A stretch of DNA of 56,922 bases from a virus. Taxonomy: Duplodnaviria; Caudoviricetes. Position 1 is the first letter of the stretch. Every line of letters begins with the position of its first letter. Below are positions 1 to 56,922 of this stretch, one piece after another. The notes under the pieces were generated by a model. The model was not told where the DNA came from and did not search any database. It worked only from the letters and a program-made list of their open reading frames with translations. The stretch lies in the IMG/VR virus record IMGVR_UViG_3300037153_000232, positions 1 to 56,922 of that record; one strand, written 5' to 3'. The translations under genes and the position numbers were made by a program.

Positions 1-2
1 GC

Positions 3-194
3 GGCGGCGTCAAGGATGGCACGTACATCACCGTGGCTGGCCACGGCTCCGACAACACCAAGGGGCACTCCAGTGTCGCGGCCTGGCGCTACGCGATGGG
101 GATGCCGTGGGCGATGACTCGCCACGAACTGGCCGAGGCCATCCCGCCCGCCTACACCACCTACATCGGGCGACAGATGCTCGCCTGGCTCTGA
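3..194 (+). CDS. C-terminal fragment of a phage DNA cytosine methyltransferase-like protein (5' truncated)
   Basis: Manual frame-3 translation ends ...AMGMPWAMTRHELAEAIPPAYTTYIGRQML. The EAIPPAYT motif is typical of phage C5-MTase C-termini. Confidence 0.65.
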   Translation, partial: GGVKDGTYITVAGHGSDNTKGHSSVAAWRYAMGMPWAMTRHELAEAIPPAYTTYIGRQMLAWL

Positions 195-204
195 AAGGAA
201 CTAC
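193..204 (+). promoter_or_regulatory. Conserved extended RBS motif GAAAGGAACTAC (copy 1)
   Basis: Identical 12-mer at 193, 2988, 8169, 17062 and 17499. Here it lies 3 nt before ATG 208. Confidence 0.8.
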
Positions 205-207
205 GCC

Positions 208-384
208 ATGAACCCCGTCACCGTCACCATCGTCGCGCATCCTCGCGGCGCAACCTACAAGATCCACCCCGACTGCCAGCCGCTGGCCACCGACCTGACG
301 TGGGAGGTGGTGTGCGACACGCCCTACCCCGCCGCTGAATTGGCCTTCGAGCTTTGCCCGATGTGCCGCGAGGCGCTGGCCTGA
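208..384 (+). CDS. Small Cys-containing hypothetical protein (58 aa)
   Basis: Manual translation MNPVTVTIVAH...LCPMCREALA. Strong RBS; stop overlaps the next ATG. Confidence 0.6.
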   Translation: MNPVTVTIVAHPRGATYKIHPDCQPLATDLTWEVVCDTPYPAAELAFELCPMCREALA

Positions 385-821
385 TGGCCAGGCAGGGCGT
401 GGCCTGCGACCTGTGCGAACTGAACCGCGACATCGCCTGGGTCATCCGCACCGACGAGTTCATCGTGGGCGCGGGCGACGCCGACGCGCCGCTGAGCGAA
501 CTGGCCGTCATGACCACCTTCGGCCAGGACGAGGAGTGGGCGCTGTGCCACGCCTGCAAGCGCGACGTGCTCAACGACGACCAGACGCCGATCATGCGCC
601 GCCGACGCCAGGCGCTGGTGATGGACTCGCCCGAGTGGAACGCGATGACCAGCGCCGAGCGCGACGCGGCGGTGCAGGTGCTGGAGATGACGATCATGGC
701 CGTGCTGTCGTGCAGGCAGAAGCGCTGGGGCCGCGCCTGGACTGCACGGGACGCGGCCCAGGCAGCGGCAGCGGTCGAGCGCGACGGACAGCGCGGGCTG
801 AGGCATGACGGCGCTCAGTGA
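384..821 (+). CDS. Hypothetical protein with two CxxC motifs
   Basis: CDLC and CHAC motifs; TGATG coupling to the upstream gene. Confidence 0.6.
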   Translation: MARQGVACDLCELNRDIAWVIRTDEFIVGAGDADAPLSELAVMTTFGQDEEWALCHACKRDVLNDDQTPIMRRRRQALVMDSPEWNAMTSAERDAAVQVLEMTIMAVLSCRQKRWGRAWTARDAAQAAAAVERDGQRGLRHDGAQ

Positions 822-1611
822 CCTGCCAGCGCGCCCGGGCGTGCCGCTGTGGGTCCGCGACGAGCGCTGGGAGTTCTGGCACGCCTGGCCGACCGACGAG
901 CGCATGGACACACGAGGCCACTCGCGCCTGGCCTGCGGCGACGACTGGACGTGGACCAAGACCACGCGCACGAGCTACCACGTGCTGGCCACTGTCGGGT
1001 GCTACCTGTGCCGCCTGGCGCTGGAGGGCACGCCCGTGCGGCGTCGCGGCCGACCGCGCCACTTGCCCGAAGGCCCCGTGATCGAGCGCCTGCCGAGCGA
1101 CCTGCCGCCGATCCCGCGTACCACGCGCCCGACCTGGCGAGCACGCCAAAAACAGGCCGAACTGGTAGAGGATTCCGCACCAAAAGAGCCGCAGTCTGCG
1201 CCCCAGTCGAGGGTCGAGAAGCTGGTCGCGGCGGGCGCGAAGCTCATCACCTACGAGCGCAACGGTAAGACCGTCATCAGCGCCCACCCCGACAAGGCCA
1301 TCCGAGCGAAGCTGGCCAGCGACGACACCGACGACCTGGCCGACATACCGAGCTTCGAGGTGGGCCGACGCCTGCCCGTCTGGGAGTGTATGCAGTGCGG
1401 GCAGACGCTGGTCTACGGCGACCGCTTCTGTGGGACGTGGTGTGCGCGAGAGCACCGCGAGCAGGAGCGCGCCGACCGCTGGGAGCGTAACGGGTTGATC
1501 GCTGCGCGCTACCACTTCGAGGACGTGCTCTACCGCCGCCCGCGCCGCGACCGCCTCATGGCCTGGACGCCGCCAGCCAGCCAGATTCGACGGGCATCTC
1601 GCTACCGCTGA
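805..1611 (+). CDS. Hypothetical protein with zinc-ribbon motifs
   Basis: 268-aa ORF with CYLC and CMQC...FCGTWC. Confidence 0.6.
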   Translation: MTALSDLPARPGVPLWVRDERWEFWHAWPTDERMDTRGHSRLACGDDWTWTKTTRTSYHVLATVGCYLCRLALEGTPVRRRGRPRHLPEGPVIERLPSDLPPIPRTTRPTWRARQKQAELVEDSAPKEPQSAPQSRVEKLVAAGAKLITYERNGKTVISAHPDKAIRAKLASDDTDDLADIPSFEVGRRLPVWECMQCGQTLVYGDRFCGTWCAREHREQERADRWERNGLIAARYHFEDVLYRRPRRDRLMAWTPPASQIRRASRYR

Positions 1612-1628
1612 TTTTTGTGACGCGAACT

Positions 1629-1695
1629 GTCACCGTAATTGTTGACACGACGGGGCGCTTGACGTATATTCAGTGTGTCGGCCGATGGAGGGCCG
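1629..1695 (+). promoter_or_regulatory. Operator-overlapped sigma70-type promoter with RBS-loop leader hairpin
   Basis: GTCACC-N6-GTTGAC; TTGACA(1642)-17 bp-TATATT(1665); hairpin CGGCC-GATGGAG-GGCCG at 1679-1695. Confidence 0.85.
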
Positions 1696-1700
1696 CAGCG

Positions 1701-2621
1701 ATGAACACGATGACCGCCGAGGTTCTCTCCGATGCAATCAGCTTCGTAGTCGAGCACCAGCCAGCAGGCCGCAAGTTCGAGGTTGGCGATGTGACCGCCG
1801 AGCTTCGAGCAGCCGCCACCACCTACGCGCAGACCTGGCAGGCCGATCCGAAGCACTGGGCCAACAACTTCATGCTGGACATGCGCTCGAACGCCAAGTA
1901 CGACGCGCCGACCGCGACCACGGGCTACAAAGGCTCCAAGGGCCTGAGCGCTGGCCAGATCAAAGGCATCCTGAACGTCATCCGCGCCGAGCAGTCCAAG
2001 AAGGCTCCCGCGCCGAAGGCGACGGTCGCCACGGCCGTGGCCGAGGTGCTCAACGTCAGCCAGGTGCGCACGGCGCGCTTCCGCGTGGTGCCTGACGACG
2101 GTCAGTCGATTGCGGTGCGCCTGAGCGTCCCGACGATGTGGACCGACGCGCCGAAGGGCACGCGCAAGCTGAGCGTCCGCGCCCAGGATGGTTGGATGAC
2201 GGTCGGCAAGGTCGAGCCAGACGGTTCGGTCAAGGTCTTCAAGAAGGCGGGCGAGGCGCTGGAGAAGCGCGTGCGCCAGGCGCTGAACATCCTGGCCAAG
2301 GCCGACGACGATCTGGTCTACATCCTCGACTACGCGATGGAAGGCGGTCACTGTGGGTTCTGTGATCTCGAACTGGATACCGCAGAATCGCTGAGCGTCG
2401 GATACGGCCCGACATGCGCCAAGAAGCACAACCTTCCTTGGGGCGAGAAGGCCGTCCCAGCCAAGGTGCTGCTGGCCAAGGCCGACTACGACATTCAGCA
2501 CGACACAGACGGTGCCGTGGTCAGCCTGGCGGGCTTCAAGCTTCGCCCGTCGGTCTTCTCCGAAGCTGACGATCTGGCTGCTGCCGCCGACCTCGCCAAC
2601 GACCAGGCCGTAGGGAATTGA
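1701..2621 (+). CDS. Phage protein with C-terminal DUF6011-like zinc finger
   Basis: GHCGFCDLELDTAESLSVGYGPTCAK motif. Start moved to ATG 1701, downstream of the promoter and SD. Confidence 0.7.
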   Translation: MNTMTAEVLSDAISFVVEHQPAGRKFEVGDVTAELRAAATTYAQTWQADPKHWANNFMLDMRSNAKYDAPTATTGYKGSKGLSAGQIKGILNVIRAEQSKKAPAPKATVATAVAEVLNVSQVRTARFRVVPDDGQSIAVRLSVPTMWTDAPKGTRKLSVRAQDGWMTVGKVEPDGSVKVFKKAGEALEKRVRQALNILAKADDDLVYILDYAMEGGHCGFCDLELDTAESLSVGYGPTCAKKHNLPWGEKAVPAKVLLAKADYDIQHDTDGAVVSLAGFKLRPSVFSEADDLAAAADLANDQAVGN

Positions 2622-3004
2622 AGCCCTACTACTTGGCCAACCGAGCCTACCTCCAGGCGCTGCGCACGGCCACCCCGTGCGCGCACTGTGGAGGCGGACC
2701 AGTCGAGTGGCACAACCCCGAGCACGTCGAGCGACCGCACCGTCGCATCGGCAACATGACGGGCAGCGCCCGCGCCGCTATCGACGCCGAGCTTGCCCGC
2801 TGCACGCCACTGTGCCGCCGCTGCCACATGGCCGAAGACGGTCGGCTGCGCCGCCTGGTAACCGATAACCCGAACCCTGCTGGTATGCGCCGACCCGCGA
2901 AGGCCTGCGTCGAGTGCGGCTCGACCGCCAGCCAGTACCTGCGGCGTGGCCTGTGCGGACGCTGCTACGACCGACGACGACGATCTCGAAAGGAACTACC
3001 GTGA
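2618..3004 (+). CDS. HNH endonuclease-like zinc-finger protein
   Basis: CAHC...EWH...LCRRCH plus CVEC...CGRC. Confidence 0.6.
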   Translation: MKPYYLANRAYLQALRTATPCAHCGGGPVEWHNPEHVERPHRRIGNMTGSARAAIDAELARCTPLCRRCHMAEDGRLRRLVTDNPNPAGMRRPAKACVECGSTASQYLRRGLCGRCYDRRRRSRKELP

Positions 3005-3153
3005 ACACTGAACCACGCCACCTGTGCGGCCACCTCGCGCTGCACCCGACGCCCGAGACGCCGACGACCTACTGCATCAAGTGCGTCGCCTGGGGCTGCA
3101 CCACGCCGAACTGCCCGGGTCACCAGCGCTGGCCCGACCAGGCCGAGGCGTGA
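3001..3153 (+). CDS. Small Cys/His-rich hypothetical protein
   Basis: GTG 3001 directly after GAAAGGAACTAC (2988-2999). Confidence 0.55.
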   Translation: MNTEPRHLCGHLALHPTPETPTTYCIKCVAWGCTTPNCPGHQRWPDQAEA

Positions 3154-3641
3154 CCGTCGAAGCAGGCCTGGCCTTCGTCAAAGATGATGGCGGGCGTGCC
3201 CACGCGGGCTTCAAAGGCAGGACTGGCGATTGCTCCACGCGGGCCATCGCCATCGCGCTGGGCTTGCCCTACACCGAGGTCTACGACGCGCTCAACGCGC
3301 TGGGCAAGACCTGCCGCATCACCAAGCGCCACCCGAAGCAGTGCTACGCTCGCACGGGCGTGTGCGTCAAAGTGCTCCAGCGCTACCTGGCCAGCAAGGG
3401 CTGGACGTGGCACGCCACGATGGGCATCGGCACGGGCACGACCGTTCACCTGCGCGCTGGCGAGCTTCCCAAGAACGCCAGCTTCATCGCCAGGATCTCG
3501 AAGCACCTCGTGGCCATCGTGGACGGTGAGATCCACGACACGGGCGACCCGTCGATGGATGGGACGCGTGCCGTGTACGGCATCTGGTACCCGCGCTCCG
3601 AGCACCTGAAGTTCCGCCCGAGCGTGACGAGCGAGGCATGA
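3150..3641 (+). CDS. Conserved phage protein, possible papain-like (Cys/His) fold
   Basis: GDCSTRAIAIA...KHLVAIVDGEIHDT pattern. Confidence 0.55.
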   Translation: MTVEAGLAFVKDDGGRAHAGFKGRTGDCSTRAIAIALGLPYTEVYDALNALGKTCRITKRHPKQCYARTGVCVKVLQRYLASKGWTWHATMGIGTGTTVHLRAGELPKNASFIARISKHLVAIVDGEIHDTGDPSMDGTRAVYGIWYPRSEHLKFRPSVTSEA

Positions 3642-3780
3642 GCCGCGACGTGAACGGCTGCCTGGTCATCACCGTAGGCTGCGCCGTGCTGGTCGGCAGC
3701 GTGCTGCTGCTGGCTGGCCTGGCGTTCACCGTGGCGCTGGGCTACCGCCTGCCGTGACACCTTTTTTGTTGACCGAATCT

Positions 3781-3847
3781 GTCACCGTAATTGTTGACAC
3801 CAACACCCCGACGGGGTATCTTGCATCCAACGGCCGATGGAGGGCCG
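3781..3847 (+). promoter_or_regulatory. Operator-overlapped sigma70-type promoter with RBS-loop leader hairpin
   Basis: GTCACCGTAATTGTTGAC; TTGACA(3794)-17 bp-TATCTT(3817); CGGCC-GATGGAG-GGCCG at 3831-3847. Confidence 0.85.
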
Positions 3848-3852
3848 CAACC

Positions 3853-4161
3853 GTGAGCATCAGCGCTCAACCGACCTACTTCTTCATGACGGTGGACTAC
3901 ACCGAACCGCGCACCGTCGAGAACCCGACCGAGGCCGACTACGCGGCCACCCGCGCCACCTACCGTGGCGTGCGCCTGCGGATCGAGTACGGCCAGGACT
4001 GCAAGGCCGTCAAGGTCTTCAACACGGGCGAGTTCGCCAGCGACTACCAGGCAGCCGTGACGCACGTGCAGACGCTCTCTGGCGAGCGTGAGGTGCCCTT
4101 CATGGGCAGCAGCACCGTGGACAGCTACATGTACGACGCGGGCTACGAGGAGGCCGTCTGA
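3853..4161 (+). CDS. Hypothetical early protein
   Basis: GTG start after the leader hairpin; phage-like codon usage. Confidence 0.65.
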   Translation: MSISAQPTYFFMTVDYTEPRTVENPTEADYAATRATYRGVRLRIEYGQDCKAVKVFNTGEFASDYQAAVTHVQTLSGEREVPFMGSSTVDSYMYDAGYEEAV

Positions 4162-4418
4162 TGGCCTCCCGCGCACCCGTGACCAGCGCGGCGGTGCTGC
4201 TGGTGATGGCCGACGCCATCGAGGTCAGCCGCGAGCACGAGCGCATCGCGCTGTATCAGTGGCGCGAGATCCTCACCGACGTCGCTTTCGAGCGCGCCTG
4301 GACTGAGAACGACGGGCAGAGCGTCCACGACGGGCGCACGATGTACGCGCTGCTGGACCTGGCGCGCAAGGCGGGCCTGACGGTCGCGGCCTGGAAAGAC
4401 GGGGTACGCATCGCGTGA
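4161..4418 (+). CDS. Hypothetical protein
   Basis: 85-aa ORF, translationally coupled. Confidence 0.6.
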   Translation: MASRAPVTSAAVLLVMADAIEVSREHERIALYQWREILTDVAFERAWTENDGQSVHDGRTMYALLDLARKAGLTVAAWKDGVRIA

Positions 4419-4566
4419 GCGACCCGTTCGGCGTCATCATCACCCTCCAGCACATCGCGGCCAACTGCGAGGCCATCGGTCACGACCTCCAGCGCATCGC
4501 CATCGTGCTCGCGCCGCTGGGCGGACTGGTGGCCGACTTCGCCAGCCACTGGTGGGCGAGCGTCTC

Positions 4567-5103
4567 GTGAGCCGCCGCACCAAGCAGCAGGCGCAGGCCA
4601 GGCGCGCAGCGGCGCTGACGGGTGAGGACCGTTTGCCGCCGTGGACGCCCTTCGTGGAACTGCCGCCCGCGCCGCCGACACGCGAGAAGCTGGAGACGCT
4701 GGCCCGGGTTTCGGGCAAGACCGTCGAGGCGATTCAGGACTACATCCTGGCCGACATGCTGGGCGCGACGTACTGGAACAACAGCCGCTACTACGTCATC
4801 AAGAAGAAGGAGCCGCGTGCTGACGGGCTGGGCTGGGTCTGGCACCTGAGCTTCCGCCGTCAGGATCGGCAGCCCGTCGGGCGCGAGCACTTCCGCGACT
4901 TCCAGCGCATCAAGAACGAGCTACTCGGGCCGCAGGCCACGGCCATCGAGATCTACCCCGCCGAGGACCGTCTGGCCGACACCTCCAACCAGTACCACCT
5001 GTGGGCCTACGACGACCTGCGCGGCTTCCCCTTCGGGTTCTACGACCGCGCCGTGCTCGACGCGGGCCAGGGTCTGGTGCAGAAGCCACTGGACGAGGAC
5101 TGA
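4567..5103 (+). CDS. DUF7694-like phage protein
   Basis: WHLSFRR...RDFQRIKNELLG...AIEIYPAEDRLADTSNQYHLW pattern. Confidence 0.6.
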   Translation: MSRRTKQQAQARRAAALTGEDRLPPWTPFVELPPAPPTREKLETLARVSGKTVEAIQDYILADMLGATYWNNSRYYVIKKKEPRADGLGWVWHLSFRRQDRQPVGREHFRDFQRIKNELLGPQATAIEIYPAEDRLADTSNQYHLWAYDDLRGFPFGFYDRAVLDAGQGLVQKPLDED

Positions 5104-5105
5104 GC

Positions 5106-5741
5106 ATGAGCCTGTACCACCTGACCAGCATCTACCACCTGCCGATCATCATGCAGGCGGGCTTCCTGAAGATCACCGAGTCGAACATCTCGCTGATCCC
5201 GCACGAGGAGCATGTCGGCCCCGACGTGGTCTGGCTGACGACCAGCCCGCGCTCGGGCCAGGGCTGGGCGCGGATGCGGCCCGAGTTCGCCTACGTGGAC
5301 AAGACGCGCATCCTGTTCGAGCTAGAGCTACCCGACGCCGACGTGCACAACTGGCACGACTGGGCGCTGGCGCATGGCAGCACGCTGCACTTCATGAAGG
5401 CGCTGGCCTCGTCGGGCGACGAGCGGCACCCGCTGGGCTACCGCGTGGGCGACGACGGCGAGGCGGACCTGGCGGCGCTGGAGCGTGCCCGAGCCGAGTG
5501 GTTCGTGATCGAGCGCGAGGTGCCGTGGGTCGAGTGGACGCGCATCACCGACCAACTGGCGGGCACCGTGCTCTGGCAGCGCGACGAGGCGCAACTGCGA
5601 GCGGGCGAACTGGCCGTGCCGCCGCTGCTGAAGATCGCGGGCAACGACTGGCGCACGCCTGGCACGCTGCTGAGCCGCCCGCTGCCCGTGACCGTGGCGA
5701 CACGCGACGAGTGGCAGCGCCAGCTACGCGACAAGAACTGA
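5106..5741 (+). CDS. Hypothetical protein, possible ADP-ribosyltransferase-like fold
   Basis: N-terminal LYHLTS..HLPIIMQAGFL and VWLTTSP resemble ART strands 1 and 2. Confidence 0.4.
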   Translation: MSLYHLTSIYHLPIIMQAGFLKITESNISLIPHEEHVGPDVVWLTTSPRSGQGWARMRPEFAYVDKTRILFELELPDADVHNWHDWALAHGSTLHFMKALASSGDERHPLGYRVGDDGEADLAALERARAEWFVIEREVPWVEWTRITDQLAGTVLWQRDEAQLRAGELAVPPLLKIAGNDWRTPGTLLSRPLPVTVATRDEWQRQLRDKN

Positions 5742-5758
5742 TCGACCGCGCCCCGGAG

Positions 5759-5801
5759 GTCACCGTAATCGTTGACAACGGCGACCACGGGGCGGCATAC
5801 T
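5759..5801 (+). promoter_or_regulatory. Operator-overlapped sigma70-type promoter
   Basis: GTCACCGTAATCGTTGAC; TTGACA(5772)-18 bp-CATACT(5796). Confidence 0.75.
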
Positions 5802-5821
5802 GTGTGCAACGAGGTAAACCC

Positions 5822-6721
5822 GTGACGACGACGAACGACGAACTGAAACTGGCTGGCGACCCCGACGCGCAGCAGGACAACCCCGAAGAGGCCTTCGACA
5901 TCAACGAGCAGCATCCCGAGGCGACCGACAGCGGCATCGAGGTGGACGCCAGCGACGTGGTCAGCCTGGCCAAGGCTGTGAGCGCGGGCGTGCCCATCGG
6001 CAAGCTGGTCGAGGAGCACCAGGCGACGCAGCTAACGACGCACACGTGGACGCCTGGCGCGGCCTGCCCGATGCGCAGCCACAACCGCAAGGTCGGCAGC
6101 CTGGTCGGTGTCTACAACCTGAAGCACCCCGCCAACACGATCCGCGTACCGAACTTCGTGACGGGCGTGAACTGGCTGGCCAGGTGCGAGACGCACGAGG
6201 CGGACCTGTACACGACCACCTTCGGGCCAGCGTGGAAGGCGCGCAATCGGCCGTGGGAGTTCTGCCCGGGTTGTGAGTCGATCTTCAACACCAAGCACGG
6301 CGGCAAGGCCGCGCAGAAGGGCAAGAAGGCCAGCACGGTCAAGGTCGCGCCCAAGCCCGAGCCGAAGGCCAAGAAGCTGAAGGGCGAGGCCAACGGCAAG
6401 GCGGTGCTCGAAGCGGCGCTGGAGGCCATCAAGCCAGAGCCTGCACAGGGGCCGCAGGAAGCCGCCTGGACGCCTGTCGAGTCTGCGGACGATCCAGAGG
6501 AGGCGGTCTGGAACGAGTGGTCACAGAGCCTCGCCAAGGCCATCCCCGCAGGTGCCCGCGTGGACTGGGTCACCGACTACCACTACCGCGTGGTGCTGAA
6601 GGACAAGCGCGAGATCGACCTGATGGTGCACAAGGGCACGGCTACCTTCCGCCACCGAGACGCGTCGGGTCACGATCACTACGCCGACGACATCCAGTCG
6701 ATGCTGGCCGAGATCGGCTAG
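5822..6721 (+). CDS. Hypothetical protein with acidic N-terminus, Zn-binding motif and Lys-rich linker
   Basis: GTG 5822 after GAGG; CETH...FCPGC. Confidence 0.6.
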   Translation: MTTTNDELKLAGDPDAQQDNPEEAFDINEQHPEATDSGIEVDASDVVSLAKAVSAGVPIGKLVEEHQATQLTTHTWTPGAACPMRSHNRKVGSLVGVYNLKHPANTIRVPNFVTGVNWLARCETHEADLYTTTFGPAWKARNRPWEFCPGCESIFNTKHGGKAAQKGKKASTVKVAPKPEPKAKKLKGEANGKAVLEAALEAIKPEPAQGPQEAAWTPVESADDPEEAVWNEWSQSLAKAIPAGARVDWVTDYHYRVVLKDKREIDLMVHKGTATFRHRDASGHDHYADDIQSMLAEIG

Positions 6722-6734
6722 GCCTATAGTGGGA

Positions 6735-6826
6735 GCGGGCCTCCATCGCCCGCCGAGCGCCTGCGGGCCAGGTGCTCGCAAGAGAGCGTCTGGCGCAGGG
6801 GTCACATCCCGCCAGGCGCTCTTTTT
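6735..6826 (+). ncRNA. Candidate three-hairpin small RNA with anti-RBS loop CTCCATC
   Basis: TATAGT box at 6725-6730; hairpins 6735-6753, 6754-6778 and 6783-6822 followed by a T-run; intergenic. Confidence 0.6.
6783..6826 (+). terminator. Intrinsic terminator
   Basis: AGAGCGTCTGGCG...CGCCAGGCGCTCT stem followed by TTTT. Confidence 0.7.
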
Positions 6827-6838
6827 GATGCTGGATCT

Positions 6839-6881
6839 GTCACCGAAATTGTTGACAGGAGAGGCCGACGGGGCGTATATT
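6839..6881 (+). promoter_or_regulatory. Operator-overlapped sigma70-type promoter, probably leaderless transcript
   Basis: GTCACCGAAATTGTTGAC; TTGACA(6852)-18 bp-TATATT(6876); ATG 6 nt later. Confidence 0.8.
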
Positions 6882-6887
6882 CTGAGC

Positions 6888-7379
6888 ATGACGCAGACAT
6901 TGATCGCTCCGACAGCCGCCGACGACGGCGTGCTGATCCGACCAGGCATGAGCGAGTCACAGAACCATTACGAGAACAAGACCGAGGTCGCCATCTACGT
7001 GATCCTCGATCCCGAGATGGGCCGCGTGCTGATGGAGTACCGCCTCCCGCCGTGGCCACCGATCAATCAGTGGTGCTTCGGCTCTGGCCGCGTGGACAAG
7101 GGCGAAGACGGCAAGCACGCCGCGCTGCGCGAGCTTCACGAGGAACTGGGCCTGTTCGCCTGCGAGGTGGCCGACCTGGGCAGCTTCGAGGACGCCAACG
7201 GCCGCACGTTTCACCCGTGGCTGATCCTCGACTGGGCTGGCGAGATCCCCGTCACCAACGCCGACGAGAAGTACCCGCTGGCCTGGTGGGACGTTGACCG
7301 ACTGCCGCACGGCTGCAACGCCGTGACCCACGCCGTGGCGAACCGCGTCAAGCGCTTCATCGCCAGCCGCGACTACTGA
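6888..7379 (+). CDS. NUDIX hydrolase
   Basis: Nudix box GRVDKGEDGKHAALRELHEELGL. Confidence 0.9.
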   Translation: MTQTLIAPTAADDGVLIRPGMSESQNHYENKTEVAIYVILDPEMGRVLMEYRLPPWPPINQWCFGSGRVDKGEDGKHAALRELHEELGLFACEVADLGSFEDANGRTFHPWLILDWAGEIPVTNADEKYPLAWWDVDRLPHGCNAVTHAVANRVKRFIASRDY

Positions 7380-7391
7380 GGAGACACCCCG

Positions 7392-8102
7392 ATGCGATGG
7401 ACGCCCGACGTGACCTGGCAGGCGAGCAGCCTGGCCGACGACGACGAGATTGAGTGGCTGACGCTGAGCAAGAAGGACCGCAAGCGGCTGAAGAAGGCCG
7501 CGAAGCGCGCCCGCAAACAGGCCGCGTGGCAGCAGACGCTGCCGACGTTCGTGCGCACCACGGCCAACCATCGGCGCGAGGCGCAGGTGCGCCTGGAGGA
7601 CGTGCCCGAGACGCCCGGGCTGCGCGTGATCTTCACCGACTTCGACGGCGTGCTGAACCAGCATTCGAGCGGCAGCTACCTGCTGAAGCGCGAGCAGGTC
7701 GAGCGCCTGGACAGGCTTGCCCGCGAGACGCGGGCCGTGGTGGTGGTCACCTCGTGGTGGCGCTGGATCGGCGTCGAGCGGCTGCGCGAGGATCTGGCCA
7801 GCGCGGGCTTCCACGGTCGGCTGATCGGGCGCTCGCCGTGGCTGGGCGAAAACGAGCAGTGGGACGCCTGGGAGCGCGGCCAGGAGATCGACGCGGTGCT
7901 GCGCTATCTGGACGGCCGAGTCGAGAGCTTCGTCATCCTTGACGATCACAACCGTATGGGCAACCTGCTGCCGTATCTGGTGCAGACAACCGCCTCCGAG
8001 GGCCTGACCGAGGCCGATTGCGAGATGGCAAAGGGTATCCTGTTGAATCCAGTACCCCGTCAGCCGTTTGCGTCAGGTGTCTACGAGATGGTTGACGCCT
8101 GA
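7392..8102 (+). CDS. HAD-family phosphatase (Swiss-Army-Knife RNA-repair-type HAD)
   Basis: IFTDFDGVLN, VVVTSWWR, RGQEID and FVILDD motifs. Confidence 0.85.
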   Translation: MRWTPDVTWQASSLADDDEIEWLTLSKKDRKRLKKAAKRARKQAAWQQTLPTFVRTTANHRREAQVRLEDVPETPGLRVIFTDFDGVLNQHSSGSYLLKREQVERLDRLARETRAVVVVTSWWRWIGVERLREDLASAGFHGRLIGRSPWLGENEQWDAWERGQEIDAVLRYLDGRVESFVILDDHNRMGNLLPYLVQTTASEGLTEADCEMAKGILLNPVPRQPFASGVYEMVDA

Positions 8103-8121
8103 ATCAGCGCCAAGCTATACT
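8079..8121 (+). promoter_or_regulatory. Operator-like site and promoter
   Basis: GTCTAC-N6-GTTGAC; TTGACG(8092)-18 bp-TATACT(8116). Confidence 0.7.
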
Positions 8122-8183
8122 CTGTCGTGCCGCCCGAACGGGGCGGCGTTCGCGGCAACCAGCCGCAGGAAAGGAACTACATC

Positions 8184-9320
8184 GTGAAGCAGGGTCTGAC
8201 CCTTACACAGTTCGCGCAGACCATTCAGGAGCGCGACGCGGCCAAGGCCGACTACCTGGCACCCGTGCCGCTGATCGACGTCAACACCAATGGCCACACC
8301 AGCCTGGTGCTGCGCGACGTCGAGGACGCCAGCGGCAACGAGCTTGCGCCGCTGACCATCGGCAACACGGCGCACGGCCAGCTTGCCAGCTACCTGGGCG
8401 TGCCCAAGGCCTTCTACGACCACGTGCTGCGCAACACCAGCACGATCCGCGACCCGAACGACCCGACGCAGCCGCTGTACGACACGCTCATCAACGGCCT
8501 GCTGCGCGCCTGCCCGCCCGACGACGCCCGCCTGGTGCGCACGCTCAACGGCACGGCCCGCGCCTGGCTCAGCGACCGCTACCGCCAGATGGACAATCTG
8601 GAGATCCTGACGCGGCTGCTGCCCGTCATCCAGCAGTTGCCCGCCGTCAACTGGGAGCAGTCGAGCCTTCAGGTGACCGAGGACCGCATGTACCTGCAAC
8701 TGGTGGACACCAGCAAGCCCAAGGTCATCAAGAGCGGCCACCAGCGCGTGGACGACGTGCTCCAGCGCGGCGTGGTCATCACCAACAGCGAGGTCGGCCT
8801 GGGCAGCTTCGCGGTGCAGCCGCTGGTCTTCCGCCAGGTGTGCTCCAACGGCCTGGTCATCACCGAGTACGCGCAGCGCCGCTTCCACGTCGGCGGGCGC
8901 AACAGCGGCGACGCGGGCATCGTCTGGCAGTCGGATACGCAGAAGGCGCGCAACGAGACGACGATCCTCGAAATGCGTGACCTGATGAAGATGGCCATGT
9001 CGGACGAGTTCCTGAACAAGATCGCGGCGCGGGCGCAGGACGCGGCCGACCTGCCGATCAAGGGTGCGCAACTGGAGCCAGTGGTCAAGAACGTGACCGA
9101 GCGCTTCCGACTCAACGGCGACGAGCGCGACGCGATGTTCAACCACCTCGTGGAGGGCGGCGACCTGAGCCTGTGGGGCCTGGTCAACAGCATCACCCGG
9201 GCGGCGCAGGACGTCGAGAGCTACGACCGCAGCGTCGAGCTACAGGCCATCGGCGGCAACATCCTGGCCTTGCCCAAGCACGACATCACCGCGCTGCTGA
9301 GCGAGGTGTCGCCTAACTGA
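8184..9320 (+). CDS. DUF932/DUF945-family phage protein
   Basis: LSDRYRQMDN, ITNSEVGLGS, QVCSNGL and LWGLVNSIT motifs; GAAAGGAACTAC RBS at 8169. Confidence 0.75.
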   Translation: MKQGLTLTQFAQTIQERDAAKADYLAPVPLIDVNTNGHTSLVLRDVEDASGNELAPLTIGNTAHGQLASYLGVPKAFYDHVLRNTSTIRDPNDPTQPLYDTLINGLLRACPPDDARLVRTLNGTARAWLSDRYRQMDNLEILTRLLPVIQQLPAVNWEQSSLQVTEDRMYLQLVDTSKPKVIKSGHQRVDDVLQRGVVITNSEVGLGSFAVQPLVFRQVCSNGLVITEYAQRRFHVGGRNSGDAGIVWQSDTQKARNETTILEMRDLMKMAMSDEFLNKIAARAQDAADLPIKGAQLEPVVKNVTERFRLNGDERDAMFNHLVEGGDLSLWGLVNSITRAAQDVESYDRSVELQAIGGNILALPKHDITALLSEVSPN

Positions 9321-9341
9321 AGACGCCAGCGTGCGAGATCG

Positions 9342-9372
9342 AGGCCAGGCCAACCGCCTGGCCTTTCGTCTT
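9342..9372 (+). terminator. Probable intrinsic terminator
   Basis: AGGCCAGGC-CAACC-GCCTGGCCT followed by TTCGTCTT. Confidence 0.55.
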
Positions 9373-9395
9373 GTATGGGGCATGGAGCAGCAGCC

Positions 9396-9662
9396 ATGAA
9401 CGAGCAACGCATGAGCCTGGCCGAGCAGTGGCGGATGTGCACGCGCAAGAAGCGCTACTCCACCCGAGCGCTTGCCGAGGTGCAGGTCACCAAGATCTGG
9501 CTGGCGGGCAAGGGCCACGGCCTGAAGGTCTACCTGTGCCGCGTGCCCGAGCAGGAGGAGCACTGGCACGTCGGCCATCTGGTGCCGTGGTGGTGGCGTC
9601 ACGTTGGTGACATCGAGGACAACCCGCCCGACACTGAATCACGACCAGACGACAACTTCTGA
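9396..9662 (+). CDS. Hypothetical protein
   Basis: CTRKKRY...YLC...HWHVGH pattern; GGAG SD. Confidence 0.55.
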   Translation: MNEQRMSLAEQWRMCTRKKRYSTRALAEVQVTKIWLAGKGHGLKVYLCRVPEQEEHWHVGHLVPWWWRHVGDIEDNPPDTESRPDDNF

Positions 9663-9666
9663 GATG

Positions 9667-9691
9667 AGAGGCGGCAAGAGCCGCCTCTTTT
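9667..9691 (+). terminator. Intrinsic terminator
   Basis: AGAGGCGGC-AAGA-GCCGCCTCT followed by TTT. Confidence 0.75.
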
Positions 9692-9865
9692 GCGTATGTG
9701 AACGTGTGCGATGTGGTCATGCCCAACGCGCACGCCTTCGCATATGTAGTGCGCGAGGGTCTTTGCAACAAGACTTGCGGCGCGCAGGAGGTGCTGTATG
9801 CTTGGCCTCGCCAGTCACCAGATTCGGTGGCAGGACGCATACATCCCGAGGAGAGGGACGAACAC

Positions 9866-10873
9866 ATGGCAACCATGACGGTTGAAGACGCGGTCAACGC
9901 GGCGCTGGCGAGTCATCCAGCGCGGCACCTCCAGACCGAGGCGCTCATGCGCGAGCGCATCGGGCCAGAGGGCAAGAAGTGGCAGTTCCTGGGCAACGTG
10001 CAGCGCACGTCCATGAACCTGCGCCCAGACGGTAACAGCTTCCGTCTGATCGAACACATCAAGAAGGACAAGGTCGAGGCCATCGCCTCGAAGGTGGCCG
10101 AGGGCGTGGTCATGCCCGCCGTGATCGTCACCAAGTCGGGGCGACGCCTGGTCGAGGGCTACCACCGCTGGCACGGCTACGAGCGCGCTGGCGTGGGCGA
10201 GATCGCCGCCTACGAGGTCGATCTCGACACCGACTCGCTCGACCAGTTCATCATCGAACTGACGCAGATGGCGGGCGACAAGCTCTCACCCGAGGAGGTG
10301 AAGATGCTGTCGCTGCGCTACATCCAGCGCGGCTTCGCTGAGTCGCGCATCGCCTCGATGCTCAACGTGCCGCTGAGCACGCTGCGCCAGTGGGCGGCAA
10401 TCTCGAACCTCCAGCGCCGCCTCCAGACCACGGGCAACACCTACGACCTGACGGGGTGGAGCAACCGCACGTGCAGTATGCTGCACTCGATCCGCAACCT
10501 GCCGACGCTGGTGGCGGCGGTCGAACTGGTCCGCGACGCCCACCTGAAGGGCAACGAGGTGGTGGCCATCGTCACCGCCATCCGCAGCGCGCAGAGCCAG
10601 TCCGAAGAGCTTCAGATCCTGCGCGACCAGCGCGATGCGATGAAGGACCGCATCAACACGCCGCAGGTGCACCTGAACGGCCCCGCATACACGCGCCCCA
10701 TCTGGATGCAGTCGCTCCCCGCGCTGAGCCTGCTGACCAAGTACACCGCCGAGCAACTGGTGGACACCGCGCCGCAAGATCAGGTGGTCCGCCTGATGAC
10801 GCTGTGGGCTGGCGTCAGCACGCTGGCAGAGGAGGCTGTGAAGCGCCTGGGGGAGCGTGGTGGCGACAAGTAA
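9866..10873 (+). CDS. ParB/Srx-like domain protein 1 with HTH
   Basis: MPAVIV...LVEGYHRW motif, then IASMLNVPLSTLRQW. Confidence 0.75.
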   Translation: MATMTVEDAVNAALASHPARHLQTEALMRERIGPEGKKWQFLGNVQRTSMNLRPDGNSFRLIEHIKKDKVEAIASKVAEGVVMPAVIVTKSGRRLVEGYHRWHGYERAGVGEIAAYEVDLDTDSLDQFIIELTQMAGDKLSPEEVKMLSLRYIQRGFAESRIASMLNVPLSTLRQWAAISNLQRRLQTTGNTYDLTGWSNRTCSMLHSIRNLPTLVAAVELVRDAHLKGNEVVAIVTAIRSAQSQSEELQILRDQRDAMKDRINTPQVHLNGPAYTRPIWMQSLPALSLLTKYTAEQLVDTAPQDQVVRLMTLWAGVSTLAEEAVKRLGERGGDK

Positions 10874-12251
10874 GCCCTACGTCAAACGTGTCCTGAACTT
10901 GCTGCGCGAGGCCCGACCCGGGGGCCTCGCCAGGCAGCAGGTGCTGACCGAGGGCGCGTACTTCGTGGACGAGCAGGCCGCGTCCGTCCACGGCGCGTTC
11001 CTGGCCAACGTGCCCGACAACGAGCAGGTGCTGTTCGAGCGGCGCATAGCCATCGTCGGCGGCGAGGTCGAGCGGCTGATCGCCCGGGGCGTGATCGTGC
11101 ACAGCCAGGCCGACGACACGCTCTACAGCCAGGACGTGGGCGTGCCCGTGCTGCGCTACGTGGCCCGCGCCGACATCCAGAGCGACATCCCGGGACTGGA
11201 GCGGCACACGCTGGAAGGCGTGCACGAACTGGCCGAGTCCATCAACAAGCAGGGCCTGCTGCACCCCATCCTGCTGGCCACGACCGATGGTCAGGTCTAC
11301 CACCTGGCGGCGGGGCATCGACGGCTGGCAGCGCACGAGCAACTCGACAGCCCGTACATCCTGGCGCGGGTGTGGGCCGTGGACGACGACGACCTGCACG
11401 ACGTGGTCATCACGCTGCGCGAGCACGAGAATCTGTGGACCCAACCGCTCACTGAGGAGCAGCAGGCGCAAGCACTGGCGCAGCACCAGGCCGATCTGGA
11501 AGCGGTCGCGGCGGCAGACGCGGCTGACCTGATCGCACGGGGCAAGGAACTGCGGAACTACGCGCAGAAACGTGTTCGGGGTCCATCCAAAAAAGGTGGT
11601 AACGCTGGTGTTACCACCAAACGCGATAACAGTAGGCGGTCGGCGCAGCAACTGGCCAAGGAGAAGGGCATCAGCGTCCGAGCGGCACGCGATGCCATCG
11701 CACTGTCAGAGCTACAGGAGCGCCTGGAGGCGCGCACCAAACGCAAGCGCTGGGGCACCGAGCACAAGGACTACGTGCCTGGCACGATGGTCATGCTGAC
11801 CGCCATGAACCTGCTGGGGCAGATCCAGGGCGCATCCGCCGAGGAGCGTCTGGCCGTGTCGAAGGCGGCGCTGAAGACGATCAAGCAGGTCGAGCACGAG
11901 GACTACGAGCGCTGGCGCGCCGAGACGCACGACGGCACACAGAAGACGGCCGCGCAGATCGCCAAAGAGAAGGAGGCTGCGGACAACCACGACTCCGACT
12001 CGGCAAAGGCAGCGTTGCTGGCCAGGCGCGGGCGCAGCCTGCCCGACATCGCCCGCAAGCTGAACATCAGGCCCGAGCGCGCCGAGCAACTGGTCGCGCA
12101 CGGCGAAACGTTGTTGCCGCCTGTCAACAAGTCTGGATACCATGTTGGGCAGGCCCAACCAGATGAGATGGGCCTGCCTCACGAGCACGGCTGGAAAGTG
12201 GTCCAGGCGCGCTGGTGTGAGACGTGTGGACAGATGGAGGTCCAAGCATGA
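10857..12251 (+). CDS. ParB/Srx-like domain protein 2 with HTH motifs
   Basis: ELAESINKQGLLHPILL...LAAGHRRLAA...EHENL; LPDIARKLNI. Confidence 0.85.
   Translation: MVATSKPYVKRVLNLLREARPGGLARQQVLTEGAYFVDEQAASVHGAFLANVPDNEQVLFERRIAIVGGEVERLIARGVIVHSQADDTLYSQDVGVPVLRYVARADIQSDIPGLERHTLEGVHELAESINKQGLLHPILLATTDGQVYHLAAGHRRLAAHEQLDSPYILARVWAVDDDDLHDVVITLREHENLWTQPLTEEQQAQALAQHQADLEAVAAADAADLIARGKELRNYAQKRVRGPSKKGGNAGVTTKRDNSRRSAQQLAKEKGISVRAARDAIALSELQERLEARTKRKRWGTEHKDYVPGTMVMLTAMNLLGQIQGASAEERLAVSKAALKTIKQVEHEDYERWRAETHDGTQKTAAQIAKEKEAADNHDSDSAKAALLARRGRSLPDIARKLNIRPERAEQLVAHGETLLPPVNKSGYHVGQAQPDEMGLPHEHGWKVVQARWCETCGQMEVQA
11595..11618. repeat. Perfect inverted repeat GGTGGTAAC-N6-GTTACCACC inside the ParB-like gene
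   Basis: Read directly; sits in a locally AT-rich patch. Confidence 0.7.
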
Positions 12252-12568
12252 AGTGGGAGCCGACTCCCTACCCCGACATGAGCCAGGCCGAGTATGACGA
12301 CCTGGCTCACCAGATGCGCGCCGCTGGCGGTTGGCCCGAGGGTATGCCGTCCATCGTGGTGGACGACGAGGGCAACCTCATCGACGGCTTCAAGCGTCAT
12401 CGGGTGATGACTGACCTGGGATACAGCACCGCGCCAGCCATCGTCATCCAGAGCGACAGCGTGCCCGAAGGCGAACGCGCCGCGAAGTACGCCGAGCTAC
12501 GCAAGAATCTCAACAACCAGTCGCTGCTGGTGGACGAGATCGAAAACTGGCTGAAGGAGATCCGCTGA
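12248..12568 (+). CDS. Stand-alone ParB-like domain protein 3
   Basis: MSQAEYDDL...SIVVDDEGNLIDGFKRHRV. Confidence 0.7.
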   Translation: MKWEPTPYPDMSQAEYDDLAHQMRAAGGWPEGMPSIVVDDEGNLIDGFKRHRVMTDLGYSTAPAIVIQSDSVPEGERAAKYAELRKNLNNQSLLVDEIENWLKEIR

Positions 12569-13500
12569 TGGCCGAGATCGACTTCGAGCAGGAGGGCTGG
12601 TCGCCCAACGTCGAGTACGCCGACATCATCAACAAGGCCAACACGATCTGCCTGGAGTACGTCAATCAGGGCTACGACCTGACGCTGCGCCAGCTTTACT
12701 ACCAGTTCGTCGCCCGCGACATGCTGGCCAACACCGTCAAGAACTACGACCTGTTGGGGCGCGTGCTGAACAAGGCGCGCTGGAACGGCTACTTCGACTG
12801 GGACTACCTCGTGGACCGCACGCGCAACGTCCAGGGCGTGGCGCACTGGAACACGCCGAGCGAGATCATCAAGGCCGCAGCATCGAGCTTCCGCCTGGAC
12901 AAGTGGGCCGAGGCCGAGCACGTGGTCGAGATCTGGGTCGAAAAGGAGGCGCTGGCGGGCATCATCGGCCAGGCGGGCACGGGCGTGGACTGTCGCTGGT
13001 TCCCGTGTCGTGGCTACGTCAGCGCCAGCGAGATCTACCAGGCTGGCCTGCGGCTGGTCGAGCACATCCAGAACGGCCAGGAGGTGACCATCCTGCACCT
13101 GGGCGACCTCGACCCGTCGGGCCTCCAGATGACCGACGACAACTACAGCCGCCTGCGCAAGGTGGCGCGCTACTACACCGACGCCTCGAAGCTGCACTTC
13201 AAGCGCATCGCGCTGAACATGCCGCAGATCGCGCAGTACAACCCGCCCGAGAACCCCGCGAAGGAAGGCGACAGCCGCTACAAGGCCTTCGTGCAGTACA
13301 CGGGCGGAACCACCTCGTGGGAGCTAGACGCGCTGCCGCCCAACGTGCTGGTAGGCCTGATCGAGGAGGAGGTCGAGAAGCTACGCGACCCCGACGTGTG
13401 GTCGCAGGCCAGCGACGAGGAAAAGCGTTACCGCGACCTGCTGGATTCGCTCAGCAATCGCTGGGAGGACGTGGCCACGTACCTCGAAGAGGCGTCGTGA
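12568..13500 (+). CDS. Topoisomerase VI-A/Spo11-like wHTH-TOPRIM protein
   Basis: LTLRQLYY (Tyr motif), EIWVEKEAL, ILHLGDLDPSG and WELDAL. Confidence 0.8.
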   Translation: MAEIDFEQEGWSPNVEYADIINKANTICLEYVNQGYDLTLRQLYYQFVARDMLANTVKNYDLLGRVLNKARWNGYFDWDYLVDRTRNVQGVAHWNTPSEIIKAAASSFRLDKWAEAEHVVEIWVEKEALAGIIGQAGTGVDCRWFPCRGYVSASEIYQAGLRLVEHIQNGQEVTILHLGDLDPSGLQMTDDNYSRLRKVARYYTDASKLHFKRIALNMPQIAQYNPPENPAKEGDSRYKAFVQYTGGTTSWELDALPPNVLVGLIEEEVEKLRDPDVWSQASDEEKRYRDLLDSLSNRWEDVATYLEEAS

Positions 13501-13745
13501 GCATCGAGTGGAGGCCGCTCGACGCGGCCGAGGTCGAGCTACTGTTCCTGGCGTCGCGGGTGCGACACCCCACGATCCTTGCCCCCGAGGTCGAGTCTGC
13601 GTATGCCGCGTCGGTGAGACGGCGCGGCAAGGCGTCGCGCAAGGACTACGGCGCGGGCTACGAGGACGGTCATGAGGATGGCTACCGCCAGGCCGTGGAG
13701 GACATGCAGCGCCGCGCTCAGGCGGTTGGGGAGGACGCGGCGTGA
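13497..13745 (+). CDS. Hypothetical protein
   Basis: GTGA-coupled short ORF. Confidence 0.5.
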   Translation: MSIEWRPLDAAEVELLFLASRVRHPTILAPEVESAYAASVRRRGKASRKDYGAGYEDGHEDGYRQAVEDMQRRAQAVGEDAA

Positions 13746-13948
13746 TCCACTGGGCGCTCGACCGCGAGCAGGCCGAGACACTGGTCGAGATGCTGGAGTA
13801 TCTGGAGAGCGAGATCGAGGAGTACGACGACGCCTACCCGCTCGTGAACCGCTCGCTGGGCGAGCTTCGGATGCTGCTGACGCAGGACAGGCTCGCCAAC
13901 CCGCCGAGCGCGCAGCCATCGCTCCCTTTACGAGTCATCAGCCCGTAG
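13742..13948 (+). CDS. Hypothetical acidic protein
   Basis: GTGA-coupled 68-aa ORF. Confidence 0.5.
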   Translation: MIHWALDREQAETLVEMLEYLESEIEEYDDAYPLVNRSLGELRMLLTQDRLANPPSAQPSLPLRVISP

Positions 13949-13952
13949 GTTC

Positions 13953-13993
13953 TTGACACATTCGCCCGAATTGTCAACACAATCGGTTACTAT
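13953..13993 (+). promoter_or_regulatory. Promoter/operator upstream of the Cro-like gene
   Basis: TTGACA at 13953; GTCAAC-N6-GGTTAC at 13973-13990. Confidence 0.55.
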
Positions 13994-14000
13994 TCCGCCC

Positions 14001-14336
14001 ATGCCACGATCACGAATCACGCTGACGCCCAACGACTGGTCGCCTGCTGGCCAGAAGCTGGAGGAGATCCTGATGGCGCAGGGACGCCAGACCGACTGGC
14101 TGCCCGACCAGTTGGGGATCTCGCGCAACTACCTCTACCGTATGCGGTTGAACCCGTCCAACCCGATGTACCGTCAACCCCAACCGGGGCTATGGGCGAG
14201 AATTGAAGGCATCCTGGGCGTGCCCGCAGGCACCATCGAGCCACGCCATCGTGGTGTCGCTCGGGATCGGACCCTGGCCGAGGAGCGTCTGCGCCGTGCG
14301 CCTCGCCAGCAGGAACGGGCCGTGGCCACTGCGTGA
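14001..14336 (+). CDS. Cro/XRE-like HTH regulator
   Basis: LEEILMAQGRQTDWLPDQLGISRNYLYRM...RIEGILGV. Confidence 0.7.
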   Translation: MPRSRITLTPNDWSPAGQKLEEILMAQGRQTDWLPDQLGISRNYLYRMRLNPSNPMYRQPQPGLWARIEGILGVPAGTIEPRHRGVARDRTLAEERLRRAPRQQERAVATA

Positions 14337-14416
14337 GTGGACAGCCAACGCTGGTGACGGTGTACACCCCGTCGAAAGTGGTCCGCCACCAGCGCCAGAC
14401 GAATGGAGCGTAACCG

Positions 14417-14902
14417 ATGTCGGATGACAAGAGCCTGCCTGGAGGCCAGGAGAAGATCGTGCGCGCCGTCGAGCGCGTGATCGCCGCTGCCTCCAAGACG
14501 TCGCAGGACAGCGTCAGGATCACCAATCTGGCCAGCGGCAAGATTCAGGTCGAGGTGCACGCCGCTGGTGATGACCTGACCGAGACGGGCGACCGCGCCC
14601 GCGCCGAGTTCGAGCGCCAGACCAGCCTGGCGAGCGTGCCCACCGAGGAACTGGAGCACCTGCGCTGGCTGGCTAGCATCGGCCAGGCGGCGGTCGAGCA
14701 CGGCTGGAAGCCCGAGGGCAACGCCATCCCCGAGTCCGAGCCGCCCGACGCGCAGACCGAGGCCGCGCTGAAGGAGCGCGACGACTTTCTGGAGCACGTC
14801 AACAAGCGCAAGAGCGTGTACGCCGAGGGCGACAGCGACGCCGACCTGCTGTCCAAGCTGACCGAGATCAACATGGCGGGCGTGGAGGTCAGCGATGTCT
14901 GA
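14417..14902 (+). CDS. Hypothetical protein
   Basis: 161-aa ORF with SD. Confidence 0.6.
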   Translation: MSDDKSLPGGQEKIVRAVERVIAAASKTSQDSVRITNLASGKIQVEVHAAGDDLTETGDRARAEFERQTSLASVPTEELEHLRWLASIGQAAVEHGWKPEGNAIPESEPPDAQTEAALKERDDFLEHVNKRKSVYAEGDSDADLLSKLTEINMAGVEVSDV

Positions 14903-15275
14903 GCGGCAGACCGACGAGCAGATTCAGGACATGCTCGACCTGGCAGAGGAGGCGGGCGAGGTCGAAGCGGGCGAGGTCACCGTGGACGCGATGGATCTGG
15001 TGCGCGTGCTGGAGGAGATCAAGGACACGCGCCACCACATGGACCTGTCGCCCGACGAGCGCCTGGAGGTGCGCCTGCTGAACTGGGCAGACTCCGAGGC
15101 GGGCGGCAAGGCTGCCTGGCAGGCCTGGTTCGACGCCATGAACGACCAGCACCGCGATGTGGATCGGCACCGCTCGAAGTGGGCCATCCTCGAACCGCAG
15201 GACCAGCAGTTGGATCGGATGATCGCCGCACGTGTCGTGCGCGCCGCACTGGAGGCCTGCCGTGGTGGAGGATGA
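14895..15275 (+). CDS. Hypothetical acidic protein
   Basis: 126-aa ORF with GGAGG SD. Confidence 0.6.
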   Translation: MSERQTDEQIQDMLDLAEEAGEVEAGEVTVDAMDLVRVLEEIKDTRHHMDLSPDERLEVRLLNWADSEAGGKAAWQAWFDAMNDQHRDVDRHRSKWAILEPQDQQLDRMIAARVVRAALEACRGGG

Positions 15276-16023
15276 GCGGCCCTTGTACGCCGACCTGACC
15301 GCGCCGTTCGAGGGCTACTACACCGCCGATGGTGTCTTCGGCCCCTTCCTGAGCGGTGAGCAGGTTGCGTCGCGGCTCAACTTTGTGCTGGGCGTGGGGC
15401 AGTGGCAGTTCAACGTGCTGCACTTCGCCGTTGACCGCGAGGCCGACGAGGTGGTCGCGCTGGGCGAACTGAAGGCCTACGTCAACGGCCAGTGGATCTC
15501 GCGGCAGCAGTTCGGCGGGCAGAAGATCAAGCGCAAGAAGGACGGCACGATCAACAACCTGGCCGACGACCACAAGGGCGCGGCCACCGACGCGATGAAG
15601 AAGTGCGCCTCGCTGTTCGGTGTGGGCCTGTACCTGATGGTGTCGAGCGCCACCTGGCACGCTGGCACGCCGCAGCAGATAGAGGCACGCGCAGCCGCTC
15701 GCAGCGCCAAGCCAGCCGCGTCGAACGGGCGTGCCCGTGCTGCCAGGCCTGCCAAGGCGCAGGACGCGCCAGCCGCGCCCCAGGGCACTCCAGCGCTGCC
15801 TGCACCGACCACGGCGACCGCCAACGTGCAGACCGTCAGGTGCATGGCCAACGGCTGCGGCAAGCCACTGGAGGAGGTCAACATCCCCGCCAAGGACGGT
15901 CGGCCCGCCACCAAGTGGACCGTCAACAAGCTGCGCTACCAGGGCCTGCGCGTGCACGGCATGGTGCTGTGCTCCGACCACTACAAAGAGGCGACACTAG
16001 CTGCCCGGGCAGGGACAGGCTAA
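15262..16023 (+). CDS. Rad52/Rad22-family (Sak-like) ssDNA annealing protein
   Basis: RLNFVLGVGQWQF...KGAATDAMKKCASLFGVGLYL; C-terminal Zn motif. Confidence 0.85.
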   Translation: MVEDERPLYADLTAPFEGYYTADGVFGPFLSGEQVASRLNFVLGVGQWQFNVLHFAVDREADEVVALGELKAYVNGQWISRQQFGGQKIKRKKDGTINNLADDHKGAATDAMKKCASLFGVGLYLMVSSATWHAGTPQQIEARAAARSAKPAASNGRARAARPAKAQDAPAAPQGTPALPAPTTATANVQTVRCMANGCGKPLEEVNIPAKDGRPATKWTVNKLRYQGLRVHGMVLCSDHYKEATLAARAGTG

Positions 16024-16134
16024 TGCCAGACGGCCGCACGCCCCGGGAGGGACGACGTAGGTTCGATTACGCAGCGACAGTTAGCCTGGCACGTGCCAGG
16101 GTAGCCTGTATACGCACAACCCGTGGAGGATCTG

Positions 16135-16581
16135 ATGGCTGACCAGCCACTCGGCACCAAGCGACGCTGGTCGGCCGAACCGTTGTTCCCCGACCTGTTC
16201 CCCGATCTCGAACCGCAGGTGATCGAGGTCACCAAGCCGATGCCGCACGTCAAGCTGCCCGAAACCAACGGCACCGAGCTACGCGACGCGGGCATGGCCA
16301 GCGTGTGGGACAACACGCCCGAGAACTGGCGCGTGGTGGCCATGACGCTGCTGTTTCAGCTTGCTCAGCGCCAGGCCGAGGTGACCACCGACGACCTGTG
16401 GAAGGTGCTGCCGCCGCTGCCTGCGGGCGCGCACCCGAACGTGATCGGTGGGCTGTGGATGGAGGCCGTCCGCCAGCACTGGCTGAAGCGCACCGACCGC
16501 ATGGTGATCTCCGAGCGCCAGAACGCCCACGCCCGGCGTGTGCCCGTGTACCGCTCGCTGGTCTGGAAGGGCCAGCCATGA
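16135..16581 (+). CDS. Hypothetical protein, possible winged helix
   Basis: TTDDLW...NVIGG...AHARRVPVYRS; GGAGG SD. Confidence 0.55.
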   Translation: MADQPLGTKRRWSAEPLFPDLFPDLEPQVIEVTKPMPHVKLPETNGTELRDAGMASVWDNTPENWRVVAMTLLFQLAQRQAEVTTDDLWKVLPPLPAGAHPNVIGGLWMEAVRQHWLKRTDRMVISERQNAHARRVPVYRSLVWKGQP

Positions 16582-16760
16582 ACCACGAGCGTGACGCAGA
16601 GCGCGCCGTGCGCCTGCTGCCGCACCGCTTCGGGCAGCGCGGCTACGTGATCGAGTTCCGCGACGGCGACGGCTTGACCTGGCGCATGACGCTGACAGAG
16701 CAGCAGTACCGGGGCTGGTTCGGCTGGCTTCGCCCGAGCTTCAGGTGGCAGACCGCGTGA
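16578..16760 (+). CDS. Hypothetical protein
   Basis: ATGA-coupled short ORF. Confidence 0.45.
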   Translation: MNHERDAERAVRLLPHRFGQRGYVIEFRDGDGLTWRMTLTEQQYRGWFGWLRPSFRWQTA

Positions 16761-17008
16761 GCGAGACAGAGCGCGTCGCACGTGTTCTGCACGAGCGCTT
16801 GGAGCGGTTGGAGCCTCCGCGAGAGTGCGCGTGCGACCCACCCGGGTCTGGCGAGGAACACTGCACGGGGCACTGTTTCCTGCGCGCCGAGATCGCCCGC
16901 TTGCTGCGCATCGAGACGGCCGCTCGCAACCTCGACACACACAGCACCGAGGGCTACGCGACGCTGGTCAGCTACCTGATCCGCCTGCACGAGGCGCTCG
17001 CCTCGTGA
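16757..17008 (+). CDS. Hypothetical Cys-rich protein
   Basis: CAC...HCTGHC; coupled start. Confidence 0.5.
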   Translation: MSETERVARVLHERLERLEPPRECACDPPGSGEEHCTGHCFLRAEIARLLRIETAARNLDTHSTEGYATLVSYLIRLHEALAS

Positions 17009-17076
17009 GCTTGACGCTGATCCCACGCATCGCCTAGCCTGTCAGCGAGTTGGTTTACTCTGAAAGGAACTACATC

Positions 17077-17397
17077 GTGAGCCTCTCCCGCGACCAGTAC
17101 ATCGACAGAATCTACCCCGAGGATCTCGTGAAGAAGCCCGACGCCTGGTGCGAGCGCTACATGGTCGGCACCACCGAGGCCGCGCTGCGCAAGCCGCGCA
17201 CGCGCATCAAGGCCGCGCTGAAGCGCCGCGTGCTGGGGATGCCCTACCGCGACCACGCCTCGCACGCCTACTACGTGAAGCTGGGCCAGGGCGTGACCGT
17301 CAGGAACTGGATGAACGCGCTCGCAGCCAAGCGCATCCTCCAGCAGGTCGGCTACGGCTCGACGCCGGGAGAGTCACAGAAGCGTCTCGACGCCTAG
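17077..17397 (+). CDS. Basic hypothetical protein
   Basis: TTGACG(17011)-18 bp-TAGCCT promoter and GAAAGGAACTAC RBS (17062). Confidence 0.65.
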   Translation: MSLSRDQYIDRIYPEDLVKKPDAWCERYMVGTTEAALRKPRTRIKAALKRRVLGMPYRDHASHAYYVKLGQGVTVRNWMNALAAKRILQQVGYGSTPGESQKRLDA

Positions 17398-17476
17398 CGG
17401 CTGAGCGAGCGACGAGCGTAGGCTGGACGAATCTTCGGCCCGCACCGAGGATGACTGCGCCAGGTGGCGGACAACC

Positions 17477-17550
17477 AAAAGCCCGCCACTTGTGCCGCGA
17501 AAGGAACTACTCAAACTCGGCTGGCGGGCTTTTGAAAGGCGAAAAATCCT
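17477..17550 (-). ncRNA. Candidate antisense small RNA in the replication-gene leader, loop GTAGTTCCTTTC
   Basis: Minus-strand TTGCGC(17584-79)-16 bp-TACTAT(17562-57); bidirectional terminator-like stem AAAAGCCCGCCA/TGGCGGGCTTTT at 17477-17533. Confidence 0.5.
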
Positions 17551-18402
17551 GTGTCAATAGTACCCGATTCCCGGGGGCGCGCAAGTGTCGCGTCTGTAAA
17601 CACTGCTGACGACGACTGGACGCCAGAGCAGAAGCTGCGCGGTGCCCAGCACCTGGCCGAGCACGGGTCGGCTATGGCCACCATCCCGACGTCGATCTTG
17701 CTCGATCCGACGCTGGGCGACGCGCTGAAGGTGGTGCTGATGACCATGAGCACCGTGGCCGACCACGACGGCTTCCTGACCGTCAGCCAGGCCGAGCTTG
17801 GCCGACGCCTGGGCGTGAGCCGCCAGGCGATGTGCGCGCACATGCAAGAGGGCGTCGAAGCTGGCCTTATCGAGCACGTCGGGGCGACCTGGCGCGTGCG
17901 CTGGATCGCAGCCATGTGTCAAGCAGGGGTTGACAACCGCAACCCGGGGTTGACACCTGACCGTCAACCCCAACTTGACACTGTTAACTCGGGGTTGACG
18001 TCCTCACGCGCACGCGTTAAGTCCCCCACTACTACTACGTCTACCAAGTCCCTTGTTGTTCCTCTTACTGATTTAGAGAGAGACAAGGTGCGCGAGCGCT
18101 ACCTGGGCAAGCCGTTCCCGTCGGTCCAGCTAGAGGAGCAGATCGACCTGGCGCTCAGCCATCCAGCGGCCAAGAAGTACCCCACCAACCAGATCGGCTA
18201 CGTGATGAACTGGATGCGCCGCACCGCGCAGGAGCGCCGCGAGCACGAGGCCCGAATGGCCACCGAGCAGGCGCGCCTGGAGCGTGCCAGGACGCCGTAT
18301 GGTGGCGCGGTGACCGAGCCGACGCTGAAGTTCCGCAACATCCGCGACGTCGTGGGCCAGCCGTCAGAGGAGCATCTGGAGAACGCGAGATTCGCCTCGT
18401 GA
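17551..18402 (+). CDS. Phage replication initiator (N-terminal HTH, lambda O-like architecture)
   Basis: VSQAELGRRLGVSRQAM HTH, internal iterons, directly upstream of DnaB. Confidence 0.75.
   Translation: MSIVPDSRGRASVASVNTADDDWTPEQKLRGAQHLAEHGSAMATIPTSILLDPTLGDALKVVLMTMSTVADHDGFLTVSQAELGRRLGVSRQAMCAHMQEGVEAGLIEHVGATWRVRWIAAMCQAGVDNRNPGLTPDRQPQLDTVNSGLTSSRARVKSPTTTTSTKSLVVPLTDLERDKVRERYLGKPFPSVQLEEQIDLALSHPAAKKYPTNQIGYVMNWMRRTAQERREHEARMATEQARLERARTPYGGAVTEPTLKFRNIRDVVGQPSEEHLENARFAS
17917..18000. repeat. Four tandem ~19-bp palindromic iterons (putative replication origin)
   Basis: TGTCAAGCAGGGGTTGACA, CGCAACCCGGGGTTGACA, CGTCAACCCCAACTTGACA, TGTTAACTCGGGGTTGACG; an AT-richer tract follows. 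Confidence 0.8.
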
Positions 18403-19937
18403 CTACCAACGGGGTGTTCCGCACCGACGCCGATCTCGAAGCCGAGACACCCGACCGAGAAGACCGATCCACGCCGCCGCATTCCGACCAGGCTGAGGTG
18501 GCCGTGCTGGGGTCGGTGCTGAAAAACCCGTATGCCGTGCGTGAAGTCGTGGACATCGTGGAGCCACGCGACTTCTACTCGACGCGCCACCAGGCCATCT
18601 GGAAGGCGGTACAGGCGCTGGAAAGCGAGGGCACGCCCATCGACTACCACCTGCTGGGCGACAAGCTGCACCAGCAGGGCACCTACGACGCGGCGGGCGG
18701 GCTGCTGTACCTGAGCGAGATCAACCTGGCTACGCCGACGTCCGCGTTCATCACGCACTACGCCAAGATCGTGCTGCGCGCCAGCCTGCACCGCCGCCTG
18801 ATCTCGCTGAGCCAGGGCCTGGCAGAAGCCGCCTGGCTCGACCGCAAGTCACCCGAAGACCTGATGGCCGAGATGGAAAAGCGCATGGCCAAGCTCAACC
18901 TGCGCGCTGTGGAGGACGACGGGGTGGACATGGACGCGGCCACCGACGAGGCACTGAGCGCGCTCGACATCCAGATCAAGGCCTTCGCGGAGCACGACCA
19001 CACCAAGTCCGAGTACATGGCGGGCTACAAGACGGGGCTGATCGACCTCGACCAGGCGCTGCTGGGCATGAAGCCAGGCGACCTGATCTACCTGGCGGCG
19101 CGCACGTCGGTGGGCAAGAGCATCCTGGCGCAGCAGATCGCCATGCACGTCGCCAACCATCGCGGCGCGGTGTACTTCGCCAGCCTGGAGATGACCCGCG
19201 CCAAGCTGATCCATCGCGCCATCACCATGACCACGGGCATCCCGCGCCACGAGCTTGCCCGGGGCAACCTGTCCGATCAAGATCGGGCGGCGGTCGAGCG
19301 CTTCGCGGATCGACACCGTCAACTGCGGATGCGCTGGGACACCACCTCGCGCACCGTCGAGCAGATCCAGCGTCGGGCGCTGCGATGGGCGGACCAGATC
19401 GGGGAGCCGCTGGCGCTGGTGATCGTGGACTACGTGCAACTGCTGCGCGACGCGGCAGGACCGCGCTCGAACCGCTACGAGGACGTCAGCCTGGCCAGCC
19501 ACAACCTGAAGGAGATGGCAGGGCGACTGGGCTGCACCGTGTTCGCGCCCGCCCAGGTCAGCCGTGACGTACTGAAACGCAAGAGCAAGATGCCCGACCT
19601 GTCCGACCTGCGCGAGAGCGGTGATCTGGAGCAGGACGCCGACATCGTGCTGGCGCTCGACCGCGACGACTACCACGACAACACCGTGACCGACCAACGC
19701 GCCACGCTGGGCGTGCTCAAAGCCCGCGACCTGGCAGCCGACCGTGGTCGGGGCACGATGATTCGCCTGGTCTGGTTGCCGAAATTCGAGCGCTACGGCA
19801 ACGCCGAACGCGACCCGAACAACGTGGTGCCCTTCCGACCGCGACCACTGCTGCATGACGACCTGCAAGCGCAGATCACCGACGCCGCACCGTCCGACGA
19901 GCCGAGCACGCCCGATGGAGATCCACTGCCGTGGTAG
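18399..19937 (+). CDS. dnaB: Replicative DNA helicase DnaB-like
   Basis: PPHSDQAEVAVLG, AARTSVGKS, SLEM, VIVDYVQL and DLRESGDLEQDAD. Confidence 0.95.
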   Translation: MTTNGVFRTDADLEAETPDREDRSTPPHSDQAEVAVLGSVLKNPYAVREVVDIVEPRDFYSTRHQAIWKAVQALESEGTPIDYHLLGDKLHQQGTYDAAGGLLYLSEINLATPTSAFITHYAKIVLRASLHRRLISLSQGLAEAAWLDRKSPEDLMAEMEKRMAKLNLRAVEDDGVDMDAATDEALSALDIQIKAFAEHDHTKSEYMAGYKTGLIDLDQALLGMKPGDLIYLAARTSVGKSILAQQIAMHVANHRGAVYFASLEMTRAKLIHRAITMTTGIPRHELARGNLSDQDRAAVERFADRHRQLRMRWDTTSRTVEQIQRRALRWADQIGEPLALVIVDYVQLLRDAAGPRSNRYEDVSLASHNLKEMAGRLGCTVFAPAQVSRDVLKRKSKMPDLSDLRESGDLEQDADIVLALDRDDYHDNTVTDQRATLGVLKARDLAADRGRGTMIRLVWLPKFERYGNAERDPNNVVPFRPRPLLHDDLQAQITDAAPSDEPSTPDGDPLPW

Positions 19938-20539
19938 CTGCCGCCGTCGATCTCGACAAGTACCGCGCCTCGATCTCCAAGCAACTGGAGATGCCGCTGG
20001 CGCGCCTGCTGCCGCTGAAGACCGAGAAGGTCGTGCTGGCCGAGCAGCGTGCCCGCGTGGACTACGCCGAGCGCTGCCTGTGGGGCGCGTCCATCGTGAT
20101 GAGCGTGGTGGGCCTGACGCAGCGCCACCGGGCCGCGCCAGGCGAGCCGCAGGACGAACTGGAGGTCGCCTGGTGGCACCTGTACGACCTGCTGGAGGAG
20201 ATCCGCGCCACCTGGCCAGACGATGAGCGCGAGGCCTACGACGACGACAGGCCAGCGCGACGTCGGTCGGCCTACGCCGAGGTCACCAAGAAGCTCAAAG
20301 CGGCTGGCGTGGCCTGGGAAGGCTCCCCATACGCCGTCGAGGAGCAGAGTCGGACCGACGAGTGGCCGCGCATCCGCTACGACATCGAGGTCTGGTACGC
20401 CCGCGAGCTAGGCTGGCTGCGCGTGCGCGACCCGTTCACGGGCGAGTGGCACGAGATCCAGGCCAAGGACGCGCCCTTCTCGTGGCGGCGCGAGGCGCAC
20501 GACCGCAAGGCGAAGGCCAAGTTGGAGCGCGGCCAGTGA
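19931..20539 (+). CDS. Hypothetical protein
   Basis: 202-aa ORF. Confidence 0.6.
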   Translation: MVAAAVDLDKYRASISKQLEMPLARLLPLKTEKVVLAEQRARVDYAERCLWGASIVMSVVGLTQRHRAAPGEPQDELEVAWWHLYDLLEEIRATWPDDEREAYDDDRPARRRSAYAEVTKKLKAAGVAWEGSPYAVEEQSRTDEWPRIRYDIEVWYARELGWLRVRDPFTGEWHEIQAKDAPFSWRREAHDRKAKAKLERGQ

Positions 20540-20746
20540 AGCGTGCCTTCCTGATCGGCGCGGGCATCGGCGTGCTGATGGCGCTGGTGCTGCTGGTCCT
20601 CGCGCTGTGGGCCGACGAGCGCAACACGCGCTTCTACCAGTCCACCGAAGCGCGCTGGTGGCACGGGTGAGCGTCTGGTTAGCACTGTTGACGCTGCTGG
20701 TGGCGCTTGGCGTGATGCTGTACATCGCCCTCTCGACGCCGAACGT

Positions 20747-21346
20747 GTGATGCGTAACCTGCTGGGCGAGCCGCTCGACACCGACCTGCCGCCGCCCCGA
20801 CCGCGCCTGCGACAACGTCGGGCACGCCCCTTCGACCCGAACGATCCGCTCACCTGGCACGAGGTGACCGACCTGCAACCGCGTCTGAAGGAGCGCCTGC
20901 GTCTCGGCGCGTGGGTCGCCTGGCACGTCCGCAAGCAGGGCGACCACGCCAACTGGGGCGACGAGCGGCGCGGTGCCAAACGCGTGGGCATCATCGAGGC
21001 GGTGCCCTCCGACGCCGCCTTCGGCGTGCTCGACTGGTACTGCGTGCCGAGCTTCGGCTCGTGGTTTGGCCCCGACAAGGCGCGCAACACGACGCCCGAG
21101 AACGTGCTGTGGATCGAACTGAAGGCCGAGCGCGGCAAGCTCAGCGAGCAGCAGGCCGAGCACGGTCTGCGCCTGGCACGCGCTGGCCAGGAGGTCGCCG
21201 TGCTGCGCCCGCGCCACTTCATGGCCGACCTGGGCAAGCCCGACCTGGCGTTCATCCGACTGGCCGAGCACCAGCGCCCCAACGCCTGGTTCGACACGCT
21301 GGTGCAGCCCGAGTGGAGCGTCGCGGAGGTGCTCCGCAACCTGTAA
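20747..21346 (+). CDS. VRR-NUC-like PD-(D/E)xK nuclease
   Basis: GVLD...LWIELKAERGKLSEQQ. Confidence 0.75.
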   Translation: MMRNLLGEPLDTDLPPPRPRLRQRRARPFDPNDPLTWHEVTDLQPRLKERLRLGAWVAWHVRKQGDHANWGDERRGAKRVGIIEAVPSDAAFGVLDWYCVPSFGSWFGPDKARNTTPENVLWIELKAERGKLSEQQAEHGLRLARAGQEVAVLRPRHFMADLGKPDLAFIRLAEHQRPNAWFDTLVQPEWSVAEVLRNL

Positions 21347-21385
21347 GCGAGTACGTTGACAGTCCTAGTGGCTTGACGCTAATAT
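21343..21385 (+). promoter_or_regulatory. Promoter with operator-like site
   Basis: GTAAGC-N6-GTTGAC; TTGACA(21356)-18 bp-TAATAT(21380). Confidence 0.65.
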
Positions 21386-21395
21386 CTCTGGCACC

Positions 21396-22397
21396 ATGCA
21401 AGCCTATGGACAAGCCATCGAGGAGCAGGCGGACCTGTTGCGCCACGTGCGCACCATCGGTCAGACGCCGCAAGCCACCTCGCGGTACGCCGACCACCTC
21501 TACAAGGGCGTGATCGACTCGTACCAGCCAGCGCTGAAGCACATGATGCTGACGCTGGAGACTGCCGCGCCGTTCTACTGGGACGTGGACCTGTGCAGCG
21601 TGCTCGAAGCCGCCGCGCCGACCATGCCCGACTGGGAGCTTCACTTCGAGAACCTGCCCGCGCAGAGCGGCTTCATCAACTTCGGGCGGGCGCTGCACCT
21701 GCCGATGCCGCCCAAGGAGACGATCACCGAGGCCATCGCTAACGGCCGACGCCGCGCCGACCTGCCGCTGGACTACCGCCTGGACATGACGGGCATGGCC
21801 TGGAGCGTGGTCGAACCTGGCCAGTGCTTCATCTCGACCATCCTGCGCACGACCACGCGCCTGAACGGTGAGCCAGGCCTGATGCACATCACCGACGAGG
21901 GTCAGTCGATGCAGGGCATCATCGCGGTGCTGGCGGGCGTGCGGCGCAACGAGGCGCTCTACTCGGGCGTGGACGCCGAACGCGACAGGCTGCACAACAC
22001 GCTGATGGCCACACGCGCCGAGCTTCAGGTGCGCTACATCGCGGCGGCGCTCGACTTCATCAACCAGCCGCTGCTGACCACGCGCAAGCGCCTGCCGCCG
22101 CACCGCGTCATCCGCAAGCGCATGGAGCGCGCTGGGCGCGTGGTGCAGGACGTCGAGGTGATCGAGCTTCGGCGCAAGCAGTACCTGAGCGTGGACGAGC
22201 CAGACGAGGCCCCCACCGACCGCGAGTACCGTCACCGATGGTTCGTGGGCATGGCCACGGGCGGCTACTGGCAGCGCTACCACACCCGCGAACGGGGCAC
22301 GATCCGCCGCCTGATCCTGCCGTACATGAAGCTGGCCGACAGGACCGACCTGCCCATCAAGCAACCGCGCCAGACGGTCTACGTGGTGGACCGATGA
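21396..22397 (+). CDS. Conserved phage hypothetical protein
   Basis: 333 aa; C-terminal HRWFV...GYWQRY...ILPYMK motif. Confidence 0.65.
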   Translation: MQAYGQAIEEQADLLRHVRTIGQTPQATSRYADHLYKGVIDSYQPALKHMMLTLETAAPFYWDVDLCSVLEAAAPTMPDWELHFENLPAQSGFINFGRALHLPMPPKETITEAIANGRRRADLPLDYRLDMTGMAWSVVEPGQCFISTILRTTTRLNGEPGLMHITDEGQSMQGIIAVLAGVRRNEALYSGVDAERDRLHNTLMATRAELQVRYIAAALDFINQPLLTTRKRLPPHRVIRKRMERAGRVVQDVEVIELRRKQYLSVDEPDEAPTDREYRHRWFVGMATGGYWQRYHTRERGTIRRLILPYMKLADRTDLPIKQPRQTVYVVDR

Positions 22398-24093
22398 GCA
22401 AGCACGACAGGCGCGACGACACGATGCGCAGCGCCTTCCTCGCCGCGCTTCAGGCCGACTTCGAGGCTTACAAGAAGGAGGTCAACGGCACCGAGATGGC
22501 TCCATCGAGCAAGTACACGTACAACAGCATGGCCGAGCAGTTCGTGCGCTGGTGCCGCGACGAGTTCCGCCCCGGGCAGTACGTCGCATGAGTGAGCCGA
22601 TGTACCACGCCGTGCACGAGACGTTCGAGACGTGCTTCCAGTGCGGCCTGCCCGTGGTGCGCCTGGAGCCGCCGCTCCAGGGCTGGACCTATTACTGCGC
22701 GGCGTGCCAGGCGATGGTTACCACGCGTGCCGACTTCGAGCGCGCTGCCAGCGAGCCGACCGAGCCTGGCCAGATCGGGCGCGTGGTGGCCTGGCCGCTG
22801 GCCGAACCGCTGAGGTGGGCATGACCGACCCCGCGCTGCTGGGACGCCTGCGCATCCTCGAAGGCAAGCTCGACCGCCTGACCGATGCGTTGATCGAGCT
22901 TCAGGGCGGCACCGAGGCCATCAACCGTCTGGCCACGGCTGTCGAGCGCCTGACGGCTGCCGTCGAGGAGCAGACCGAGATCACCGAACAGGCCGAGCGC
23001 AGACATGCCTGACAAGACGCTGTGGCGCTACGTGCCGCCTGATGACCTGCGGCAACGCCTGGCGTGGCACGAACTGGAGATCGCCAGCATCAAGCTGACG
23101 CTGGACGCCGTCGAGCACGGCAACACCGTCATGCTGGGCGACGGGCCGCACGGCGAGATCCTGTACACGGGCAAGACGCGCCGCAAGCCGTTCAATGGCA
23201 ACCATCCGTGAGGCATCTGGTGGCCGAGGAGCATGGCGAGCGCACGGTGTGCGGCCTTCCACCCACGCTTGACGACCAGCGAGGACTGGAAGGCGGCATC
23301 CACGGGGTGGACTGCACCGAGTGCCGTCGTCAGGTGAGCGAAATCGTCAAGGAACTGCTGAAGGCGCTGCGCTCACCCGACTAGACACGCTTGACGCATA
23401 TGTGACACACTTCCCCGAGGAGGGCATATTGGCCGACCACGACGACGACGGCGAGGGTATGACGCTGGACGACTTCATGCGCATGATCGGCGCGTCCCGC
23501 CCACATAGCGTGGAGGAGGAGCACGAGCAGCAGCAGGCGCGTGAGGGCATCGAGCGAGCGCATCTGGCCATCCACTCGGCCATCGAAGCCGAGTACCGAG
23601 CGCTGTGCGAACGCTGCCTGACCACCGACGCGCTGCGCGACCAGCCCGACCTGAGCGTCGAGACGGGCGGGCGCGGCTACGCGCTGCACTACCTGGCGGC
23701 GCGCATGGCGGGCGTGCTGGCCAAGCACATCGGCAACGGCCCCAAGCAGGAGTTCGAGGCGCAACGCCTGGAGCACCTGGCGTCGATCCAGCGCTGGATA
23801 CCCGTGATCGCGGGAGCCGTGGTCAAGGGCGGGCAGATAGACGACGTGCTGTCGTGGCTGAGCCAGCACGACAAGTGATCGCGCAGCGCGTCATCTTCGC
23901 CACGCAGGACGGCTGGCGACGCCAGCGCGAGCGCTGGATCATGTGGCTCGCCTGGCACGTGCCCAAGTGGCTGGCCTACTGGTGCTACATCCGCGTTGCA
24001 GCTAACGCGACGACAGGCGAGTGGTCTGGCAGCGTGCCCGACCAAGTCTCCATCATGGAAGCCCTACGGCGCTGGGACGGGCGTCGCCTGTGA
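22394..24093 (+). other. Cluster of about 7 short coupled hypothetical ORFs (22394, 22588, 22821, 23005, 23208, 23459, 23875)
   Basis: ATGA/GTGA overlaps; several carry CxxC motifs. Confidence 0.55.
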
Positions 24094-24096
24094 GCG

Positions 24097-24615
24097 GTGG
24101 ACCAGACACTGATCGAGCGCGCCAACGAGATGTTCGGCACGCGACGTACCTGGCTGCTGGGCGGGCGGCGCTATGCCATGAGCGGCGCGGACCCGGGCAG
24201 CATCTGGTACATCGACCTGAGCCTCAACCCACCTTTTTGCTCATGTCCTCAATACATGTACCGCTGCACGGGCACCGAGATGTGCAAGCACATCGTGTTC
24301 TGGTACGCCTTCGGGTCGTTCTATGAAGCTGTGCCAGACGTGCGGCCAGGCCGACCGATACCCGAACGGGCGGTGTCGCCCGTGCAAGCGGGCACGCGAG
24401 CAACAGAGGCGGCTGGATCACCCCGAACTGAAGGAGGCCGCTCGACTGAGGGGCCATACGCATCCCGAGCGGAGGCTGGAATCGAGCAAGCGCTGGATGC
24501 GCGCCAACTGGCGACGGCACCAAGTGATGACCAACGCCTCGCACGCGGTGAGGCGGGCGCTGCGCTCGGGGAGGCTGACCAAGCCAACGGCGTGCGAAGC
24601 GTGCGGCGCGGGTGA
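24097..24615 (+). CDS. SWIM zinc-finger protein
   Basis: FCSCPQYMYRCTGTEMCKHI (CxC...CxH). Confidence 0.7.
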   Translation: MDQTLIERANEMFGTRRTWLLGGRRYAMSGADPGSIWYIDLSLNPPFCSCPQYMYRCTGTEMCKHIVFWYAFGSFYEAVPDVRPGRPIPERAVSPVQAGTRATEAAGSPRTEGGRSTEGPYASRAEAGIEQALDARQLATAPSDDQRLARGEAGAALGEADQANGVRSVRRG

Positions 24616-24793
24616 CCGAGTGATCGAGGGCGCGCACAAGGACTACGCCAGGCCGCTGGACGTGCGCTGGCTGTGCCGACCGTGCCATCGAGCCTGGGAT
24701 GCCCGCGAGCCGAAGAGCGTGCGCCTGGTGACCTGCAAGAAGTGCGGGCAGACCTACGTCTACGGGACCGAGCATGTCTGTCCTGGCAACTGA
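24323..24793 (+). CDS. HNH-like endonuclease / zinc-finger protein
   Basis: CEACG...EGAHKDYARPLDVRWLCRPCH. Confidence 0.75.
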   Translation: MKLCQTCGQADRYPNGRCRPCKRAREQQRRLDHPELKEAARLRGHTHPERRLESSKRWMRANWRRHQVMTNASHAVRRALRSGRLTKPTACEACGAGDRVIEGAHKDYARPLDVRWLCRPCHRAWDAREPKSVRLVTCKKCGQTYVYGTEHVCPGN

Positions 24794-25349
24794 GGTGACG
24801 ACGCTGTACTCGGACGGCGGCGTGGTGGAGATCAACCCGTCACCGATAGCGGGCACGTGGGCCTGGTGCGCGACGAACGTGATGGGCTGGCGGATCATCG
24901 AGGACTCGGGGTTCATCCTGGCGCTGGACGGGCCGATCTCGAACAACCAGATGGAGTGGGTCGCGGCGATGCAGGCGCTGGAGGCGATGCCTGACGGCTG
25001 GTCTGGCACGCTGACGACCGACAGCAAGAACGTGCTCGACCGCCTCGACTACCTGAAGCGGCATCTGGGCTTGCCCGCCAGCCAGGTGATCGTGCCGCGC
25101 AACCTGCCGTGGCAGTGGTATCGGCGCATGGTGACCAGCCTGCTGCGCCTGGGCGAGGTGCGCTTCCGCCACGTGAAGGGCCACCCGACCGCCGCCGACC
25201 TGAAGCGCGGCTTTACCGACAGTGGACGCCCCGTGTCCGACCAGCAGGTCTGGTGTGACGCTGAATGCAATCGCCAGGTGACGCGGGCGCGCCTGAGCAA
25301 TGGTGGAGTGAAGCTGGTGGAACGCTACCGACTGACGGGCCGCACGTGA
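24774..25349 (+). CDS. Ribonuclease HI-like protein
   Basis: LYSDGG, SNNQMEWVAAMQAL, TTDSKNV, FRHVKGH and WCD motifs. Confidence 0.9.
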   Translation: MSVLATEVTTLYSDGGVVEINPSPIAGTWAWCATNVMGWRIIEDSGFILALDGPISNNQMEWVAAMQALEAMPDGWSGTLTTDSKNVLDRLDYLKRHLGLPASQVIVPRNLPWQWYRRMVTSLLRLGEVRFRHVKGHPTAADLKRGFTDSGRPVSDQQVWCDAECNRQVTRARLSNGGVKLVERYRLTGRT

Positions 25350-26092
25350 TCGAACCGTACTACGTGGACGAGCAGGCGAACATCACGCTGTACCAGGGCG
25401 ACGTGCTGCGCATCCTGCCGCTGCTGCGCGCCTTCGAGGTGCTGCCCGACAAGGTGATGACCATCACCGATCCGCCCTACAACGTCGGCATGGATTACGG
25501 CGCGGGCTACGACGACAACCGCGACCTGAGCGAGTACGCCGCCTGGACCTACGAGTGGTGGGAGGCCGCGCCGCAGCCGATGCTGGTCACGCCTGGCGCG
25601 GTCAATCTGGAGATGTGGCTGACGCTGGTCGCCTACCCGACCGCCATCATCCCGTGGATCAAGCCCAACCAGAGCAGCCCGTCGAAGCTGGGCGGCTTCA
25701 ACGCCTGGGAAGCCATCCTGCTGTACGGCAAGCTGCCGCGACGCCTGGGCCACGACGCTTTCGTCATGAGCATCGGCCCGCAGGCCGAGGTGCAGGGGCG
25801 CAACGGCAAGAAGCACCCGTGCCCCAAGTACCTGCCGTTCTGGACCAAGTTCATCGGCAACGTGTGGGCCGACCCCTACGTGATCTTCGACCCGTTCGCT
25901 GGCTCGGGCACGACGCTGCTGGCCTGCAAGCGCCTGGGCATCCCGTGCATCGGCATCGAGCTTCAGCCGCACTACTGCGACCTGATCGTGGAGCGCCTCC
26001 AGCAGGAGGTGATCGCCATGCCCGAGGTCGGCGTGGACGAGTCGGTCAACTTCCGTATGCAACAGCAAGCGCTGGCGTGGGAGGCCGTGTGA
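25346..26092 (+). CDS. N4/N6 DNA methyltransferase (beta class)
   Basis: ITDPPYN precedes HPCPK and FDPFAGSGTT. Confidence 0.92.
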   Translation: MIEPYYVDEQANITLYQGDVLRILPLLRAFEVLPDKVMTITDPPYNVGMDYGAGYDDNRDLSEYAAWTYEWWEAAPQPMLVTPGAVNLEMWLTLVAYPTAIIPWIKPNQSSPSKLGGFNAWEAILLYGKLPRRLGHDAFVMSIGPQAEVQGRNGKKHPCPKYLPFWTKFIGNVWADPYVIFDPFAGSGTTLLACKRLGIPCIGIELQPHYCDLIVERLQQEVIAMPEVGVDESVNFRMQQQALAWEAV

Positions 26093-26451
26093 GCGTCGCC
26101 ACCAACCCGTCGGGCAAGCGTGCTGACGGCACGCACTGGCAGAGCGACAAGGAGGTGTGCGTGCGCGGCCACGACCTGCGGCCGACCATCGACGGCACGC
26201 CCAACGCCAACGTGCGTCGCCACCCCGTCACGGGCACGCGCCAGTGCGCCGAGTGCGCTCGCCTGCGCGCACGGCTGATGGTTCGCCTGGCCACGGCGGT
26301 GCGCTGGTGGGAGCAGCACTGCAAGATGTGCCAGCGCTGCCCGCGAGGCCGCTACTGCGACGAGGGCAAAGGCATCCGCCGCATGGTCAACGCCCGCATC
26401 CAGGCGGTGTCGGCGGCGGGCTTCGACGCCAGCGGGCTGATCGGCGTATGA
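26089..26451 (+). CDS. Zinc-finger protein
   Basis: CVRGH...RQCAEC and HCKMCQRC...YC. Confidence 0.6.
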   Translation: MSVATNPSGKRADGTHWQSDKEVCVRGHDLRPTIDGTPNANVRRHPVTGTRQCAECARLRARLMVRLATAVRWWEQHCKMCQRCPRGRYCDEGKGIRRMVNARIQAVSAAGFDASGLIGV

Positions 26452-26874
26452 GCGAACAGACGCCAGAGACGACCTGCGACGTCTGCGGGCGCGTGGACGT
26501 CTGCCGCACGGCGACGACCGCCTCGCATGGTCTGCGCAGGCTGCCGCAAGCAGGCCAGGACTGGCTGACCCGCACCTACGGCCAGGTGCCAGCGGTGCTG
26601 TGCTGCACGTGCTTCCTGCCCGCGCTGGGCGGGGCCAACACCGCCGCTGAGATGGCGAGCCAGGTGTGACCTGGCGCAACGCGTGCAGCCCGCCACTCAC
26701 GTTCCACGAGCGCGACCTGGCCTACGCACATCAGGTCTACGTGCGCGCCATCAAGTGCTGCGAGATGTGCAACGAGTGGCTGCTAGTGGCCGAGTTCGAC
26801 GCCTGGGGCGTCCAGCCGTGTAATGAGTGTCAAGAGCAAATCGAGCGCCGAACACGGGCGCGCTGGAGGGAGCC

Positions 26875-27042
26875 ATGCCTGGCAAAGGAACGAGCAAACG
26901 CAACCCGCACGGGAAGTCGATCAAGAACCCCGCGACCTACGATGCGCTCAGGCGCAAGGGCATGAGCAAGACGCGGGCGGCGATGATAAGCAACGGCGTG
27001 CTGCACGACGGCGTGGCCAAGGGCCGACACCGCAAGAAGTGA
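26875..27042 (+). CDS. Small basic protein (DUF7218-like)
   Basis: SIKNPATYDALRRKGMSKTRAAMISN; GGAGG SD. Confidence 0.55.
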   Translation: MPGKGTSKRNPHGKSIKNPATYDALRRKGMSKTRAAMISNGVLHDGVAKGRHRKK

Positions 27043-27263
27043 CCGAGCGCGACCGTCTCGAAGCGCTCAGCCTGGCCTGGGAGAAGCAGACTGGCAACGA
27101 CAGCATCCCGACCATCGAGCGCGTCTACGAGCGCACGCCGAACGGCGCGTACCGCTGTGTCTGGCCGAGGTGCAGCTTCGCCCGCCGCGACGCGGTGCGG
27201 ATGTGGCGGCACGTGCACACCGCGCACGGCACGCCCAGCCTGCCGCCTGGCGTCAATCACTAG
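27039..27263 (+). CDS. C2H2-type zinc-finger protein
   Basis: YRCVWPRCSFARRDAVRMWRHVHTAH. Confidence 0.6.
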   Translation: MTERDRLEALSLAWEKQTGNDSIPTIERVYERTPNGAYRCVWPRCSFARRDAVRMWRHVHTAHGTPSLPPGVNH

Positions 27264-27290
27264 CGGCGCGCCGCTACACTTGGCGCGGCC

Positions 27291-30200
27291 GTGGAATGGT
27301 GGCTCGTGCCCGCGTTGTGGTTCGGCATGGGCCTGGGCCTGCTGGGCAGCATGTACTCCGAGATGGACCGACCGACGCCGCGTCTGGCCGACGCGCTGGT
27401 GATGCTGACCGTCGGGCCGTTCGTCATGGGCTGGCTGTGCGCAGCGCGAGCGATACGTGCCCGACGCCGCTGAGGAGCCGACCGCGACCTGCTGGACGGG
27501 CGCGCAGGTGTTCTGCGATGACGACGAGTGCCACGGTCGCGTGGACTACGTCGAGGACGTCGATCACGACGACGGCTCGTGCGAGGTCTTCAAGTGCCGC
27601 GCCTGCGGCAAACGTGTGCATGTGGAGCTACCCGACTGAATGACGCTGACCAATCTTGGACCTGGCGCGCCCGTCGCGCCCGCCAACCCGAGCGTGTGCT
27701 CGTGCTGCCAGGACGCCCGCGCCGAGGTGCGCCAGAACATCGTCGCCTGGTGGACGCCCTCGCCTGGCTGGGGCTACGGGCCTGACGGCCGCTTGATCTC
27801 GCTGTGTGAAGAGTGCATCAAGACTTTGCAGTTCTTCGTGGAGATCGGCACGACCAAGCCCAACGTGGTGGCCTGACAACCAGATTGTTGTCTGAATATG
27901 CGCGTCAACGTACACTTCGGGCGTGCATAGCCACCGACGCCGCACGCTGCGCGTCCATCTCGACCGCGACGGGCAACCTATCCAGCCGTCCACGATCTGC
28001 TGCTGCTGCGAGGACAGCGCAGGCAACCGCATCGCTTCCTTCCGCCGCGCCAAGGACAACGGCAACTTCGAGGAGACGCCGCGTGTGCCGCTGGCGAGCG
28101 GTCACTGCGGCTTCTGTGGCCGCAGCGTGAAGGAGCGTGCCGCGTGAGCGAGCCAGCGCTGATGTCCGCCAAGACGCTGGTCGCGCTGCTGCGCCAGTTG
28201 GCACGCCATATCGAGGCCGAGGACAGCTTCGAGGGCAGCTTCGAGTACCACGCCAGCACCAGGCAGGTCGGCTTCTACGAGGTCAACGCTGCCTACCGCA
28301 TCGGCAACAGCGACGGCGCGCAGGGCGGCATGATGCTCATCCAGGGCAACAGGTGACCCGCGCCGACGACATCGACCGCGAACTGGCGGCGCTCAACACG
28401 CTGATCTCGCGCCTGCACGCCAGCATGAGCCGCACTGACCGCGAGTGCATGGGCCTGCACGCTGGCCTGTCCGAGGCGGTGCATCGGCTGCGCGGCTACG
28501 GCGCGGACGTCTCCGACCTGCTGCTGGTGCTGGACGACCCGGGCAGCGCGCCGCTTACCTACCCGCGTGAACGCTTCCGCAAGCTCAGGACGCTCGAAGA
28601 AAACGCCGAGGAGTACGTCCGCATCTTCAAGCCCGAAGACTGCTGATGGCACGCCGCTCATCCGACTGTGCCTGGTGCACTGCAACGGGCCATACCACGG
28701 GGTGGACGCTATGACGCTGCTGGACGAACGACCCGTCAATCCCGAGCCGCCGACACACTGCCGAAGCTGCGGTGCCTGGATCTGGTGGCGCATCAACCCG
28801 TCGGGCAAGAAGCAGCCCTTCGACTACGACAAGGAGCACGAGCAGGCGCTCGACATGCCGCATCACGCCACCTGCCCGCAGGGACGCCAGTGGCAGAGAA
28901 CCAGATAAGCGTGCTGGTGGGCGAAGCGCCGCCAGGCACGTTCTGCAAGCCGTGCGGCAAGCCCGCCAGCGCTCGTCTCCAGCGTCTGGACCACGCCGAC
29001 GACGACATCCTGCTGTGCAGCGCGTGCTTCGAGCGGTTCAAGGACTTCACCAGCGACAAGGCGCTGGGCGTGACGCAGTACAAGGACGAGGCGATGGACT
29101 GGTGAAGCGGCCCACGGTCGGACACCTCGTGGTGCCGTACATGGTGGACGAGCGCGTGCAGCCCATCGACTTCAAGCTGGTGCATCCAGGCCACGTTACC
29201 AAGTGCGCCATGCAGCGCAGGTGCGGCATCTGCGGCAAGCCCATCCGAGGCTACCTGGCGTTCTGCGGCCCCGACGACGGGCGCTCGTGCTTCGGTGACC
29301 CGTGGATGCACCCCGAGTGCGGCAAGCTGGCCATGCAGCAGTGCCCCTTCCTGGCCGACCGTCGCGGCTGGCGCGAACCCGCCGATGGCAAGCTGAGCCA
29401 GGAGATGCTCGACCGCTACACGCACAACATGGCGCTCTACCAGGCTCCCAGCGGGCGGGCCTTCCGCGACGCCTTCGGCCACTGGCACTTCGAGGCGCTG
29501 GGCACGCTGAGGCCGCTGCGATGAGCGGCGTGCCGATGCAATTCGACCTGAGTTCTCTACTCGACCGCAACGCGTATAGCGGCGGCACCAAGCTCATCAT
29601 CGCGGGCACGATGCAATTGGTGCACAAGGACGACGGCATCGACATGGAACCCGTCTGGACGGCCGAAGTGTTCGAGCGCCCCAACCAGCGCAAGTGCACC
29701 ATTCGCCTCGTCGGGGATTCACCGAAGGCGCTGTTCGACCTGCTGAGCGCGCTGGCCGACGCGGGCGAGGTGGAGATCAAGCACGAGGCCGACGACGATG
29801 ACGACTGAGCCGCACGGCGAGCAGGTCTACATGACCATCCCCGTCACCGAGTTCGAGATGCTGCACACCCGCGCCAGCCACTACCTGGCGCAACGCGACT
29901 TCCTGTGGACGGCGCTGGAGCGGGTCAAGGCCGAGGGCGGCAAGGTATGCGCGGAGTTCGAGTTCTGCCAGCACGTGGCGTGCATGTCGAGCTACGCCGC
30001 GTGGAGCATCGCGGACGCCGCGCTGAAGGGAGAGACGCCCGAAAGTGCTAACGCCAAAGCTATCGCGGAGCGTAGACGCGAGACGGGTGATCTGTGAGCC
30101 TGGCCGCATATGACAGACATGATCCAGGCACGCCCCTTGCTGGCCGCGTGCATGAACTGCGGCCAGCGCGTGCGCGTGCCTGCCGAAACCGACCTGGGCG

Positions 30201-30675
30201 CGGGCGGCTGGCGCTTCAACGACCTGCACGGCTGGCTGTGCTACACGTGCGCCCGCCTCGACCTGCATCCCGCCAGGCGCAAGGCGGGCCAACCGCCCAA
30301 GCGCGGCTGAAACCCGTCAGTCGGCGGTTTCCGACGAGCGCCCGCCGAGCGCATTAGTACGGCAACACAAGCGATGGAGACGCCCGAGCTACCATGCCCA
30401 GTCTGAACCAGATCTTCGATTCACTGATCCTCGCCAAGGGCGAAGAGTTATGCGAGACGGTGCCCGCCGACAAGAGCCGCCACGCGCTGGCGATGGTCGC
30501 CTACGGCGTCGGCTTCCAGGCCGCGCTGGAACTGGCGCTTCTCGATCCCGAACTGGCCAGGAGCCTGATCGAGGGCATCCACACGCAGCAGGAGCACGAC
30601 GCGCCTGGCAGCAGCGAAGAGTTCAACACGACCGCGCTGCAATTCATCGACATCTCTCGGCGCGTCGCCGCCTGA
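27291..30675 (+). other. Cluster of about 13 short hypothetical ORFs, many with CxxC zinc ribbons
   Basis: ORFs at 27291, 27457, 27640, 27923, 28144, 28353, 28711, 29102, 29521, 29798, 30119 and 30394, mostly with coupled starts and stops. Confidence 0.55.
27875..27916 (+). promoter_or_regulatory. Palindromic operator overlapping a promoter (leaderless)
   Basis: GACAAC-N6-GTTGTC; TTGTCT(27888)-17 bp-TACACT(27911); GTG at 27923. Confidence 0.65.
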
Positions 30676-30687
30676 CCAGGGGAGCGG

Positions 30688-31476
30688 GTGGCACGCGGTA
30701 AGAACCCCGACGGGACGCCGAAGACCTACAAGTCTGACGCCCGTCGCCGGGTTCGTACCAACCGAGCTTCCCCAATCCCCCGTGCCGCCTACAACCCGCA
30801 GGTCTGGCACCAGAACCCGCAGATCCTGAGCCGCCTGGAGGTGGTCGAGAAGTACCGACTGGCGGGCCACACGGCCTTCCAGACCAGCCGACTGCTGGGC
30901 ATGGACTACTCGATCATCAAGGAGGACTACGAGCGCATCAGCGAACTGTGGCAGGCGCGGGCGGGTAGGAACATCGAAGCGCTGCGCGCCGAGGCGATGC
31001 GCAAGCTCGACAACGTCATCCACGAGGGCCTGGAGACGCTGCGCATGGACGAGCTTTACACGCAGGCGGTGCTGTTCAACATGCCCGTGCGGCTGCGCTG
31101 TCAGGGACGCCAGGAGCACCGCACCGAGCAACTGCTGCTGGCCGATCCGCTGGGCGCGCCAGGCCAGCAGGTGCCCACGACGTATGGGGAGGCCTTCTCG
31201 TGCCTCCAGGCGCACGAGATGACCAAGCGCGTCTACCACGACGAGAAGGGCGCTGCGAGCTACAGGCGCGTCGCTGGGCAGGTGCTGCAAGCCATCAACG
31301 CGGCCATCATGAACCAGGCGCGGCTGCAAGGCCTGGTGATCGAGAAGAAGGCGCTGACTGATAGTGAAGGGCACGACCTGCCGAGCGCGCTGCGCGACCT
31401 GCTGCTGGGCAAGCCCGTGGAGATCCGCGACGACGGGATGCCCGTGCGCCCAGCGCTGGACGTCGGCCTGACCTGA
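30688..31476 (+). CDS. Putative terminase small subunit
   Basis: Basic N-terminus, helical HTH-like region, QARLQGL motif; lies upstream of TerL. Confidence 0.55.
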   Translation: MARGKNPDGTPKTYKSDARRRVRTNRASPIPRAAYNPQVWHQNPQILSRLEVVEKYRLAGHTAFQTSRLLGMDYSIIKEDYERISELWQARAGRNIEALRAEAMRKLDNVIHEGLETLRMDELYTQAVLFNMPVRLRCQGRQEHRTEQLLLADPLGAPGQQVPTTYGEAFSCLQAHEMTKRVYHDEKGAASYRRVAGQVLQAINAAIMNQARLQGLVIEKKALTDSEGHDLPSALRDLLLGKPVEIRDDGMPVRPALDVGLT

Positions 31477-31492
31477 GTCTATCGTTGGCCGC

Positions 31493-32101
31493 ATGAGCCA
31501 ACCCGAGCCGAACTTCCCCAGGGCCGTCTGTCCAACCTGCCGCCGCGAGCACGCCGTCACGCTGGCCGAGGAGCCTGGCTCGCAGGTGACGACGATGTGC
31601 GGCTGCGGCAAGGTGCTGCTGATCGAGCGCGGCAACACACCGAGCAGCATGGTGGTCAGGGAGCAGTACGTGCCCACGCCCATCGTGCCGACCGCGCCAA
31701 CTGGCGGCACGCCCGAGGTCTGAATGGCGCAGCGCTGGGGCGTGATCTGCAAGACATGCCACCAGCCCGCCTTCGTGGTGCTGGGCGACCTGCCCGCGCC
31801 GTCTGACGTGGTCGTGGCCAGCCGCTGCGAGCACCTCGACGGTCGGCCGCTCCAGGCCGCTGACGCCAGCGCGCTGACTTGCGATAGCTGCGGCGTGGAC
31901 TTCACACTGAGTGGCGTCGAGCCAAGCACCGAATGGCGGCTGATGCCTGAGAGCTTCCAGCGTCCCTACAACCCGAACGACTCGCCCTTCGGCTCAGCGG
32001 CCGACCCGACTGACATTGCGCGGGTGCGACTGGCGATAGCCCAGGCAACAGCACCCCCAAAACGCCGCCCGAGCAGGCGACGACGGGAGCCGACTGCATG
32101 A
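31493..32101 (+). other. Two small zinc-ribbon ORFs (31493-31723, 31724-32101)
   Basis: CPTC/CGCG and CKTC/CDSC motifs. Confidence 0.5.
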
Positions 32102-32358
32102 CGATGACCACCGATGACGACGAGCGCGACTCGTTCTGGGACCGTGGACCCGACTTCGCACTGCGCGCCCGCGTGCTGACAGGCAGCTTCGGCTTCGGCC
32201 TGGCGACATGGGCCGCGTTGATCTACTTCATCAGGCGCTGGCTGGGCACCTGAGCTTGACGGTGCAGGATCGGCTGATCCTGCTGTTCCTGGCACTGTTC
32301 ACCATCGGGCTGATCCTGGGGTGCATCGCGTTTATCCTGACGCACCAGCACTACTGAG

Positions 32359-33762
32359 ATGGCCGTCATCCTGAAGCACGAGCAACTGCGACGCCTGGCG
32401 AACATCGTGGGCGCGTGTCGGGGTGATCGCTGCGAGTTCTCGAAGGTCTTCTTCGGCAAAGACCTGCGCGAGAGTCCCTGGCAGGTGGACGCGGTGAACA
32501 TGGGCGGCACGATCTCGACCAAGGTCGCGGGGCGGCGCTCGGGCAAGACGCTGACGACCACGGTGGACGCGGTGCACGCGTGCGTCACCAACGCCAACCA
32601 CACGTGGTACGTGACAGGCCCGAGCCTCGACCAGGCCAGCCTGTACTTCAACGAGATCGAGCAGGCGGCGATGCGGCCCGACGGGCTGATGGAGGCGCTG
32701 CTGGACGGGCCGATCAAGCGCTCGCCCTTCCCGAGCGTGAAGTTCGTCACGGGCAGCGACATCCACGCCCGTTCGACCGCCCGCGACGGCGTGTACCTGC
32801 GCGGCAAGGGTGCCAACGGCGTGGCCGTCACCGAGGCCGCGTTCATCAAGGACAAGGTGTATCAGGAGGTCATTCGAGCGATGGTGCTCGACCGTCGCGG
32901 CGTGATCCGCCTGGAGAGCACGCCCAACGGCTCGAACTACTTCCACGGCCTGCACGAACTGGCCAACGGCGCGTCGCGTGTGCTGCTGGACGGCTCTGGG
33001 CGCATCTACACCGACCCGTCGCACTACTACCGCACCATCCACGCGACCGTCTACGACAACCTGGCGGTGCCGCGTGAGGAGATCGAGCGCATCAAGCTGG
33101 AGGTGCCCGACTGGGTCTGGGACGTCGAGTACCTGGCCAAGTTCGTGGACGACGACGAACTGGTCTTCTCGTGGCCGCTGCTGGCCGACCTGTTCGATGA
33201 GGACTACCCGATGCAGGCCGAGCCAGAGATCGGCCACCGCTACGTGCTGGGCGTGGACCTGGCGCAGGTGCAGGACTACACCAGCCTGACGCTGCTGGAC
33301 GTCACCTTCTGGCCTGTGCGACTGGCCTACTGGGCGGTCTACCGAGGCAAGCCCTACACGGGCGTCGGCAGCGTGGTGGAGGACGTCAACAGCCTGCGCA
33401 ACCGCTTCAACAACGCCCGCGTGCTGATCGACGCCACCACCGAGAAGGCCGTGGCCGAGCAGGTCGTGGGCGCGGAGGCCTACGTCTTCAGCCAGACCAG
33501 CCGCAACGCGCTGCTGAGCAACCTTCAGGTGCTGCTGCAACAGCGCAAGTTCGAGCTACCTGCGGGCTACACGCGCCTGCGCGACGAGCTTCGAGCGCTG
33601 CGCCGCGTCAAGAAGGGCCAGTCGAGCCGCGTGGACCACCCGACAGGCGGGCACGACGACACCGTGGTCAGCCTGGCGCTGGCAGCCTGGCCGCTGCGCG
33701 CCGCCATCTCGCCTGGCAGCCGCGAGGCTATCGAGGCGGTCGTGTCAGGCAGCTTCGCCTGA
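32359..33762 (+). CDS. terL: Terminase large subunit
   Basis: AGRRSGKT Walker A, ESTPNG, LGVDLA and HDDTVVSLALA. Confidence 0.95.
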   Translation: MAVILKHEQLRRLANIVGACRGDRCEFSKVFFGKDLRESPWQVDAVNMGGTISTKVAGRRSGKTLTTTVDAVHACVTNANHTWYVTGPSLDQASLYFNEIEQAAMRPDGLMEALLDGPIKRSPFPSVKFVTGSDIHARSTARDGVYLRGKGANGVAVTEAAFIKDKVYQEVIRAMVLDRRGVIRLESTPNGSNYFHGLHELANGASRVLLDGSGRIYTDPSHYYRTIHATVYDNLAVPREEIERIKLEVPDWVWDVEYLAKFVDDDELVFSWPLLADLFDEDYPMQAEPEIGHRYVLGVDLAQVQDYTSLTLLDVTFWPVRLAYWAVYRGKPYTGVGSVVEDVNSLRNRFNNARVLIDATTEKAVAEQVVGAEAYVFSQTSRNALLSNLQVLLQQRKFELPAGYTRLRDELRALRRVKKGQSSRVDHPTGGHDDTVVSLALAAWPLRAAISPGSREAIEAVVSGSFA

Positions 33763-33783
33763 TGATGGATGTAAGCCAGGCTG

Positions 33784-34023
33784 ATGAGCATGTACGCTGG
33801 GTTGATGGTCAGCAAGCCAGCAGACGTCGAGCTACCCCGACTGATCGAGCGCTACCGTGTGACACGTGAACTGAGCGTCGGTGAGATGTGCCGCAAACTC
33901 GGCATCAACCGCCAGCGCTACTGGGACTGGCAGACCAACGGCATCCCGCAGGGCATGGTCACACTGGTGCGCCTGGCGATGCGCGAGGTGCAGCACCAGG
34001 GCAGGCAGCAGCGCCTACACTAG
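33784..34023 (+). CDS. Small XRE-type HTH protein
   Basis: LSVGEMCRKLGINRQRYWDWQTNG. Confidence 0.7.
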   Translation: MSMYAGLMVSKPADVELPRLIERYRVTRELSVGEMCRKLGINRQRYWDWQTNGIPQGMVTLVRLAMREVQHQGRQQRLH

Positions 34024-34027
34024 CGCC

Positions 34028-35584
34028 GTGCCGAACCCCATCACCAACGCGCTCAGCCGAGCCTTCAATCGGCTGGCCTATGGCGAGACGGACCCCTACG
34101 CGCCGCTGCGCCAGGACGGTGCCGCCATCACGGGCACGGGCTGGTGGCCCGGGCCAGGTGGTGCGTTCGACACCAGCCGCGTCGATTACGAGCGCGCCCG
34201 CAAGCTGTACCGCAACACCATCCCACAGTACAAGCTGGGCGCACACTTCAGCCGCCCGATCATCAACTACACGGCGGGCTATATCGGCGTGCCGCACTTC
34301 AAGAGCAAGGCCGACGTGCCCGAGGCGGACCAGGCGCTGAACGACTTCGATGAGCGCTTCGTGGCGCGCTTCCTGACCGTCAACCGCAACATGCTGCGCG
34401 ACGGCGACGTCTTCCTGCGGCTGGACTACGTGCCCGACAAGCTCGACCCGCGCAAGCGCCGCTTCGACGTGCGCATGGAGCACCCGGGCTGGTGCACGCC
34501 CAACCTCGATCCGATCTCGGGCGACTGGGAGAGCCTGGTCATCACCCACCCCGTCTATCCGACGATGCGCCCCGACGCGCAGGCCAAGCCGAGCTACGTC
34601 ATCACCGAGACGCTCACGCCAGACTCGATCCTCATCAAGGCCGACGAGCGCGCCCCAGCCGAGGTGCGAGCCAAGTATCCTGGCGAACCCGTACCGAACC
34701 CGTGGGGCTTTATTCCTGTGGTCCACTACAAGAACGAACCCGAGGAAAATCAGCTCTTCGGGGTGAGCGACCTCGAACCCCTTGAACCGTTGATGCGCGC
34801 CTACCACGACACGATGATGGTGGGTAACCAGGGCATCCGCCTGTTCGCCAAGCCCAAGGTCAAGTTCGTGCTGAAGGACGTCAACCGCTTCCTGGCCGAC
34901 AACTTCCCGGGCTGGCGACCTGGCCAGCCAGTCAACTTCCAGGGCCACGAGATCTTCCTGCTGACGCAGGACGAGGACGCCAACTACATCACCGCCGAGC
35001 CAGGCACGGCGGGCGTGGGCACGCTGCTGGAGTACCTGTTCTTCTGCATCCTCCAGACGGCGCAGGTGCCCGAGTTCGTGCTGGGCACCGCCGTCGCCTC
35101 CAGCCGCGCCAGCGTGGACACACAGATGGGGCCGTTCGTCAAGACCATCGAGCGCAAGCGCATGATGAGCACCGACCCCTACGTCGAGACGCACGAGATG
35201 TTCCTGGCGATGGCCAGCAAAGCACCTGGCTTCGGGATGCCCGCGCTGGACACCTACGAGGTCGAACCCGCCTGGCCCGAGATCCAGGCCAAGGACGAGA
35301 AGGCCGTGGCCGACACGCTGCTGTCGCTGTTCCAGGCCTTTCAGGTGGGCACGACCAGCGGCCTGGTGAGCATGGATGCTGCTAATGAGTTCCTGCGCGA
35401 CTTCGTGCCGACACTGCTGCCGTGGCTCGATTCTTCGGGCACTGAAGACGAGCGGCGACGCGTCATGAGCAGCCTGGCCTGGCTGGAGCGAGTCCAGAGC
35501 GGCGGGCTGCCGATGGACGTGAGCCAGCTTCAGGAGAACATGGGCCAGGGCACTGGCGACCTGACGGGGCAGCAAGCGGCCTAG
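34028..35584 (+). CDS. Portal protein
   Basis: Follows TerL; NPWGFIPVVHYKN and GVSDLEPL; TACACT box 6 nt before GTG. Confidence 0.88.
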   Translation: MPNPITNALSRAFNRLAYGETDPYAPLRQDGAAITGTGWWPGPGGAFDTSRVDYERARKLYRNTIPQYKLGAHFSRPIINYTAGYIGVPHFKSKADVPEADQALNDFDERFVARFLTVNRNMLRDGDVFLRLDYVPDKLDPRKRRFDVRMEHPGWCTPNLDPISGDWESLVITHPVYPTMRPDAQAKPSYVITETLTPDSILIKADERAPAEVRAKYPGEPVPNPWGFIPVVHYKNEPEENQLFGVSDLEPLEPLMRAYHDTMMVGNQGIRLFAKPKVKFVLKDVNRFLADNFPGWRPGQPVNFQGHEIFLLTQDEDANYITAEPGTAGVGTLLEYLFFCILQTAQVPEFVLGTAVASSRASVDTQMGPFVKTIERKRMMSTDPYVETHEMFLAMASKAPGFGMPALDTYEVEPAWPEIQAKDEKAVADTLLSLFQAFQVGTTSGLVSMDAANEFLRDFVPTLLPWLDSSGTEDERRRVMSSLAWLERVQSGGLPMDVSQLQENMGQGTGDLTGQQAA

Positions 35585-35612
35585 TGTGAAGAGAGGAGGT
35601 CGCTGGGTTTAC

Positions 35613-35777
35613 ATGGAGCAACATCGAGTGATCTGGACAGCGCCCTATGGTGGCACCATCGGGCTGCTGATCGCGCTGGTGGTGCTGATCGCGGCCGTGG
35701 TGCTGTGGCTGACCAGCCAGATGGACCCCAAGCTGTGCGCGATGTTCGGCGCGCTGGCGCTCGCCCGCTTGCTGTAG
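35613..35777 (+). CDS. Small membrane protein
   Basis: Two hydrophobic stretches. Confidence 0.5.
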   Translation: MEQHRVIWTAPYGGTIGLLIALVVLIAAVVLWLTSQMDPKLCAMFGALALARLL

Positions 35778-35891
35778 TTGGAGCCGACGCCCGAGGAGAA
35801 CAAGATCGGCTACGTGCTGATCGGCTTCTGCATCGCGCTGGGCCTGGTCATCCTGGCGCTCATCGGCGGGCACGTGGCGGGCTGGTTCTAG
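35778..35891 (+). CDS. Small single-pass membrane peptide (37 aa)
   Basis: Manual translation MEPTPEENKIGYVLIGFCIALGLVILALIGGHVAGWF. Confidence 0.45.
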   Translation: MEPTPEENKIGYVLIGFCIALGLVILALIGGHVAGWF

Positions 35892-35907
35892 CGTATAGTG
35901 CCGCCCC

Positions 35908-36069
35908 GTGCGACGGGGCCAGAACACCGTTGAGTACGGTTTGCTGCTGGCACTGGTCGCCATCCTCGTGCTGGCAGGCGGCTATGCCTTCGGTGCGACA
36001 CTCCAGGCCTGGTTCCAGACCATCCTCGACGTGATCCTGGCCTTCGGTCACGGCGTCCCTGGCCACTGA
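35908..36069 (+). CDS. flp: Flp-family (Tad) pilin
   Basis: Manual translation MRRGQNTVEYGLLLALVAILVLAGGYAFGATLQAWFQTI... carries the G|xxxxEY prepilin motif; TATAGT box at 35894. Confidence 0.85.
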   Translation: MRRGQNTVEYGLLLALVAILVLAGGYAFGATLQAWFQTILDVILAFGHGVPGH

Positions 36070-36226
36070 GTCGCCTGGGTCAAGAGAACGGCCCAGCGGC
36101 CTGTGGGACAGCGCTACGACGACGGTGACGAGCGCGTGGTTGCCTCCACGCCAGTCGGCCAGCAGCAGCACGAGTCCGACTGGTCACGCACCGCAGCGCT
36201 AACCCGAAGCATACACTGCAACGACG

Positions 36227-36859
36227 ATGGTGAGTACCTTCGATGAGGTCTTCCCGGGGCAGACGACGCTGCACGAGTACCTCGACAACCAGCCTGTCGA
36301 AGGGCCGCTGAACGACACCGAGAGCTACTACACGGGTCAGCAGCGCACCTGGCTGGCGCTGTACCTGCGGCAGTGCGCCGACGCGCTGGGGCTGGCTGAG
36401 TGGACGCTGCGGCTGTGGCACGAGCCGCCCGACGACGACGCGCACGCCAGCGTGACCGCCACATCGGGCCGCAAGTACGCCAGCTTCAAGTTCGACAGCT
36501 TCATGTTCCAGCAGGACGCGGACACGGCGCGCAACCACGTGGCGCACGAGCTTGGCCACGTGCTGTTCGAGATGCCGACGCAGATGGTGGACCACGACCT
36601 GAAGGGGCAGCTATCCGACTCGGCGCTGGCCATCTTCCAGTCGGGCTACCGCAGGCAGATGGAGTACGCCACCGACCACCTGGCGGGCCTGCTGGCGCGG
36701 CTGCTGCCGCTGCCGCCGTGGGCGTCGGTGGACGTGGCCGAGCGCACGCGCAAGGCGAACCTCACGGCGCAGGAGCAACACTCGCCCAACGGGCAGGTCG
36801 GTCAGAGTGAGCCAGCCACCATCACCGCCGCAGCCACCGCAGCCCCAGCCGAGCAATAG
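36227..36859 (+). CDS. Zincin-like (HExxH) metallopeptidase
   Basis: HVAHELGHVL with a downstream E. Confidence 0.6.
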   Translation: MVSTFDEVFPGQTTLHEYLDNQPVEGPLNDTESYYTGQQRTWLALYLRQCADALGLAEWTLRLWHEPPDDDAHASVTATSGRKYASFKFDSFMFQQDADTARNHVAHELGHVLFEMPTQMVDHDLKGQLSDSALAIFQSGYRRQMEYATDHLAGLLARLLPLPPWASVDVAERTRKANLTAQEQHSPNGQVGQSEPATITAAATAAPAEQ

Positions 36860-39800
36860 CCACATCTACCAGCAGAGCCTGGTGGACGCCCGCGAGGCGT
36901 GGGCCAAGCAGTCGGGCTTGACCACGGCGCAGGTCAGCAACGCCTACGCGCAGGCAGCCACCTCGCTGGGCGCACGCGTGGCAGCCGCGCCGCCGACCGC
37001 GCCCTCGACGCAGTGGAACCTGGGCCAGCTTCAGTCGATCATTCAGGACTACGGCGCGAACCTCGACCAGCGCGTGCTGGACTCGATGTACCTGGGCATC
37101 AACGCCAGCTTCCACGACAGCGCCGACAGCGTGCTGAAGACCAGCGTCAGCGACGCCTACGGGTCGGTCTTCGGCCCCGAGGCCATCGACGCGCACGTCA
37201 GGGGCGTCAACCAGCGCGCCGCCGCGAGCTTCATCACGCGCACGGGCAAGGACGGCATCAAGCTCAGCGACCGCGTCTGGCAGGCCAACCAGCAGTGGCG
37301 CATGGCGGTGCAGAACGTGGTGCAGGACGCGGTCATCTCGGGGCAGCCGCCCGTGCAGGTCGCCAGGCAGATCGAGCAGTACCTCCAACCAGGCGTGAAC
37401 GTGCCCTACAAGGCAGAGACGGCCAAGCGCTTGAAGGTGCCCAAGGACACCTCGATGCCCGCCATGCGCGTGGCCAGGACCGAGATGCAGAACGCCTTCC
37501 ACGAGGGCACCATCTCCAGCCACTCTTCGATGCCGAGCTACCTGGGCATCCGCTGGCACATCGCCGCAGGCCTGGGCCACGTGCCCGACATCTGCGACGA
37601 GTACGCCGCGCACGGCTTCTTCCCGAAGGGCACCGAGCCATCCAAGCCGCACCCGCACTGTTTCTGCACGGCCGTGCCCGTGCACCGCGACGCGGACGAC
37701 GTGCTCAACGATCTGGAGGAGTGGCTGCACGACCCGTCGAGCCACCCCGATCTGGAGAACTACTACCAGCAGTTGAAGCCGTTGCTGGACGTCGAGGTGG
37801 CGAGCGTGGCAGGCGGCGCGGGCGGACCGCTGCTGGGCGGCTACGCCAAAGGCGAGAAGGTGCTGATCGACGTCAAGGGCAGCGAGGTGATCGCCACCGT
37901 GGTGGGCGAGCACGCCAGCAAAGGCGTGCTGACGCTGACCATCGACCCGGGCCAGGGGATGGCCTCGATCAAGGTCTGGCGAGCGCCGAGCAAGGTCAAG
38001 CTGTACACGGGTCCGCCGACCGAGCCGACGCCGCTTCAGCCAGGCCCGCCGCAGACGCTGCTGACGGGCATCGACGTCGGCGTGATCGTGCACGCCACCA
38101 AAGGCCAGCACCTGGGCAAGGTGGGCGAGGTCACCGCGCTGAACACGGCGGGTGGCCTGGTGCACGTCAAGTGGACGGACGGCACCGAGAACAACGTGGT
38201 GCTGAGCAACCTCGAAGTCGCGCCGCCGCCGCCGACCAACCTGGCCGTGGGCACCGTGGTCAAGTTCCACGCGCCCGAGCAGCCGCAGGTGGACGGGCAG
38301 TTCGGCACGATCAAGGCGGTGCACCCCAACGGGGATCTGGAGGTGCAGGTCAACATCAGCGGCCAGAGCTTCATCGCGGACGTGCCCTACGTCGGCAGCT
38401 TCAAGCTCGAAGCGGTCACGCCCACGGCAGCCGCCACCACGCCTGGCGGGCCGCAGGTGATCGGCTACGTGGACATGCCTGGCAACCAGCACCACGGCAA
38501 GGCGGTCATCAACCAGATGGACGCCAACAGCATCGCCTTCAAGGAGGGCGGCTGGGCCTTCAACGCGGACCCGTGGAAGCTGTCACCGACCGATCCGACC
38601 GCCGTGCCGCCGCCTCCTCCCGCGCCGCCAGTGGCACCGCCGACGTCGCCGTTCAAGGTGGGCGACACGGTGCAGATCGACACGCCGCAGTACCCGATGA
38701 CGCACGGCCAGCAGGGCACGGTCACGGCCATCAGCCCGACGGGCATCCATCAGGTGCAGTTGGCCGACGGGTCGCACGAGTATTTCTCCACCAACGAGAT
38801 CGGCCAGGGCTGGATCAAGCCGCTGGCCACGCCGCCGAGCGCCAGCGTCGGGCCGCAGGTGCCGACCGTCCAGGGCATCGACCACCTGAGCATCCACGAC
38901 AAGGTCAAGGTCAACGACCCGGGAGGCGTGCTCAACGGGGCCACCGTCGAGCTTTACGGCCCGCCGACGCTGTTCGGTGCCACCGAGCACATCCCCGTCA
39001 TCCTGCCCGACGGCTCTGTCGGCTACGTCCAGAAGGACCATCTCGTGGACCCGAACGTGCCGCTGGGCACGGCCACGGTGGGTCGGCCGCTGGCCACGCT
39101 GGACGACCTGGCCATAGGCGACCCCGTCTATATCACACAGGGCGTCAACCAGGGCCTGACCTTCTACCTGGGCGAGACGCCCGCCTGGTTCAACGCTGCC
39201 GACGTGCTGACGGTGTACGCCACCAAGGACGACCTGGCCAAGGACGAGAGCGCGCTGTTCGTCGGCAAGAACGCCATGCAGCCCGTAACTGGCTTCATGG
39301 TCCACGAGCACCCGCCGCTGCATCAGTTGAAGGCGGGCGACACGGTGCTGCTGCTGAAGAGCCAGTGGAAAGGCCAGGAGGCGACGCTGCTGGAGGACAT
39401 GGCGGGCAAGAAGACAGGCTCGCTGGTGCCCGTGCAGTTGAAGAGCGGCCAGCACGCTGACTTCTACCCCGAGGAGATCGCACTACCCGCCAGCGCCGCG
39501 ACGCCGCCTGCTGGCACGACCACGGGCAAGCCCATCGAGGACTACGGCGTGGGCGACACGATGGTGGTCACCAACCCGAACCACCCGCTGTTCGGCCAGG
39601 AGGTGACGCTCCAGGCCAAGTGGAACGCCAACCCGAACGTGAACCTGACGACCAGCGTGCCTGGTGGTGGCCTCCAGTTCATCAAGGCAGGCGACCTGGG
39701 CATCCCGCCGCCGCCACCGAGCGCGCCGCCCGTGCCCGTGGCCAACCACTGGGATGCGATGAAGGCGGGCGACCACGTGCAGATCAACCTGCCAGGCAGC

Positions 39801-42800
39801 ACGCATCACCACGAGGACGCCTGGCTGGTGGACGACCTGGCAGGCAAGAGCGCCACCGACCTGATCGCGGTGCACTTCGCGGACGGCTCGCTGTACAGCT
39901 ACGAGGTCGGCCAGATCGCCGCGCCCATCGGTGCGCCGCAGCCCGTGCCCGCTGGCATCCTCATCAAAGCCTCGCCGTCCAAGGGCACGCAGGCCGTGGT
40001 CTACGACCCGGGCAACCCCGACCACGGCACCAAGGTCGAGATCCTTCAGGACAAGCCTGGCGCGAGCGACACGACGCCGATTCAGGTGAAGTTCCTCGAA
40101 GGCGCATACGCGGGCGACACCGAGTTCTACCTGCACAAGCAGTTGATGGTGCCTGGCGTGCCGCTGGCCGCGACGCCCGCTGTGCCGCCGCCCGCCGTGG
40201 TCACGCCGCCGCCAGGCGCTGCCGCCGTGGACGTGACGCAGAAGGGCACCAAGGTGGTCACCGACTACAAGGGCCAGCGCAACATCTACGGCACCGTCAC
40301 CAGCTTCAACACGGGCAAGAACGTGGTGGTCATCAAGCCCGACACGCCGATCCCGGGCATGTCGGGCACGACCTTCACCAAGAACCCGAAGTACGTGAAG
40401 GCGGTCGTGCAGCCAGGCACCACGCCGCCCGTGCAGCCGACGACCACGCCGCCGCCTCCCCCGACGCCAGGCTCGATCAACCACCTGAAGGCGGGCGACA
40501 CGGTGATCGTCAACATGCCTGGCTCGCCCTTCCACGGCGAGGAGTTCCTGCTGGAGTACGACGCCGCAGGCCTGCCGCCGAACGCCTTCGTCGCCGCCAC
40601 CAGCGTCAAGACGGGCGCGCTGACGACCTTCACGGTGTCCGATCTGGTGCCGCCAGGCACGCCCATCGCCGCGCCGCCGCCCACGCTGCACACCGCCGAG
40701 GCTGGCGGCAAGGCGACCTACGCGGGCCTGACCGAGGTCACGCTCATTTCACCGAGCAGCGCCTCTAGCTGGAAGGTCGAGCTACCCGACGGCTCCGAGG
40801 TGTCGGTGCCGACGTCGGTGCTGACCGACTTCAAGCCCGCGCCGCCTGGCTACACGCCGCCTGCCGCCGCGCCCGTCGCACCACCTCCCCCGCCGACACC
40901 ACCCCCAACGCCTCCAGCACCCGTGCCAGTGGACGTCACCAAGGTCGGCACCAAGGTTATGACCGACTACCAGGGCATCCTCGTGCAGGGCACGGTCACC
41001 GCCTACAACGTCGGCAAGAAGGTGGTGACGGTCAAGCCCGACACGCCCATCCCGGGCGTGCCAGGCAAGTTCCAGAAGTCGCCATCCAAGGTGCAGCCGC
41101 AGGCCGCGCCGCCAGGCGTCACGCCCGCGCCAGCGCCGCTCCAGCCCACGGTCGCCACGCCGCCAGCGGCGGGCAAGCCGCAGATGCCGACGAGTCTGCC
41201 GCCCGACCCGCCGCAGCCGCTGATATCGAGCTTCAAGGTCACGCCGCAGAGCGTCGGCGGCGGGCACGCCAAGACCATCTACAAGAACCCCGCCGACGAC
41301 TCGACGTGGATGTTCAAGCCCGACCCGAACGCGGCCAACGCGGAGAAGGCTGGCTACAACGTCATGGGCCTGCTGGGCTACCAGACGCCCGAGATGCACG
41401 TCATGACGGTCGGCGGGCAGGTCGGGTCGGTGCAGAAGTTCCACGACATCAAGGGCACCGTCAAGATGGGCACGCTGACGTCGCTGACCGTCGCGCAGCG
41501 CGCCGAGATCCAGCAGCACATGATTATCGACTGGCTCATCAGCCAGCACGACTCGAACAACGGTGCGCTGCTGATCGGCCAGGACGACCACGTGCTGGCC
41601 ATCGACAAAGGCCAGGCCTTCAAGTTCCTGGGCAAGGACAAGCTGCACTGGACCTACGAGCCGAACCCCGACGGCGTGGTCTACAGGCCGCTGTTCGAGG
41701 GCTACATCAGCCACAAGTACGACCTCGACCGTGCTGCGGTGGACCCGCTCATCGACAAGATCGAGGCGCTGGACGACAACGTCTTCAAGGAGGCGGTCAG
41801 GCCCTACGCCGAGCACGCCGCCCGCGTCGGCCTGGTGGCCAGCCCCGACGTCATCTACGACCAGCTACTGAAGCGCAAGCACTCGATCCGCGCCGACGTC
41901 GCCAAGCTGTACGACGAGGCCGACGCGCTGGCTGGCAAGCCGCCGCGCCAGGCGACCGTCTCACCCACGCCGCAGGTCGCGCCCGTCACCACCACGGTCA
42001 CCACGGGCCAGGTCACGCCCATCGCCAGGCCGTTGCTGGACGCCATCGACGCGGCAGGCTGGGCTGGCCACTCGATCATGCTGGGCGGTCAGGACGTCGA
42101 GACGGGCAACGCGCTGGCCTACACGCTGCGCAAGCCCGACGGCTCGCGCCAACTGGTGGTCGAGATGCGTCTGCGCGCCCAGGCCGAGCCGAAGCTGTTG
42201 GCCAAGCTCGACGGCGTGACGCACATCGCCGCAGCGGGCGCGCCAGTTGACCCGACGTGGAACACGCTGCTGCCCGCCGTCAAGCACGTCGGCTACCACC
42301 TGAAGCCTGGCTCGACGGGCAAGGACGACACGCTCACCGCCAGCAAGATCCAGCCGATCCTCGACATCGCGCAGCAGATCCAGGGCGGCAACATGGATCG
42401 GGGCAAGGCCGACCACTACGGCATCGTCATCAGCACGCTGACGGGCTGGTCGCCCGCCGAGGTCGCCAGCCAGCCGCTGTCGGCGCTCGAATCGCAGATC
42501 AAGCTGTGGTGGTCCACCAACACGGCGGTGCACGCGGCCACCTTCGACCAGTACACGCCGCCGACGCCGTCCTCGATCACCACCACGCCGCCCGACAAGG
42601 TCAAGGCCAAGACCGAGCAGCCGTGGGGCTTGCAGCGAGCGCTGTCGCCCACGGGTGAACTGACGACGACCAACGCCCGCGCCGTTGGCCGCGCCGCAGG
42701 TCACGAGGGCAACGCGCTGCACACGCTGACGCTGGCCCCCGACATGACGGGCACGTATATGCCGTTCAACCAGGGCGGCAACATGTTCTCCAAGCAGGGT

Positions 42801-43742
42801 CGCCTGGTCATCTACAAGGACAACTACCAGGGCACCGAGGCCGAGGTGCAGGCGGCGCTGGATCAGGTCAAGCGCCTGGGCGTGGACGCGGAAGTGGCGA
42901 CCGCCGACGACATGGAACTGCTGTACCTGCATCACCAGGCGCACGCGGCCAAGGTCGAGGAGAGCGCCGACTACAAGACCAACGTGCTCAACAAGATCAC
43001 GCCCACGATGAGCGCGGCGGACCAGGCGCGCATTCACCGCGACTGGTGGAACAAACGCCTGGGCGTCTCCGACGTGCGCACGCTGCCGAGCTACAACCCG
43101 ACGCCGCAGTTCGACGCCACCTACCGCCCCGCGCCCGTCGGCCACCAGCAGCAGGAGGGCGGCTACGCCTACTTCGAGCGCTTCGACATCAGCCAGGCCG
43201 ACCTTGATGCGGCGCTGCCTGGCTACGGCCTGACGCACCGCTCGTCGCTGGGCGCGGAGGGCTTCGTGGACGTGCTGCTGGACGGCAACGCGCACATGGC
43301 CCCCACCGAGGAGCGCATCCGCACGGGCGTCTACCGTTCGGGCGTCGGCATGTCCTCCAGCGCCGACATGGGCACTGGCGGCGCGAACTACTTCTTCACG
43401 CGCATCAGCAAGCCGACGAGCTTCGACCGTGGCCAGTTCGTCTTCGACACGTCGCTGCTGCGGCGCACCGATCTCATCAGTTACGATGGTGACAGATTCG
43501 GTCGTGCGGACAAGAACACCAAGCGCGACCGCAACGTCACCCTCGCGGACTGGAAGGCCGCATCGAGCGGCGGCAGCAACGAGGCCATCATCAAGAACGG
43601 CTTCCCGCTCCTGGGCTACCTGAAGCAGATCAGGGCGAAGACGAGTGCCGAGCGCAACAGGATCATCGCCAAGTTCAAGGCCCGTGGCATCTCCGAGGTG
43701 CGCGGCGTGCCCATCGAGCAGGTGGTGATCGTCGGTGCCTGA
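36807..43742 (+). CDS. Giant MuF (SPP1 gp7-like) head protein with SH3/KOW-like repeats, HipA/PI3K-like kinase and putative ART-like C-terminus
   Basis: RVARTE...DICD...PHPHCFC (MuF); repeated 'xxGDxV...hG' modules; WMFKP...DWLISQHD...IDKGQAF; THRS...YFFTR...NEAII. Confidence 0.8.
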   Translation: MSQPPSPPQPPQPQPSNSHIYQQSLVDAREAWAKQSGLTTAQVSNAYAQAATSLGARVAAAPPTAPSTQWNLGQLQSIIQDYGANLDQRVLDSMYLGINASFHDSADSVLKTSVSDAYGSVFGPEAIDAHVRGVNQRAAASFITRTGKDGIKLSDRVWQANQQWRMAVQNVVQDAVISGQPPVQVARQIEQYLQPGVNVPYKAETAKRLKVPKDTSMPAMRVARTEMQNAFHEGTISSHSSMPSYLGIRWHIAAGLGHVPDICDEYAAHGFFPKGTEPSKPHPHCFCTAVPVHRDADDVLNDLEEWLHDPSSHPDLENYYQQLKPLLDVEVASVAGGAGGPLLGGYAKGEKVLIDVKGSEVIATVVGEHASKGVLTLTIDPGQGMASIKVWRAPSKVKLYTGPPTEPTPLQPGPPQTLLTGIDVGVIVHATKGQHLGKVGEVTALNTAGGLVHVKWTDGTENNVVLSNLEVAPPPPTNLAVGTVVKFHAPEQPQVDGQFGTIKAVHPNGDLEVQVNISGQSFIADVPYVGSFKLEAVTPTAAATTPGGPQVIGYVDMPGNQHHGKAVINQMDANSIAFKEGGWAFNADPWKLSPTDPTAVPPPPPAPPVAPPTSPFKVGDTVQIDTPQYPMTHGQQGTVTAISPTGIHQVQLADGSHEYFSTNEIGQGWIKPLATPPSASVGPQVPTVQGIDHLSIHDKVKVNDPGGVLNGATVELYGPPTLFGATEHIPVILPDGSVGYVQKDHLVDPNVPLGTATVGRPLATLDDLAIGDPVYITQGVNQGLTFYLGETPAWFNAADVLTVYATKDDLAKDESALFVGKNAMQPVTGFMVHEHPPLHQLKAGDTVLLLKSQWKGQEATLLEDMAGKKTGSLVPVQLKSGQHADFYPEEIALPASAATPPAGTTTGKPIEDYGVGDTMVVTNPNHPLFGQEVTLQAKWNANPNVNLTTSVPGGGLQFIKAGDLGIPPPPPSAPPVPVANHWDAMKAGDHVQINLPGSTHHHEDAWLVDDLAGKSATDLIAVHFADGSLYSYEVGQIAAPIGAPQPVPAGILIKASPSKGTQAVVYDPGNPDHGTKVEILQDKPGASDTTPIQVKFLEGAYAGDTEFYLHKQLMVPGVPLAATPAVPPPAVVTPPPGAAAVDVTQKGTKVVTDYKGQRNIYGTVTSFNTGKNVVVIKPDTPIPGMSGTTFTKNPKYVKAVVQPGTTPPVQPTTTPPPPPTPGSINHLKAGDTVIVNMPGSPFHGEEFLLEYDAAGLPPNAFVAATSVKTGALTTFTVSDLVPPGTPIAAPPPTLHTAEAGGKATYAGLTEVTLISPSSASSWKVELPDGSEVSVPTSVLTDFKPAPPGYTPPAAAPVAPPPPPTPPPTPPAPVPVDVTKVGTKVMTDYQGILVQGTVTAYNVGKKVVTVKPDTPIPGVPGKFQKSPSKVQPQAAPPGVTPAPAPLQPTVATPPAAGKPQMPTSLPPDPPQPLISSFKVTPQSVGGGHAKTIYKNPADDSTWMFKPDPNAANAEKAGYNVMGLLGYQTPEMHVMTVGGQVGSVQKFHDIKGTVKMGTLTSLTVAQRAEIQQHMIIDWLISQHDSNNGALLIGQDDHVLAIDKGQAFKFLGKDKLHWTYEPNPDGVVYRPLFEGYISHKYDLDRAAVDPLIDKIEALDDNVFKEAVRPYAEHAARVGLVASPDVIYDQLLKRKHSIRADVAKLYDEADALAGKPPRQATVSPTPQVAPVTTTVTTGQVTPIARPLLDAIDAAGWAGHSIMLGGQDVETGNALAYTLRKPDGSRQLVVEMRLRAQAEPKLLAKLDGVTHIAAAGAPVDPTWNTLLPAVKHVGYHLKPGSTGKDDTLTASKIQPILDIAQQIQGGNMDRGKADHYGIVISTLTGWSPAEVASQPLSALESQIKLWWSTNTAVHAATFDQYTPPTPSSITTTPPDKVKAKTEQPWGLQRALSPTGELTTTNARAVGRAAGHEGNALHTLTLAPDMTGTYMPFNQGGNMFSKQGRLVIYKDNYQGTEAEVQAALDQVKRLGVDAEVATADDMELLYLHHQAHAAKVEESADYKTNVLNKITPTMSAADQARIHRDWWNKRLGVSDVRTLPSYNPTPQFDATYRPAPVGHQQQEGGYAYFERFDISQADLDAALPGYGLTHRSSLGAEGFVDVLLDGNAHMAPTEERIRTGVYRSGVGMSSSADMGTGGANYFFTRISKPTSFDRGQFVFDTSLLRRTDLISYDGDRFGRADKNTKRDRNVTLADWKAASSGGSNEAIIKNGFPLLGYLKQIRAKTSAERNRIIAKFKARGISEVRGVPIEQVVIVGA

Positions 43743-44100
43743 GCCTGCGGACACGGCGCGCACGCTGGTGCACAACGGCGCGACGGGCGAGATCCACTTC
43801 GTGGACGGCTTCGAGGTGGCACCCTCCCCGATCATCGCGCTGATGGTGGGCAGCACGGCGGTGAGCTTCTTCTGGCTGACCGACGAGAACGAGCACGTGC
43901 TGGACCTGGGCACGCTGCTGGACGGTGACGACGGTGACGTGCTGGTGACCAACACCAACGGTGACGAGCTACGCATCTGGGGCATCTTCGAGGACGCCGA
44001 CTGGCAGCGCCTGAACGAGTTCGTGGCGGCGGTCAAGAGCGGCAACTGGCCACCGCTGGGCCTGGACGAAAGCTGGACGCGCTACAAAGAACTTGACTGA
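43735..44100 (+). CDS. Acidic hypothetical protein, candidate immunity protein
   Basis: Overlaps the MuF stop codon; 121 aa. Confidence 0.55.
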   Translation: MPEPADTARTLVHNGATGEIHFVDGFEVAPSPIIALMVGSTAVSFFWLTDENEHVLDLGTLLDGDDGDVLVTNTNGDELRIWGIFEDADWQRLNEFVAAVKSGNWPPLGLDESWTRYKELD

Positions 44101-44414
44101 TGGCCGTCTACCGCGTCATGCGGGAGAGCTTCGCCACCGACCAGGGCTACCTGCCTGGCCTGGCGTGGGTCTACGACGGTCGCCAGATCTGGCTGACCGC
44201 GCTGCCCACCTACGAGCCTGAGCGCGCCGACCTCCAGGCGCAGATCGACCACGCGCTGGCCAACGGCTTCCACTCCGACGAGGTCTGGATGCACTGGGCG
44301 CAGCAGGGCGGGCAGCACCAACTGTCGATGCGGTCGGCACCCGAGCCGCTCATCGCGCCGTCGCTGAAGGCAGCCATCGACGCGGCACTGGCGTCGCTCC
44401 AGACGGCGCGCTAG
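44100..44414 (+). CDS. Hypothetical protein, candidate immunity protein
   Basis: TGATG coupling; 104 aa. Confidence 0.55.
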   Translation: MAVYRVMRESFATDQGYLPGLAWVYDGRQIWLTALPTYEPERADLQAQIDHALANGFHSDEVWMHWAQQGGQHQLSMRSAPEPLIAPSLKAAIDAALASLQTAR

Positions 44415-44618
44415 GCTTACGGCAGCCGATCCGAAGGGCAGGTCGCCCCGGCATCCGCACCGCCTGCGAGGGGTACACGTGGCCACCGAGCCAGGCCGAG
44501 GGCGGGTTCGTCAGGTGCGCTGACCGAGAGCTTTTTGTGACGGCGGCACGGCTCGCCCCAGTTCAACGACTGGCGCGGGCCGTTTGCTTTGCACGGGGCA
44601 TCTCGCTAAAAGCGCCGA

Positions 44619-45239
44619 ATGCTCGTAAGGATCACGGCGGCTGCCGCTCTGCTGGCCGCTTCTTTCGCTACAGCAGCCGACGCGCAGGAACTGGTGCCAG
44701 GCGACGCAGCGATGGCACCCACCAGCGTCGCTCCAGCGTCAAAGGCAGAGCAGGACTACTGGTTCGACAACGGCTTCGAGCAACTGCACCAGCAGATAGG
44801 CTCGATCATGGGCCGCGCCGTCGAGCCAGAACACGGCACCGACGAGGCGGGCGAGGTGGTGCAGCGCACCTCCACGGGCCTGGCCGTCTGGAAGCCAGGC
44901 AGCGTGCCACGCTTCACCGATGGCTGGCGCACCTGGGCCGTGGAAGCACCCGTCACGCAGGAGGTCGCCTCGATCTCCGCGCCACACGTCGGTTACAGCG
45001 TGTGGGACAGGCTGGCGGCGTGCGAAAGCGGCGGCAACTGGGCGAGTCGCACCAACCCGATCTACAAGGGCGGCGTGCAGATGGACTCGACGTTCTGGGC
45101 ACGCTACGGTGGCCTGGCGTTCGCCGCCCGCGCCGACTATGCCACACGTGAGCAGCAGATCCTCGTGGCGCAGCGCGGCCTGGCCGTGCAGGGCTGGTTG
45201 GCTTGGCCAACGTGCAGTCGTATTATCGGGCTTAGGTGA
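44619..45239 (+). CDS. Secreted Rpf-family transglycosylase
   Basis: Signal peptide; WDRLAACESGGNW, YKGGVQ, ATREQQI and AWPTCS. Confidence 0.92.
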   Translation: MLVRITAAAALLAASFATAADAQELVPGDAAMAPTSVAPASKAEQDYWFDNGFEQLHQQIGSIMGRAVEPEHGTDEAGEVVQRTSTGLAVWKPGSVPRFTDGWRTWAVEAPVTQEVASISAPHVGYSVWDRLAACESGGNWASRTNPIYKGGVQMDSTFWARYGGLAFAARADYATREQQILVAQRGLAVQGWLAWPTCSRIIGLR

Positions 45240-45730
45240 CCACCCTTGGCCTACGAGGTCTGTTCGACAACGGGCGCACCGCACGCCCCGTTGTAGAGCG
45301 TGTCAGGTCCAATTGCGACATCGACCCGCTGACGGGCTGCTGGCTGTGGCGAGGCTACTGCGACGAGTGGGGCTACGGCCGCACTAAGGTCGGCAGCCGA
45401 CGCGATGGCTCGCGGCGCAGCGTCCGCTGCCACCAGGCGACCTGGGAAGCGCTCCACGGCCGCGTGCCCGAGGGCCTGGAGCTTGACCACTTCTACTGTG
45501 ACCGACCGCGCTGCGCGAACCCCGACCACGTCCGACCTGAGACGCCTCGCGGCAACACGCTGCGCAGCCAGGCACCTACAGCCAAGCTCGCCAGGCGCGA
45601 ATCGTGCCCAAACTGTGGCGGGCCGTTTTCACTCGACCGTCGCGGCTACCGCGCCTGTCGGCCATGCCGTCAGGCCTATTTTCGCGCCTACAACGCGAGG
45701 AGGAACCATGCCCAGAATCATGAAGTGTAA
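45236..45730 (+). CDS. HNH homing endonuclease
   Basis: GCWLW...GYG...ELDHFYCDRPRCANPDHV...N. Confidence 0.9.
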   Translation: MTTLGLRGLFDNGRTARPVVERVRSNCDIDPLTGCWLWRGYCDEWGYGRTKVGSRRDGSRRSVRCHQATWEALHGRVPEGLELDHFYCDRPRCANPDHVRPETPRGNTLRSQAPTAKLARRESCPNCGGPFSLDRRGYRACRPCRQAYFRAYNARRNHAQNHEV

Positions 45731-45863
45731 GAAGTGCGGCGAGCAGATCGTTGAGGGCGCGCCGCACGAGTGCGACGGCTAACGGCATGTACGGCTACGG
45801 CGCGCTGGGCCTGATCGTGACGATCATCCTCGTCATCGTGCTGCTGCGGCTGCTGGGCGTGGT

Positions 45864-46220
45864 CTAGTCCTCGTCCGGGTCGCCACCCTGCGACTTCACG
45901 TTGTTGATCGCGGCGTCGTAGCTGGTGGCCGAGACGGTCATCTCACCGCCGCCGCGCAGCTTGATGGTGTACGAGCGGTTCGGAGGTGGTGGCGTCGGCA
46001 CGGGCGTCGGGCCAGGTGCCAGCGTGGGCGGCGCACTGGTCGGCCGTGACGTCGGCACGGGCCGCGAGATAACCAGCGGCACGGTCGGCGTGGGCGTGAC
46101 CGCAGGCGACGGCGCGGGCGCATCCACGAAATACGAGACGGCGTCGCTGAGCGGGTGGAAGGCCGAGCCGAGCGCGAAGCCGAGCGCGAAGATGACCAGC
46201 GCGGCGAGCAGGCGAGTCAC
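45864..46220 (-). CDS. Membrane-anchored Pro/Thr-rich protein
   Basis: N-terminal hydrophobic helix and PT linker; the only credible minus-strand gene. Confidence 0.65.
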   Translation of the reverse strand: MTRLLAALVIFALGFALGSAFHPLSDAVSYFVDAPAPSPAVTPTPTVPLVISRPVPTSRPTSAPPTLAPGPTPVPTPPPPNRSYTIKLRGGGEMTVSATSYDAAINNVKSQGGDPDED

Positions 46221-46238
46221 CTGTTAGGGTGACAACCC

Positions 46239-46421
46239 GTGAAGCTGAAGATCGTCAGTGACGGCACCGCGTCAGGCACGCGCATCGAGAACGACCAGGG
46301 CGAGGATCTGACCACGCACGTCAGACGCCTGGTCTGGACACTTGAATCGGGGCGCAACCCGCAGGTCGAGATCACGTTGGTACGCCTGGACGCCGATCTG
46401 GAGCTTGATCTGAGCGTATAG
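46239..46421 (+). CDS. Hypothetical protein
   Basis: 60-aa ORF MKLKIVSDGT... Confidence 0.55.
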   Translation: MKLKIVSDGTASGTRIENDQGEDLTTHVRRLVWTLESGRNPQVEITLVRLDADLELDLSV

Positions 46422-46432
46422 TCGGGGCCGAG

Positions 46433-47791
46433 GTGAGCGCCTGGTCCTCGCGCCTGGTCCACAACCCGCTCTGGCAGCCGTTCATCTGGACAGTGGTGGG
46501 CGGCGGCATCGGCGTGATGGTGGGCTTGCTCAGCGTGGCCAGCCAGTCGAGCAAGTCCATAGCGGTGGTGCCGACCGTGGCTGCGGTGGTCGAAGAGCTA
46601 CCGACCGAGCCGCCGACCGCGTCACCGCAGCCGCAGGTGGTGGTCGTGGTCGTGTCGCCAGGCCTGCCAGCCACGCTGCTGCCAGCCACGCCTCCAGCGA
46701 CGCTGGGGCCGCTTCCGACCGAGCAGCCGACCGATACGCCGACCGAGGAGCCGACGCCGCCCAGCACGCCTACCGAAGGCCCTACGGACGTCGTGCTGGA
46801 AGCGAGCGCGGCCAGGCCGAGCATAGCCTTCCGACCGAAGGTGGTGCTGACGCCGAGGCGGTTGCCGACAGCGACGCCTACGCCCACGCCAACGCTCGCA
46901 GCGGGTGGCTCCGAGGACAACGCTGGCGGGACCAGCGACGCCGACGGGACTGGCTCTGGGGGCGAAGAGCAGACGCAAGCGCCGCCGCCCGCCAGTGTAG
47001 TGCCCCCGACGCCTGTGCCCGGGCGAGCTACAGTCGAGACGACGCCGAGCCAGACTGTGACCAGCGCTCCGACCGCGACGTCGCCGCGTGACAGCCAGGC
47101 TGTCGCAGCGTCGAGCACACCGATGCCGACAACGCCGCCGACGACGGTGCCCAACCCCATGCAGCAGCCGACCAGCAAGCCAGGTGGCGGCGGTCAGTCG
47201 AGCGGCAGCAACATCAGCAGCATCGCGCCGCCGCCGACGCAGAGCATGATCGCCACGGCGACGCCTGGCGTTACGAGCACTTCAACTGCCACGCAGAGCA
47301 CACCATCAACACCATCCTCCAGTGCCACCGTGACGGCCGTGCCCACCACCGCAACGCCCGTGCCGCCGAGCGCGACCGCCACGGCGCTCGTGCCAACGTT
47401 ACCGACCGCGACGCCGACGTTACGTCCGAGTACGCCAACTGTGACACCAGCACCAGCAGCCACGCCCACCAGCCTGCCGAGCGCGACCACAACGCCGCCG
47501 CCGACCAGCACGCCCGCGCCCAGGCCAACGTCCACAACGTTCCCGACGCCGACGCCCAGGCCAACGTTCACTCCGTTCCCGACTATCACGCCACGGCCAA
47601 CCGAGACGCCTCGCCCGACCTTCACGTCGATACCGACCTTCACACCGCGCCCAACGATCACTCCCCGTCCGACTTTCACGCCGAGGCCGACGAACACTCC
47701 ACGGCCAGCGTGCCCGCCTGGCCTGGTCGAGGTGAACGGCGAGTGCCTGACGCGACCCGAGGCGACGCGCACCGCGCAAGCAGGAGCATGA
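46433..47791 (+). CDS. Membrane-anchored mucin-like Pro/Thr-rich protein
   Basis: TM helix then low-complexity PT region with PTxTPR hexapeptide repeats and a C-terminal Cys pair. Confidence 0.75.
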   Translation: MSAWSSRLVHNPLWQPFIWTVVGGGIGVMVGLLSVASQSSKSIAVVPTVAAVVEELPTEPPTASPQPQVVVVVVSPGLPATLLPATPPATLGPLPTEQPTDTPTEEPTPPSTPTEGPTDVVLEASAARPSIAFRPKVVLTPRRLPTATPTPTPTLAAGGSEDNAGGTSDADGTGSGGEEQTQAPPPASVVPPTPVPGRATVETTPSQTVTSAPTATSPRDSQAVAASSTPMPTTPPTTVPNPMQQPTSKPGGGGQSSGSNISSIAPPPTQSMIATATPGVTSTSTATQSTPSTPSSSATVTAVPTTATPVPPSATATALVPTLPTATPTLRPSTPTVTPAPAATPTSLPSATTTPPPTSTPAPRPTSTTFPTPTPRPTFTPFPTITPRPTETPRPTFTSIPTFTPRPTITPRPTFTPRPTNTPRPACPPGLVEVNGECLTRPEATRTAQAGA

Positions 47792-48057
47792 GCGTGGGCG
47801 ACCCCGTTGTTCTCATCGCAGCCATCATCGGCGCGTTGGCTGGCGCGGTCAGCTTCCTGTTCCGCCAACTGGTACTGACCAAGAACCGCAACATCAACCA
47901 ACTCACCGACGAGCGCGACTTCTACCGCGCCATCGTCCACCAGTTCTCGAAGCTGCCCGATGGAGCCTCGATCCCCGACTACGACCTGTGGTTCCAGCAG
48001 CAGCACCCCATGCCGCGAGGCCGCGAGCCGCTGTTGATCGAGAAGCCGCAGGAGTAA
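47788..48057 (+). CDS. Small membrane protein, possible holin
   Basis: N-terminal TM helix then a charged helix. Confidence 0.45.
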   Translation: MSVGDPVVLIAAIIGALAGAVSFLFRQLVLTKNRNINQLTDERDFYRAIVHQFSKLPDGASIPDYDLWFQQQHPMPRGREPLLIEKPQE

Positions 48058-48266
48058 ACTCGGTGGCGACCTGGCCAGCGTCCAACCCCTGGCGAATCGC
48101 CTCCTGCATCGTCAGTGCGACCGCGCAGCTTCACACACTGCATACGTGAGCTAAGCCTGCGGGGGCTTCAGAGCGCGGCGCTGGCCAGGATTACCCCGGG
48201 TGGTGGCTTGCGGGGGCGGATAGTTCTGCTACGCTATCGGCCCGTGAGAGGCCTACACTGGCGTTC

Positions 48267-48539
48267 ATGACGAACGTCGTGATGGTCAATCGGCGGGGCA
48301 TTCAGATGCGGTCGGCCAACGGCCGCTTCGCGCCCAAGATCGTGCCGCCTGCTGTCGCCAGCAGCATCGGGCCTGGCTCACAGCCCAGAGGTACGAACAA
48401 GATCGTGCGGCGCACACAGGGTCCGAACACCGTCGTGCCCGTCGATCCTGTCGAGCGCCGCGTCGGTCAGGGCATCTACAGCGCACAGACGCCGACTGGC
48501 GACGGCAACCGAGGCGCGAGCTATCGAGTGGTCAAGTAA
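48267..48539 (+). CDS. Small basic hypothetical protein
   Basis: TACACT box 7 nt before ATG; RSANGRFA motif. Confidence 0.55.
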   Translation: MTNVVMVNRRGIQMRSANGRFAPKIVPPAVASSIGPGSQPRGTNKIVRRTQGPNTVVPVDPVERRVGQGIYSAQTPTGDGNRGASYRVVK

Positions 48540-48549
48540 GGAGGTCGAG

Positions 48550-48756
48550 ATGGCCGAAGGACGCACGGGCAGCAGCGGCTACGTGGTGAAGACGGGCGGC
48601 GGCGGCAACCCGTACCTGAAGACCAACAGCGGGCTGGTCGAGAAGAACCCTGGCGGCAACGCCAACAGCCAGATCCCGAGCTACTCCTCGCCATCGCTGA
48701 GGTACGGCCCGACCAAGGACAACCTCGTCGGCGGCATCGTCAAGCCCGCAGGCTGA
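48550..48756 (+). CDS. Small Gly-rich hypothetical protein
   Basis: AAGGAGG SD. Confidence 0.6.
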   Translation: MAEGRTGSSGYVVKTGGGGNPYLKTNSGLVEKNPGGNANSQIPSYSSPSLRYGPTKDNLVGGIVKPAG

Positions 48757-48758
48757 AT

Positions 48759-50459
48759 GTGACGCTGAGGATCAGCCGCGACCGCGTCTCTGGCCGCTCA
48801 TGGGGCGACGTCAACAACACCGCGCTGCGGCAGCGGTTGACCAAAGCGCTGGACGACGAGGAGAGCGGCGCGAGCCAGGCGGTACGCGAGGTCTATGCCG
48901 TCATCAAGGGCGACGGGCCGCTCGACCAGAACCCGTCAGGCCGCTGGTGGGGGCCACATCACGAGGTCACCTCCGATGGCGAGGTGGTGCTCAACCGCGC
49001 TGGCCTGGGCGCGGCAGCGGCAGCACTGGCGGGTGGGCGGGCCGAGCCTGACCTGAGCACCGAGGAGCGTGCCCGGGCGCAGCGCCACCTGGCGGCGCAC
49101 TACAACACCAACGACATTCCGCTGCCAGAAGGATTCTCGGGCAGCGCAGGCGAGATGCACATCCTGGCGGGCAGCGTGGGCGAGATGTCGCCCGACGAGA
49201 TCCCGTTGAGCACGGCGTTCTCCGAGTCCAATCGCCAGGCGCTGCTGAAGGGCGACGACGACCCGATGGAGGTCGTGATCGAGGTATCGCCAGGCAAGAG
49301 CAGCCGTGGTTGGCACTACACGCCGCAGGCGCTCCAGAAGATGGTCGCGCACGTCAACGCCAAGACGCTGGCGGGCATCAAGGGCCATCAGCGCGACGAG
49401 GACGTCTCGAACCAGTTCGTGGACCCCGCGACACACTGGATCGGTGCCGTCTGGAAGGACGACAAAGCCTACTTTCGGGGCCTGATCGACAAGAGCGCGC
49501 CAGATCTGAAGCGCTGGATTCGGGCCAAACGCATCACGCAGCCATCCATCTTCACCCGCCCCGTGCTGAGCCGCGTGAACGGCGAGACGCACGTGGTCGA
49601 TCTCGAACCGCTGGGCATCGACTGGGCACCGCTCGACCGTGCAGGGATGCCGAGCGCACGCGTGGTCTGGGGCGAGATGGACGTTATCGGCGGCGAACCG
49701 TTCGAGCGGCGTGAGCCGCCTGCGGGCGGCAGCGACCACATACATGACGGGAGGACCACCGTGCCTACAGTACGAGAGTCGATTGACGCGCTGCGTGAGC
49801 AAGGCGCAACCGCCAGCCAGGTGATGCAGGGCATGAACTGGCGAGCGTCCGACGTGATGCCCGGGCTGATTGCCAGCGACCGTCGCGGCGTGGCCGAAGC
49901 GCTCGACCAGGCGACGCTCCAGCACGTGGCCGCAGGCGAGATGGCCAAGGCGCACCGCCCGCAGGATCTGCTGGCAGGCATGGGCCTGGCGCTGGACGCG
50001 GTCGGGCCGCTGGTAGACGACACCGCCTGGAAGCGCTACGTCGCGGCGGACAAAGCCGTGGGCGAGATGCGCAGCGCGCTGGGCTTGCCCGAGACGGCCG
50101 ACGCCGAGCAGGTCAGGACCAGGGTCACCGAGCTTCAGACGGCCGTGGCCACCAGTGCCACGCAGTCGCTGCGCACCAGCGTCGAGAGCATCGTCGCACG
50201 CGGCGAGATGGCCGTGCCCACAGCCGCCAGGCCGCTGGTCACCAACGCGGCGATGGGCGAGCTTGCACCAGGCGCGGACGAGGCGACCATCAAAGCCGCC
50301 ATCGCCAAGGTCAAGGGCCGAGACGACATCAAGCCGATCCTCGACGCTGGCCTGGGCACGCAGGTGATCCGCACCACGTCGGCGGGCGAGATGCACACCG
50401 CCAACGGCGGCACCAACGGCCACGAGGTCGGCTTGCCCGTGCGCCGCCGACAGATCTGA
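48759..50459 (+). CDS. Prohead protease-scaffold fusion
   Basis: Upstream of the capsid genes; GKSSRGWHY...GIKGH core; helical Ala-rich C-terminal half. Confidence 0.75.
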   Translation: MTLRISRDRVSGRSWGDVNNTALRQRLTKALDDEESGASQAVREVYAVIKGDGPLDQNPSGRWWGPHHEVTSDGEVVLNRAGLGAAAAALAGGRAEPDLSTEERARAQRHLAAHYNTNDIPLPEGFSGSAGEMHILAGSVGEMSPDEIPLSTAFSESNRQALLKGDDDPMEVVIEVSPGKSSRGWHYTPQALQKMVAHVNAKTLAGIKGHQRDEDVSNQFVDPATHWIGAVWKDDKAYFRGLIDKSAPDLKRWIRAKRITQPSIFTRPVLSRVNGETHVVDLEPLGIDWAPLDRAGMPSARVVWGEMDVIGGEPFERREPPAGGSDHIHDGRTTVPTVRESIDALREQGATASQVMQGMNWRASDVMPGLIASDRRGVAEALDQATLQHVAAGEMAKAHRPQDLLAGMGLALDAVGPLVDDTAWKRYVAADKAVGEMRSALGLPETADAEQVRTRVTELQTAVATSATQSLRTSVESIVARGEMAVPTAARPLVTNAAMGELAPGADEATIKAAIAKVKGRDDIKPILDAGLGTQVIRTTSAGEMHTANGGTNGHEVGLPVRRRQI

Positions 50460-50483
50460 GCCAGGGAAGGAGGATCTCAGCAC

Positions 50484-50861
50484 GTGAGCAACACCAATGG
50501 CCACAAGATGGCCGATGGCAACTCGGTTGACGTGGCCGTGCCCGATGGCACCGTGGTCGCGCAGGGCGAGTTCGTCAGCATCCAGGGCTTCTTCGGCCTG
50601 GCCGAGTTCGATGACAAGCCCGTCGCCACGGGCGTGGCCACCATCGCCATCAACATCGAGCGTGCCCAGTACGACACCGACCAGATCGTGACGACCGACG
50701 CCTTCGCCGTGGGCGACCTCGTCAACTTCAACCAGACCACCAAACTGTTCACCAAGACGGCGGTGGGAGCGCCCGTCATCGGCCCCGTGGCGCGAGTGAC
50801 TATCGCCAAGAACGCGGACAACGTGATCGGCATCCTGTTGCTCGACCAGCGGCTCGTCTGA
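50484..50861 (+). CDS. Capsid decoration/cement protein (DUF2190-like)
   Basis: Size, position and GEFV..GFFGLA / FAVGDLV pattern. Confidence 0.7.
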   Translation: MSNTNGHKMADGNSVDVAVPDGTVVAQGEFVSIQGFFGLAEFDDKPVATGVATIAINIERAQYDTDQIVTTDAFAVGDLVNFNQTTKLFTKTAVGAPVIGPVARVTIAKNADNVIGILLLDQRLV

Positions 50862-50875
50862 GGGAGGAGTAATAG

Positions 50876-51964
50876 ATGCGCATCATCGACGCCCCAACGC
50901 TCCGCGCAGAGCGCCGCCAGGGCGAGCACAGCTACATCGCCCGCGCCACGATCTTCGACCAGCCATACGAGGTGCCGATTCGACTCGCCCACGGCGAGAT
51001 GGACACCTACGAGCTTGACCGCCCCGTGCGGGACTACCTGGCACTCCTCAACAGCCGCCCGATGGCCGCAGGCGAGATCATCACCACGCCGTCGAACCTG
51101 GCGCAGTTCGTCACCAAGACGGTGGTGGACCTCAACCTGGGCCGCGAGCAGGTGCCGCTGCTGTACCCCGCCGTTTACACGCGCACCATCACCGACGCCA
51201 ACCTGACCGAGAACGTGGACGTCGGCGCAATCATGGCCCGCGCCAGCGTGGTCTTCCTGCAACACATGGAAGGCGGCGAGGTGCGCTTCGGCACGCGCAC
51301 GCTGACGCCGCGCCAGACCGTGCCGCTGGCCACCTACGCGGCAGGCTTCGAGTACACCGAGGACGTCGTTGAGTACGACAAGACCTGGGAGATCGCGCAA
51401 CTCAACGAGGCGATTGGCAGGGCGTACAACGCGCTGCTGAACCACATCCACCTGTACCCGATCACCAGCTACACCTACGCGGCCAAGAACCAGACGCCCG
51501 CCGACACAACGGGTGGCACGTTCCGCGAGAAGATGCGCAACACGCTGAAGGCGGCGCTCATCCACGCTGGCAGCGACACGCAGACCGACACTGGCCTGGG
51601 CCGCTCACCGAACGTGTTGCTGGCGCACTCCAGCCGTCGCTGGGACATCGAGGAGGCGCTCCAGCGCTTCGTCATCAGCGGCACCGAGTACCCCGCGCTG
51701 GCGGGCATCGACACGCTGGTCTTCTACGACGGCTACTCGATCACCGTCGGGGCGCGCAAGTACACCTACCCCGGGGTGGCCACCAACAAGGCCTACCTGA
51801 TCGACACGAGCACGTACCTGATCGAGCTTGTCAAGCACGACCTGCGCACCGACGCGGGGCCTGGCGACCTGAGCCGCCTGATCCAGCAGCAGATCGTCGC
51901 CCGCGCTCGACGCGGCGTGTTCGTCTCACCACCCAACTGCGTCGAGGAGGTCACCCTGCCGTGA
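50876..51964 (+). CDS. Major capsid protein
   Basis: 362 aa, strong SD, position; EGGEVRFG and YAAGFEYTED. Confidence 0.85.
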   Translation: MRIIDAPTLRAERRQGEHSYIARATIFDQPYEVPIRLAHGEMDTYELDRPVRDYLALLNSRPMAAGEIITTPSNLAQFVTKTVVDLNLGREQVPLLYPAVYTRTITDANLTENVDVGAIMARASVVFLQHMEGGEVRFGTRTLTPRQTVPLATYAAGFEYTEDVVEYDKTWEIAQLNEAIGRAYNALLNHIHLYPITSYTYAAKNQTPADTTGGTFREKMRNTLKAALIHAGSDTQTDTGLGRSPNVLLAHSSRRWDIEEALQRFVISGTEYPALAGIDTLVFYDGYSITVGARKYTYPGVATNKAYLIDTSTYLIELVKHDLRTDAGPGDLSRLIQQQIVARARRGVFVSPPNCVEEVTLP

Positions 51965-52515
51965 CCGAGCAACCAGCCGACACGAGCACCACCGACACGA
52001 GCAGCGCGCCGAAGGTGCGCACCAGCGTCGTGGCCAGCAGCCCGAGCGACCCGTCGAGCAGCCCCGTGCTGCAACCCGCCGAGCTTCCGCACACGCCGAC
52101 GCTGCCGCTGGGCAGCCTCAGCAACTTCGCGGAGGCCGTCACCAACATCCCGCCTGGCGCGCCGATGCGACTGGCTGCGGACCCGACCGTGGCGCAGGCG
52201 CAGCCCGCACCGCCGCCCTTCGAGTCCTTGGCAGCGCCCACGCTGGAGATCGCCGCACCAGCGCCGCTGCCACGCCCGGGCGACGAGAAGCTGATCCGAG
52301 GCACGGCCGAGGGCGCGGCGCAGCAGGAGGAACTGACGGGCGAGGCACCCGCCATGCCGCTCGATCCCAACTCGGCCGAGGCAGCCCAGGCGCAACGCGA
52401 CGCGGTGCAACAGCAGATGGACCAGCAGCGCGAGGCGCAGGAGGCCATCCAGCAGCGCCAGCAGGCCTCGCAGGAGCGTCTCCAGGCCGCGCAGCAGGAG
52501 CAACAGCCCGCCTGA
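51961..52515 (+). CDS. Pro/Gln-rich hypothetical protein
   Basis: Coupled to the capsid gene. Confidence 0.6.
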   Translation: MTEQPADTSTTDTSSAPKVRTSVVASSPSDPSSSPVLQPAELPHTPTLPLGSLSNFAEAVTNIPPGAPMRLAADPTVAQAQPAPPPFESLAAPTLEIAAPAPLPRPGDEKLIRGTAEGAAQQEELTGEAPAMPLDPNSAEAAQAQRDAVQQQMDQQREAQEAIQQRQQASQERLQAAQQEQQPA

Positions 52516-52518
52516 GCC

Positions 52519-53067
52519 ATGACGCCCACCGACGACCTGCGCCTCACGCTGCGGATGAATCTGGACGAGGTCATCCCGCCTGGCGGGACCGACGCCGACA
52601 CCATGTTCTCCAACGCCGAGATCGACAACCTGCTGATGCAGAGCCAGACCATCGAGGAAGCCTCGTGGCGCGGCTGGGTCATCAAAGGCATCCGACTGGC
52701 CACGGCCAGTTCGGGTGGACTCGTGCAGGCGCAGATGGGCGCGGAGCAGTTCAAGTGGGCCGACCCGTCGGACCTGTTCAAGTTCTGCCAGGACATGGCC
52801 AAGTTCTGGTACGACCAGATCCCAGCGGGCATGGCTCCCGACGTCGGCGGCAACTACCCGCGCATCCTCACCATCTACCCCGTGCCCGTGCCAGGCGTGA
52901 ATGCGCCGAGCGACGTGCCGAGCGATATCGGCTACACCACCAACCCGTGGGCGGGTACGCCTGACGCACCCTGGTGGCCTGGCGACATGAGCCGCCTGCT
53001 GGCCTACATCAAGGCGGGTTGGCAGTGGCCGAGCGCCGAGACATACGTGGCGACGGTGCCCGAGTGA
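52519..53067 (+). CDS. Putative head-tail adaptor
   Basis: LRMNLDE...FSNAEIDNLL pattern; position. Confidence 0.65.
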   Translation: MTPTDDLRLTLRMNLDEVIPPGGTDADTMFSNAEIDNLLMQSQTIEEASWRGWVIKGIRLATASSGGLVQAQMGAEQFKWADPSDLFKFCQDMAKFWYDQIPAGMAPDVGGNYPRILTIYPVPVPGVNAPSDVPSDIGYTTNPWAGTPDAPWWPGDMSRLLAYIKAGWQWPSAETYVATVPE

Positions 53068-53537
53068 CGGCCAACGCGGGCAAGCAGGCGATGGCGCGCA
53101 GCGTGCCGTGGACGTCTGGCCCAGCAGGCCAGGTGAAGGCGGCGCGAGAGGCGACCATCGACTTCTACGGCACGCAGATCACCTTCGAGGCAGCCGTGCG
53201 CCAGCCGCGTCAGCCAGGCGAGGGCTACCAGCGCAAGGCGACAGCCACGTTCGGCCCGTTTCAGGTGTACACCTACTGGTCGGGCGGCGGGCAGAGCAAC
53301 CTGCGCGGCCAGCAAAGCCCCGACGACAACCTGCGGCAGGACCGAGACGTCACCTGGGGCGCGAGCCTGAAGCAGGCGGACGGCGAGATCCTGTGGCCCA
53401 CGGGGCAGATCGACGCGATGAGCCAGTACGAGTACGCGCACCCCGTCTACGGACGGTTCCGCGTTGACCGCGTGCAGCAGATGAATATCCAGGGCACCAA
53501 CGTCGGCTGGCAGATCGGCTGCGTGCGGGTGAGCTAG
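53064..53537 (+). CDS. Putative head closure protein
   Basis: Position in neck module; beta-rich. Confidence 0.5.
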   Translation: MTANAGKQAMARSVPWTSGPAGQVKAAREATIDFYGTQITFEAAVRQPRQPGEGYQRKATATFGPFQVYTYWSGGGQSNLRGQQSPDDNLRQDRDVTWGASLKQADGEILWPTGQIDAMSQYEYAHPVYGRFRVDRVQQMNIQGTNVGWQIGCVRVS

Positions 53538-53893
53538 TGCCATACGTCAACCATCAGAACGTCCAGGGCAGCGTCTACAACAAGATCCGCAGGCACATCG
53601 GGGCCACGGTGCTCGCCATCGAGCCGCTGGCAGGCGAGGCCGAGGGCTACATGAAGACCAACGCGCCGTGGAACAACATCACGCGCAACGCCCGCAACAG
53701 CTTGACGGGCACGGTCAACGTGCAGAGCAGCCCGCAGAAGACGCGCATCTCGCTGACGCTGAGCCACGGCATGGACTACGGCGTGTGGCTCGAACTGAAG
53801 AACGCGGGCAAGTTCGCCATCGTCCGACCGACCGCCGTGCTGTACCGCCAGCGCGTGCGCGAGGCCTGGAAGCGCATCTGGAGCACGTGGTGA
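53537..53893 (+). CDS. Neck/tail completion protein (HK97 gp10-like)
   Basis: NAPW..ITRNARNSL and HGMDYGVWLE. Confidence 0.75.
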   Translation: MPYVNHQNVQGSVYNKIRRHIGATVLAIEPLAGEAEGYMKTNAPWNNITRNARNSLTGTVNVQSSPQKTRISLTLSHGMDYGVWLELKNAGKFAIVRPTAVLYRQRVREAWKRIWSTW

Positions 53894-54924
53894 GCGTCCG
53901 CGAGCAGGTGCGCCTGAAGCTGATCGGTGACGGCACCGACCCGTGGGCCGACAACGTGCTCGAACTGGAAGGTGCGCGGACGTCCGAGCAACTGCCGAGT
54001 CCTATCGAGACGGGCCAGGCCACGGGCGTGCCGTTTGTGATCGTGCGACTCGGGCCGCAGACGCCTGGCCAGACCTGGGGCAACCTGGGCGACAGCATCG
54101 ACGTCTGGCCTTACGCGGGCGACGAGACGTGGCAGGAACTGGACGCGCTGTGCGGCCTGGTGCTGCTGCGCCTGGACAACGCCATCGTCACCGATACCGA
54201 CGGGACGAGCTACCAACTCAACTACGGCGGTGTCTCGACGCAGGACACGCCCGTGGCCGAGTGGGACGCTTACACGCGGCCACTGCGCTTCGACAGCGTC
54301 AAGCTGTCGTGGATGGAGCCGACGCACCCGCTGGCGGACGCCTTCGAGGAGTGGACGGCCAAGATCTTCCCGCTGGCGCAGACCGACCCCGCCAACTGGG
54401 TTCCGAGCGACGCCAGCCCGGGCATCTACTGGCGCGTGACCGACATCCCGCGAGTGCAGTCGGCCGACGACCACTACAACATCTGGCTCGACCTGATGCG
54501 CTCCAGCCTGGTCGGGCACATCATCACGCCCAACCAGAAGACGGTCGTGCAGTACCTCGACCACCTGGCGGCAGTTCTGCCCCGAGCGTCGATCCACTAC
54601 GCCAACACGCACCTGGCGACCATCGAGGTGACCCGCGCCGATCCCGAGGCCGACCCGCACGTCGATGGCCAGATAAGCGTGGACGTGAGCTTCGGCGCGC
54701 TCAACGGTGACTACTGGGCGGGCGTGCCAGGCGACTCGAATCAGCCATGGGTGCCGCTCGATCCTGAGTTCCCGTGGATGAAGTATCCGACGCGCATACC
54801 ACTCAACTACGCCGAGATCCGCGACGGGGTACTTGTGGGCCAGTCGCCAACGCTGGAGCAGGGCGAATTGCGCGCCCGGGCGCACGGCAAGGCGACCACC
54901 TCTGGCGCACCGACGACTTCTTGA
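53890..54924 (+). CDS. Putative tail terminator protein
   Basis: PFVIVR motif; position before the sheath. Confidence 0.55.
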   Translation: MSVREQVRLKLIGDGTDPWADNVLELEGARTSEQLPSPIETGQATGVPFVIVRLGPQTPGQTWGNLGDSIDVWPYAGDETWQELDALCGLVLLRLDNAIVTDTDGTSYQLNYGGVSTQDTPVAEWDAYTRPLRFDSVKLSWMEPTHPLADAFEEWTAKIFPLAQTDPANWVPSDASPGIYWRVTDIPRVQSADDHYNIWLDLMRSSLVGHIITPNQKTVVQYLDHLAAVLPRASIHYANTHLATIEVTRADPEADPHVDGQISVDVSFGALNGDYWAGVPGDSNQPWVPLDPEFPWMKYPTRIPLNYAEIRDGVLVGQSPTLEQGELRARAHGKATTSGAPTTS

Positions 54925-54937
54925 CGGGAGGATCTGC

Positions 54938-55576
54938 ATGACCGAATCGCCACCCGAACCAGTACGGCATTCAACAGGACTCGACATCTGGGCGTGGAGT
55001 GCCAACAACCCGCCGCCAGGCGCGGGCCAGTTCGCGTCCGACAGTGGCAACTGGACCAGCGTCGTGACGCTGTCGATTGCGAATCAGGACTCGGCAGCCA
55101 ACGACGCCACCACCAAGCTGTCGGGTCTTCAGGTGGGCGACACCATCCGCGCCGAGTTCGATGACGACGCCAACAGCTTCCACGAGTGGACCACCACGGG
55201 CACGCCCGTCTCGGGAGCCTCGTGGTTCGACATCCCTGTCGCGGACGGCACGTCGGGCGGCAGTGCCGCGAGCGACGGCAAGTCGTGCAAGCTCACCTTC
55301 ACCAGCGTCGCGCCGCCTGACGGTGGTGGCGGGCTTGCTGGCGAGCCGATGTACGGGCCAGAAGACGTCGCCCGAGCGGTGCACACCTCTGGCAAACGAG
55401 CGCTGGCGTCGGCCTACTACACCGCCAACAACATCCAGTGGCTGAACAAGGACGACGCGATGGCGCTGGTCGCCGCCATCGACTCGGGGCAGCCGCTGCA
55501 AGGCGTCACGCCGACACGCCAGCAAGCTGAGCCAGCAGCAGCCCCATCCGAGCAGCCACAAGGAGGCAGTGCCTGA
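54938..55576 (+). CDS. Hypothetical virion protein
   Basis: GGGAGG SD; Gly/Ser/Thr-rich beta-type sequence. Confidence 0.55.
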   Translation: MTESPPEPVRHSTGLDIWAWSANNPPPGAGQFASDSGNWTSVVTLSIANQDSAANDATTKLSGLQVGDTIRAEFDDDANSFHEWTTTGTPVSGASWFDIPVADGTSGGSAASDGKSCKLTFTSVAPPDGGGGLAGEPMYGPEDVARAVHTSGKRALASAYYTANNIQWLNKDDAMALVAAIDSGQPLQGVTPTRQQAEPAAAPSEQPQGGSA

Positions 55577-56922
55577 TGCCAGGCCAGATTGTCGGGCCGA
55601 ACGAAACGATGATCCGAGCGGGCGTCGGCCTGCGCATTACCTCCAGCACACCGCTACCGAGCTTCATCCGAGGCCGCTTCGGATACATCGGGCAAGCCAA
55701 CTGGGGGCCGCTCAACACCGCCGTCGAGATGCTCAGCCGCAGCCAGATCGAAGACACCTTCGGTGAGGCGGGCGTGGCGGGCAACACGATGGACGGTGCG
55801 CAAGAGTGCTTCAACGGGGGTGCCGTCACGGGCGTGGTCGTGCGCGTCGGCACTGGCGGTACACAGGGCAGCGACGCGCTCCAAGACGGCGCGGCGGCGA
55901 CCGTGGGCAACGTCACGGTGCTGTATCCAGGCACGCGAGCCTTCTCCTACGCCATCCGCGACTCGCTGTCGGACACCAACCTGCGCGAACTGGTGGTCTA
56001 CGAGGGCAGCTTGCAGCGCGAGGTGTGGAGCTTCGCCAAGAAGAGCGGCGCGCAGAGCATCGAGATCGACAGCCTGATGGCGGCGGTCAACAATCACTCG
56101 CTGTACGTGACCATCACCAAGACCACGTCGGGCGACGGCACGCTGAACGCCGTGGCGCAGAAGCCCATCCCGCCTGGCACCGCGCCGACCATCGCGGGCA
56201 GCGCCTACAGCACGGCGCTGACCGAACTGGGCAAGGAGAACTTCTTCGTCACCTGCGTGGACAGCGAAGACGCCGACACGCACACGCTGGTGCAGGCCTG
56301 GATTGACGACCAGCAGATGCACGGCCGACGTCGCGTGGCGGTGCTGGGCATCCCGATCACCGAGACGTGGGCGAACCGCAAGAACCGAGCGGTGACCGCC
56401 AACAACCCCGCCATCGTCATCGTCGGCAACGGCTTCGAGCGCCACGGCCCCGACGGGCTGACGGTCATCCCGATTGACGGCTACCTGGCGGCGGCGCGGC
56501 TGGCGGGCGCGTACACGGCCAGCAAGCCCAACCAGCAACTCACGCACCGCGTTATCCCTGATGCCACGGGCCTGGTCGGGCCGCTGACCGACGACGAGCT
56601 TACCGAGGCCAAGCTGTCGGGCCTGAGCACCTTCTCGATGAGCTTCCGAGGTCGCATCTGGATCTCCGAGGGCGTCAACACGCTGACCAACCCGCAGACG
56701 CCGCCTGTCTGGGCCGAGTCGATGAGCCAGGCCTGGGGCAAGATGCGGCGTGTGATGACGCGCTTCTACCTGATTGACGACGTGACGGCCATCTGGGACG
56801 ACATGATCGGCAGCGTCAACAACACCGATACCGGGCGCGGCGTGCTGAAGACGGCGGCGCAGGGCATCGTCAACAGCTACATCGCCAACGGCGCGCTGAT
56901 CCAGGGCACGGTCGCCGTGGAC
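55576..56922 (+). CDS. Contractile tail sheath protein (3' truncated)
   Basis: Manual translation MPGQ...ANWGPLN...LYPG...ISEGVNTL...WGKMRRV...IGSVNN; open to the window edge and absent from the ORF track. Confidence 0.9.
   Translation, partial: MPGQIVGPNETMIRAGVGLRITSSTPLPSFIRGRFGYIGQANWGPLNTAVEMLSRSQIEDTFGEAGVAGNTMDGAQECFNGGAVTGVVVRVGTGGTQGSDALQDGAAATVGNVTVLYPGTRAFSYAIRDSLSDTNLRELVVYEGSLQREVWSFAKKSGAQSIEIDSLMAAVNNHSLYVTITKTTSGDGTLNAVAQKPIPPGTAPTIAGSAYSTALTELGKENFFVTCVDSEDADTHTLVQAWIDDQQMHGRRRVAVLGIPITETWANRKNRAVTANNPAIVIVGNGFERHGPDGLTVIPIDGYLAAARLAGAYTASKPNQQLTHRVIPDATGLVGPLTDDELTEAKLSGLSTFSMSFRGRIWISEGVNTLTNPQTPPVWAESMSQAWGKMRRVMTRFYLIDDVTAIWDDMIGSVNNTDTGRGVLKTAAQGIVNSYIANGALIQGTVAVD

What the first reader, a model, noticed from the sequence alone, without database searches (positions are those of the whole stretch)
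6725..6826. Candidate trans-acting sRNA whose loop matches the RBS loop of two distant early genes
Seen: a TATAGT box, three consecutive hairpins and a T-tail in an intergenic gap. Hairpin 1 is GCGGGC-CTCCATC-GCCCGC. The genes at 1701 and 3853 share the leader hairpin CGGCC-GATGGAG-GGCCG (1679-1695, 3831-3847), which displays the Shine-Dalgarno in its 7-nt loop. The two loops are exact reverse complements. Over 17 nt the sRNA (GCGGGCCTCCATCGCCC) matches the leader's reverse complement (GCGGCCCTCCATCGGCC) at 15 positions. GATGGAG also precedes starts at 12248, 19931 and 30394. Known: loop-loop initiation (ColE1 RNAI, CopA) and trans-acting phage antisense RNAs (P1 C4). Inference: a phage sRNA that shuts off translation of a set of early genes.
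Basis: partly seen in the sequence, partly recalled or inferred. Interest (0 to 1): 0.85.

Follow-up and report, generated by a model that had tools for sequence, protein, structure and literature searches.

The report
Phage anti-ribosome-site hairpin pairing early leaders
A small folded RNA at the end of one early phage gene shows a loop that matches, letter for letter, the ribosome-binding loops that open two or three other early messages, and the two loops change together in a related phage, so it very probably throttles early protein synthesis by RNA-RNA pairing.

Summary
Positions 6722-6826 hold a TATAGT box, three hairpins and a T-run. Hairpin 1 (6735-6753) displays CTCCATC. This is the exact complement of the Shine-Dalgarno loop GATGGAG of the leader hairpins at 1679-1695 and 3831-3847.

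Four related uncultured phages keep a hairpin at the same place, after the stop codon of the same gene. The loop core CCTCCA is invariant, and the stem changes with compensation.

Each of the 4 genomes where both partners are visible has 9 contiguous complementary letters. In L037 all three leaders read GCTGGAG and the hairpin reads CTCCAGC, a concerted A:U to C:G switch. Sister phages differ in loop allele.

My best reading is a 3'-UTR-borne, possibly processed, anti-Shine-Dalgarno RNA. It would kiss the 5'-terminal leader hairpins of the early operons and lower their translation.

An own promoter at TATAGT is unlikely, because it lies only 3-5 nt from the hairpin. No RNA data exist, and only five genomes could be read. 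No Rfam family matches.

This scan has noted kissing loops within single phage leaders elsewhere. None of the 8 findings shown is this long-range arrangement.

The parts
5772..5801 (+). Early promoter (TTGACA-18-CATACT) of gene 5822-6721. The operator-like motif 5758-5777 overlaps its -35 box.
5822..6721 (+). Gene of unknown function (299 aa, invariant Cys/His columns). The regulatory hairpin lies in its 3' end. In the window and in L031 its own leader lacks the Shine-Dalgarno-loop hairpin that its homologues carry in L035, L036 and L037.
6726..6731 (+). TATAGT box, A/T-rich and predicted single-stranded or in a small loop. It is 4 nt before hairpin 1. It is probably not the -10 of an RNA that contains hairpin 1, and it could be a processing site.
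6735..6753 (+). Hairpin 1: 6-bp stem and 7-nt loop CUCCAUC (6741-6747). With its flanking letters it reads CCUCCAUCG, which is complementary to 9 nt of the leader hairpins. This is the regulatory loop.
6754..6778 (+). Hairpin 2 (10-bp stem, 5-nt loop). A second hairpin is present only in the window and in L037, so it is an optional spacer.
6780..6826 (+). Terminator-like long hairpin with T-run 6822-6826. It ends the transcript of gene 5822-6721. An equivalent GCGCCTGGC...GCCAGGCG hairpin plus a T-rich tail occurs in all four relatives.
   Evidence: the simple terminator scan does not call it
6852..6881 (+). Next early promoter (TTGACA-18-TATATT). It drives the NUDIX gene, whose ATG at 6888 lies 6 nt after the -10 box, so the message is leaderless. 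It marks the downstream border of the element.
1642..1670 (+). Early promoter (TTGACA-17-TATATT) of target operon 1.
1679..1695 (+). Target leader hairpin 1: CGGCC-GAUGGAG-GGCCG. It starts 8 nt after the -10 box and ends 5 nt before ATG 1701. The Shine-Dalgarno sequence sits in the loop.
3794..3822 (+). Early promoter (TTGACA-17-TATCTT) of target operon 2.
3831..3847 (+). Target leader hairpin 2. It is identical over 19 nt to the first, starts 8 nt after the -10 box and ends 5 nt before GTG 3853.
12227..12244 (+). Possible third target: TGGAC-AGAUGGAG-GUCCA, 3 nt before ATG 12248. It is not promoter-linked and not conserved in relative G001, so its membership is doubtful.

Best explanation
**What it is.** The gap 6722-6826 is the structured, non-coding 3' end of the transcript of early gene 5822-6721. 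In order it holds an A/T-rich patch, hairpin 1, an optional hairpin 2 and an intrinsic terminator.

**The two partners.** Hairpin 1 holds out CCUCCAUC(G) in a 7-nt loop. This is the CCUCC core of the 16S anti-Shine-Dalgarno sequence, lengthened by a phage-specific AUC(G). Two early operons in this phage, and three in its relatives, begin with a 5-6-bp hairpin that starts 7-10 nt after the -10 box. [quoted passage not shown] This hairpin holds out the operon's own Shine-Dalgarno sequence, (C)GAUGGAG(G), in a 7-nt loop. In 10 of 12 leaders the loop hairpin ends 4-6 nt before the start codon.

**Proposed mechanism.**
- The two loops pair with each other as a kissing complex over 9 contiguous complementary nt.
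- This takes the Shine-Dalgarno sequence away from the 30S subunit.
- Translation of these early operons falls, and mRNA stability perhaps falls too.
- The regulator is made from an early promoter of the same type as its targets. It would therefore act as a delayed negative feedback, an early shut-off.
- It could act either as the 3' UTR of the whole mRNA or as a stable 3' fragment of about 90-100 nt cut off near the A/T-rich patch.

**Shown here:** the anatomy, conservation, compensatory stems, loop complementarity and its covariation.

**Inferred:** transcript ends, pairing in vivo, the direction of the effect and any processing.
For: 1. **Conserved position.** The hairpin follows the stop codon of the same gene in 5 of 5 sequences: the window, L035, L036 (= L033), L037 and L034.

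2. **Conserved loop, compensated stem.** The loop core CCTCCA is invariant. In register, 28 of 30 stem cells pair, and 4 of the 6 pair positions show changes on both sides.

3. **Leaders.** I read 12 leader hairpins from 5 genomes.
- The loop is G(A/C)TGGAG.
- The stem pair at columns 9-23 is G-C in 8 and A-U in 4, and it is never broken.
- All sit 7-10 nt after a -10 box.
- They precede orthologous genes.

4. **Covariation.**
- In each of the 4 genomes with two or more leaders, all leaders carry the same loop.
- In all 4 of these genomes the hairpin and the leaders share 9 contiguous complementary nt: CGATGGAGG in the window and L036, ATGGAGGGC in L035, CGCTGGAGG in L037.
- L037 has GCTGGAG in 3 of 3 leaders and CTCCAGC in the hairpin.
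- L036 and L037 are sister phages yet differ in allele. So do L035 and L034.

5. **Uniqueness.** Whole-record scans found exactly one fully complementary anti-loop hairpin per genome, always at the same relative position.

6. **Pairing energies of the loops, as linear duplexes.**
- Own pairs: -15.0 kcal/mol (window, L036) and -17.0 (L037).
- Pairs between the A:U-type and the C:G-type: -10.3.

7. **Accessibility.** The anti-loop is predicted unpaired with mean probability 0.86-1.00 in 5 of 5 sequences.

8. **Non-coding.**
- All three frames have stops in L035, L037 and L034.
- The distance from the stop codon to the T-rich tail ranges over 84-133 nt.

9. **Transcription unit.** The region lies between a canonical promoter plus gene and the next canonical promoter.

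10. **Chance.** The expected number of such a loop is 0.0036. The 9-mer count is 4 against 0.70 expected.
Against: - **No expression data.** No RNA run is listed, so transcript ends, abundance and processing are unknown.
- **Few genomes.** Both partners are visible in only four genomes, and there are only two loop alleles. The covariation therefore rests on one fully documented co-switch (L037). L034 (hairpin only) and L039 (leader only) add half-observations.
- **L035 is weaker.**
  - Its loop is CTCCATAA, with 6 of 7 loop letters complementary.
  - Its own-pair energy of -10.8 is no better than cross pairs.
  - Its 9-nt match needs three stem letters on each side.
- **Leader accessibility is mixed.** In a 100-nt context the leader loops are predicted unpaired at 0.9 or more in only 6 of 11 cases. 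They fall to 0.15-0.56 in the other 5.
- **A naive duplex scan does not single out the leaders.** Scanning the plus strand with 6739-6750 ranks them 6th and 7th of 11,380 windows, behind five coding sites. Specificity must therefore come from loop display.
- **Stoichiometry.** A 3' UTR made 1:1 with one of three or four equally built operons could not titrate its targets unless the fragment outlives them.
- **Missing cis partner.** In this window the regulator's own gene has lost its leader hairpin.
- **The simple terminator scan does not call the terminator**.
Confidence: 0.6

Rival explanations
1. The same loop-loop repressor is made as an independent sRNA of about 90 nt, from its own promoter whose -10 box is TATAGT (6726-6731), and ends at the shared terminator.
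For: - A TATAGT or TATTGT box stands at a fixed short distance before the hairpin in 3 of 5 sequences: the window, L035 and L036.
- An A/T-rich hexamer is conspicuous in 67% G+C DNA.
- An own promoter would solve the stoichiometry problem.
- By recollection, the P1 c4 RNA is made without induction of the lytic genes.
Against: - The box ends 4, 3 and 5 nt before the hairpin. The true early promoters leave 7-10 nt. A usual start site would therefore remove part of the 5' arm, yet that arm is maintained by compensatory changes.
- No acceptable -35 box exists, and the scan calls no promoter in the window or in L035.
- L034 has no such box, and L037 has TATCAT 9 nt away.
- In L035 and L036 the box falls in the loop of a small predicted hairpin.
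Confidence: 0.17
2. The interaction is purely in cis. The 3' UTR hairpin pairs with the leader hairpin of its own mRNA, as in icaR of Staphylococcus aureus, and controls only gene 5822-6721.
For: In L035, L036 and L037 the homologue of gene 5822 starts with a Shine-Dalgarno-loop hairpin. There one mRNA carries both loops. A precedent exists: PMC3868564 (search listing and start of abstract seen).
Against: - In the window, and in L031, the gene's own leader has no such hairpin, yet the 3' hairpin is kept.
- Two other operons in each genome carry the same loop and co-switched in L037. A cis-only role does not explain this.
Confidence: 0.07
3. The leader hairpins are sites for a protein. Candidates are a CsrA-type protein, a lambda-N/boxB-type antiterminator or another RNA binder, or a DNA-binding protein that reads GATGGAG in either orientation. 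On this view hairpin 1 is an inverted copy of that site, or a decoy, and RNA-RNA pairing is incidental.
For: - Identical loops within a genome would also follow from one shared protein.
- A double-stranded site reads the same in both orientations.
- By recollection, early-promoter-proximal hairpins recall nut sites.
Against: - On the transcribed strand, hairpin 1 shows the complement of the leader motif, not the motif itself. All genes run on the plus strand, and no minus-strand promoter is called in 1-12000.
- The arms vary with compensation while the spacer is fixed. This is the signature of a folded single strand, not of dimer half-sites.
- The L037 loop CUGGA breaks the A-N-GGA motif.
- The hairpin-to-start-codon distance is tight, 4-6 nt in 10 of 12 leaders. 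This ties the leader to ribosome binding.
Confidence: 0.1
4. Nothing regulatory is present. The hairpins are only 3'-end stabilisers and a terminator, and the loop match is chance helped by the frequency of CTCC/GGAG.
For: - GGAG is the ribosome-binding core, so any CCUCC loop is partly complementary to it.
Against: - The chance expectation is 0.0036 in the window alone.
- The hairpin recurs at the same place in four relatives whose neighbouring protein is 49-57% identical.
- The loop is more conserved than the stem.
- The only variable loop letter is the pairing partner of the only variable leader letter, and the two vary complementarily.
Confidence: 0.06

Closest known systems
c4 antisense RNA of phages P1 and P7 (review PMC12197685, passage read). 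By recollection only, also the related CI RNA of P4.
   Same: - It is a phage-encoded, trans-acting RNA.
- Short complementary stretches, thought to lie in loops, bind around a ribosome-binding site of the phage's own mRNA and block translation.
- Specificity differs between related phages (P1/P7 heteroimmunity), like the A:U and C:G alleles here.
   Different: - c4 targets one mRNA (ant) for prophage immunity. Here 2-3 dispersed early operons carry the target.
- Here the target is itself a 5'-terminal hairpin that displays the Shine-Dalgarno sequence.
- Here the regulator sits in the 3' end of a protein-coding early transcript.
- There is no Rfam match of any kind.
- The lifestyle of this phage is unknown.
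icaR 5'-3' UTR pairing in Staphylococcus aureus (PMC3868564; listing and start of abstract only; details recalled)
   Same: A C-rich anti-Shine-Dalgarno motif in a 3' UTR pairs with the Shine-Dalgarno region at the 5' end and lowers translation. In L035, L036 and L037 one mRNA carries both partners.
   Different: - icaR acts within one mRNA.
- Here two further operons carry the same loop, and in this window the cis partner is missing.
- Here the pairing is loop to loop.
C-rich-loop sRNAs of Gram-positive bacteria: the 6C sRNA of Mycobacterium (PMC6486639; listing and title only) and, by recollection, RNAIII and the Rsa RNAs of S. aureus
   Same: C-rich hairpin loops bind G-rich ribosome-binding regions of several mRNAs, and the 6C title says this happens without RNA chaperones.
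   Different: - Those are stand-alone bacterial sRNA genes with degenerate targets.
- Here there is a single loop with a 9-nt exact match to a dedicated, co-evolving target hairpin in a phage.
Kissing-loop antisense control of plasmids: ColE1 RNAI/RNAII and R1 CopA/CopT
   Same: Recognition starts between complementary 6-8-nt loops on stable hairpins.
   Different: - Those RNAs are cis-encoded and fully complementary.
- Here the partners are encoded 2.9 and 5.1 kb apart, and they share 9 contiguous nt, about 15 of 17 in all.
Start-associated sequences (SAS) of Cluster K mycobacteriophages (PMC3203893, passages read). Their role is still called unknown in PMC11373665 and PMC12699233 (passages read).
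   Same: - It is a repeated motif, GGG-ATAGGAG-CCC, that extends beyond the Shine-Dalgarno core, with symmetric outer letters, a few nt before the start codons of non-structural genes.
[quoted passage not shown]
- In Anaya that copy sits at the apex of a long predicted hairpin in an intergenic region, on the transcribed strand.
   Different: - The sequence is different, with 0 matches in the window at up to 2 mismatches.
- SAS occurs in 11-19 copies and is not tied to promoters.
- No covariation is available.
- The apical loop differs in Ekdilam, Amgine and Keshu.
- This is an analogue, not a member.
3'-UTR-derived sRNAs of enterobacteria, such as CpxQ and SroC (recalled)
   Same: The regulator shares the terminator of a coding transcript and may be released by cleavage just after the stop codon.
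   Different: - Those use Hfq and single-stranded seeds.
- Here the seed is a hairpin loop.
- The host is unknown, and processing is not shown.

Membership tests
Any Rfam family (including antisense and phage sRNA families) | Match to a curated covariance model at its gathering score | tested here: not met
   There were 0 matches in the whole window at gathering scores. At E up to 10 on 6650-6900 there were only three weak hits: ctRNA_pGA1 at 15.9 bits against a gathering score of 45, and two eukaryotic families.
tRNA / tmRNA | ARAGORN detection | tested here: not met
   0 genes were found in the window.
Loop-loop (kissing) antisense regulators | Complementary 6-8-nt loops displayed on stable hairpins in both partners | tested here: met
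   The two loops, CUCCAUC and GAUGGAG, are 7 nt each on stems of 5-6 G/C-rich pairs. The anti-loop is predicted unpaired at 0.86-1.00 in 5 of 5 sequences. The leader loops reach 0.9 or more in 6 of 11.
Loop-loop (kissing) antisense regulators | Covariation that keeps the intermolecular pairs | tested here: met
   All 4 genomes with both partners keep 9 contiguous complementary nt. L037 switched A:U to C:G in 3 of 3 leaders and in the hairpin. The sample is small.
Loop-loop (kissing) antisense regulators | Physical complex and a regulatory effect | not testable with these tools
   This needs binding assays, toeprinting and reporter assays.
cis-encoded antisense RNA (ColE1 RNAI, CopA) | Transcribed from the strand opposite its target, so fully complementary to it | tested here: not met
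   The regulator and its targets lie on the same strand, 2.9 and 5.1 kb apart. They share 9 contiguous nt.
3'-UTR-borne or 3'-UTR-derived regulatory RNA | Lies between the stop codon and the gene's own intrinsic terminator, with no promoter of its own | tested here: met
   - The stop codon is at 6719-6721 and the terminator-like hairpin plus T-run at 6780-6826.
- No promoter is called at TATAGT.
- The layout is the same in four relatives.
3'-UTR-borne or 3'-UTR-derived regulatory RNA | A discrete stable 3' fragment seen in RNA | not testable with these tools
   No RNA holder is listed.
Intrinsic (Rho-independent) terminator | G+C-rich hairpin directly followed by a T-run | tested here: inconclusive
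   The fold gives a 20-pair hairpin ending in TTTTT at 6822-6826, and the relatives have T-rich tails. The simple scan, which allows loops of 3-8 nt, calls no terminator here or in L035.
Cluster K SAS | 13-bp consensus GGGATAGGAGCCC with at most 2 departures, just before start codons | tested here: not met
   There are 0 matches in the window. Anaya's right arm has 17.
CsrA-type binding site | GGA in a hairpin loop within an A-N-GGA context, bound by CsrA | tested here: inconclusive
   AUGGA is present in 8 of 12 leader loops, and CUGGA in the other 4. Protein binding cannot be tested here. The complementary hairpin is not explained by CsrA.

The most novel reading that the evidence does not exclude
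The hairpin loop and the leader loops may form an RNA specificity code that governs competition between related phages. A phage already in the cell would make the anti-loop RNA and so silence the early operons of any incoming relative that carries the same loop allele. Switching all leaders and the hairpin together (A:U to C:G) would escape this silencing.

This would be an RNA-only heteroimmunity system built on a mimic of the 16S anti-Shine-Dalgarno sequence. It would explain two observations:
- Sister phages (L036/L037 and L035/L034) carry different alleles.
- Every leader within one genome carries the same allele.

The same logic might explain the unexplained SAS motif of Cluster K mycobacteriophages and its single inverted copy.
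Probability: 0.18. Interest if true: 0.85.

Novelty: new variant of a known kind. Interest (0 to 1): 0.68.

Why it matters
Phage-encoded regulatory RNAs that act on the phage's own genes are few. The listed examples, such as c4 of P1 and P7, concern one target.

Three features set this case apart:
- One hairpin appears to control a small regulon of early operons.
- Those operons are marked by a dedicated 5'-terminal hairpin that displays the Shine-Dalgarno sequence.
- A single base pair of specificity has flipped between sister phages.

If confirmed, this would be a compact design for post-transcriptional early shut-off that needs no chaperone. It would also be a natural pair of orthogonal RNA switches, A:U-type and C:G-type, ready for compensatory-mutation tests.

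It further offers a testable hypothesis for the start-associated sequences of Cluster K mycobacteriophages. Their role was still called unknown in 2024-2025 papers.

Tried and rejected
**Database searches on the window**
- Rfam at gathering scores gave nothing. Rfam at E up to 10 gave only three weak hits below threshold.
- The tRNA/tmRNA search gave nothing.
- GenBank phages searched with 5500-8500 gave no match in near or distant mode.
- The large terminase is at most 28% identical to any cultured phage, so the host stays unknown.

**Searches for more relatives**
- The promoter/operator pattern gave 25 stretches. Only the known relative had more than one match.
- The leader pattern added only L039, which has a leader but no 3' end.
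7 of 111 new loci passed my filter, and none is a relative.
- The promoter-core 15-mer gave 31 stretches and no new relative.
- The protein scan of genome contigs gave no relative.
- The pattern scan of genome contigs gave 60 stretches, all chance matches. Many lie in one repeated element of an alphaproteobacterial MAG.
The contigs of about 15 further homologues therefore could not be read.

**Expression**
- No RNA holder is listed.
- Laying three DNA runs (contigs) gave no variant inside 6722-6826. One 317-nt contig ends at 6748.

**Analyses that led nowhere**
- Pair counts on the MAFFT alignments of hairpin 1 were misleading, because L035's 8-nt loop shifts its 3' arm by one column. I replaced them with an in-register count.
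- A naive duplex-energy target scan does not put the leaders first. They rank 6th and 7th of 11,380 windows.

**Readings considered and rejected**
- A third target at 12227 is absent before the homologue in G001.
- A second anti-like hairpin in G003 at 9886 (loop CTCCAGG) lies just after the stop of an ORF, at the start of what looks like a small hydrophobic reading frame. I read it as chance.
- The AUG inside the leader loop is not a start codon, because it is CUG in L037.
- An ORF from GTG 6729 runs in frame into the NUDIX gene. I rejected it as coding because L035, L037 and L034 have stops in all frames there, and the NUDIX domain starts at residue 33 of the 6888 start.

**Papers**
- The search for print on a phage 3' hairpin pairing with early Shine-Dalgarno loops used. 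Among the rows listed (15 of 70, 10 of 106, 1 of 1), nothing matched. Supplements of papers were not opened.
Full report
**Setting.** The window is a complete IMG/VR virus record of 56,922 bases. It has 67% G+C, and essentially all long high-GC3 reading frames lie on the plus strand. Its large terminase is at most 28% identical to that of any cultured phage, and DNA searches of GenBank phages find nothing. The phage is therefore new and its host is unknown. The only listed holders are soil metagenomes.

The left 8 kb is an early region built from repeated cassettes. Five strong sigma-70-type promoters lie on the plus strand at 1642, 3794, 5772, 6852 and 8092, against 0.7 expected. Four of them are overlapped at the -35 box by the motif GTCACCG-AAT-GTTGACA, which has 4 matches against 0.00 expected. 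Each of the four is preceded by a T-run.

**The observation.**
- After the TAG of gene 5822-6721 come TATAGT (6726-6731), hairpin 1 GCGGGC-CTCCATC-GCCCGC (6735-6753), hairpin 2 (6754-6778) and a long hairpin ending in TTTTT (6780-6826).
- The fold is much more stable than shuffles: -61.7 kcal/mol, z = -4.23, and 0 of 200 shuffles fold as well.
- The next promoter starts at 6852. It drives a NUDIX gene whose ATG (6888) lies 6 nt after the -10 box, so that message is leaderless.
- The two leader hairpins CGGCC-GATGGAG-GGCCG begin 8 nt after their -10 boxes and end 5 nt before ATG 1701 and GTG 3853.
- The shared 9-mer CGATGGAGG occurs 4 times in the window against 0.70 expected, and 0 of 100 shuffles reach 4.
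- Among the 75 plus-strand hairpins with a 7-nt loop and at least 5 stem pairs, 0.0036 would be expected to carry CTCCATC.

**Relatives.** The neighbouring protein has 21 relatives in the large protein collection, counting the window's own copy. Scans with an alignment of 20 of them recovered the locus from IMG/VR and JGI metagenomes:
- L035 (57% identical protein);
- L036, the same sequence as L033 over the stretch read (51%);
- L037 (49%);
- L034 (51%);
- L031, which covers only the upstream side.

A pattern scan added L039, which has a leader only. Further scans found no more relatives.

**Conservation of the 3' element.** In all 5 sequences the same gene ends with ...ATCGGC-stop, and a hairpin with the loop core CCTCCA follows within 7 to 19 nt.

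| Sequence | 5' arm | Loop | 3' arm |
|---|---|---|---|
| window | GCGGGC | CTCCATC | GCCCGC |
| L035 | CGTGCC | CTCCATAA | GGCACG |
| L036 | GTGGGC | CTCCATC | GCCCAC |
| L037 | TAGGGC | CTCCAGC | GCCCGA |
| L034 | GCGGGC | CTCCAGC | GCCCAC |

- In register, 28 of 30 stem cells pair, and 4 of the 6 pair positions show changes on both sides.
- Automatic alignments shift L035 by one column and understate this.
- A terminator-like hairpin (GCGCCTGGC...GCCAGGCG) with a T-rich tail follows in every relative. A middle hairpin exists only in the window and L037.
- The stretch is non-coding. All three frames hold stops in L035, L037 and L034, and its length ranges from 84 to 133 nt.

**Conservation of the leaders.** The relatives carry three promoter-proximal hairpins each, 7-10 nt after a -10 box, with the loop G(A/C)TGGAG.
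- They precede orthologous genes: a 73-74-aa Cys-rich protein, the homologue of gene 3853, and the homologue of gene 5822 itself.
- Over 12 leaders, the second stem pair is G-C in 8 and A-U in 4, and it is never unpaired. The three inner pairs never vary.
- The hairpin ends 4-6 nt before the start codon in 10 of 12 leaders, and 9 and 11 nt before it in the other two.
- In the window and in L031, gene 5822 has lost this leader.

**Covariation between the partners.**
- In each of the 4 genomes with several leaders, all leaders share one loop.
- The window, L035 and L036 have GATGGAG (2, 3 and 3 copies). L037 has GCTGGAG (3 copies), and L039 has one GCTGGAG.
- The 3' hairpin reads CTCCATC in the window and L036, and CTCCAGC in L037. 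The only variable leader letter and the only variable hairpin letter are therefore pairing partners, and they vary as A:U against C:G.
- All 4 genomes keep 9 contiguous complementary letters. In L035 the match is 6 of 7 within the loops and extends into the stems.
- Whole-record scans found one fully complementary anti-loop hairpin per genome.
- On a tree of the neighbouring protein, L036 and L037 are sisters, and L035 and L034 are sisters, both with support 95 or more. Each pair differs in hairpin allele. The allele has therefore changed at least twice, or has moved by recombination.
- Loop duplex energies favour own pairs (-15.0 and -17.0 kcal/mol) over pairs between allele types (-10.3). 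L035's own pair is only -10.8.

**Mechanism.** The leader displays its Shine-Dalgarno core (GGAGG) across the loop and the first stem letter. The 3' hairpin displays CCUCC, which I recall as the core of the 16S anti-Shine-Dalgarno sequence, plus AUC(G). The simplest reading is a kissing complex that competes with the 30S subunit.

The regulator lies inside a transcription unit bounded by a canonical promoter and a terminator-like hairpin. Three points count against TATAGT as its promoter:
- it lies too close to the hairpin (3-5 nt, against 7-10 nt at real promoters);
- it lacks a -35 box;
- it is not conserved in L034 or L037.

I therefore favour a 3'-UTR-borne regulator, perhaps released as a stable fragment. 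Repression, timing and processing are all inferences.

**Weak points.**
- There are no RNA data.
- Only four genomes show both partners.
- Leader loops are predicted open at 0.9 or more in only 6 of 11 cases.
- An unstructured energy scan does not rank the leaders first.
- Stoichiometry is unclear.

**Comparison with known systems.** No Rfam family matches.
- In logic it is closest to the c4 RNA of P1 and P7.
- It also resembles 3'-UTR anti-Shine-Dalgarno pairing in icaR (listing only) and the C-rich-loop sRNAs such as 6C (listing only).
- It differs from all of these in having dedicated, co-evolving target hairpins on several early operons.
- Cluster K mycobacteriophages offer an analogue. 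Their start-associated sequence GGG-ATAGGAG-CCC has one inverted copy in K1 phages. In Anaya that copy sits at the tip of a long predicted hairpin between genes 96 and 97. The region is conserved in 138 records.
- The apical loop is CCTCCTATCCCC in 5 of the 8 phages I aligned, and it differs in the other 3. This is a lead, not a test.
- Earlier findings of this scan describe kissing loops within single phage leaders. 61 findings match my search words and 8 were shown. None of those shown is a long-range arrangement like this one.

**Verdict.** This is a new variant of a known kind of regulator, awaiting RNA and binding data.

Noticed in passing
window 1628-1647, 3780-3799, 5758-5777, 6838-6857: An operator-like motif, (T)GTCACCG-AAT-GTTGACA, overlaps the -35 box of four early promoters. 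It has 4 matches against 0.00 expected. Variants occur in relative L004. It is probably a repressor site.
   Followed up: partly
window 6876-6890; also L035, L037 and L034 downstream of the element: In the window and L034 the gene after the element starts 6-7 nt after its -10 box, so its message is leaderless. In L037 and L035 the gap is 8-9 nt, a very short leader. Early genes of this phage group thus come in two kinds: leaderless (or nearly so), or with a 5'-terminal hairpin that displays the Shine-Dalgarno sequence.
   Followed up: partly
window 12227-12244: The hairpin TGGAC-AGATGGAG-GTCCA lies 3 nt before ATG 12248, inside the end of the upstream gene. It is not found before the homologue in relative G001 (L154).
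   Followed up: yes
window 49258-49276: The hairpin ACGAC-CCGATGGAG-GTCGT lies inside a coding region and holds the same 9-mer as the leaders. It could be an off-target site or chance.
   Followed up: no
window 193, 2988, 8169, 17062, 17499: The 12-mer GAAAGGAACTAC occurs 5 times against 0.03 expected. The copy at 17499 sits in a hairpin followed by a T-run.
   Followed up: partly
L155 (Mycobacterium phage Anaya) 39850-39900, record 59849-59899: The single inverted SAS copy lies at the apex of a long predicted hairpin, in a structured intergenic region between genes 96 and 97. That region folds with z = -4.29 and is conserved in 138 Cluster K records. Some records annotate it as a hypothetical protein. 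It may be an anti-SAS RNA.
   Followed up: partly
L036 9833-9975: In this relative the third leader hairpin precedes a 40-aa Cys-rich reading frame that stands in front of the homologue of gene 5822.
   Followed up: no
window 1685-1687 and 3837-3839: The leader loop GAUGGAG contains an AUG in another frame. In L037 it is CUG, so it is unlikely to be a start codon.
   Followed up: yes
L199 and about 25 other loci of one alphaproteobacterial MAG: The leader search pattern hit a many-copy repeated element by chance. From its translation I guess it is a transposase gene. It is unrelated to the phage.
   Followed up: partly

What the first reader, a model, noticed from the sequence alone, without database searches (positions are those of the whole stretch)
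17419..17584. Second RNA element: orphan copy of the GAAAGGAACTAC RBS motif in a hairpin loop under an antisense promoter
Seen: the 12-mer GAAAGGAACTAC serves as RBS for four genes (193, 2988, 8169, 17062). The fifth copy (17499-17510) has no start codon after it and sits inside the 12-bp stem AAAAGCCCGCCA/TGGCGGGCTTTT, which has a T-run on both strands. A minus-strand TTGCGC-16-TACTAT promoter would give a ~75-nt RNA with looped GUAGUUCCUUUC. That RNA is complementary to all four RBSs and antisense to the initiator leader. Inference: one RNA couples replication control (ctRNA-like) to silencing of a gene set. Alternatively, the sense RNA from TAGGCT (~17419) is a decoy for an RNA-binding repressor. 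With the 6735 element this suggests a two-channel, RBS-addressed regulatory network.
Basis: partly seen in the sequence, partly recalled or inferred. Interest (0 to 1): 0.8.

Follow-up and report, generated by a model that had tools for sequence, protein, structure and literature searches.

The report
Antisense RNA unit before phage initiator
Just upstream of a phage replication-initiator gene lies a conserved hairpin that, together with a promoter on the opposite strand, probably makes a small antisense RNA covering the initiator's ribosome-binding site, and its loop also matches the ribosome-binding sites of four other genes.

Summary
GAAAGGAACTAC occurs 5 times, all on the + strand (chance 0.03). 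Four copies lie 1-3 nt before a start codon. The fifth (17499-17510) has none for 21 nt and sits in the loop of a 13-bp hairpin.

New here: the initiator (wHTH protein with iterons inside the gene) starts at GTG 17551, not at the called ATG 17674. The antisense promoter therefore lies in its codons 3-12.

Under a relaxed pattern, that promoter is the only minus-strand promoter-like site in all 56.9 kb. It recurs at the homologous place in the only two relatives with upstream DNA. In all three, the T-run after the hairpin is longer on the minus strand (7/8/8 vs 4/5/3).

I read this as an ~80-nt cis-antisense RNA, like a plasmid ctRNA or lambda pO/oop, that masks the initiator's RBS.

Trans-silencing of the four RBS copies is plausible but unproven. 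The loop is 15/16 identical in relative L125. The more distant relative has the hairpin without the motif.

No RNA data exist. The earlier notes seen all concern this same record. The scan had not found this on other DNA.

The parts
17416..17424 (+). Conserved box GCGTAGGCT. It has no TTG-type -35.
   Evidence: Identical in L125. Not caught by either promoter pattern.
17435..17449 (+). Conserved box A, TCGGCCCGCACCGAG. It can form a small hairpin of its own or pair with the 3' arm of the big hairpin (an anti-terminator-like alternative).
   Evidence: 15 of 15 identical in L125. It pairs with the 3' arm in the leader MFE of both the window and L125.
17461..17492 (+). Alternative stem 17461-17470 / 17483-17492 (10 nt, 90% complementary). 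It excludes the big hairpin.
   Evidence: Shuffled upstream sequence disrupts the hairpin in only 1 of 300 cases for the window, but in 57 of 300 for L125.
17476..17534 (.). Hairpin. Outer stem 13 bp (17476-17488 / 17522-17534), 5-nt bulge, inner stem 17494-17497 / 17518-17521, open apical region. T-runs on both sides, richer on the minus strand.
   Evidence: In 4 of 13 outer pairs both sides have changed in at least one relative.
17499..17510 (+). Fifth, orphan copy of GAAAGGAACTAC in the loop. On the antisense RNA it reads as the complement of the other four copies.
   Evidence: It is exact in L125, and the 16-nt loop is 15 of 16 identical.
17534..17539 (+). GAAAGG, the initiator's own RBS, 11 nt before GTG 17551.
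   Evidence: L125 and L123 have GAAAGG 9 nt before their start codons.
17557..17584 (-). Antisense sigma-70-like promoter TTGCGC (17584-17579), 16-nt spacer, TACTAT (17562-17557). It lies inside initiator codons 3-12.
   Evidence: It is the only minus-strand match in the window, where shuffles give 4.8. Homologous sites exist in L125 and G001.
17473..17552 (-). Predicted antisense RNA of about 80 nt. It has a single-stranded 5' tail complementary to the initiator start codon and RBS, then the terminator hairpin with an open loop. Both ends are inferred, not measured.
   Evidence: Folds. The same architecture appears in L125 (96 nt) and L123 (68 nt).
17551..18402 (+). Replication initiator-like gene (winged-helix, MarR_2 match). 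The corrected start is GTG 17551. Four iterons lie at 17920-18001 inside the gene. DnaB follows at 18399-19937.
193..204 (+). 12-mer copy 1, RBS of the 58-aa gene at 208-384. It overlaps the stop codon of the upstream ORF.
2988..2999 (+). 12-mer copy 2, RBS of the 50-aa Cys-rich gene at 3001-3153. It lies inside the last codons of the upstream gene.
8169..8180 (+). 12-mer copy 3, RBS of the DUF932 gene at 8184-9320. It lies in a 5' UTR after the promoter TTGACG-18-TATACT (8092-8121).
17062..17073 (+). 12-mer copy 4, RBS of the 106-aa gene at 17077-17397. It follows the promoter TTGACG-18-TAGCCT (17011-17040).

Best explanation
The hairpin is the terminator of a small cis-antisense RNA of about 80 nt. 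Transcription starts from a sigma-70-like promoter inside the first dozen codons of the replication-initiator gene and runs leftward.

The RNA's single-stranded 5' tail is the exact complement of the initiator's start codon and GAAAGG RBS. Pairing would therefore block initiator translation, and may expose the duplex to cleavage. Synthesis of the initiator, and probably of the translationally coupled DnaB, would then be tied to the level of the antisense RNA. This is how plasmid countertranscripts work. The layout matches the lambda pO/oop promoter at the 5' end of gene O.

The open loop carrying the complement of GAAAGGAACTAC would make first contact with the matching loop of the sense leader. 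It could also pair with the four identical RBS copies.

Shown by sequence: the geometry, the folds, the conservation and the strand statistics. Inferred: that the RNA is made, where it begins and ends, and what it does.
For: 1. Promoter. TTGNNN-N16-18-TANNNT occurs 12 times on the + strand (shuffle mean 2.1) and once on the minus strand (shuffle mean 4.8; 5 of 100 shuffles gave 1 or fewer). That one site is 17584-17557.

2. Conservation. The same pattern with the same 16-nt spacer lies at the homologous position in L125, where it is the only minus-strand match in 3.5 kb. It also lies there in G001/L123, as 1 of 2 minus-strand matches in 70 kb. The initiators are only 34-39% identical.

3. Terminator polarity. 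T count in the 10 nt after the stem is 7, 8, 8 on the minus strand against 4, 5, 3 on the plus strand, for window, L125 and L123. Every confident gene nearby is on the + strand.

4. Fold. All three predicted RNAs fold as a single-stranded tail carrying the anti-RBS, followed by a terminal hairpin. The loop is unpaired in the ensemble.

5. Outer stem. Both sides have changed in 4 of 13 pairs.

6. Initiator start. GTG 17551 is supported by in-frame conservation, an identical 12-codon spacing to a conserved motif, and a GAAAGG RBS in all three relatives.

7. Precedent. [quoted passage not shown]
Against: - No transcript evidence. The only run listed is DNA.
- There are only two relatives with upstream DNA, and they are not independent of the window.
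- The promoter matches just 7-8 of 12 consensus positions and fails the strict scan.
- The promoter lies in coding sequence. Part of its conservation could reflect the protein's N-terminus.
- In the window the minus-strand T-run is only four contiguous T.
- The host is unknown. The only clues are an Rpf-type transglycosylase domain and 67% GC, so promoter and terminator rules are assumed.
- No Rfam family matches.
Confidence: 0.55

Rival explanations
1. Sense-strand riboregulator. The intergenic region is a two-state leader or attenuator of the initiator mRNA. The big hairpin (terminator-like state) competes with pairing of box A to its 3' arm and of 17461-17470 to its 5' arm (read-through state). 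The exposed 12-mer is a landing site for a protein or for the 30S subunit that also reads the four RBS copies (operator or decoy logic). No functional antisense RNA is needed.
For: The two states are nearly isoenergetic in the window (-48.0 vs -47.3 kcal/mol), and the alternative state is the MFE in L125 as well. Only 1 of 300 shuffles of the upstream 46 nt displaces the hairpin in the window. Box A is 15 of 15 identical in L125. The bulge and its upstream partner differ between the window and L125 yet still pair. The 12-mer has sharp, identical borders at all five sites.
Against: The shuffle test is not significant in L125 (57 of 300) or L123 (156 of 300). This model does not explain the conserved minus-strand promoter or the richer minus-strand T-run. 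No candidate RNA-binding protein was found, and there is no CsrA-family match in the record, which is 71% complete. The + strand T-run is short.
Confidence: 0.2
2. Transcriptional interference only. The antisense promoter acts like lambda pO by colliding with rightward transcription into the initiator gene and origin. The short RNA and its loop sequence are incidental.
For: The position relative to an initiator gene that holds its own iterons is the same as in lambda. The passages read report that pO lowers pR-driven transcription and that extra oop RNA did not change lambda plasmid copy number (PMC3985674).
Against: Here the RNA covers the initiator's RBS and start codon, so an RNA-level effect is hard to avoid. 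The loop is more conserved than its stems between the window and L125: 15 of 16 in the loop against changed stem and bulge. That argues for selection on the RNA sequence.
Confidence: 0.15
3. Ordinary bidirectional terminator between two transcription units. The loop copy of the motif is a relic of a duplicated RBS and has no function.
For: A GC-rich perfect stem is flanked by an A-run and a T-run. The relative G001 has the hairpin without the motif.
Against: The 33-nt interior is far from a terminator loop, and the terminator scan finds nothing here. The initiator has no conserved promoter of its own after the hairpin: the + strand site overlaps the start codon and is absent from L123. A strong + strand terminator would therefore shut off replication genes. 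The exact 12-mer is kept in L125 while flanking stem and bulge positions changed.
Confidence: 0.1

Closest known systems
Lambda pO promoter / oop RNA
   Same: A leftward promoter sits at the very 5' end of an initiator gene that holds its own iterons. It is convergent with the rightward transcription that feeds the replication genes, and it gives a short terminated antisense RNA (passages of PMC3985674; table in PMC5415839).
   Different: oop targets the 3' end of the upstream cII mRNA. Here the predicted RNA ends 76 nt short of the upstream gene (stop at 17397) and instead covers the initiator's own RBS and start codon. There is no sequence or Rfam similarity.
Plasmid countertranscripts (R1 CopA, pIP501 RNAIII, pT181 type)
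   Same: A small, constitutively terminated antisense RNA to the leader of the rep mRNA, with a stem-loop that presents a recognition loop. It controls initiator synthesis (review PMC5415839, passages).
   Different: This one is on a phage, and the promoter lies inside the initiator ORF. The RNA masks the RBS directly rather than acting through a leader peptide, a pseudoknot or attenuation. The loop is identical to RBSs elsewhere in the genome.
Start-associated sequences (SAS) of cluster K mycobacteriophages
   Same: An asymmetric 12-13-nt motif in one orientation, a few nt before start codons of a subset of non-structural genes. It extends beyond the rRNA-pairing core and has an unknown partner ('either RNA or protein'). 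In four phages one extra copy is not at a gene start (passages of PMC3203893). The role is still called unknown in 2024 and 2025 (passages of PMC11373665 and PMC12699233).
   Different: The motif sequence differs. There are only 4 gene-linked copies against 13-19. The orphan copy here has the same orientation but sits under an antisense promoter, whereas in cluster K it is inverted.
P22 sar RNA
   Same: A small phage antisense RNA that inhibits anti-repression (one line in review PMC5415839).
   Different: That sar covers the ant RBS is my recollection, not read here. The target is an antirepressor, not a replication initiator.

Membership tests
Cis-antisense / countertranscript control of a replication initiator | Promoter on the strand opposite to the rep leader | tested here: met
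   Prediction only. It is the single minus-strand match in 56.9 kb and is kept in 2 of 2 relatives with upstream DNA.
Cis-antisense / countertranscript control of a replication initiator | Terminated short RNA with a stem-loop presenting an open loop | tested here: met
   Folds of the three predicted RNAs. Loop unpaired in the ensemble. Minus-strand T counts 7/8/8.
Cis-antisense / countertranscript control of a replication initiator | Complementarity to the rep mRNA leader or RBS | tested here: met
   By geometry, 17473-17552 includes the RBS (17534-17539) and GTG 17551.
Cis-antisense / countertranscript control of a replication initiator | The transcript exists and changes initiator level or copy number | not testable with these tools
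   No RNA holder is listed.
Lambda oop/pO | Leftward promoter at the 5' end of an iteron-containing initiator gene | tested here: met
   Lambda layout from PMC3985674.
Lambda oop/pO | RNA overlaps the 3' end of the upstream (cII) gene | tested here: not met
   The predicted 3' end is about 17473. The upstream gene stops at 17397.
Lambda oop/pO | Sequence or structure homology | tested here: not met
   No Rfam match at gathering score. The best E-value in the region is 0.044, to an unrelated lncRNA model.
Start-associated sequences (cluster K type) | Asymmetric motif in one orientation, within a few nt of start codons | tested here: met
   5 of 5 copies are on the + strand. 4 of 5 lie 1-3 nt before a start codon.
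Start-associated sequences (cluster K type) | Confined to non-structural genes | tested here: met
   All copies lie between 193 and 17510. Terminase, capsid and the other structural genes lie beyond 32 kb.
Start-associated sequences (cluster K type) | Consensus GGGATAGGAGCCC | tested here: not met
   The motif here is different. The consensus is taken from PMC3203893.
Intrinsic (bidirectional) terminator | GC-rich stem, short loop, U-run | tested here: inconclusive
   The stem is met. The loop criterion is not met (33 nt between arms), and 0 terminators are reported in 16500-18500. The U-run is good only on the minus strand.
CsrA/Rsm-type decoy RNA | A cognate CsrA-family protein is available | tested here: inconclusive
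   No PF02599 match in the record. The record is 71% complete and the host is unknown.

The most novel reading that the evidence does not exclude
The antisense RNA has two jobs. In cis it throttles the replication initiator. Through its loop it acts in trans as a private anti-Shine-Dalgarno for the small class of genes that carry the extended RBS GAAAGGAACTAC. One RNA would then tie replication control to translation of a gene set addressed by its RBS.

The wider form of this reading is that start-associated RBS motifs in phages have RNA partners displayed in hairpin loops. In cluster K1 mycobacteriophage Anaya, the single inverted SAS lies in the apical loop of a conserved, strongly folding intergenic hairpin.
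Probability: 0.25. Interest if true: 0.8.

Novelty: new variant of a known kind. Interest (0 to 1): 0.6.

Why it matters
Antisense control of initiator synthesis is textbook for plasmids. For phages the textbook case is lambda's pO/oop, whose role in replication is still debated. This looks like a second lineage of that arrangement, found in an uncultured high-GC soil phage. Here the RNA overlaps the initiator's RBS directly, which gives a cleaner test of what such a promoter is for.

The identity between the RNA's loop and four RBSs also offers a concrete, testable partner for phage 'start-associated' RBS motifs. Their function has been open since 2011 and was still called unknown in the 2024 and 2025 passages read.

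The work also corrects the initiator's start codon. In addition it shows that promoter-like sites on the non-coding strand of this phage are fewer than shuffles give (1 against a mean of 4.8).

Tried and rejected
**Searches for relatives**
- Single-protein scans of IMG/VR with the initiator, the upstream gene and DnaB found nothing.
- Pattern scans with the motif plus a start codon, the loop and the conserved box gave only chance or unrelated low-GC hits.
- Alignment-based scans gave L123/L160 (one 70-kb record), L124, L125 and L126. L124 lacks upstream DNA. L126 has the same sequence as L123 over the 820 nt compared.
- Two closer initiator homologues, P0005 and P0006 on contigs of 69,101 and 15,731 nt, could not be fetched.
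- The INPHARED phage collection has no relative.

**RNA evidence:** no RNA holder is listed.

**Rfam:** nothing.

**Small-ORF reading of the fifth copy: rejected.** The TTG 21 nt downstream opens 25 codons in the window but only 7 in L125. The minus-strand ORF that starts in the loop has no start codon in L125.

**The + strand promoter TTGAAA-18-AATAGT: rejected** as the initiator promoter. It overlaps the start codon supported by three relatives, and L123 has no -35 there.

**Loop-RBS covariation in G001.** Its loop words recur only inside coding sequence. There is no regulon there.

**Whole-RNA duplex ranking: uninformative,** because the GC-rich stems pair with anything. With the 20-nt loop alone, the four RBS copies rank 2nd to 5th after the cis site (-19.9 to -21.7 kcal/mol; background -9.0, sd 2.6). 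The next site is at -19.1, and the ranking follows from the identity itself.

**Cluster K tangent.** The loop does not covary with the SAS in Ekdilam: the SAS is unchanged while the loop has two mismatches. Keshu's loop is different. An anti-SAS RNA is therefore not universal there.

**Literature.** The search for SAS plus antisense or small RNA was badly posed and shows nothing either way. The ZoeJ search was also unhelpful. Supplements were not opened.

**Energy artefact.** The 'enforced' energy for L123 comes from a forced mismatch and is not used.
Full report
**What the window is.** It is a complete IMG/VR virus record of 56,922 nt, rated 71% complete, with 67% GC. A third-position-GC screen puts nearly all confident ORFs on the + strand. 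Around the finding lie a Rad52-like gene, small genes of unknown function, a winged-helix (MarR_2) protein and a DnaB helicase. Four 17-nt iterons spaced 20, 25 and 20 nt apart lie inside the winged-helix gene at 17920-18001. That gene is therefore a lambda-O-like initiator carrying its own origin. An Rpf-type transglycosylase domain and the GC content hint at an actinobacterial host, but this was not tested further.

**The observation.** GAAAGGAACTAC occurs five times, always on the + strand, with no extra match at one mismatch and 0.03 expected. Four copies end 1-3 nt before ATG 208, GTG 3001, GTG 8184 and GTG 17077. After the fifth copy the first canonical start is 21 nt away. The motif is not the phage's usual Shine-Dalgarno. 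AGGAGG occurs 38 times on the + strand, while GAAAGG occurs only seven times: the five copies, the initiator's RBS at 17534, and one coding site. The fifth copy lies in the open top of a hairpin with a perfect 13-bp outer stem (17476-17488 / 17522-17534) and a 4-bp inner stem. The minus-strand TTGCGC-16-TACTAT is at 17584-17557.

**Where the initiator starts.** The gene caller's product (P0004, 242 aa) starts at ATG 17674. In relative L125 that codon is not a start. Coding conservation, with indels in multiples of three and synonymous differences, runs up to GTG 17551. L125 starts with TTG and L123 with GTG. In all three the start lies exactly 12 codons before a conserved Ala/Ser-Ser, and GAAAGG lies 9-11 nt upstream (read by eye from those outputs). 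The antisense promoter is therefore inside codons 3-12. The + strand 'promoter' overlaps the start codon and is not kept in L123.

**Relatives.** Only three other loci could be reached. L125 is a 3.5-kb contig with DnaB 81% and initiator 39% identical. L124 has DnaB 84% identical but no upstream DNA.

**Evidence for an antisense transcription unit.**
- The relaxed pattern TTGNNN-N16-18-TANNNT is enriched on the + strand: 12 observed against 2.1 in shuffles. Many of these look like real promoters, for example TTGACG-18-TATACT at 8092.
- The same pattern is depleted on the minus strand: 1 observed against 4.8, with 5 of 100 shuffles at or below 1. The single minus-strand site is the one under study.
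- L125 has its only minus-strand match at the homologous place (TTGAAC-16-TACACT). In G001, one of two minus-strand matches is homologous (TTGCAC-16-TAGACT).
- The 10 nt after the GC stem hold 7, 8 and 8 T on the minus strand and 4, 5 and 3 on the plus strand.
- The three predicted RNAs (80, 96 and 68 nt) share one plan: a single-stranded 5' tail with the complement of the initiator's RBS, then the terminal hairpin.
- The outer stem keeps pairing through changes on both sides in 4 of 13 pairs.

Weak points: there are three related sequences only, the promoter matches 7-8 of 12 consensus positions, it lies in coding sequence, the window has a short contiguous T-run, and there are no RNA data.

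**The loop.** Between the window and L125 the 16-nt loop is 15 of 16 identical and the 12-mer is exact. The bulge (5 vs 7 nt) and parts of both stems differ. This points to selection on the loop sequence itself. In L125 the initiator's own RBS carries 10 of the 12 motif bases.

In G001 the hairpin is present but its loop is unrelated, and loop words recur only inside coding sequence. G001 still uses GAAAGGA-type RBSs at four early genes. One of them is the 73%-identical homologue of the window's DUF932 target, whose RBS is the 12-mer minus one A.

So the special RBS class and the cis-antisense unit both look ancestral. The loop copy looks like a later addition in the window/L125 branch. That fits a regulator that acquired trans targets, but it is one contrast and not a test.

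With the loop alone as query, the four RBSs rank directly after the cis site in the genome. This follows from the sequence identity, and the next-best site is close in energy.

**The sense leader.** I found that 17461-17470 can pair with the hairpin's 5' arm and bulge. I also found that the fully conserved box 17435-17449 can pair with its 3' arm. The alternative state is the MFE in both the window (-48.0 vs -47.3 kcal/mol) and L125. Shuffling the upstream 46 nt displaces the hairpin in 1 of 300 cases in the window, but in 57 of 300 in L125 and 156 of 300 in L123. A two-state leader is therefore likely in the window and unproven as a conserved feature. It may set how accessible the target is to the antisense RNA, or it may be an attenuator in its own right (rival 1).

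**Comparison with known systems.**
- *Lambda pO/oop.* The layout is lambda's: a leftward promoter at the first codons of an iteron-bearing initiator gene. pO lowers rightward transcription and affects replication (passages of PMC3985674). The predicted target differs: the initiator's RBS here, against the cII 3' end in lambda.
- *Plasmid countertranscripts.* The mechanism resembles these (review PMC5415839).
- *Cluster K start-associated sequences.* The four RBS copies resemble SAS, whose partner, 'either RNA or protein', is still unknown (PMC3203893, PMC11373665 and PMC12699233; passages only).

**The cluster K lead.** I followed the SAS comparison further. In phage Anaya the one inverted SAS lies in the 385-nt gap between genes 96 and 97. 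On the gene strand it forms the 10-nt apical loop of a hairpin in a region that folds far better than shuffles (z = -3.99). That region is present in 138 cluster K records, and its stems show paired changes by eye in a 9-phage alignment. Against a general rule: Ekdilam keeps the SAS consensus at 15 gene starts (11 exact, 4 with one mismatch), while its loop has two mismatches to it, and Keshu's loop is unrelated.

**Verdict.** The antisense RNA unit is well supported by comparative sequence evidence and is most likely a cis regulator of the initiator (0.55). The RBS-addressed regulon is an attractive extension that remains unproven (0.25). I rate it a new variant of a known kind.

Noticed in passing
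A TATAGT box at 6725-6730 is followed by a 97-nt stretch that folds into three hairpins and ends in a strong + strand terminator with a T-run (MFE -55.9 kcal/mol, z = -3.61, 0 of 200 shuffles as good). The first hairpin's loop holds a CUCC run, and GGAGG-type RBSs are the common class in this phage. It is a candidate sense small RNA.
   Followed up: partly
window 17551-17673: The initiator gene is probably called 41 codons too short: ATG 17674 against GTG 17551. L125 and L123 conserve the N-terminal extension, and each has a start codon at the same place.
   Followed up: yes
whole window, both strands: The promoter-like pattern TTGNNN-N16-18-TANNNT occurs 12 times on the + strand (shuffles 2.1) and once on the minus strand (shuffles 4.8). 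The related 70-kb record shows 8 and 2. Spurious antisense promoters look selected against in these one-directional genomes.
   Followed up: partly
L161 (Mycobacterium phage Anaya, JF704106) 29850-29900; alignment A5: The single inverted start-associated sequence of this cluster K1 phage is the apical loop of a conserved intergenic hairpin on the gene strand. The region is found in 138 cluster K records. The loop deviates in Ekdilam and Amgine and is unrelated in Keshu, although Ekdilam keeps the SAS consensus at 15 gene starts.
   Followed up: partly
window 2900-3200: The 12-mer at 2988 lies inside the last codons of an upstream Cys/His-rich gene whose TGA overlaps GTG 3001. The 50-aa product of 3001-3153 is Cys-rich with near-100% third-position GC. 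The next gene starts in another frame around 3150.
   Followed up: partly
L123 7530-8700 (G001 67230-68381): The more distant relative carries two tandem initiator-like winged-helix genes (two tblastn matches to the window's initiator) where the window has one.
   Followed up: no
window 8092-8183 and G001 58667-58739: The DUF932 gene keeps the same upstream architecture in both phages: a TTGACG-18-TA..CT promoter, a GC hairpin in the 5' UTR, and then the special RBS (GAAAGGAACTAC in the window, GAAAGGACTAC in G001).
   Followed up: no
window 17920-18001: Four iterons of about 17 nt (core GGGGTTGAC, one of them inverted) spaced 20, 25 and 20 nt lie inside the initiator gene. In the relatives this part of the protein is a repeated Gln-Pro-x-Val-Asp segment, so the iterons are co-encoded with a peptide repeat.
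   Followed up: partly

Follow-up and report, generated by a model that had tools for sequence, protein, structure and literature searches.

A kinase-like domain, a middle domain and an ADP-ribosyltransferase (ART)-fold domain form a single conserved cassette, found on many MuF proteins of phages. In the window, which denotes the whole 56,922-nucleotide stretch of viral DNA that was analyzed, this cassette lies at the C-terminal end of a 2311-aa protein, P0001. Judged by its sequence, P0001 is the minor head protein, of MuF type, of an uncultured phage whose G+C content is about 67%. It belongs to the MuF polyvalent-effector or toxin type, which is already known; the new part is the kinase-ART cassette and its recurrence, together with a family of small genes downstream of it.

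The reading frame, the MuF domain and the module array

The gene for P0001 (36807..43742, plus strand) is one uninterrupted frame with a GTG start, in keeping with the 2311-aa ORF of the preliminary description. The gene caller placed the start 25 codons further in, giving a protein of 2286 aa (P0002). Because the N-terminal stretch SNS.IY.QSL.DAREAW is conserved among relatives and lies upstream of this later start, position 36807 is the sole start codon that takes it in.

An artefact of assembly or gene calling that fused separate genes has to be considered, given that the source record is a linear metagenomic contig, 71% complete, and that the gene caller chose an inward start. Against this stand the uninterrupted frame and nine relatives from other samples (P0003-P0011) with the MuF, kinase, middle and C-terminal domains in the same order, one of which (P0003) is 65% identical to P0001 across 100% of its length. 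In addition, three viral contigs are syntenic, and capsid identity is 89-91%. The existence of syntenic, full-length relatives in independent metagenomes thus excludes the assembly chimera that had been raised as a concern, and an artefactual origin of the fusion can be dismissed for all practical purposes.

The MuF domain previously placed in about the first 330 residues is confirmed as a MuF-type head-morphogenesis domain at residues 21-324 (36867..37778, plus strand), which PHROG 1657 'head morphogenesis' matches with an E-value of 8.1e-53. Eleven more head-protein PHROGs match P0001, and one PHROG match is annotated 'pilot protein for DNA ejection'. By hhalign, its N-terminus is related to those of a PF04233-positive family with 94.6% probability (E 6.6e-8). 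Pfam PF04233 (Phage_Mu_F) gives no match to P0001 itself at E<=0.1; it matches one of 11 close relatives (6.5e-4) and 7 of 47 cassette relatives. The neighborhood is that of a head gene. The terminase large subunit (32359..33762, plus strand; PF03237, E 2.1e-7) is followed by the portal protein (33881..35584, plus strand; PHROG 64, E 2.8e-23), the gene for P0001 comes directly after the portal, and the capsid gene (50876-51964) lies downstream.

Fifteen KOW/SH3-like beta modules with proline-rich linkers were delimited between residues 343 and 1430 (37833..41096, plus strand), in agreement with the roughly 15 short beta modules and poly-Pro linkers described earlier. The modules are of two types (12 of type A and three of type B). 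In profile-profile comparison, 26 of the 105 module pairs reach at least 90% probability, while none of 270 control pairs of a module with a non-module reaches 50%, the maximum being 4.8. The near-duplicate pair that had been noticed is also real: residues 1135-1187 and 1369-1420 are 60% identical, and the underlying DNA is 80% identical across 79 nt. An SH3-like fold, as proposed, is probable. The last four modules are modeled by AF2 as small all-beta domains (pLDDT about 85-96), the best Foldseek matches of the array are Spt5 multi-KOW chains (E 1.3e-10), and the structural comparison of module 14 returns a ribosomal chain (Z 8.0). Pfam finds the modules of P0001 only below threshold (SH3_15, SH3_10, LSM12), with SH3_15 scoring 18.7 bits where 24 are required, and its KOW family matches two of 11 relatives (E 4.4e-6). 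The G-D-x-V...H-G-x-x-G-x-V pattern of Spt5/NusG-type KOW and SH3-like barrels can be read in the modules of P0001; unlike those proteins, however, the array has no transcription-factor context, has two module types and varies in number: close relatives with about 90% capsid identity have from 8 to 15 modules.

The kinase, middle and ADP-ribosyltransferase domains

Residues 1470-1715 (41214..41951, plus strand) are modeled with a pLDDT above 90 as an atypical protein-kinase-like domain. The closest structure found by VIA is PI4KIIalpha (Z 15.6, 222 residues aligned, rmsd 3.5), followed by CtkA (Z 14.1), Fam20 (13.0), actin-fragmin kinase (12.6) and HipA (11.1). The fold matches to these atypical kinases span 201-226 residues, 46 chains in all reach a Z of at least 8, and Foldseek also matches classical kinases with an E-value of about 1e-5. 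The HipA/PI3K-like kinase of the preliminary description is therefore upheld as a fold, with type II PI4-kinase, CtkA and Fam20-like kinases closest and HipA further down. Pfam, HipA_C included, gives no match to the kinase domain of P0001; HipA_C matches 4 of 47 relatives (best E 1.9e-5).

As in these atypical kinases, the family conserves the lysine of an 'FKP' motif, the aspartate of an HD..-type loop and the aspartate of an 'IDKGQ' motif. Where a domain has a residue at the respective column, K1504 is kept in all 184 cases, D1582 in all 186 and D1600 in 185 of 186, and by motif position these residues are assigned as the ATP lysine, the catalytic-loop aspartate and the metal-binding aspartate. 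The catalytic loop of P0001 itself, HDSNNGA, is atypical, as had been suspected. Its D-S-N-N-G-A departs both from the canonical D-x-H-x-x-N and from the D-x-H-x-x-Q/N of the family majority, whereas P0012 has D-T-H-K-D-N. Across the wider family, the residue at +2 is histidine in 136 domains and asparagine in 25; at +5, about 186 domains with a residue there include 92 with glutamine, 65 with asparagine and 22 with alanine. Because the loop lacks the family-typical histidine and glutamine or asparagine, the copy of the kinase in P0001 could be weak or altered.

The remainder of the protein (residues 1738-2311, 574 aa) was modeled by AF2 with a pLDDT of 93.5 and a pTM of 0.82. The domain between the kinase and the C-terminal domain, which had been called unknown, is built on a beta-sheet into which a helical bundle is inserted (residues 1738-2029; 42018..42893, plus strand), and its structural matches, to CYTH proteins, type III secretion chaperones, START and TBP, are weak (Z 3.3-5.4). 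A helical connector, recognized from the secondary structure of the model, follows at residues 2032-2132 (42900..43202, plus strand).

The final 177 residues (2135-2311; 43209..43739, plus strand) form a predicted DarT-like ART-fold domain of the H-Y-E class. The C-terminal H...FTR...NE domain had been described as ART-like, and its fold supports this with a match of moderate strength. DarT is the closest structure in the VIA comparison (Z 8.6-8.8, 147-154 residues aligned, rmsd 3.4-3.5). In a wide structure search, seven of the eight top rows are ART enzymes, with four DarT entries leading at Z 7.8-8.6 and SopF (6.0), Tpt1 (5.9) and CteC (5.2) behind them, values to be read in the light of best Z-scores of 7-8 being common with this tool for models without true relatives. 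DarT fills the top six rows of a second search (Z up to 8.8). OspC3 is matched further down, and the Foldseek E-values are 0.1-0.4. The match to SopF covers the helical connector and the ART domain together. Pfam and PDB sequence searches gave no match to DarT at the sequence level.

The assignment to the H-Y-E class is based on strand positions and conservation. H2144, Y2195/R2199 and N2258-E2259 sit on strands of the ART-fold model; in model numbering, strand 404-408 contains H2144, strand 458-464 contains Y2195, and strand 522-526 opens with E2259, these being the first, third and fifth core strands. Among 244 aligned ART domains, the histidine is present in 221, the tyrosine in 231 and the glutamate in 242. 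DarT of the DarTG system (PDB 7omv, 8baq, 7omu and 7yk3; available text of PMC11543638) is the best structural match to this domain overall (Z 7.8-8.8), with the H-Y-E-type residues on the expected strands and a near-invariant glutamate. The two differ in that identity is 5-12% and that DarT is a free toxin of 200 aa, whereas the ART of P0001 is fused to a phage head protein of 2100 aa and has no neighboring gene for a DarG macrodomain or NADAR protein. Moreover, DarT serves host defense, while here the predicted ART enzyme is carried by a phage.

Recurrence of the cassette and the genes downstream

Residues 1738-2311 match 952 representative proteins at E<=1e-3, mostly at the C-terminal end of proteins of 1000-3000 aa. 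All eight of the other cassette-bearing proteins sampled have N-terminal matches to MuF or head-morphogenesis PHROGs. Of the 150 matches listed, 80 have the kinase together with the ART, as do 73 of the 112 with a length of at least 900 aa; among genome-contig ORFs of at least 900 aa, the two are found together in 59 of 69. Many cassette genes also occur in bacterial chromosomes, in prophage-like regions and across many bacterial phyla. A Desulfosarcina prophage, for example, has a terminase, a portal, a MuF protein (PF04233, 4.7e-15) with the cassette and then two small ORFs. The whole cassette was found in none of 50,697 isolated-phage records. Since the kinase, middle domain and ART are so widespread on MuF proteins, the long module array alone sets the small group of phages around P0001 apart. 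No description of the cassette was found in the literature searched, and the available text of PMC5576092 and PMC5512222 mentions neither a PI4KII/HipA-like kinase with a DarT-like ART nor a 15-module KOW-like array.

In P0012 and in gp54 of the mycobacteriophage or prophage McProf, the kinase-like domain stands ahead of another type of ART (VIP2, PF03496), which suggests a partnership between kinase and ART. McProf gp54, recorded as a 'minor capsid and ADP-ribosyltransferase fusion protein' (BK061309), resembles P0001 in its MuF domain, in the same kinase-like domain (1.1e-27), in a C-terminal ART and in being encoded directly after the portal. In contrast to P0001, it has 1185 aa and no module array, and according to the record annotation it has an ART of the VIP2 type, as in P0012, in place of the middle domain and the DarT-like ART; the small gene downstream of it is unrelated.

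Two small ORFs follow the gene for P0001. One, an acidic ORF of 121 aa and a candidate partner, overlaps the stop of the large gene (43735..44100, plus strand). It has a weak match in L082 only in the synteny comparison, is grouped by BLAST at 1e-5 with the ORFs that come first after the large gene in L084 and L085, and in profile comparison showed no link to the ORF of about 165 aa that trails the cassette gene in 106 of 146 loci. The other, of 104 aa (44100..44414, plus strand), has counterparts with 36-68% identity in L082, L084 and L085. By hhalign (92.2% probability, E 6e-7) it belongs to a family of about 117 aa, members of which lie behind the cassette gene in 126 of the 146 loci; the family is absent after McProf gp54. 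Neither in the window nor in the Desulfosarcina prophage did any downstream ORF match a macrodomain or NADAR.

Proposed role and alternative explanations

P0001 may well be a virion-packaged, injected dual-enzyme effector for takeover of the host or for counter-defense, a reading that is given slightly better than even chances. The proposal of the preliminary description, an injected host-takeover or anti-defense protein with the modules as a binding array, is consistent with published MuF fusions, which are thought to be packaged in heads and injected (available text of PMC5576092, PMC5512222 and PMC9503650). By analogy with these fusions, the MuF domain would bring P0001 into the prohead, and a few copies would be packed with the DNA and let out into the host cell at infection. 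There the kinase, with ATP, and the transferase, with NAD+, would modify host macromolecules early, in takeover or counter-defense. The beads-on-a-string region would act as a flexible spacer or binding array, and the 104-aa protein might help the cassette or hold it harmless in the producing cell. A kinase of 250 aa and a compact unit of 575 aa would need to unfold for passage through the tail channel, which counts against injection.

As far as their available text goes, the MuF polymorphic toxins and polyvalent proteins (Jamet et al. 2017, PMC5576092; Iyer et al. 2017, PMC5512222) resemble P0001 in their N-terminal MuF domain, their C-terminal enzymatic cargo, a gene adjoining terminase and portal, and proposed packaging and injection. 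ART domains are their commonest cargo, and the kinases in PMC5512222, which are Ser/Thr/Tyr kinases without a C-lobe and zeta-toxin-like P-loop kinases, are unlike that of P0001. T4 Alt, a capsid-carried, injected ART that modifies host proteins (available text of PMC9503650), can be compared by concept only; it is an R-S-E/VIP2-type ART that is not fused to MuF and has neither a kinase nor a module array.

A MuF polymorphic toxin for competition between bacteria would place a lethal cassette on particles released by lysogens or on particle-like remnants, with the downstream gene or genes conferring immunity. The toxin model in the available text of PMC5576092 favors such a role, as do the many cassette genes in prophage-like regions of chromosomes and the small-protein family, of which the 104-aa ORF is a member and which is missing after McProf gp54, where the kinase is joined to a different ART. 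The C-terminus is, however, the same three-domain cassette over hundreds of clusters rather than a swapped one, and no ADP-ribose-removing antidote of macrodomain or NADAR type adjoins it; competition is accordingly considered unlikely. A different target would be the phage itself, if the cassette marked or capped its own genome or particle, in the capsid or at entry, against host nucleases or restriction. The closest folds are ADP-ribosyltransferases of ssDNA bases and then Tpt1, which acts on nucleic-acid phosphates; the cassette is tethered to MuF, which sits with DNA in the head, and KOW-type modules are known from nucleic-acid-associated proteins, as the Spt5 matches recall. Yet the fold does not fix the substrate, given that the protein-directed SopF, CteC and OspC3 are matched as well, and neither ATP nor NAD+ is expected within capsids, so that protection of the phage's own DNA or particle appears quite improbable.

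It is likewise very doubtful that P0001 is mainly structural, with modules and cassette serving head assembly, DNA packaging or ejection as a ruler, plug or pilot and with non-catalytic enzyme folds. SPP1 gp7, a MuF protein, has roles in assembly and ejection without a toxin domain (available text of PMC5576092), and both the PHROG annotated as a pilot protein and the deviant kinase loop point the same way. A mere scaffold is nevertheless hard to reconcile with conservation concentrated on catalytic-type residues (the ART glutamate, and the kinase lysine and both aspartates in essentially all domains), and the variation in module number among relatives with such similar capsids argues against a ruler.

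A more specific and speculative version of the injected effector, which has a low probability, is that the kinase, middle domain and DarT-like ART would be one nucleic-acid-directed machine. Injected ADP-ribosylation of DNA or RNA, the mirror image of bacterial DarT defense, might bring the host chromosome to a halt, or else mark or cap the phage genome; the kinase might prepare or lock the modification, the small downstream protein might be a dedicated inhibitor or helper, and the KOW-like string might keep the enzyme bound to nucleic acid or to the transcription and translation apparatus.

Effectors fused to MuF are believed to provide phages with a main way of bringing enzymes into cells, and very few have been studied. 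The present cassette is common in nature (952 representative clusters at E<=1e-3), yet almost absent from 50,697 sequenced phage records. With high-confidence models and clear candidate catalytic residues (K1504, D1582 and D1600; H2144, Y2195 and E2259), it is open to direct testing. A string of small barrels that varies between 8 and 15 is unusual in a protein internal to the head and poses a question of packing and ejection. By its predicted activities, the cassette is a conserved unit that combines two signaling-type chemistries, phosphorylation with ATP and ADP-ribosylation with NAD+, with an ART of the kind that bacteria use against phages.

The giant gene within the head region

The window takes in the whole of an IMG/VR virus record of 56,922 bases. 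The record is linear, estimated as 71% complete, and has a G+C content of 65-69% over the whole window. Two genes of its early region encode a ParB-like protein (10857-12251, +; PHROG 4715, E 3.1e-15) and, further along, a replicative helicase that is DnaB-like (18399-19937, +; PHROG 19, E 7.5e-81). The terminase large subunit (32359-33762; PF03237, E 2.1e-7) and the portal (33881-35584; PHROG 64, E 2.8e-23) are followed by a 210-aa conserved gene (36227-36859, +), which lies between portal and MuF gene, has no Pfam or PHROG match and is kept in the syntenic viral contigs L082 and L084, with 56-65% identity to its counterparts over residues 1-184. The 3' end of this gene shares 53 nt with the start of the giant MuF gene, in a different frame. 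The giant gene itself (36807-43742, +) is one uninterrupted frame of 2311 codons with a GTG start. The public call of the same gene (P0002) begins 25 codons inside that start; position 36807 is preferred because it is the sole start codon that takes in the peptide 'SNS.IY.QSL.DAREAW', which lies upstream of the P0002 start and is kept among relatives. Small ORFs and an HNH endonuclease (45236-45730, +; PF13392, E 1.5e-5) lie between the giant gene and the capsid genes, and the region continues with a PHROG 3219 protein (48759-50459) and the capsid (50876-51964; PF25209; PHROG 3116, E 2.6e-102).

A rival reading is that the ORF is an artefact, and the preliminary description had itself raised an assembly chimera. 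Megablast of the giant gene against phage records gave zero matches, the whole protein (P0001) matched only SH3_15, SH3_10, LSM12 and TIGR03843 in Pfam/NCBIfam, all below threshold, and PDB sequence searches with P0001 or profiles A2/A3 as query returned nothing usable. A word-indexed full-length search recovered nine metagenomic proteins (P0003-P0011, 1878-2603 aa), and all nine share one domain order, from MuF through the kinase and the middle domain to the C-terminal domain; P0003 is 65% identical to P0001 with 100% of the query covered. Three viral contigs (L082, L084 and L085) are syntenic with the window, with capsid identity of 89-91% and, in L084 and L085, the two whose stretch extends to the portal, portal identity of 77-82%. 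Because of these nine relatives and the syntenic contigs, the giant gene is on sequence grounds real and the chimera is ruled out. Giant protein identity in the family alignment is 48-67% versus the capsid and portal values, and the cargo gene thus evolves, by this comparison, faster than the adjoining capsid and portal genes.

The MuF assignment of the preliminary description held: residues 21-324 match PHROG 1657 'head morphogenesis' (E 8.1e-53), and eleven more head-protein PHROGs match. PF04233 gave no match to P0001 at E<=0.1. A profile of the family N-termini aligns with the PF04233-positive N-termini of the family of L026, a genome-contig locus (hhalign 94.6%, E 6.6e-8, 239 columns), and the L026 protein itself matches PF04233 at 4.7e-15. 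In two relatives, P0005 (~410-640) and P0012 (~440-640), MuF is immediately followed by an additional insert with an HExxH motif, read by eye, which suggests a zincin-like peptidase; this insert is absent from P0001.

An array of KOW/SH3-like modules

Fifteen modules of 45-70 residues each, separated by proline-rich linkers, were delimited in residues 343-1430, in agreement with the count of about 15 proposed earlier. Self-BLAST of the whole module region returned the self match alone; in its place the repeats were compared by windowed BLAST and through module profiles, taken from the family alignment of 11 sequences and compared all versus all. Probabilities of at least 90% were reached by 26 of the 105 module pairs, and two classes emerged, type A (modules 2-11, 13 and 14) and type B (modules 1, 12 and 15). 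In the control, modules against 18 same-length pieces of other domains, none of 270 comparisons reached 50% (maximum 4.8). The near-duplicate pair noticed at the outset corresponds to modules 12 and 15, which are 60% identical as protein and 80% identical as DNA over 79 nt. Copy number is 8-15 in eleven relatives when scored by module-built HMMs, a count that is circular for P0001, whose own modules built the HMMs.

When residues 1130-1715 were modelled with AlphaFold2 (mean pLDDT 87.6), modules 12-15 came out as separate all-beta domains (pLDDT ~85-96) joined by disordered linkers. The best Foldseek matches of this model in the PDB are tandem-KOW Spt5 chains (E 1.3e-10 and weaker), with an Agenet/Tudor array also found, and module 14 matches a ribosomal large-subunit chain in the structure search VIA (Z 8.0, 64 residues, rmsd 3.4). 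Pfam KOW is detected in 2 of the 11 relatives, at best with E 4.4e-6, and 4 of 11 match SH3_15 (~2e-3); the Pfam scores of P0001's own modules fall under the curated cut-offs. The KOW/SH3-like character claimed for the modules is therefore supported at the level of the modelled fold.

The C-terminal cassette

The kinase-like domain (residues 1470-1715) was modelled at pLDDT >90 and ranked by VIA, which is independent of Foldseek. The leading match is PI4KIIalpha (Z 15.6 over 222 aligned residues, with rmsd 3.5 and a sequence identity of 17%), followed by CtkA (14.1), Fam20 (13.0), actin-fragmin kinase (12.6), ATM (12.1), Vps34 (11.8), CotH (11.6), and HipA and MavQ (11.1 each), so that the HipA/PI3K-like fold proposed for this domain is borne out. 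Of 47 cassette relatives, 4 match Pfam HipA_C (E 1.9e-5 at best), and 1 of 11 close relatives matches Fam20C. Of the 255 aligned stretches, some 70 are incomplete and gapped at the columns in question; among domains with a residue at the position, K1504 ('FKP', 184/184), D1582 (186/186) and D1600 ('IDKGQ', 185/186) are near-invariant. These motifs resemble the FKP and IDNGLAF motifs of PI4KIIalpha. The catalytic loop was indeed atypical: the family majority has D-x-H-x-x-Q/N, whereas P0001 and its subclade have D-S/T-N-x-G-A (loop +2, H 136 and N 25; loop +5, Q/N 157 and A 22). Two relatives, P0016 and P0017, have two kinase-like domains each.

The remainder, residues 1738-2311, was modelled from a 46-protein alignment (mean pLDDT 93.5, pTM 0.82) and has three parts: a middle domain (1738-2029) consisting of a curved beta-sheet with an inserted helical bundle, a helical connector (2032-2132), and a final alpha/beta domain (2135-2311). 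Searched as part of this model, the middle domain has no clear structural match. Its weak matches are to CYTH (Z 5.0-5.4), type III secretion chaperones (3.3-5.2), START (4.3-5.2) and TBP (~3.5), and the ExExK motif of CYTH enzymes is not read in its sequence; the domain is left unassigned. The ESM Atlas gave no usable match to residues 1738-2132.

For the final domain, four DarT entries head the wide VIA search: 7omv (Z 8.6, 154 aligned residues, rmsd 3.5), 8baq (8.4, 159, 3.5), 7omu (8.3, 146, 3.1) and 7yk3 (7.8, 149, 3.4). The ADP-ribosyltransferases (ARTs) SopF (6.0), Tpt1 (5.9), CteC (5.2) and OspC3 (4.2) come after them, and a second VIA look placed DarT in the top six rows (Z 8.0-8.8). 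T4 gp2 and Tpt1 have end-capping roles. Foldseek with the C-terminal model found no PDB entry at E<=1e-3 (DarT scored E 0.1-0.4, with a probability of at most 0.87) and, among viral models, only unnamed proteins of giant viruses, iridoviruses and baculoviruses, none better than E 3e-3. Top Z values of 7-8 turn up often in VIA, even for models without true relatives, so the call of an ART fold draws on the consistency of the list together with the residues. In the model H2144 closes the first core strand, Y2195 lies inside the 'NYFFTR' strand and E2259 opens the 'NEAII' strand, a placement that, judged by strand position, matches the H-Y-E class; DarT2 is assigned to this class in PMC11543638. 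Of 244 aligned domains, 221 keep the H of the triad, 231 the Y (6 have F there) and 242 the E, and D2187 (244), S2183 (241), R2172 (230) and R2199 (236) are likewise retained. The ART-like tip of the preliminary description is thus upheld in the model, with a moderate structural match and conserved H-Y-E residues on its strands. P0046 and P0093 carry a tandem pair of ART-like C-terminal domains.

Distribution of the cassette and its likely role

Searched exhaustively with HMMER, residues 1738-2311 matched 952 representative proteins at E<=1e-3; 571 of them reach <=1e-10 and 116 reach <=1e-30. The match is at the C-terminal end of 1000-3000-aa proteins for nearly all of the 150 listed. Co-occurrence was scored by local phmmer of four P0001 domains against all collected proteins. 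Of the best 150 of the 952 matches, 80 have both the kinase and the C-terminal domain (73 of the 112 with at least 900 aa), and in 58 of the same 150 all three cassette parts can be detected; among bacterial genome-contig ORFs of at least 900 aa the three parts are present in 59 of 69. Cassette proteins are usually 1150-1650 aa long, and all eight sampled have N-terminal MuF/head-morphogenesis PHROG matches. Genome labels include Desulfobacterota, Sphingomonadaceae, Verrucomicrobiota, Planctomycetota, Nitrospiraceae, Endozoicomonas and others. A complete Desulfosarcina genome has terminase, portal, MuF-cassette protein (1529 aa from the first ATG, 1557 aa stop-to-stop), two small ORFs and a D12 methyltransferase fusion. 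This 1557-aa protein recurs at 95.5-97.2% identity in 15 further ORFs (L003-L020, L026 and L041; ~2998-7671) from genomes or MAGs of Desulfosarcina, Desulfofustis, Desulfobulbus, Desulfocarbo, Geobacteraceae, Rhodospirillaceae, Ectothiorhodospira, Verrucomicrobiota and Ca. Thiosymbion, labelled as different phyla or classes. Either a single prophage-like element is spread very broadly, or the pattern comes from binning or contamination. An intein splicing domain is present in 1 of 47 cassette relatives.

In 50,697 phage records, tblastn with the 847-aa cassette matched 13, and in no case did the match extend over 80% of the cassette: in twelve records, all of Mycobacterium phages, it is confined to the kinase part, and in Pseudanabaena phage Pan1 it lies at the ART end (9e-7). 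Two further proteins have MuF and the kinase-like domain followed by a different ART. The metagenomic relative P0012 (2035 aa) has the module array and ends in a VIP2-type ART (PF03496, 6.9e-17); McProf gp54 (1185 aa, L001 2594-6151), encoded after the portal gene, is without the array and has an ART according to the annotation of its record. Because the kinase-like domain accompanies two different ART types, a functional partnership of kinase and ART is suggested.

The genes downstream bear on a rival explanation, that the cassette is an interbacterial toxin with immunity. Among 146 loci with enough sequence past the cassette gene, a ~165-aa ORF begins at its stop codon in 106 and a ~117-aa ORF lies ~460 nt further on in 126. 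In the window a 121-aa ORF (43735-44100) and a 104-aa ORF (44100-44414) take these places, neither with a significant Pfam or PHROG match. The 104-aa ORF is kept in syntenic relatives (36-68% identity) and its profile aligns with the 117-aa family (hhalign 92.2%, E 6e-7); BLAST clustering and profile comparison found no link between the 121-aa ORF and the ~165-aa family, and McProf gp55, which follows the kinase-ART protein gp54, has no link to either family. The pattern fits, without proving, a partner of the middle domain plus ART, which may be an antidote, a chaperone or a cofactor. Self-directed DNA marking by the cassette is another rival, as is a purely structural role for the giant protein. 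Selection on catalytic-type residues favours activity of the cassette; the altered kinase loop of the P0001 subclade and the moderate ART match lower the certainty of this.

MuF-borne ARTs and polyvalent proteins are already known, and PMC5576092, PMC5512222 and PMC9503650 propose head packaging of MuF fusions through MuF and delivery with the DNA. The parts available of PMC5512222, PMC9503650, PMC5576092 and PMC3482391 contain no description of a PI4KII/HipA-like kinase with a DarT-like ART on MuF, which their architecture lists may include, and likewise the literature searched, as available in part, holds none of a long KOW-like array on MuF. Since MuF ARTs are known and neither the cassette nor the array was found described in these parts, the protein is rated a variant on the known MuF-fusion theme. 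By analogy with those fusions, head packaging via MuF and delivery with DNA are most likely for the giant protein: the MuF part would take it into the head, the packaged protein would be delivered with the phage DNA, and the cargo would be the conserved dual-enzyme cassette. In sequence comparison this cargo gene is the fast-evolving part of a head module in which the capsid stays at ~90% identity and module number varies from 8 to 15.
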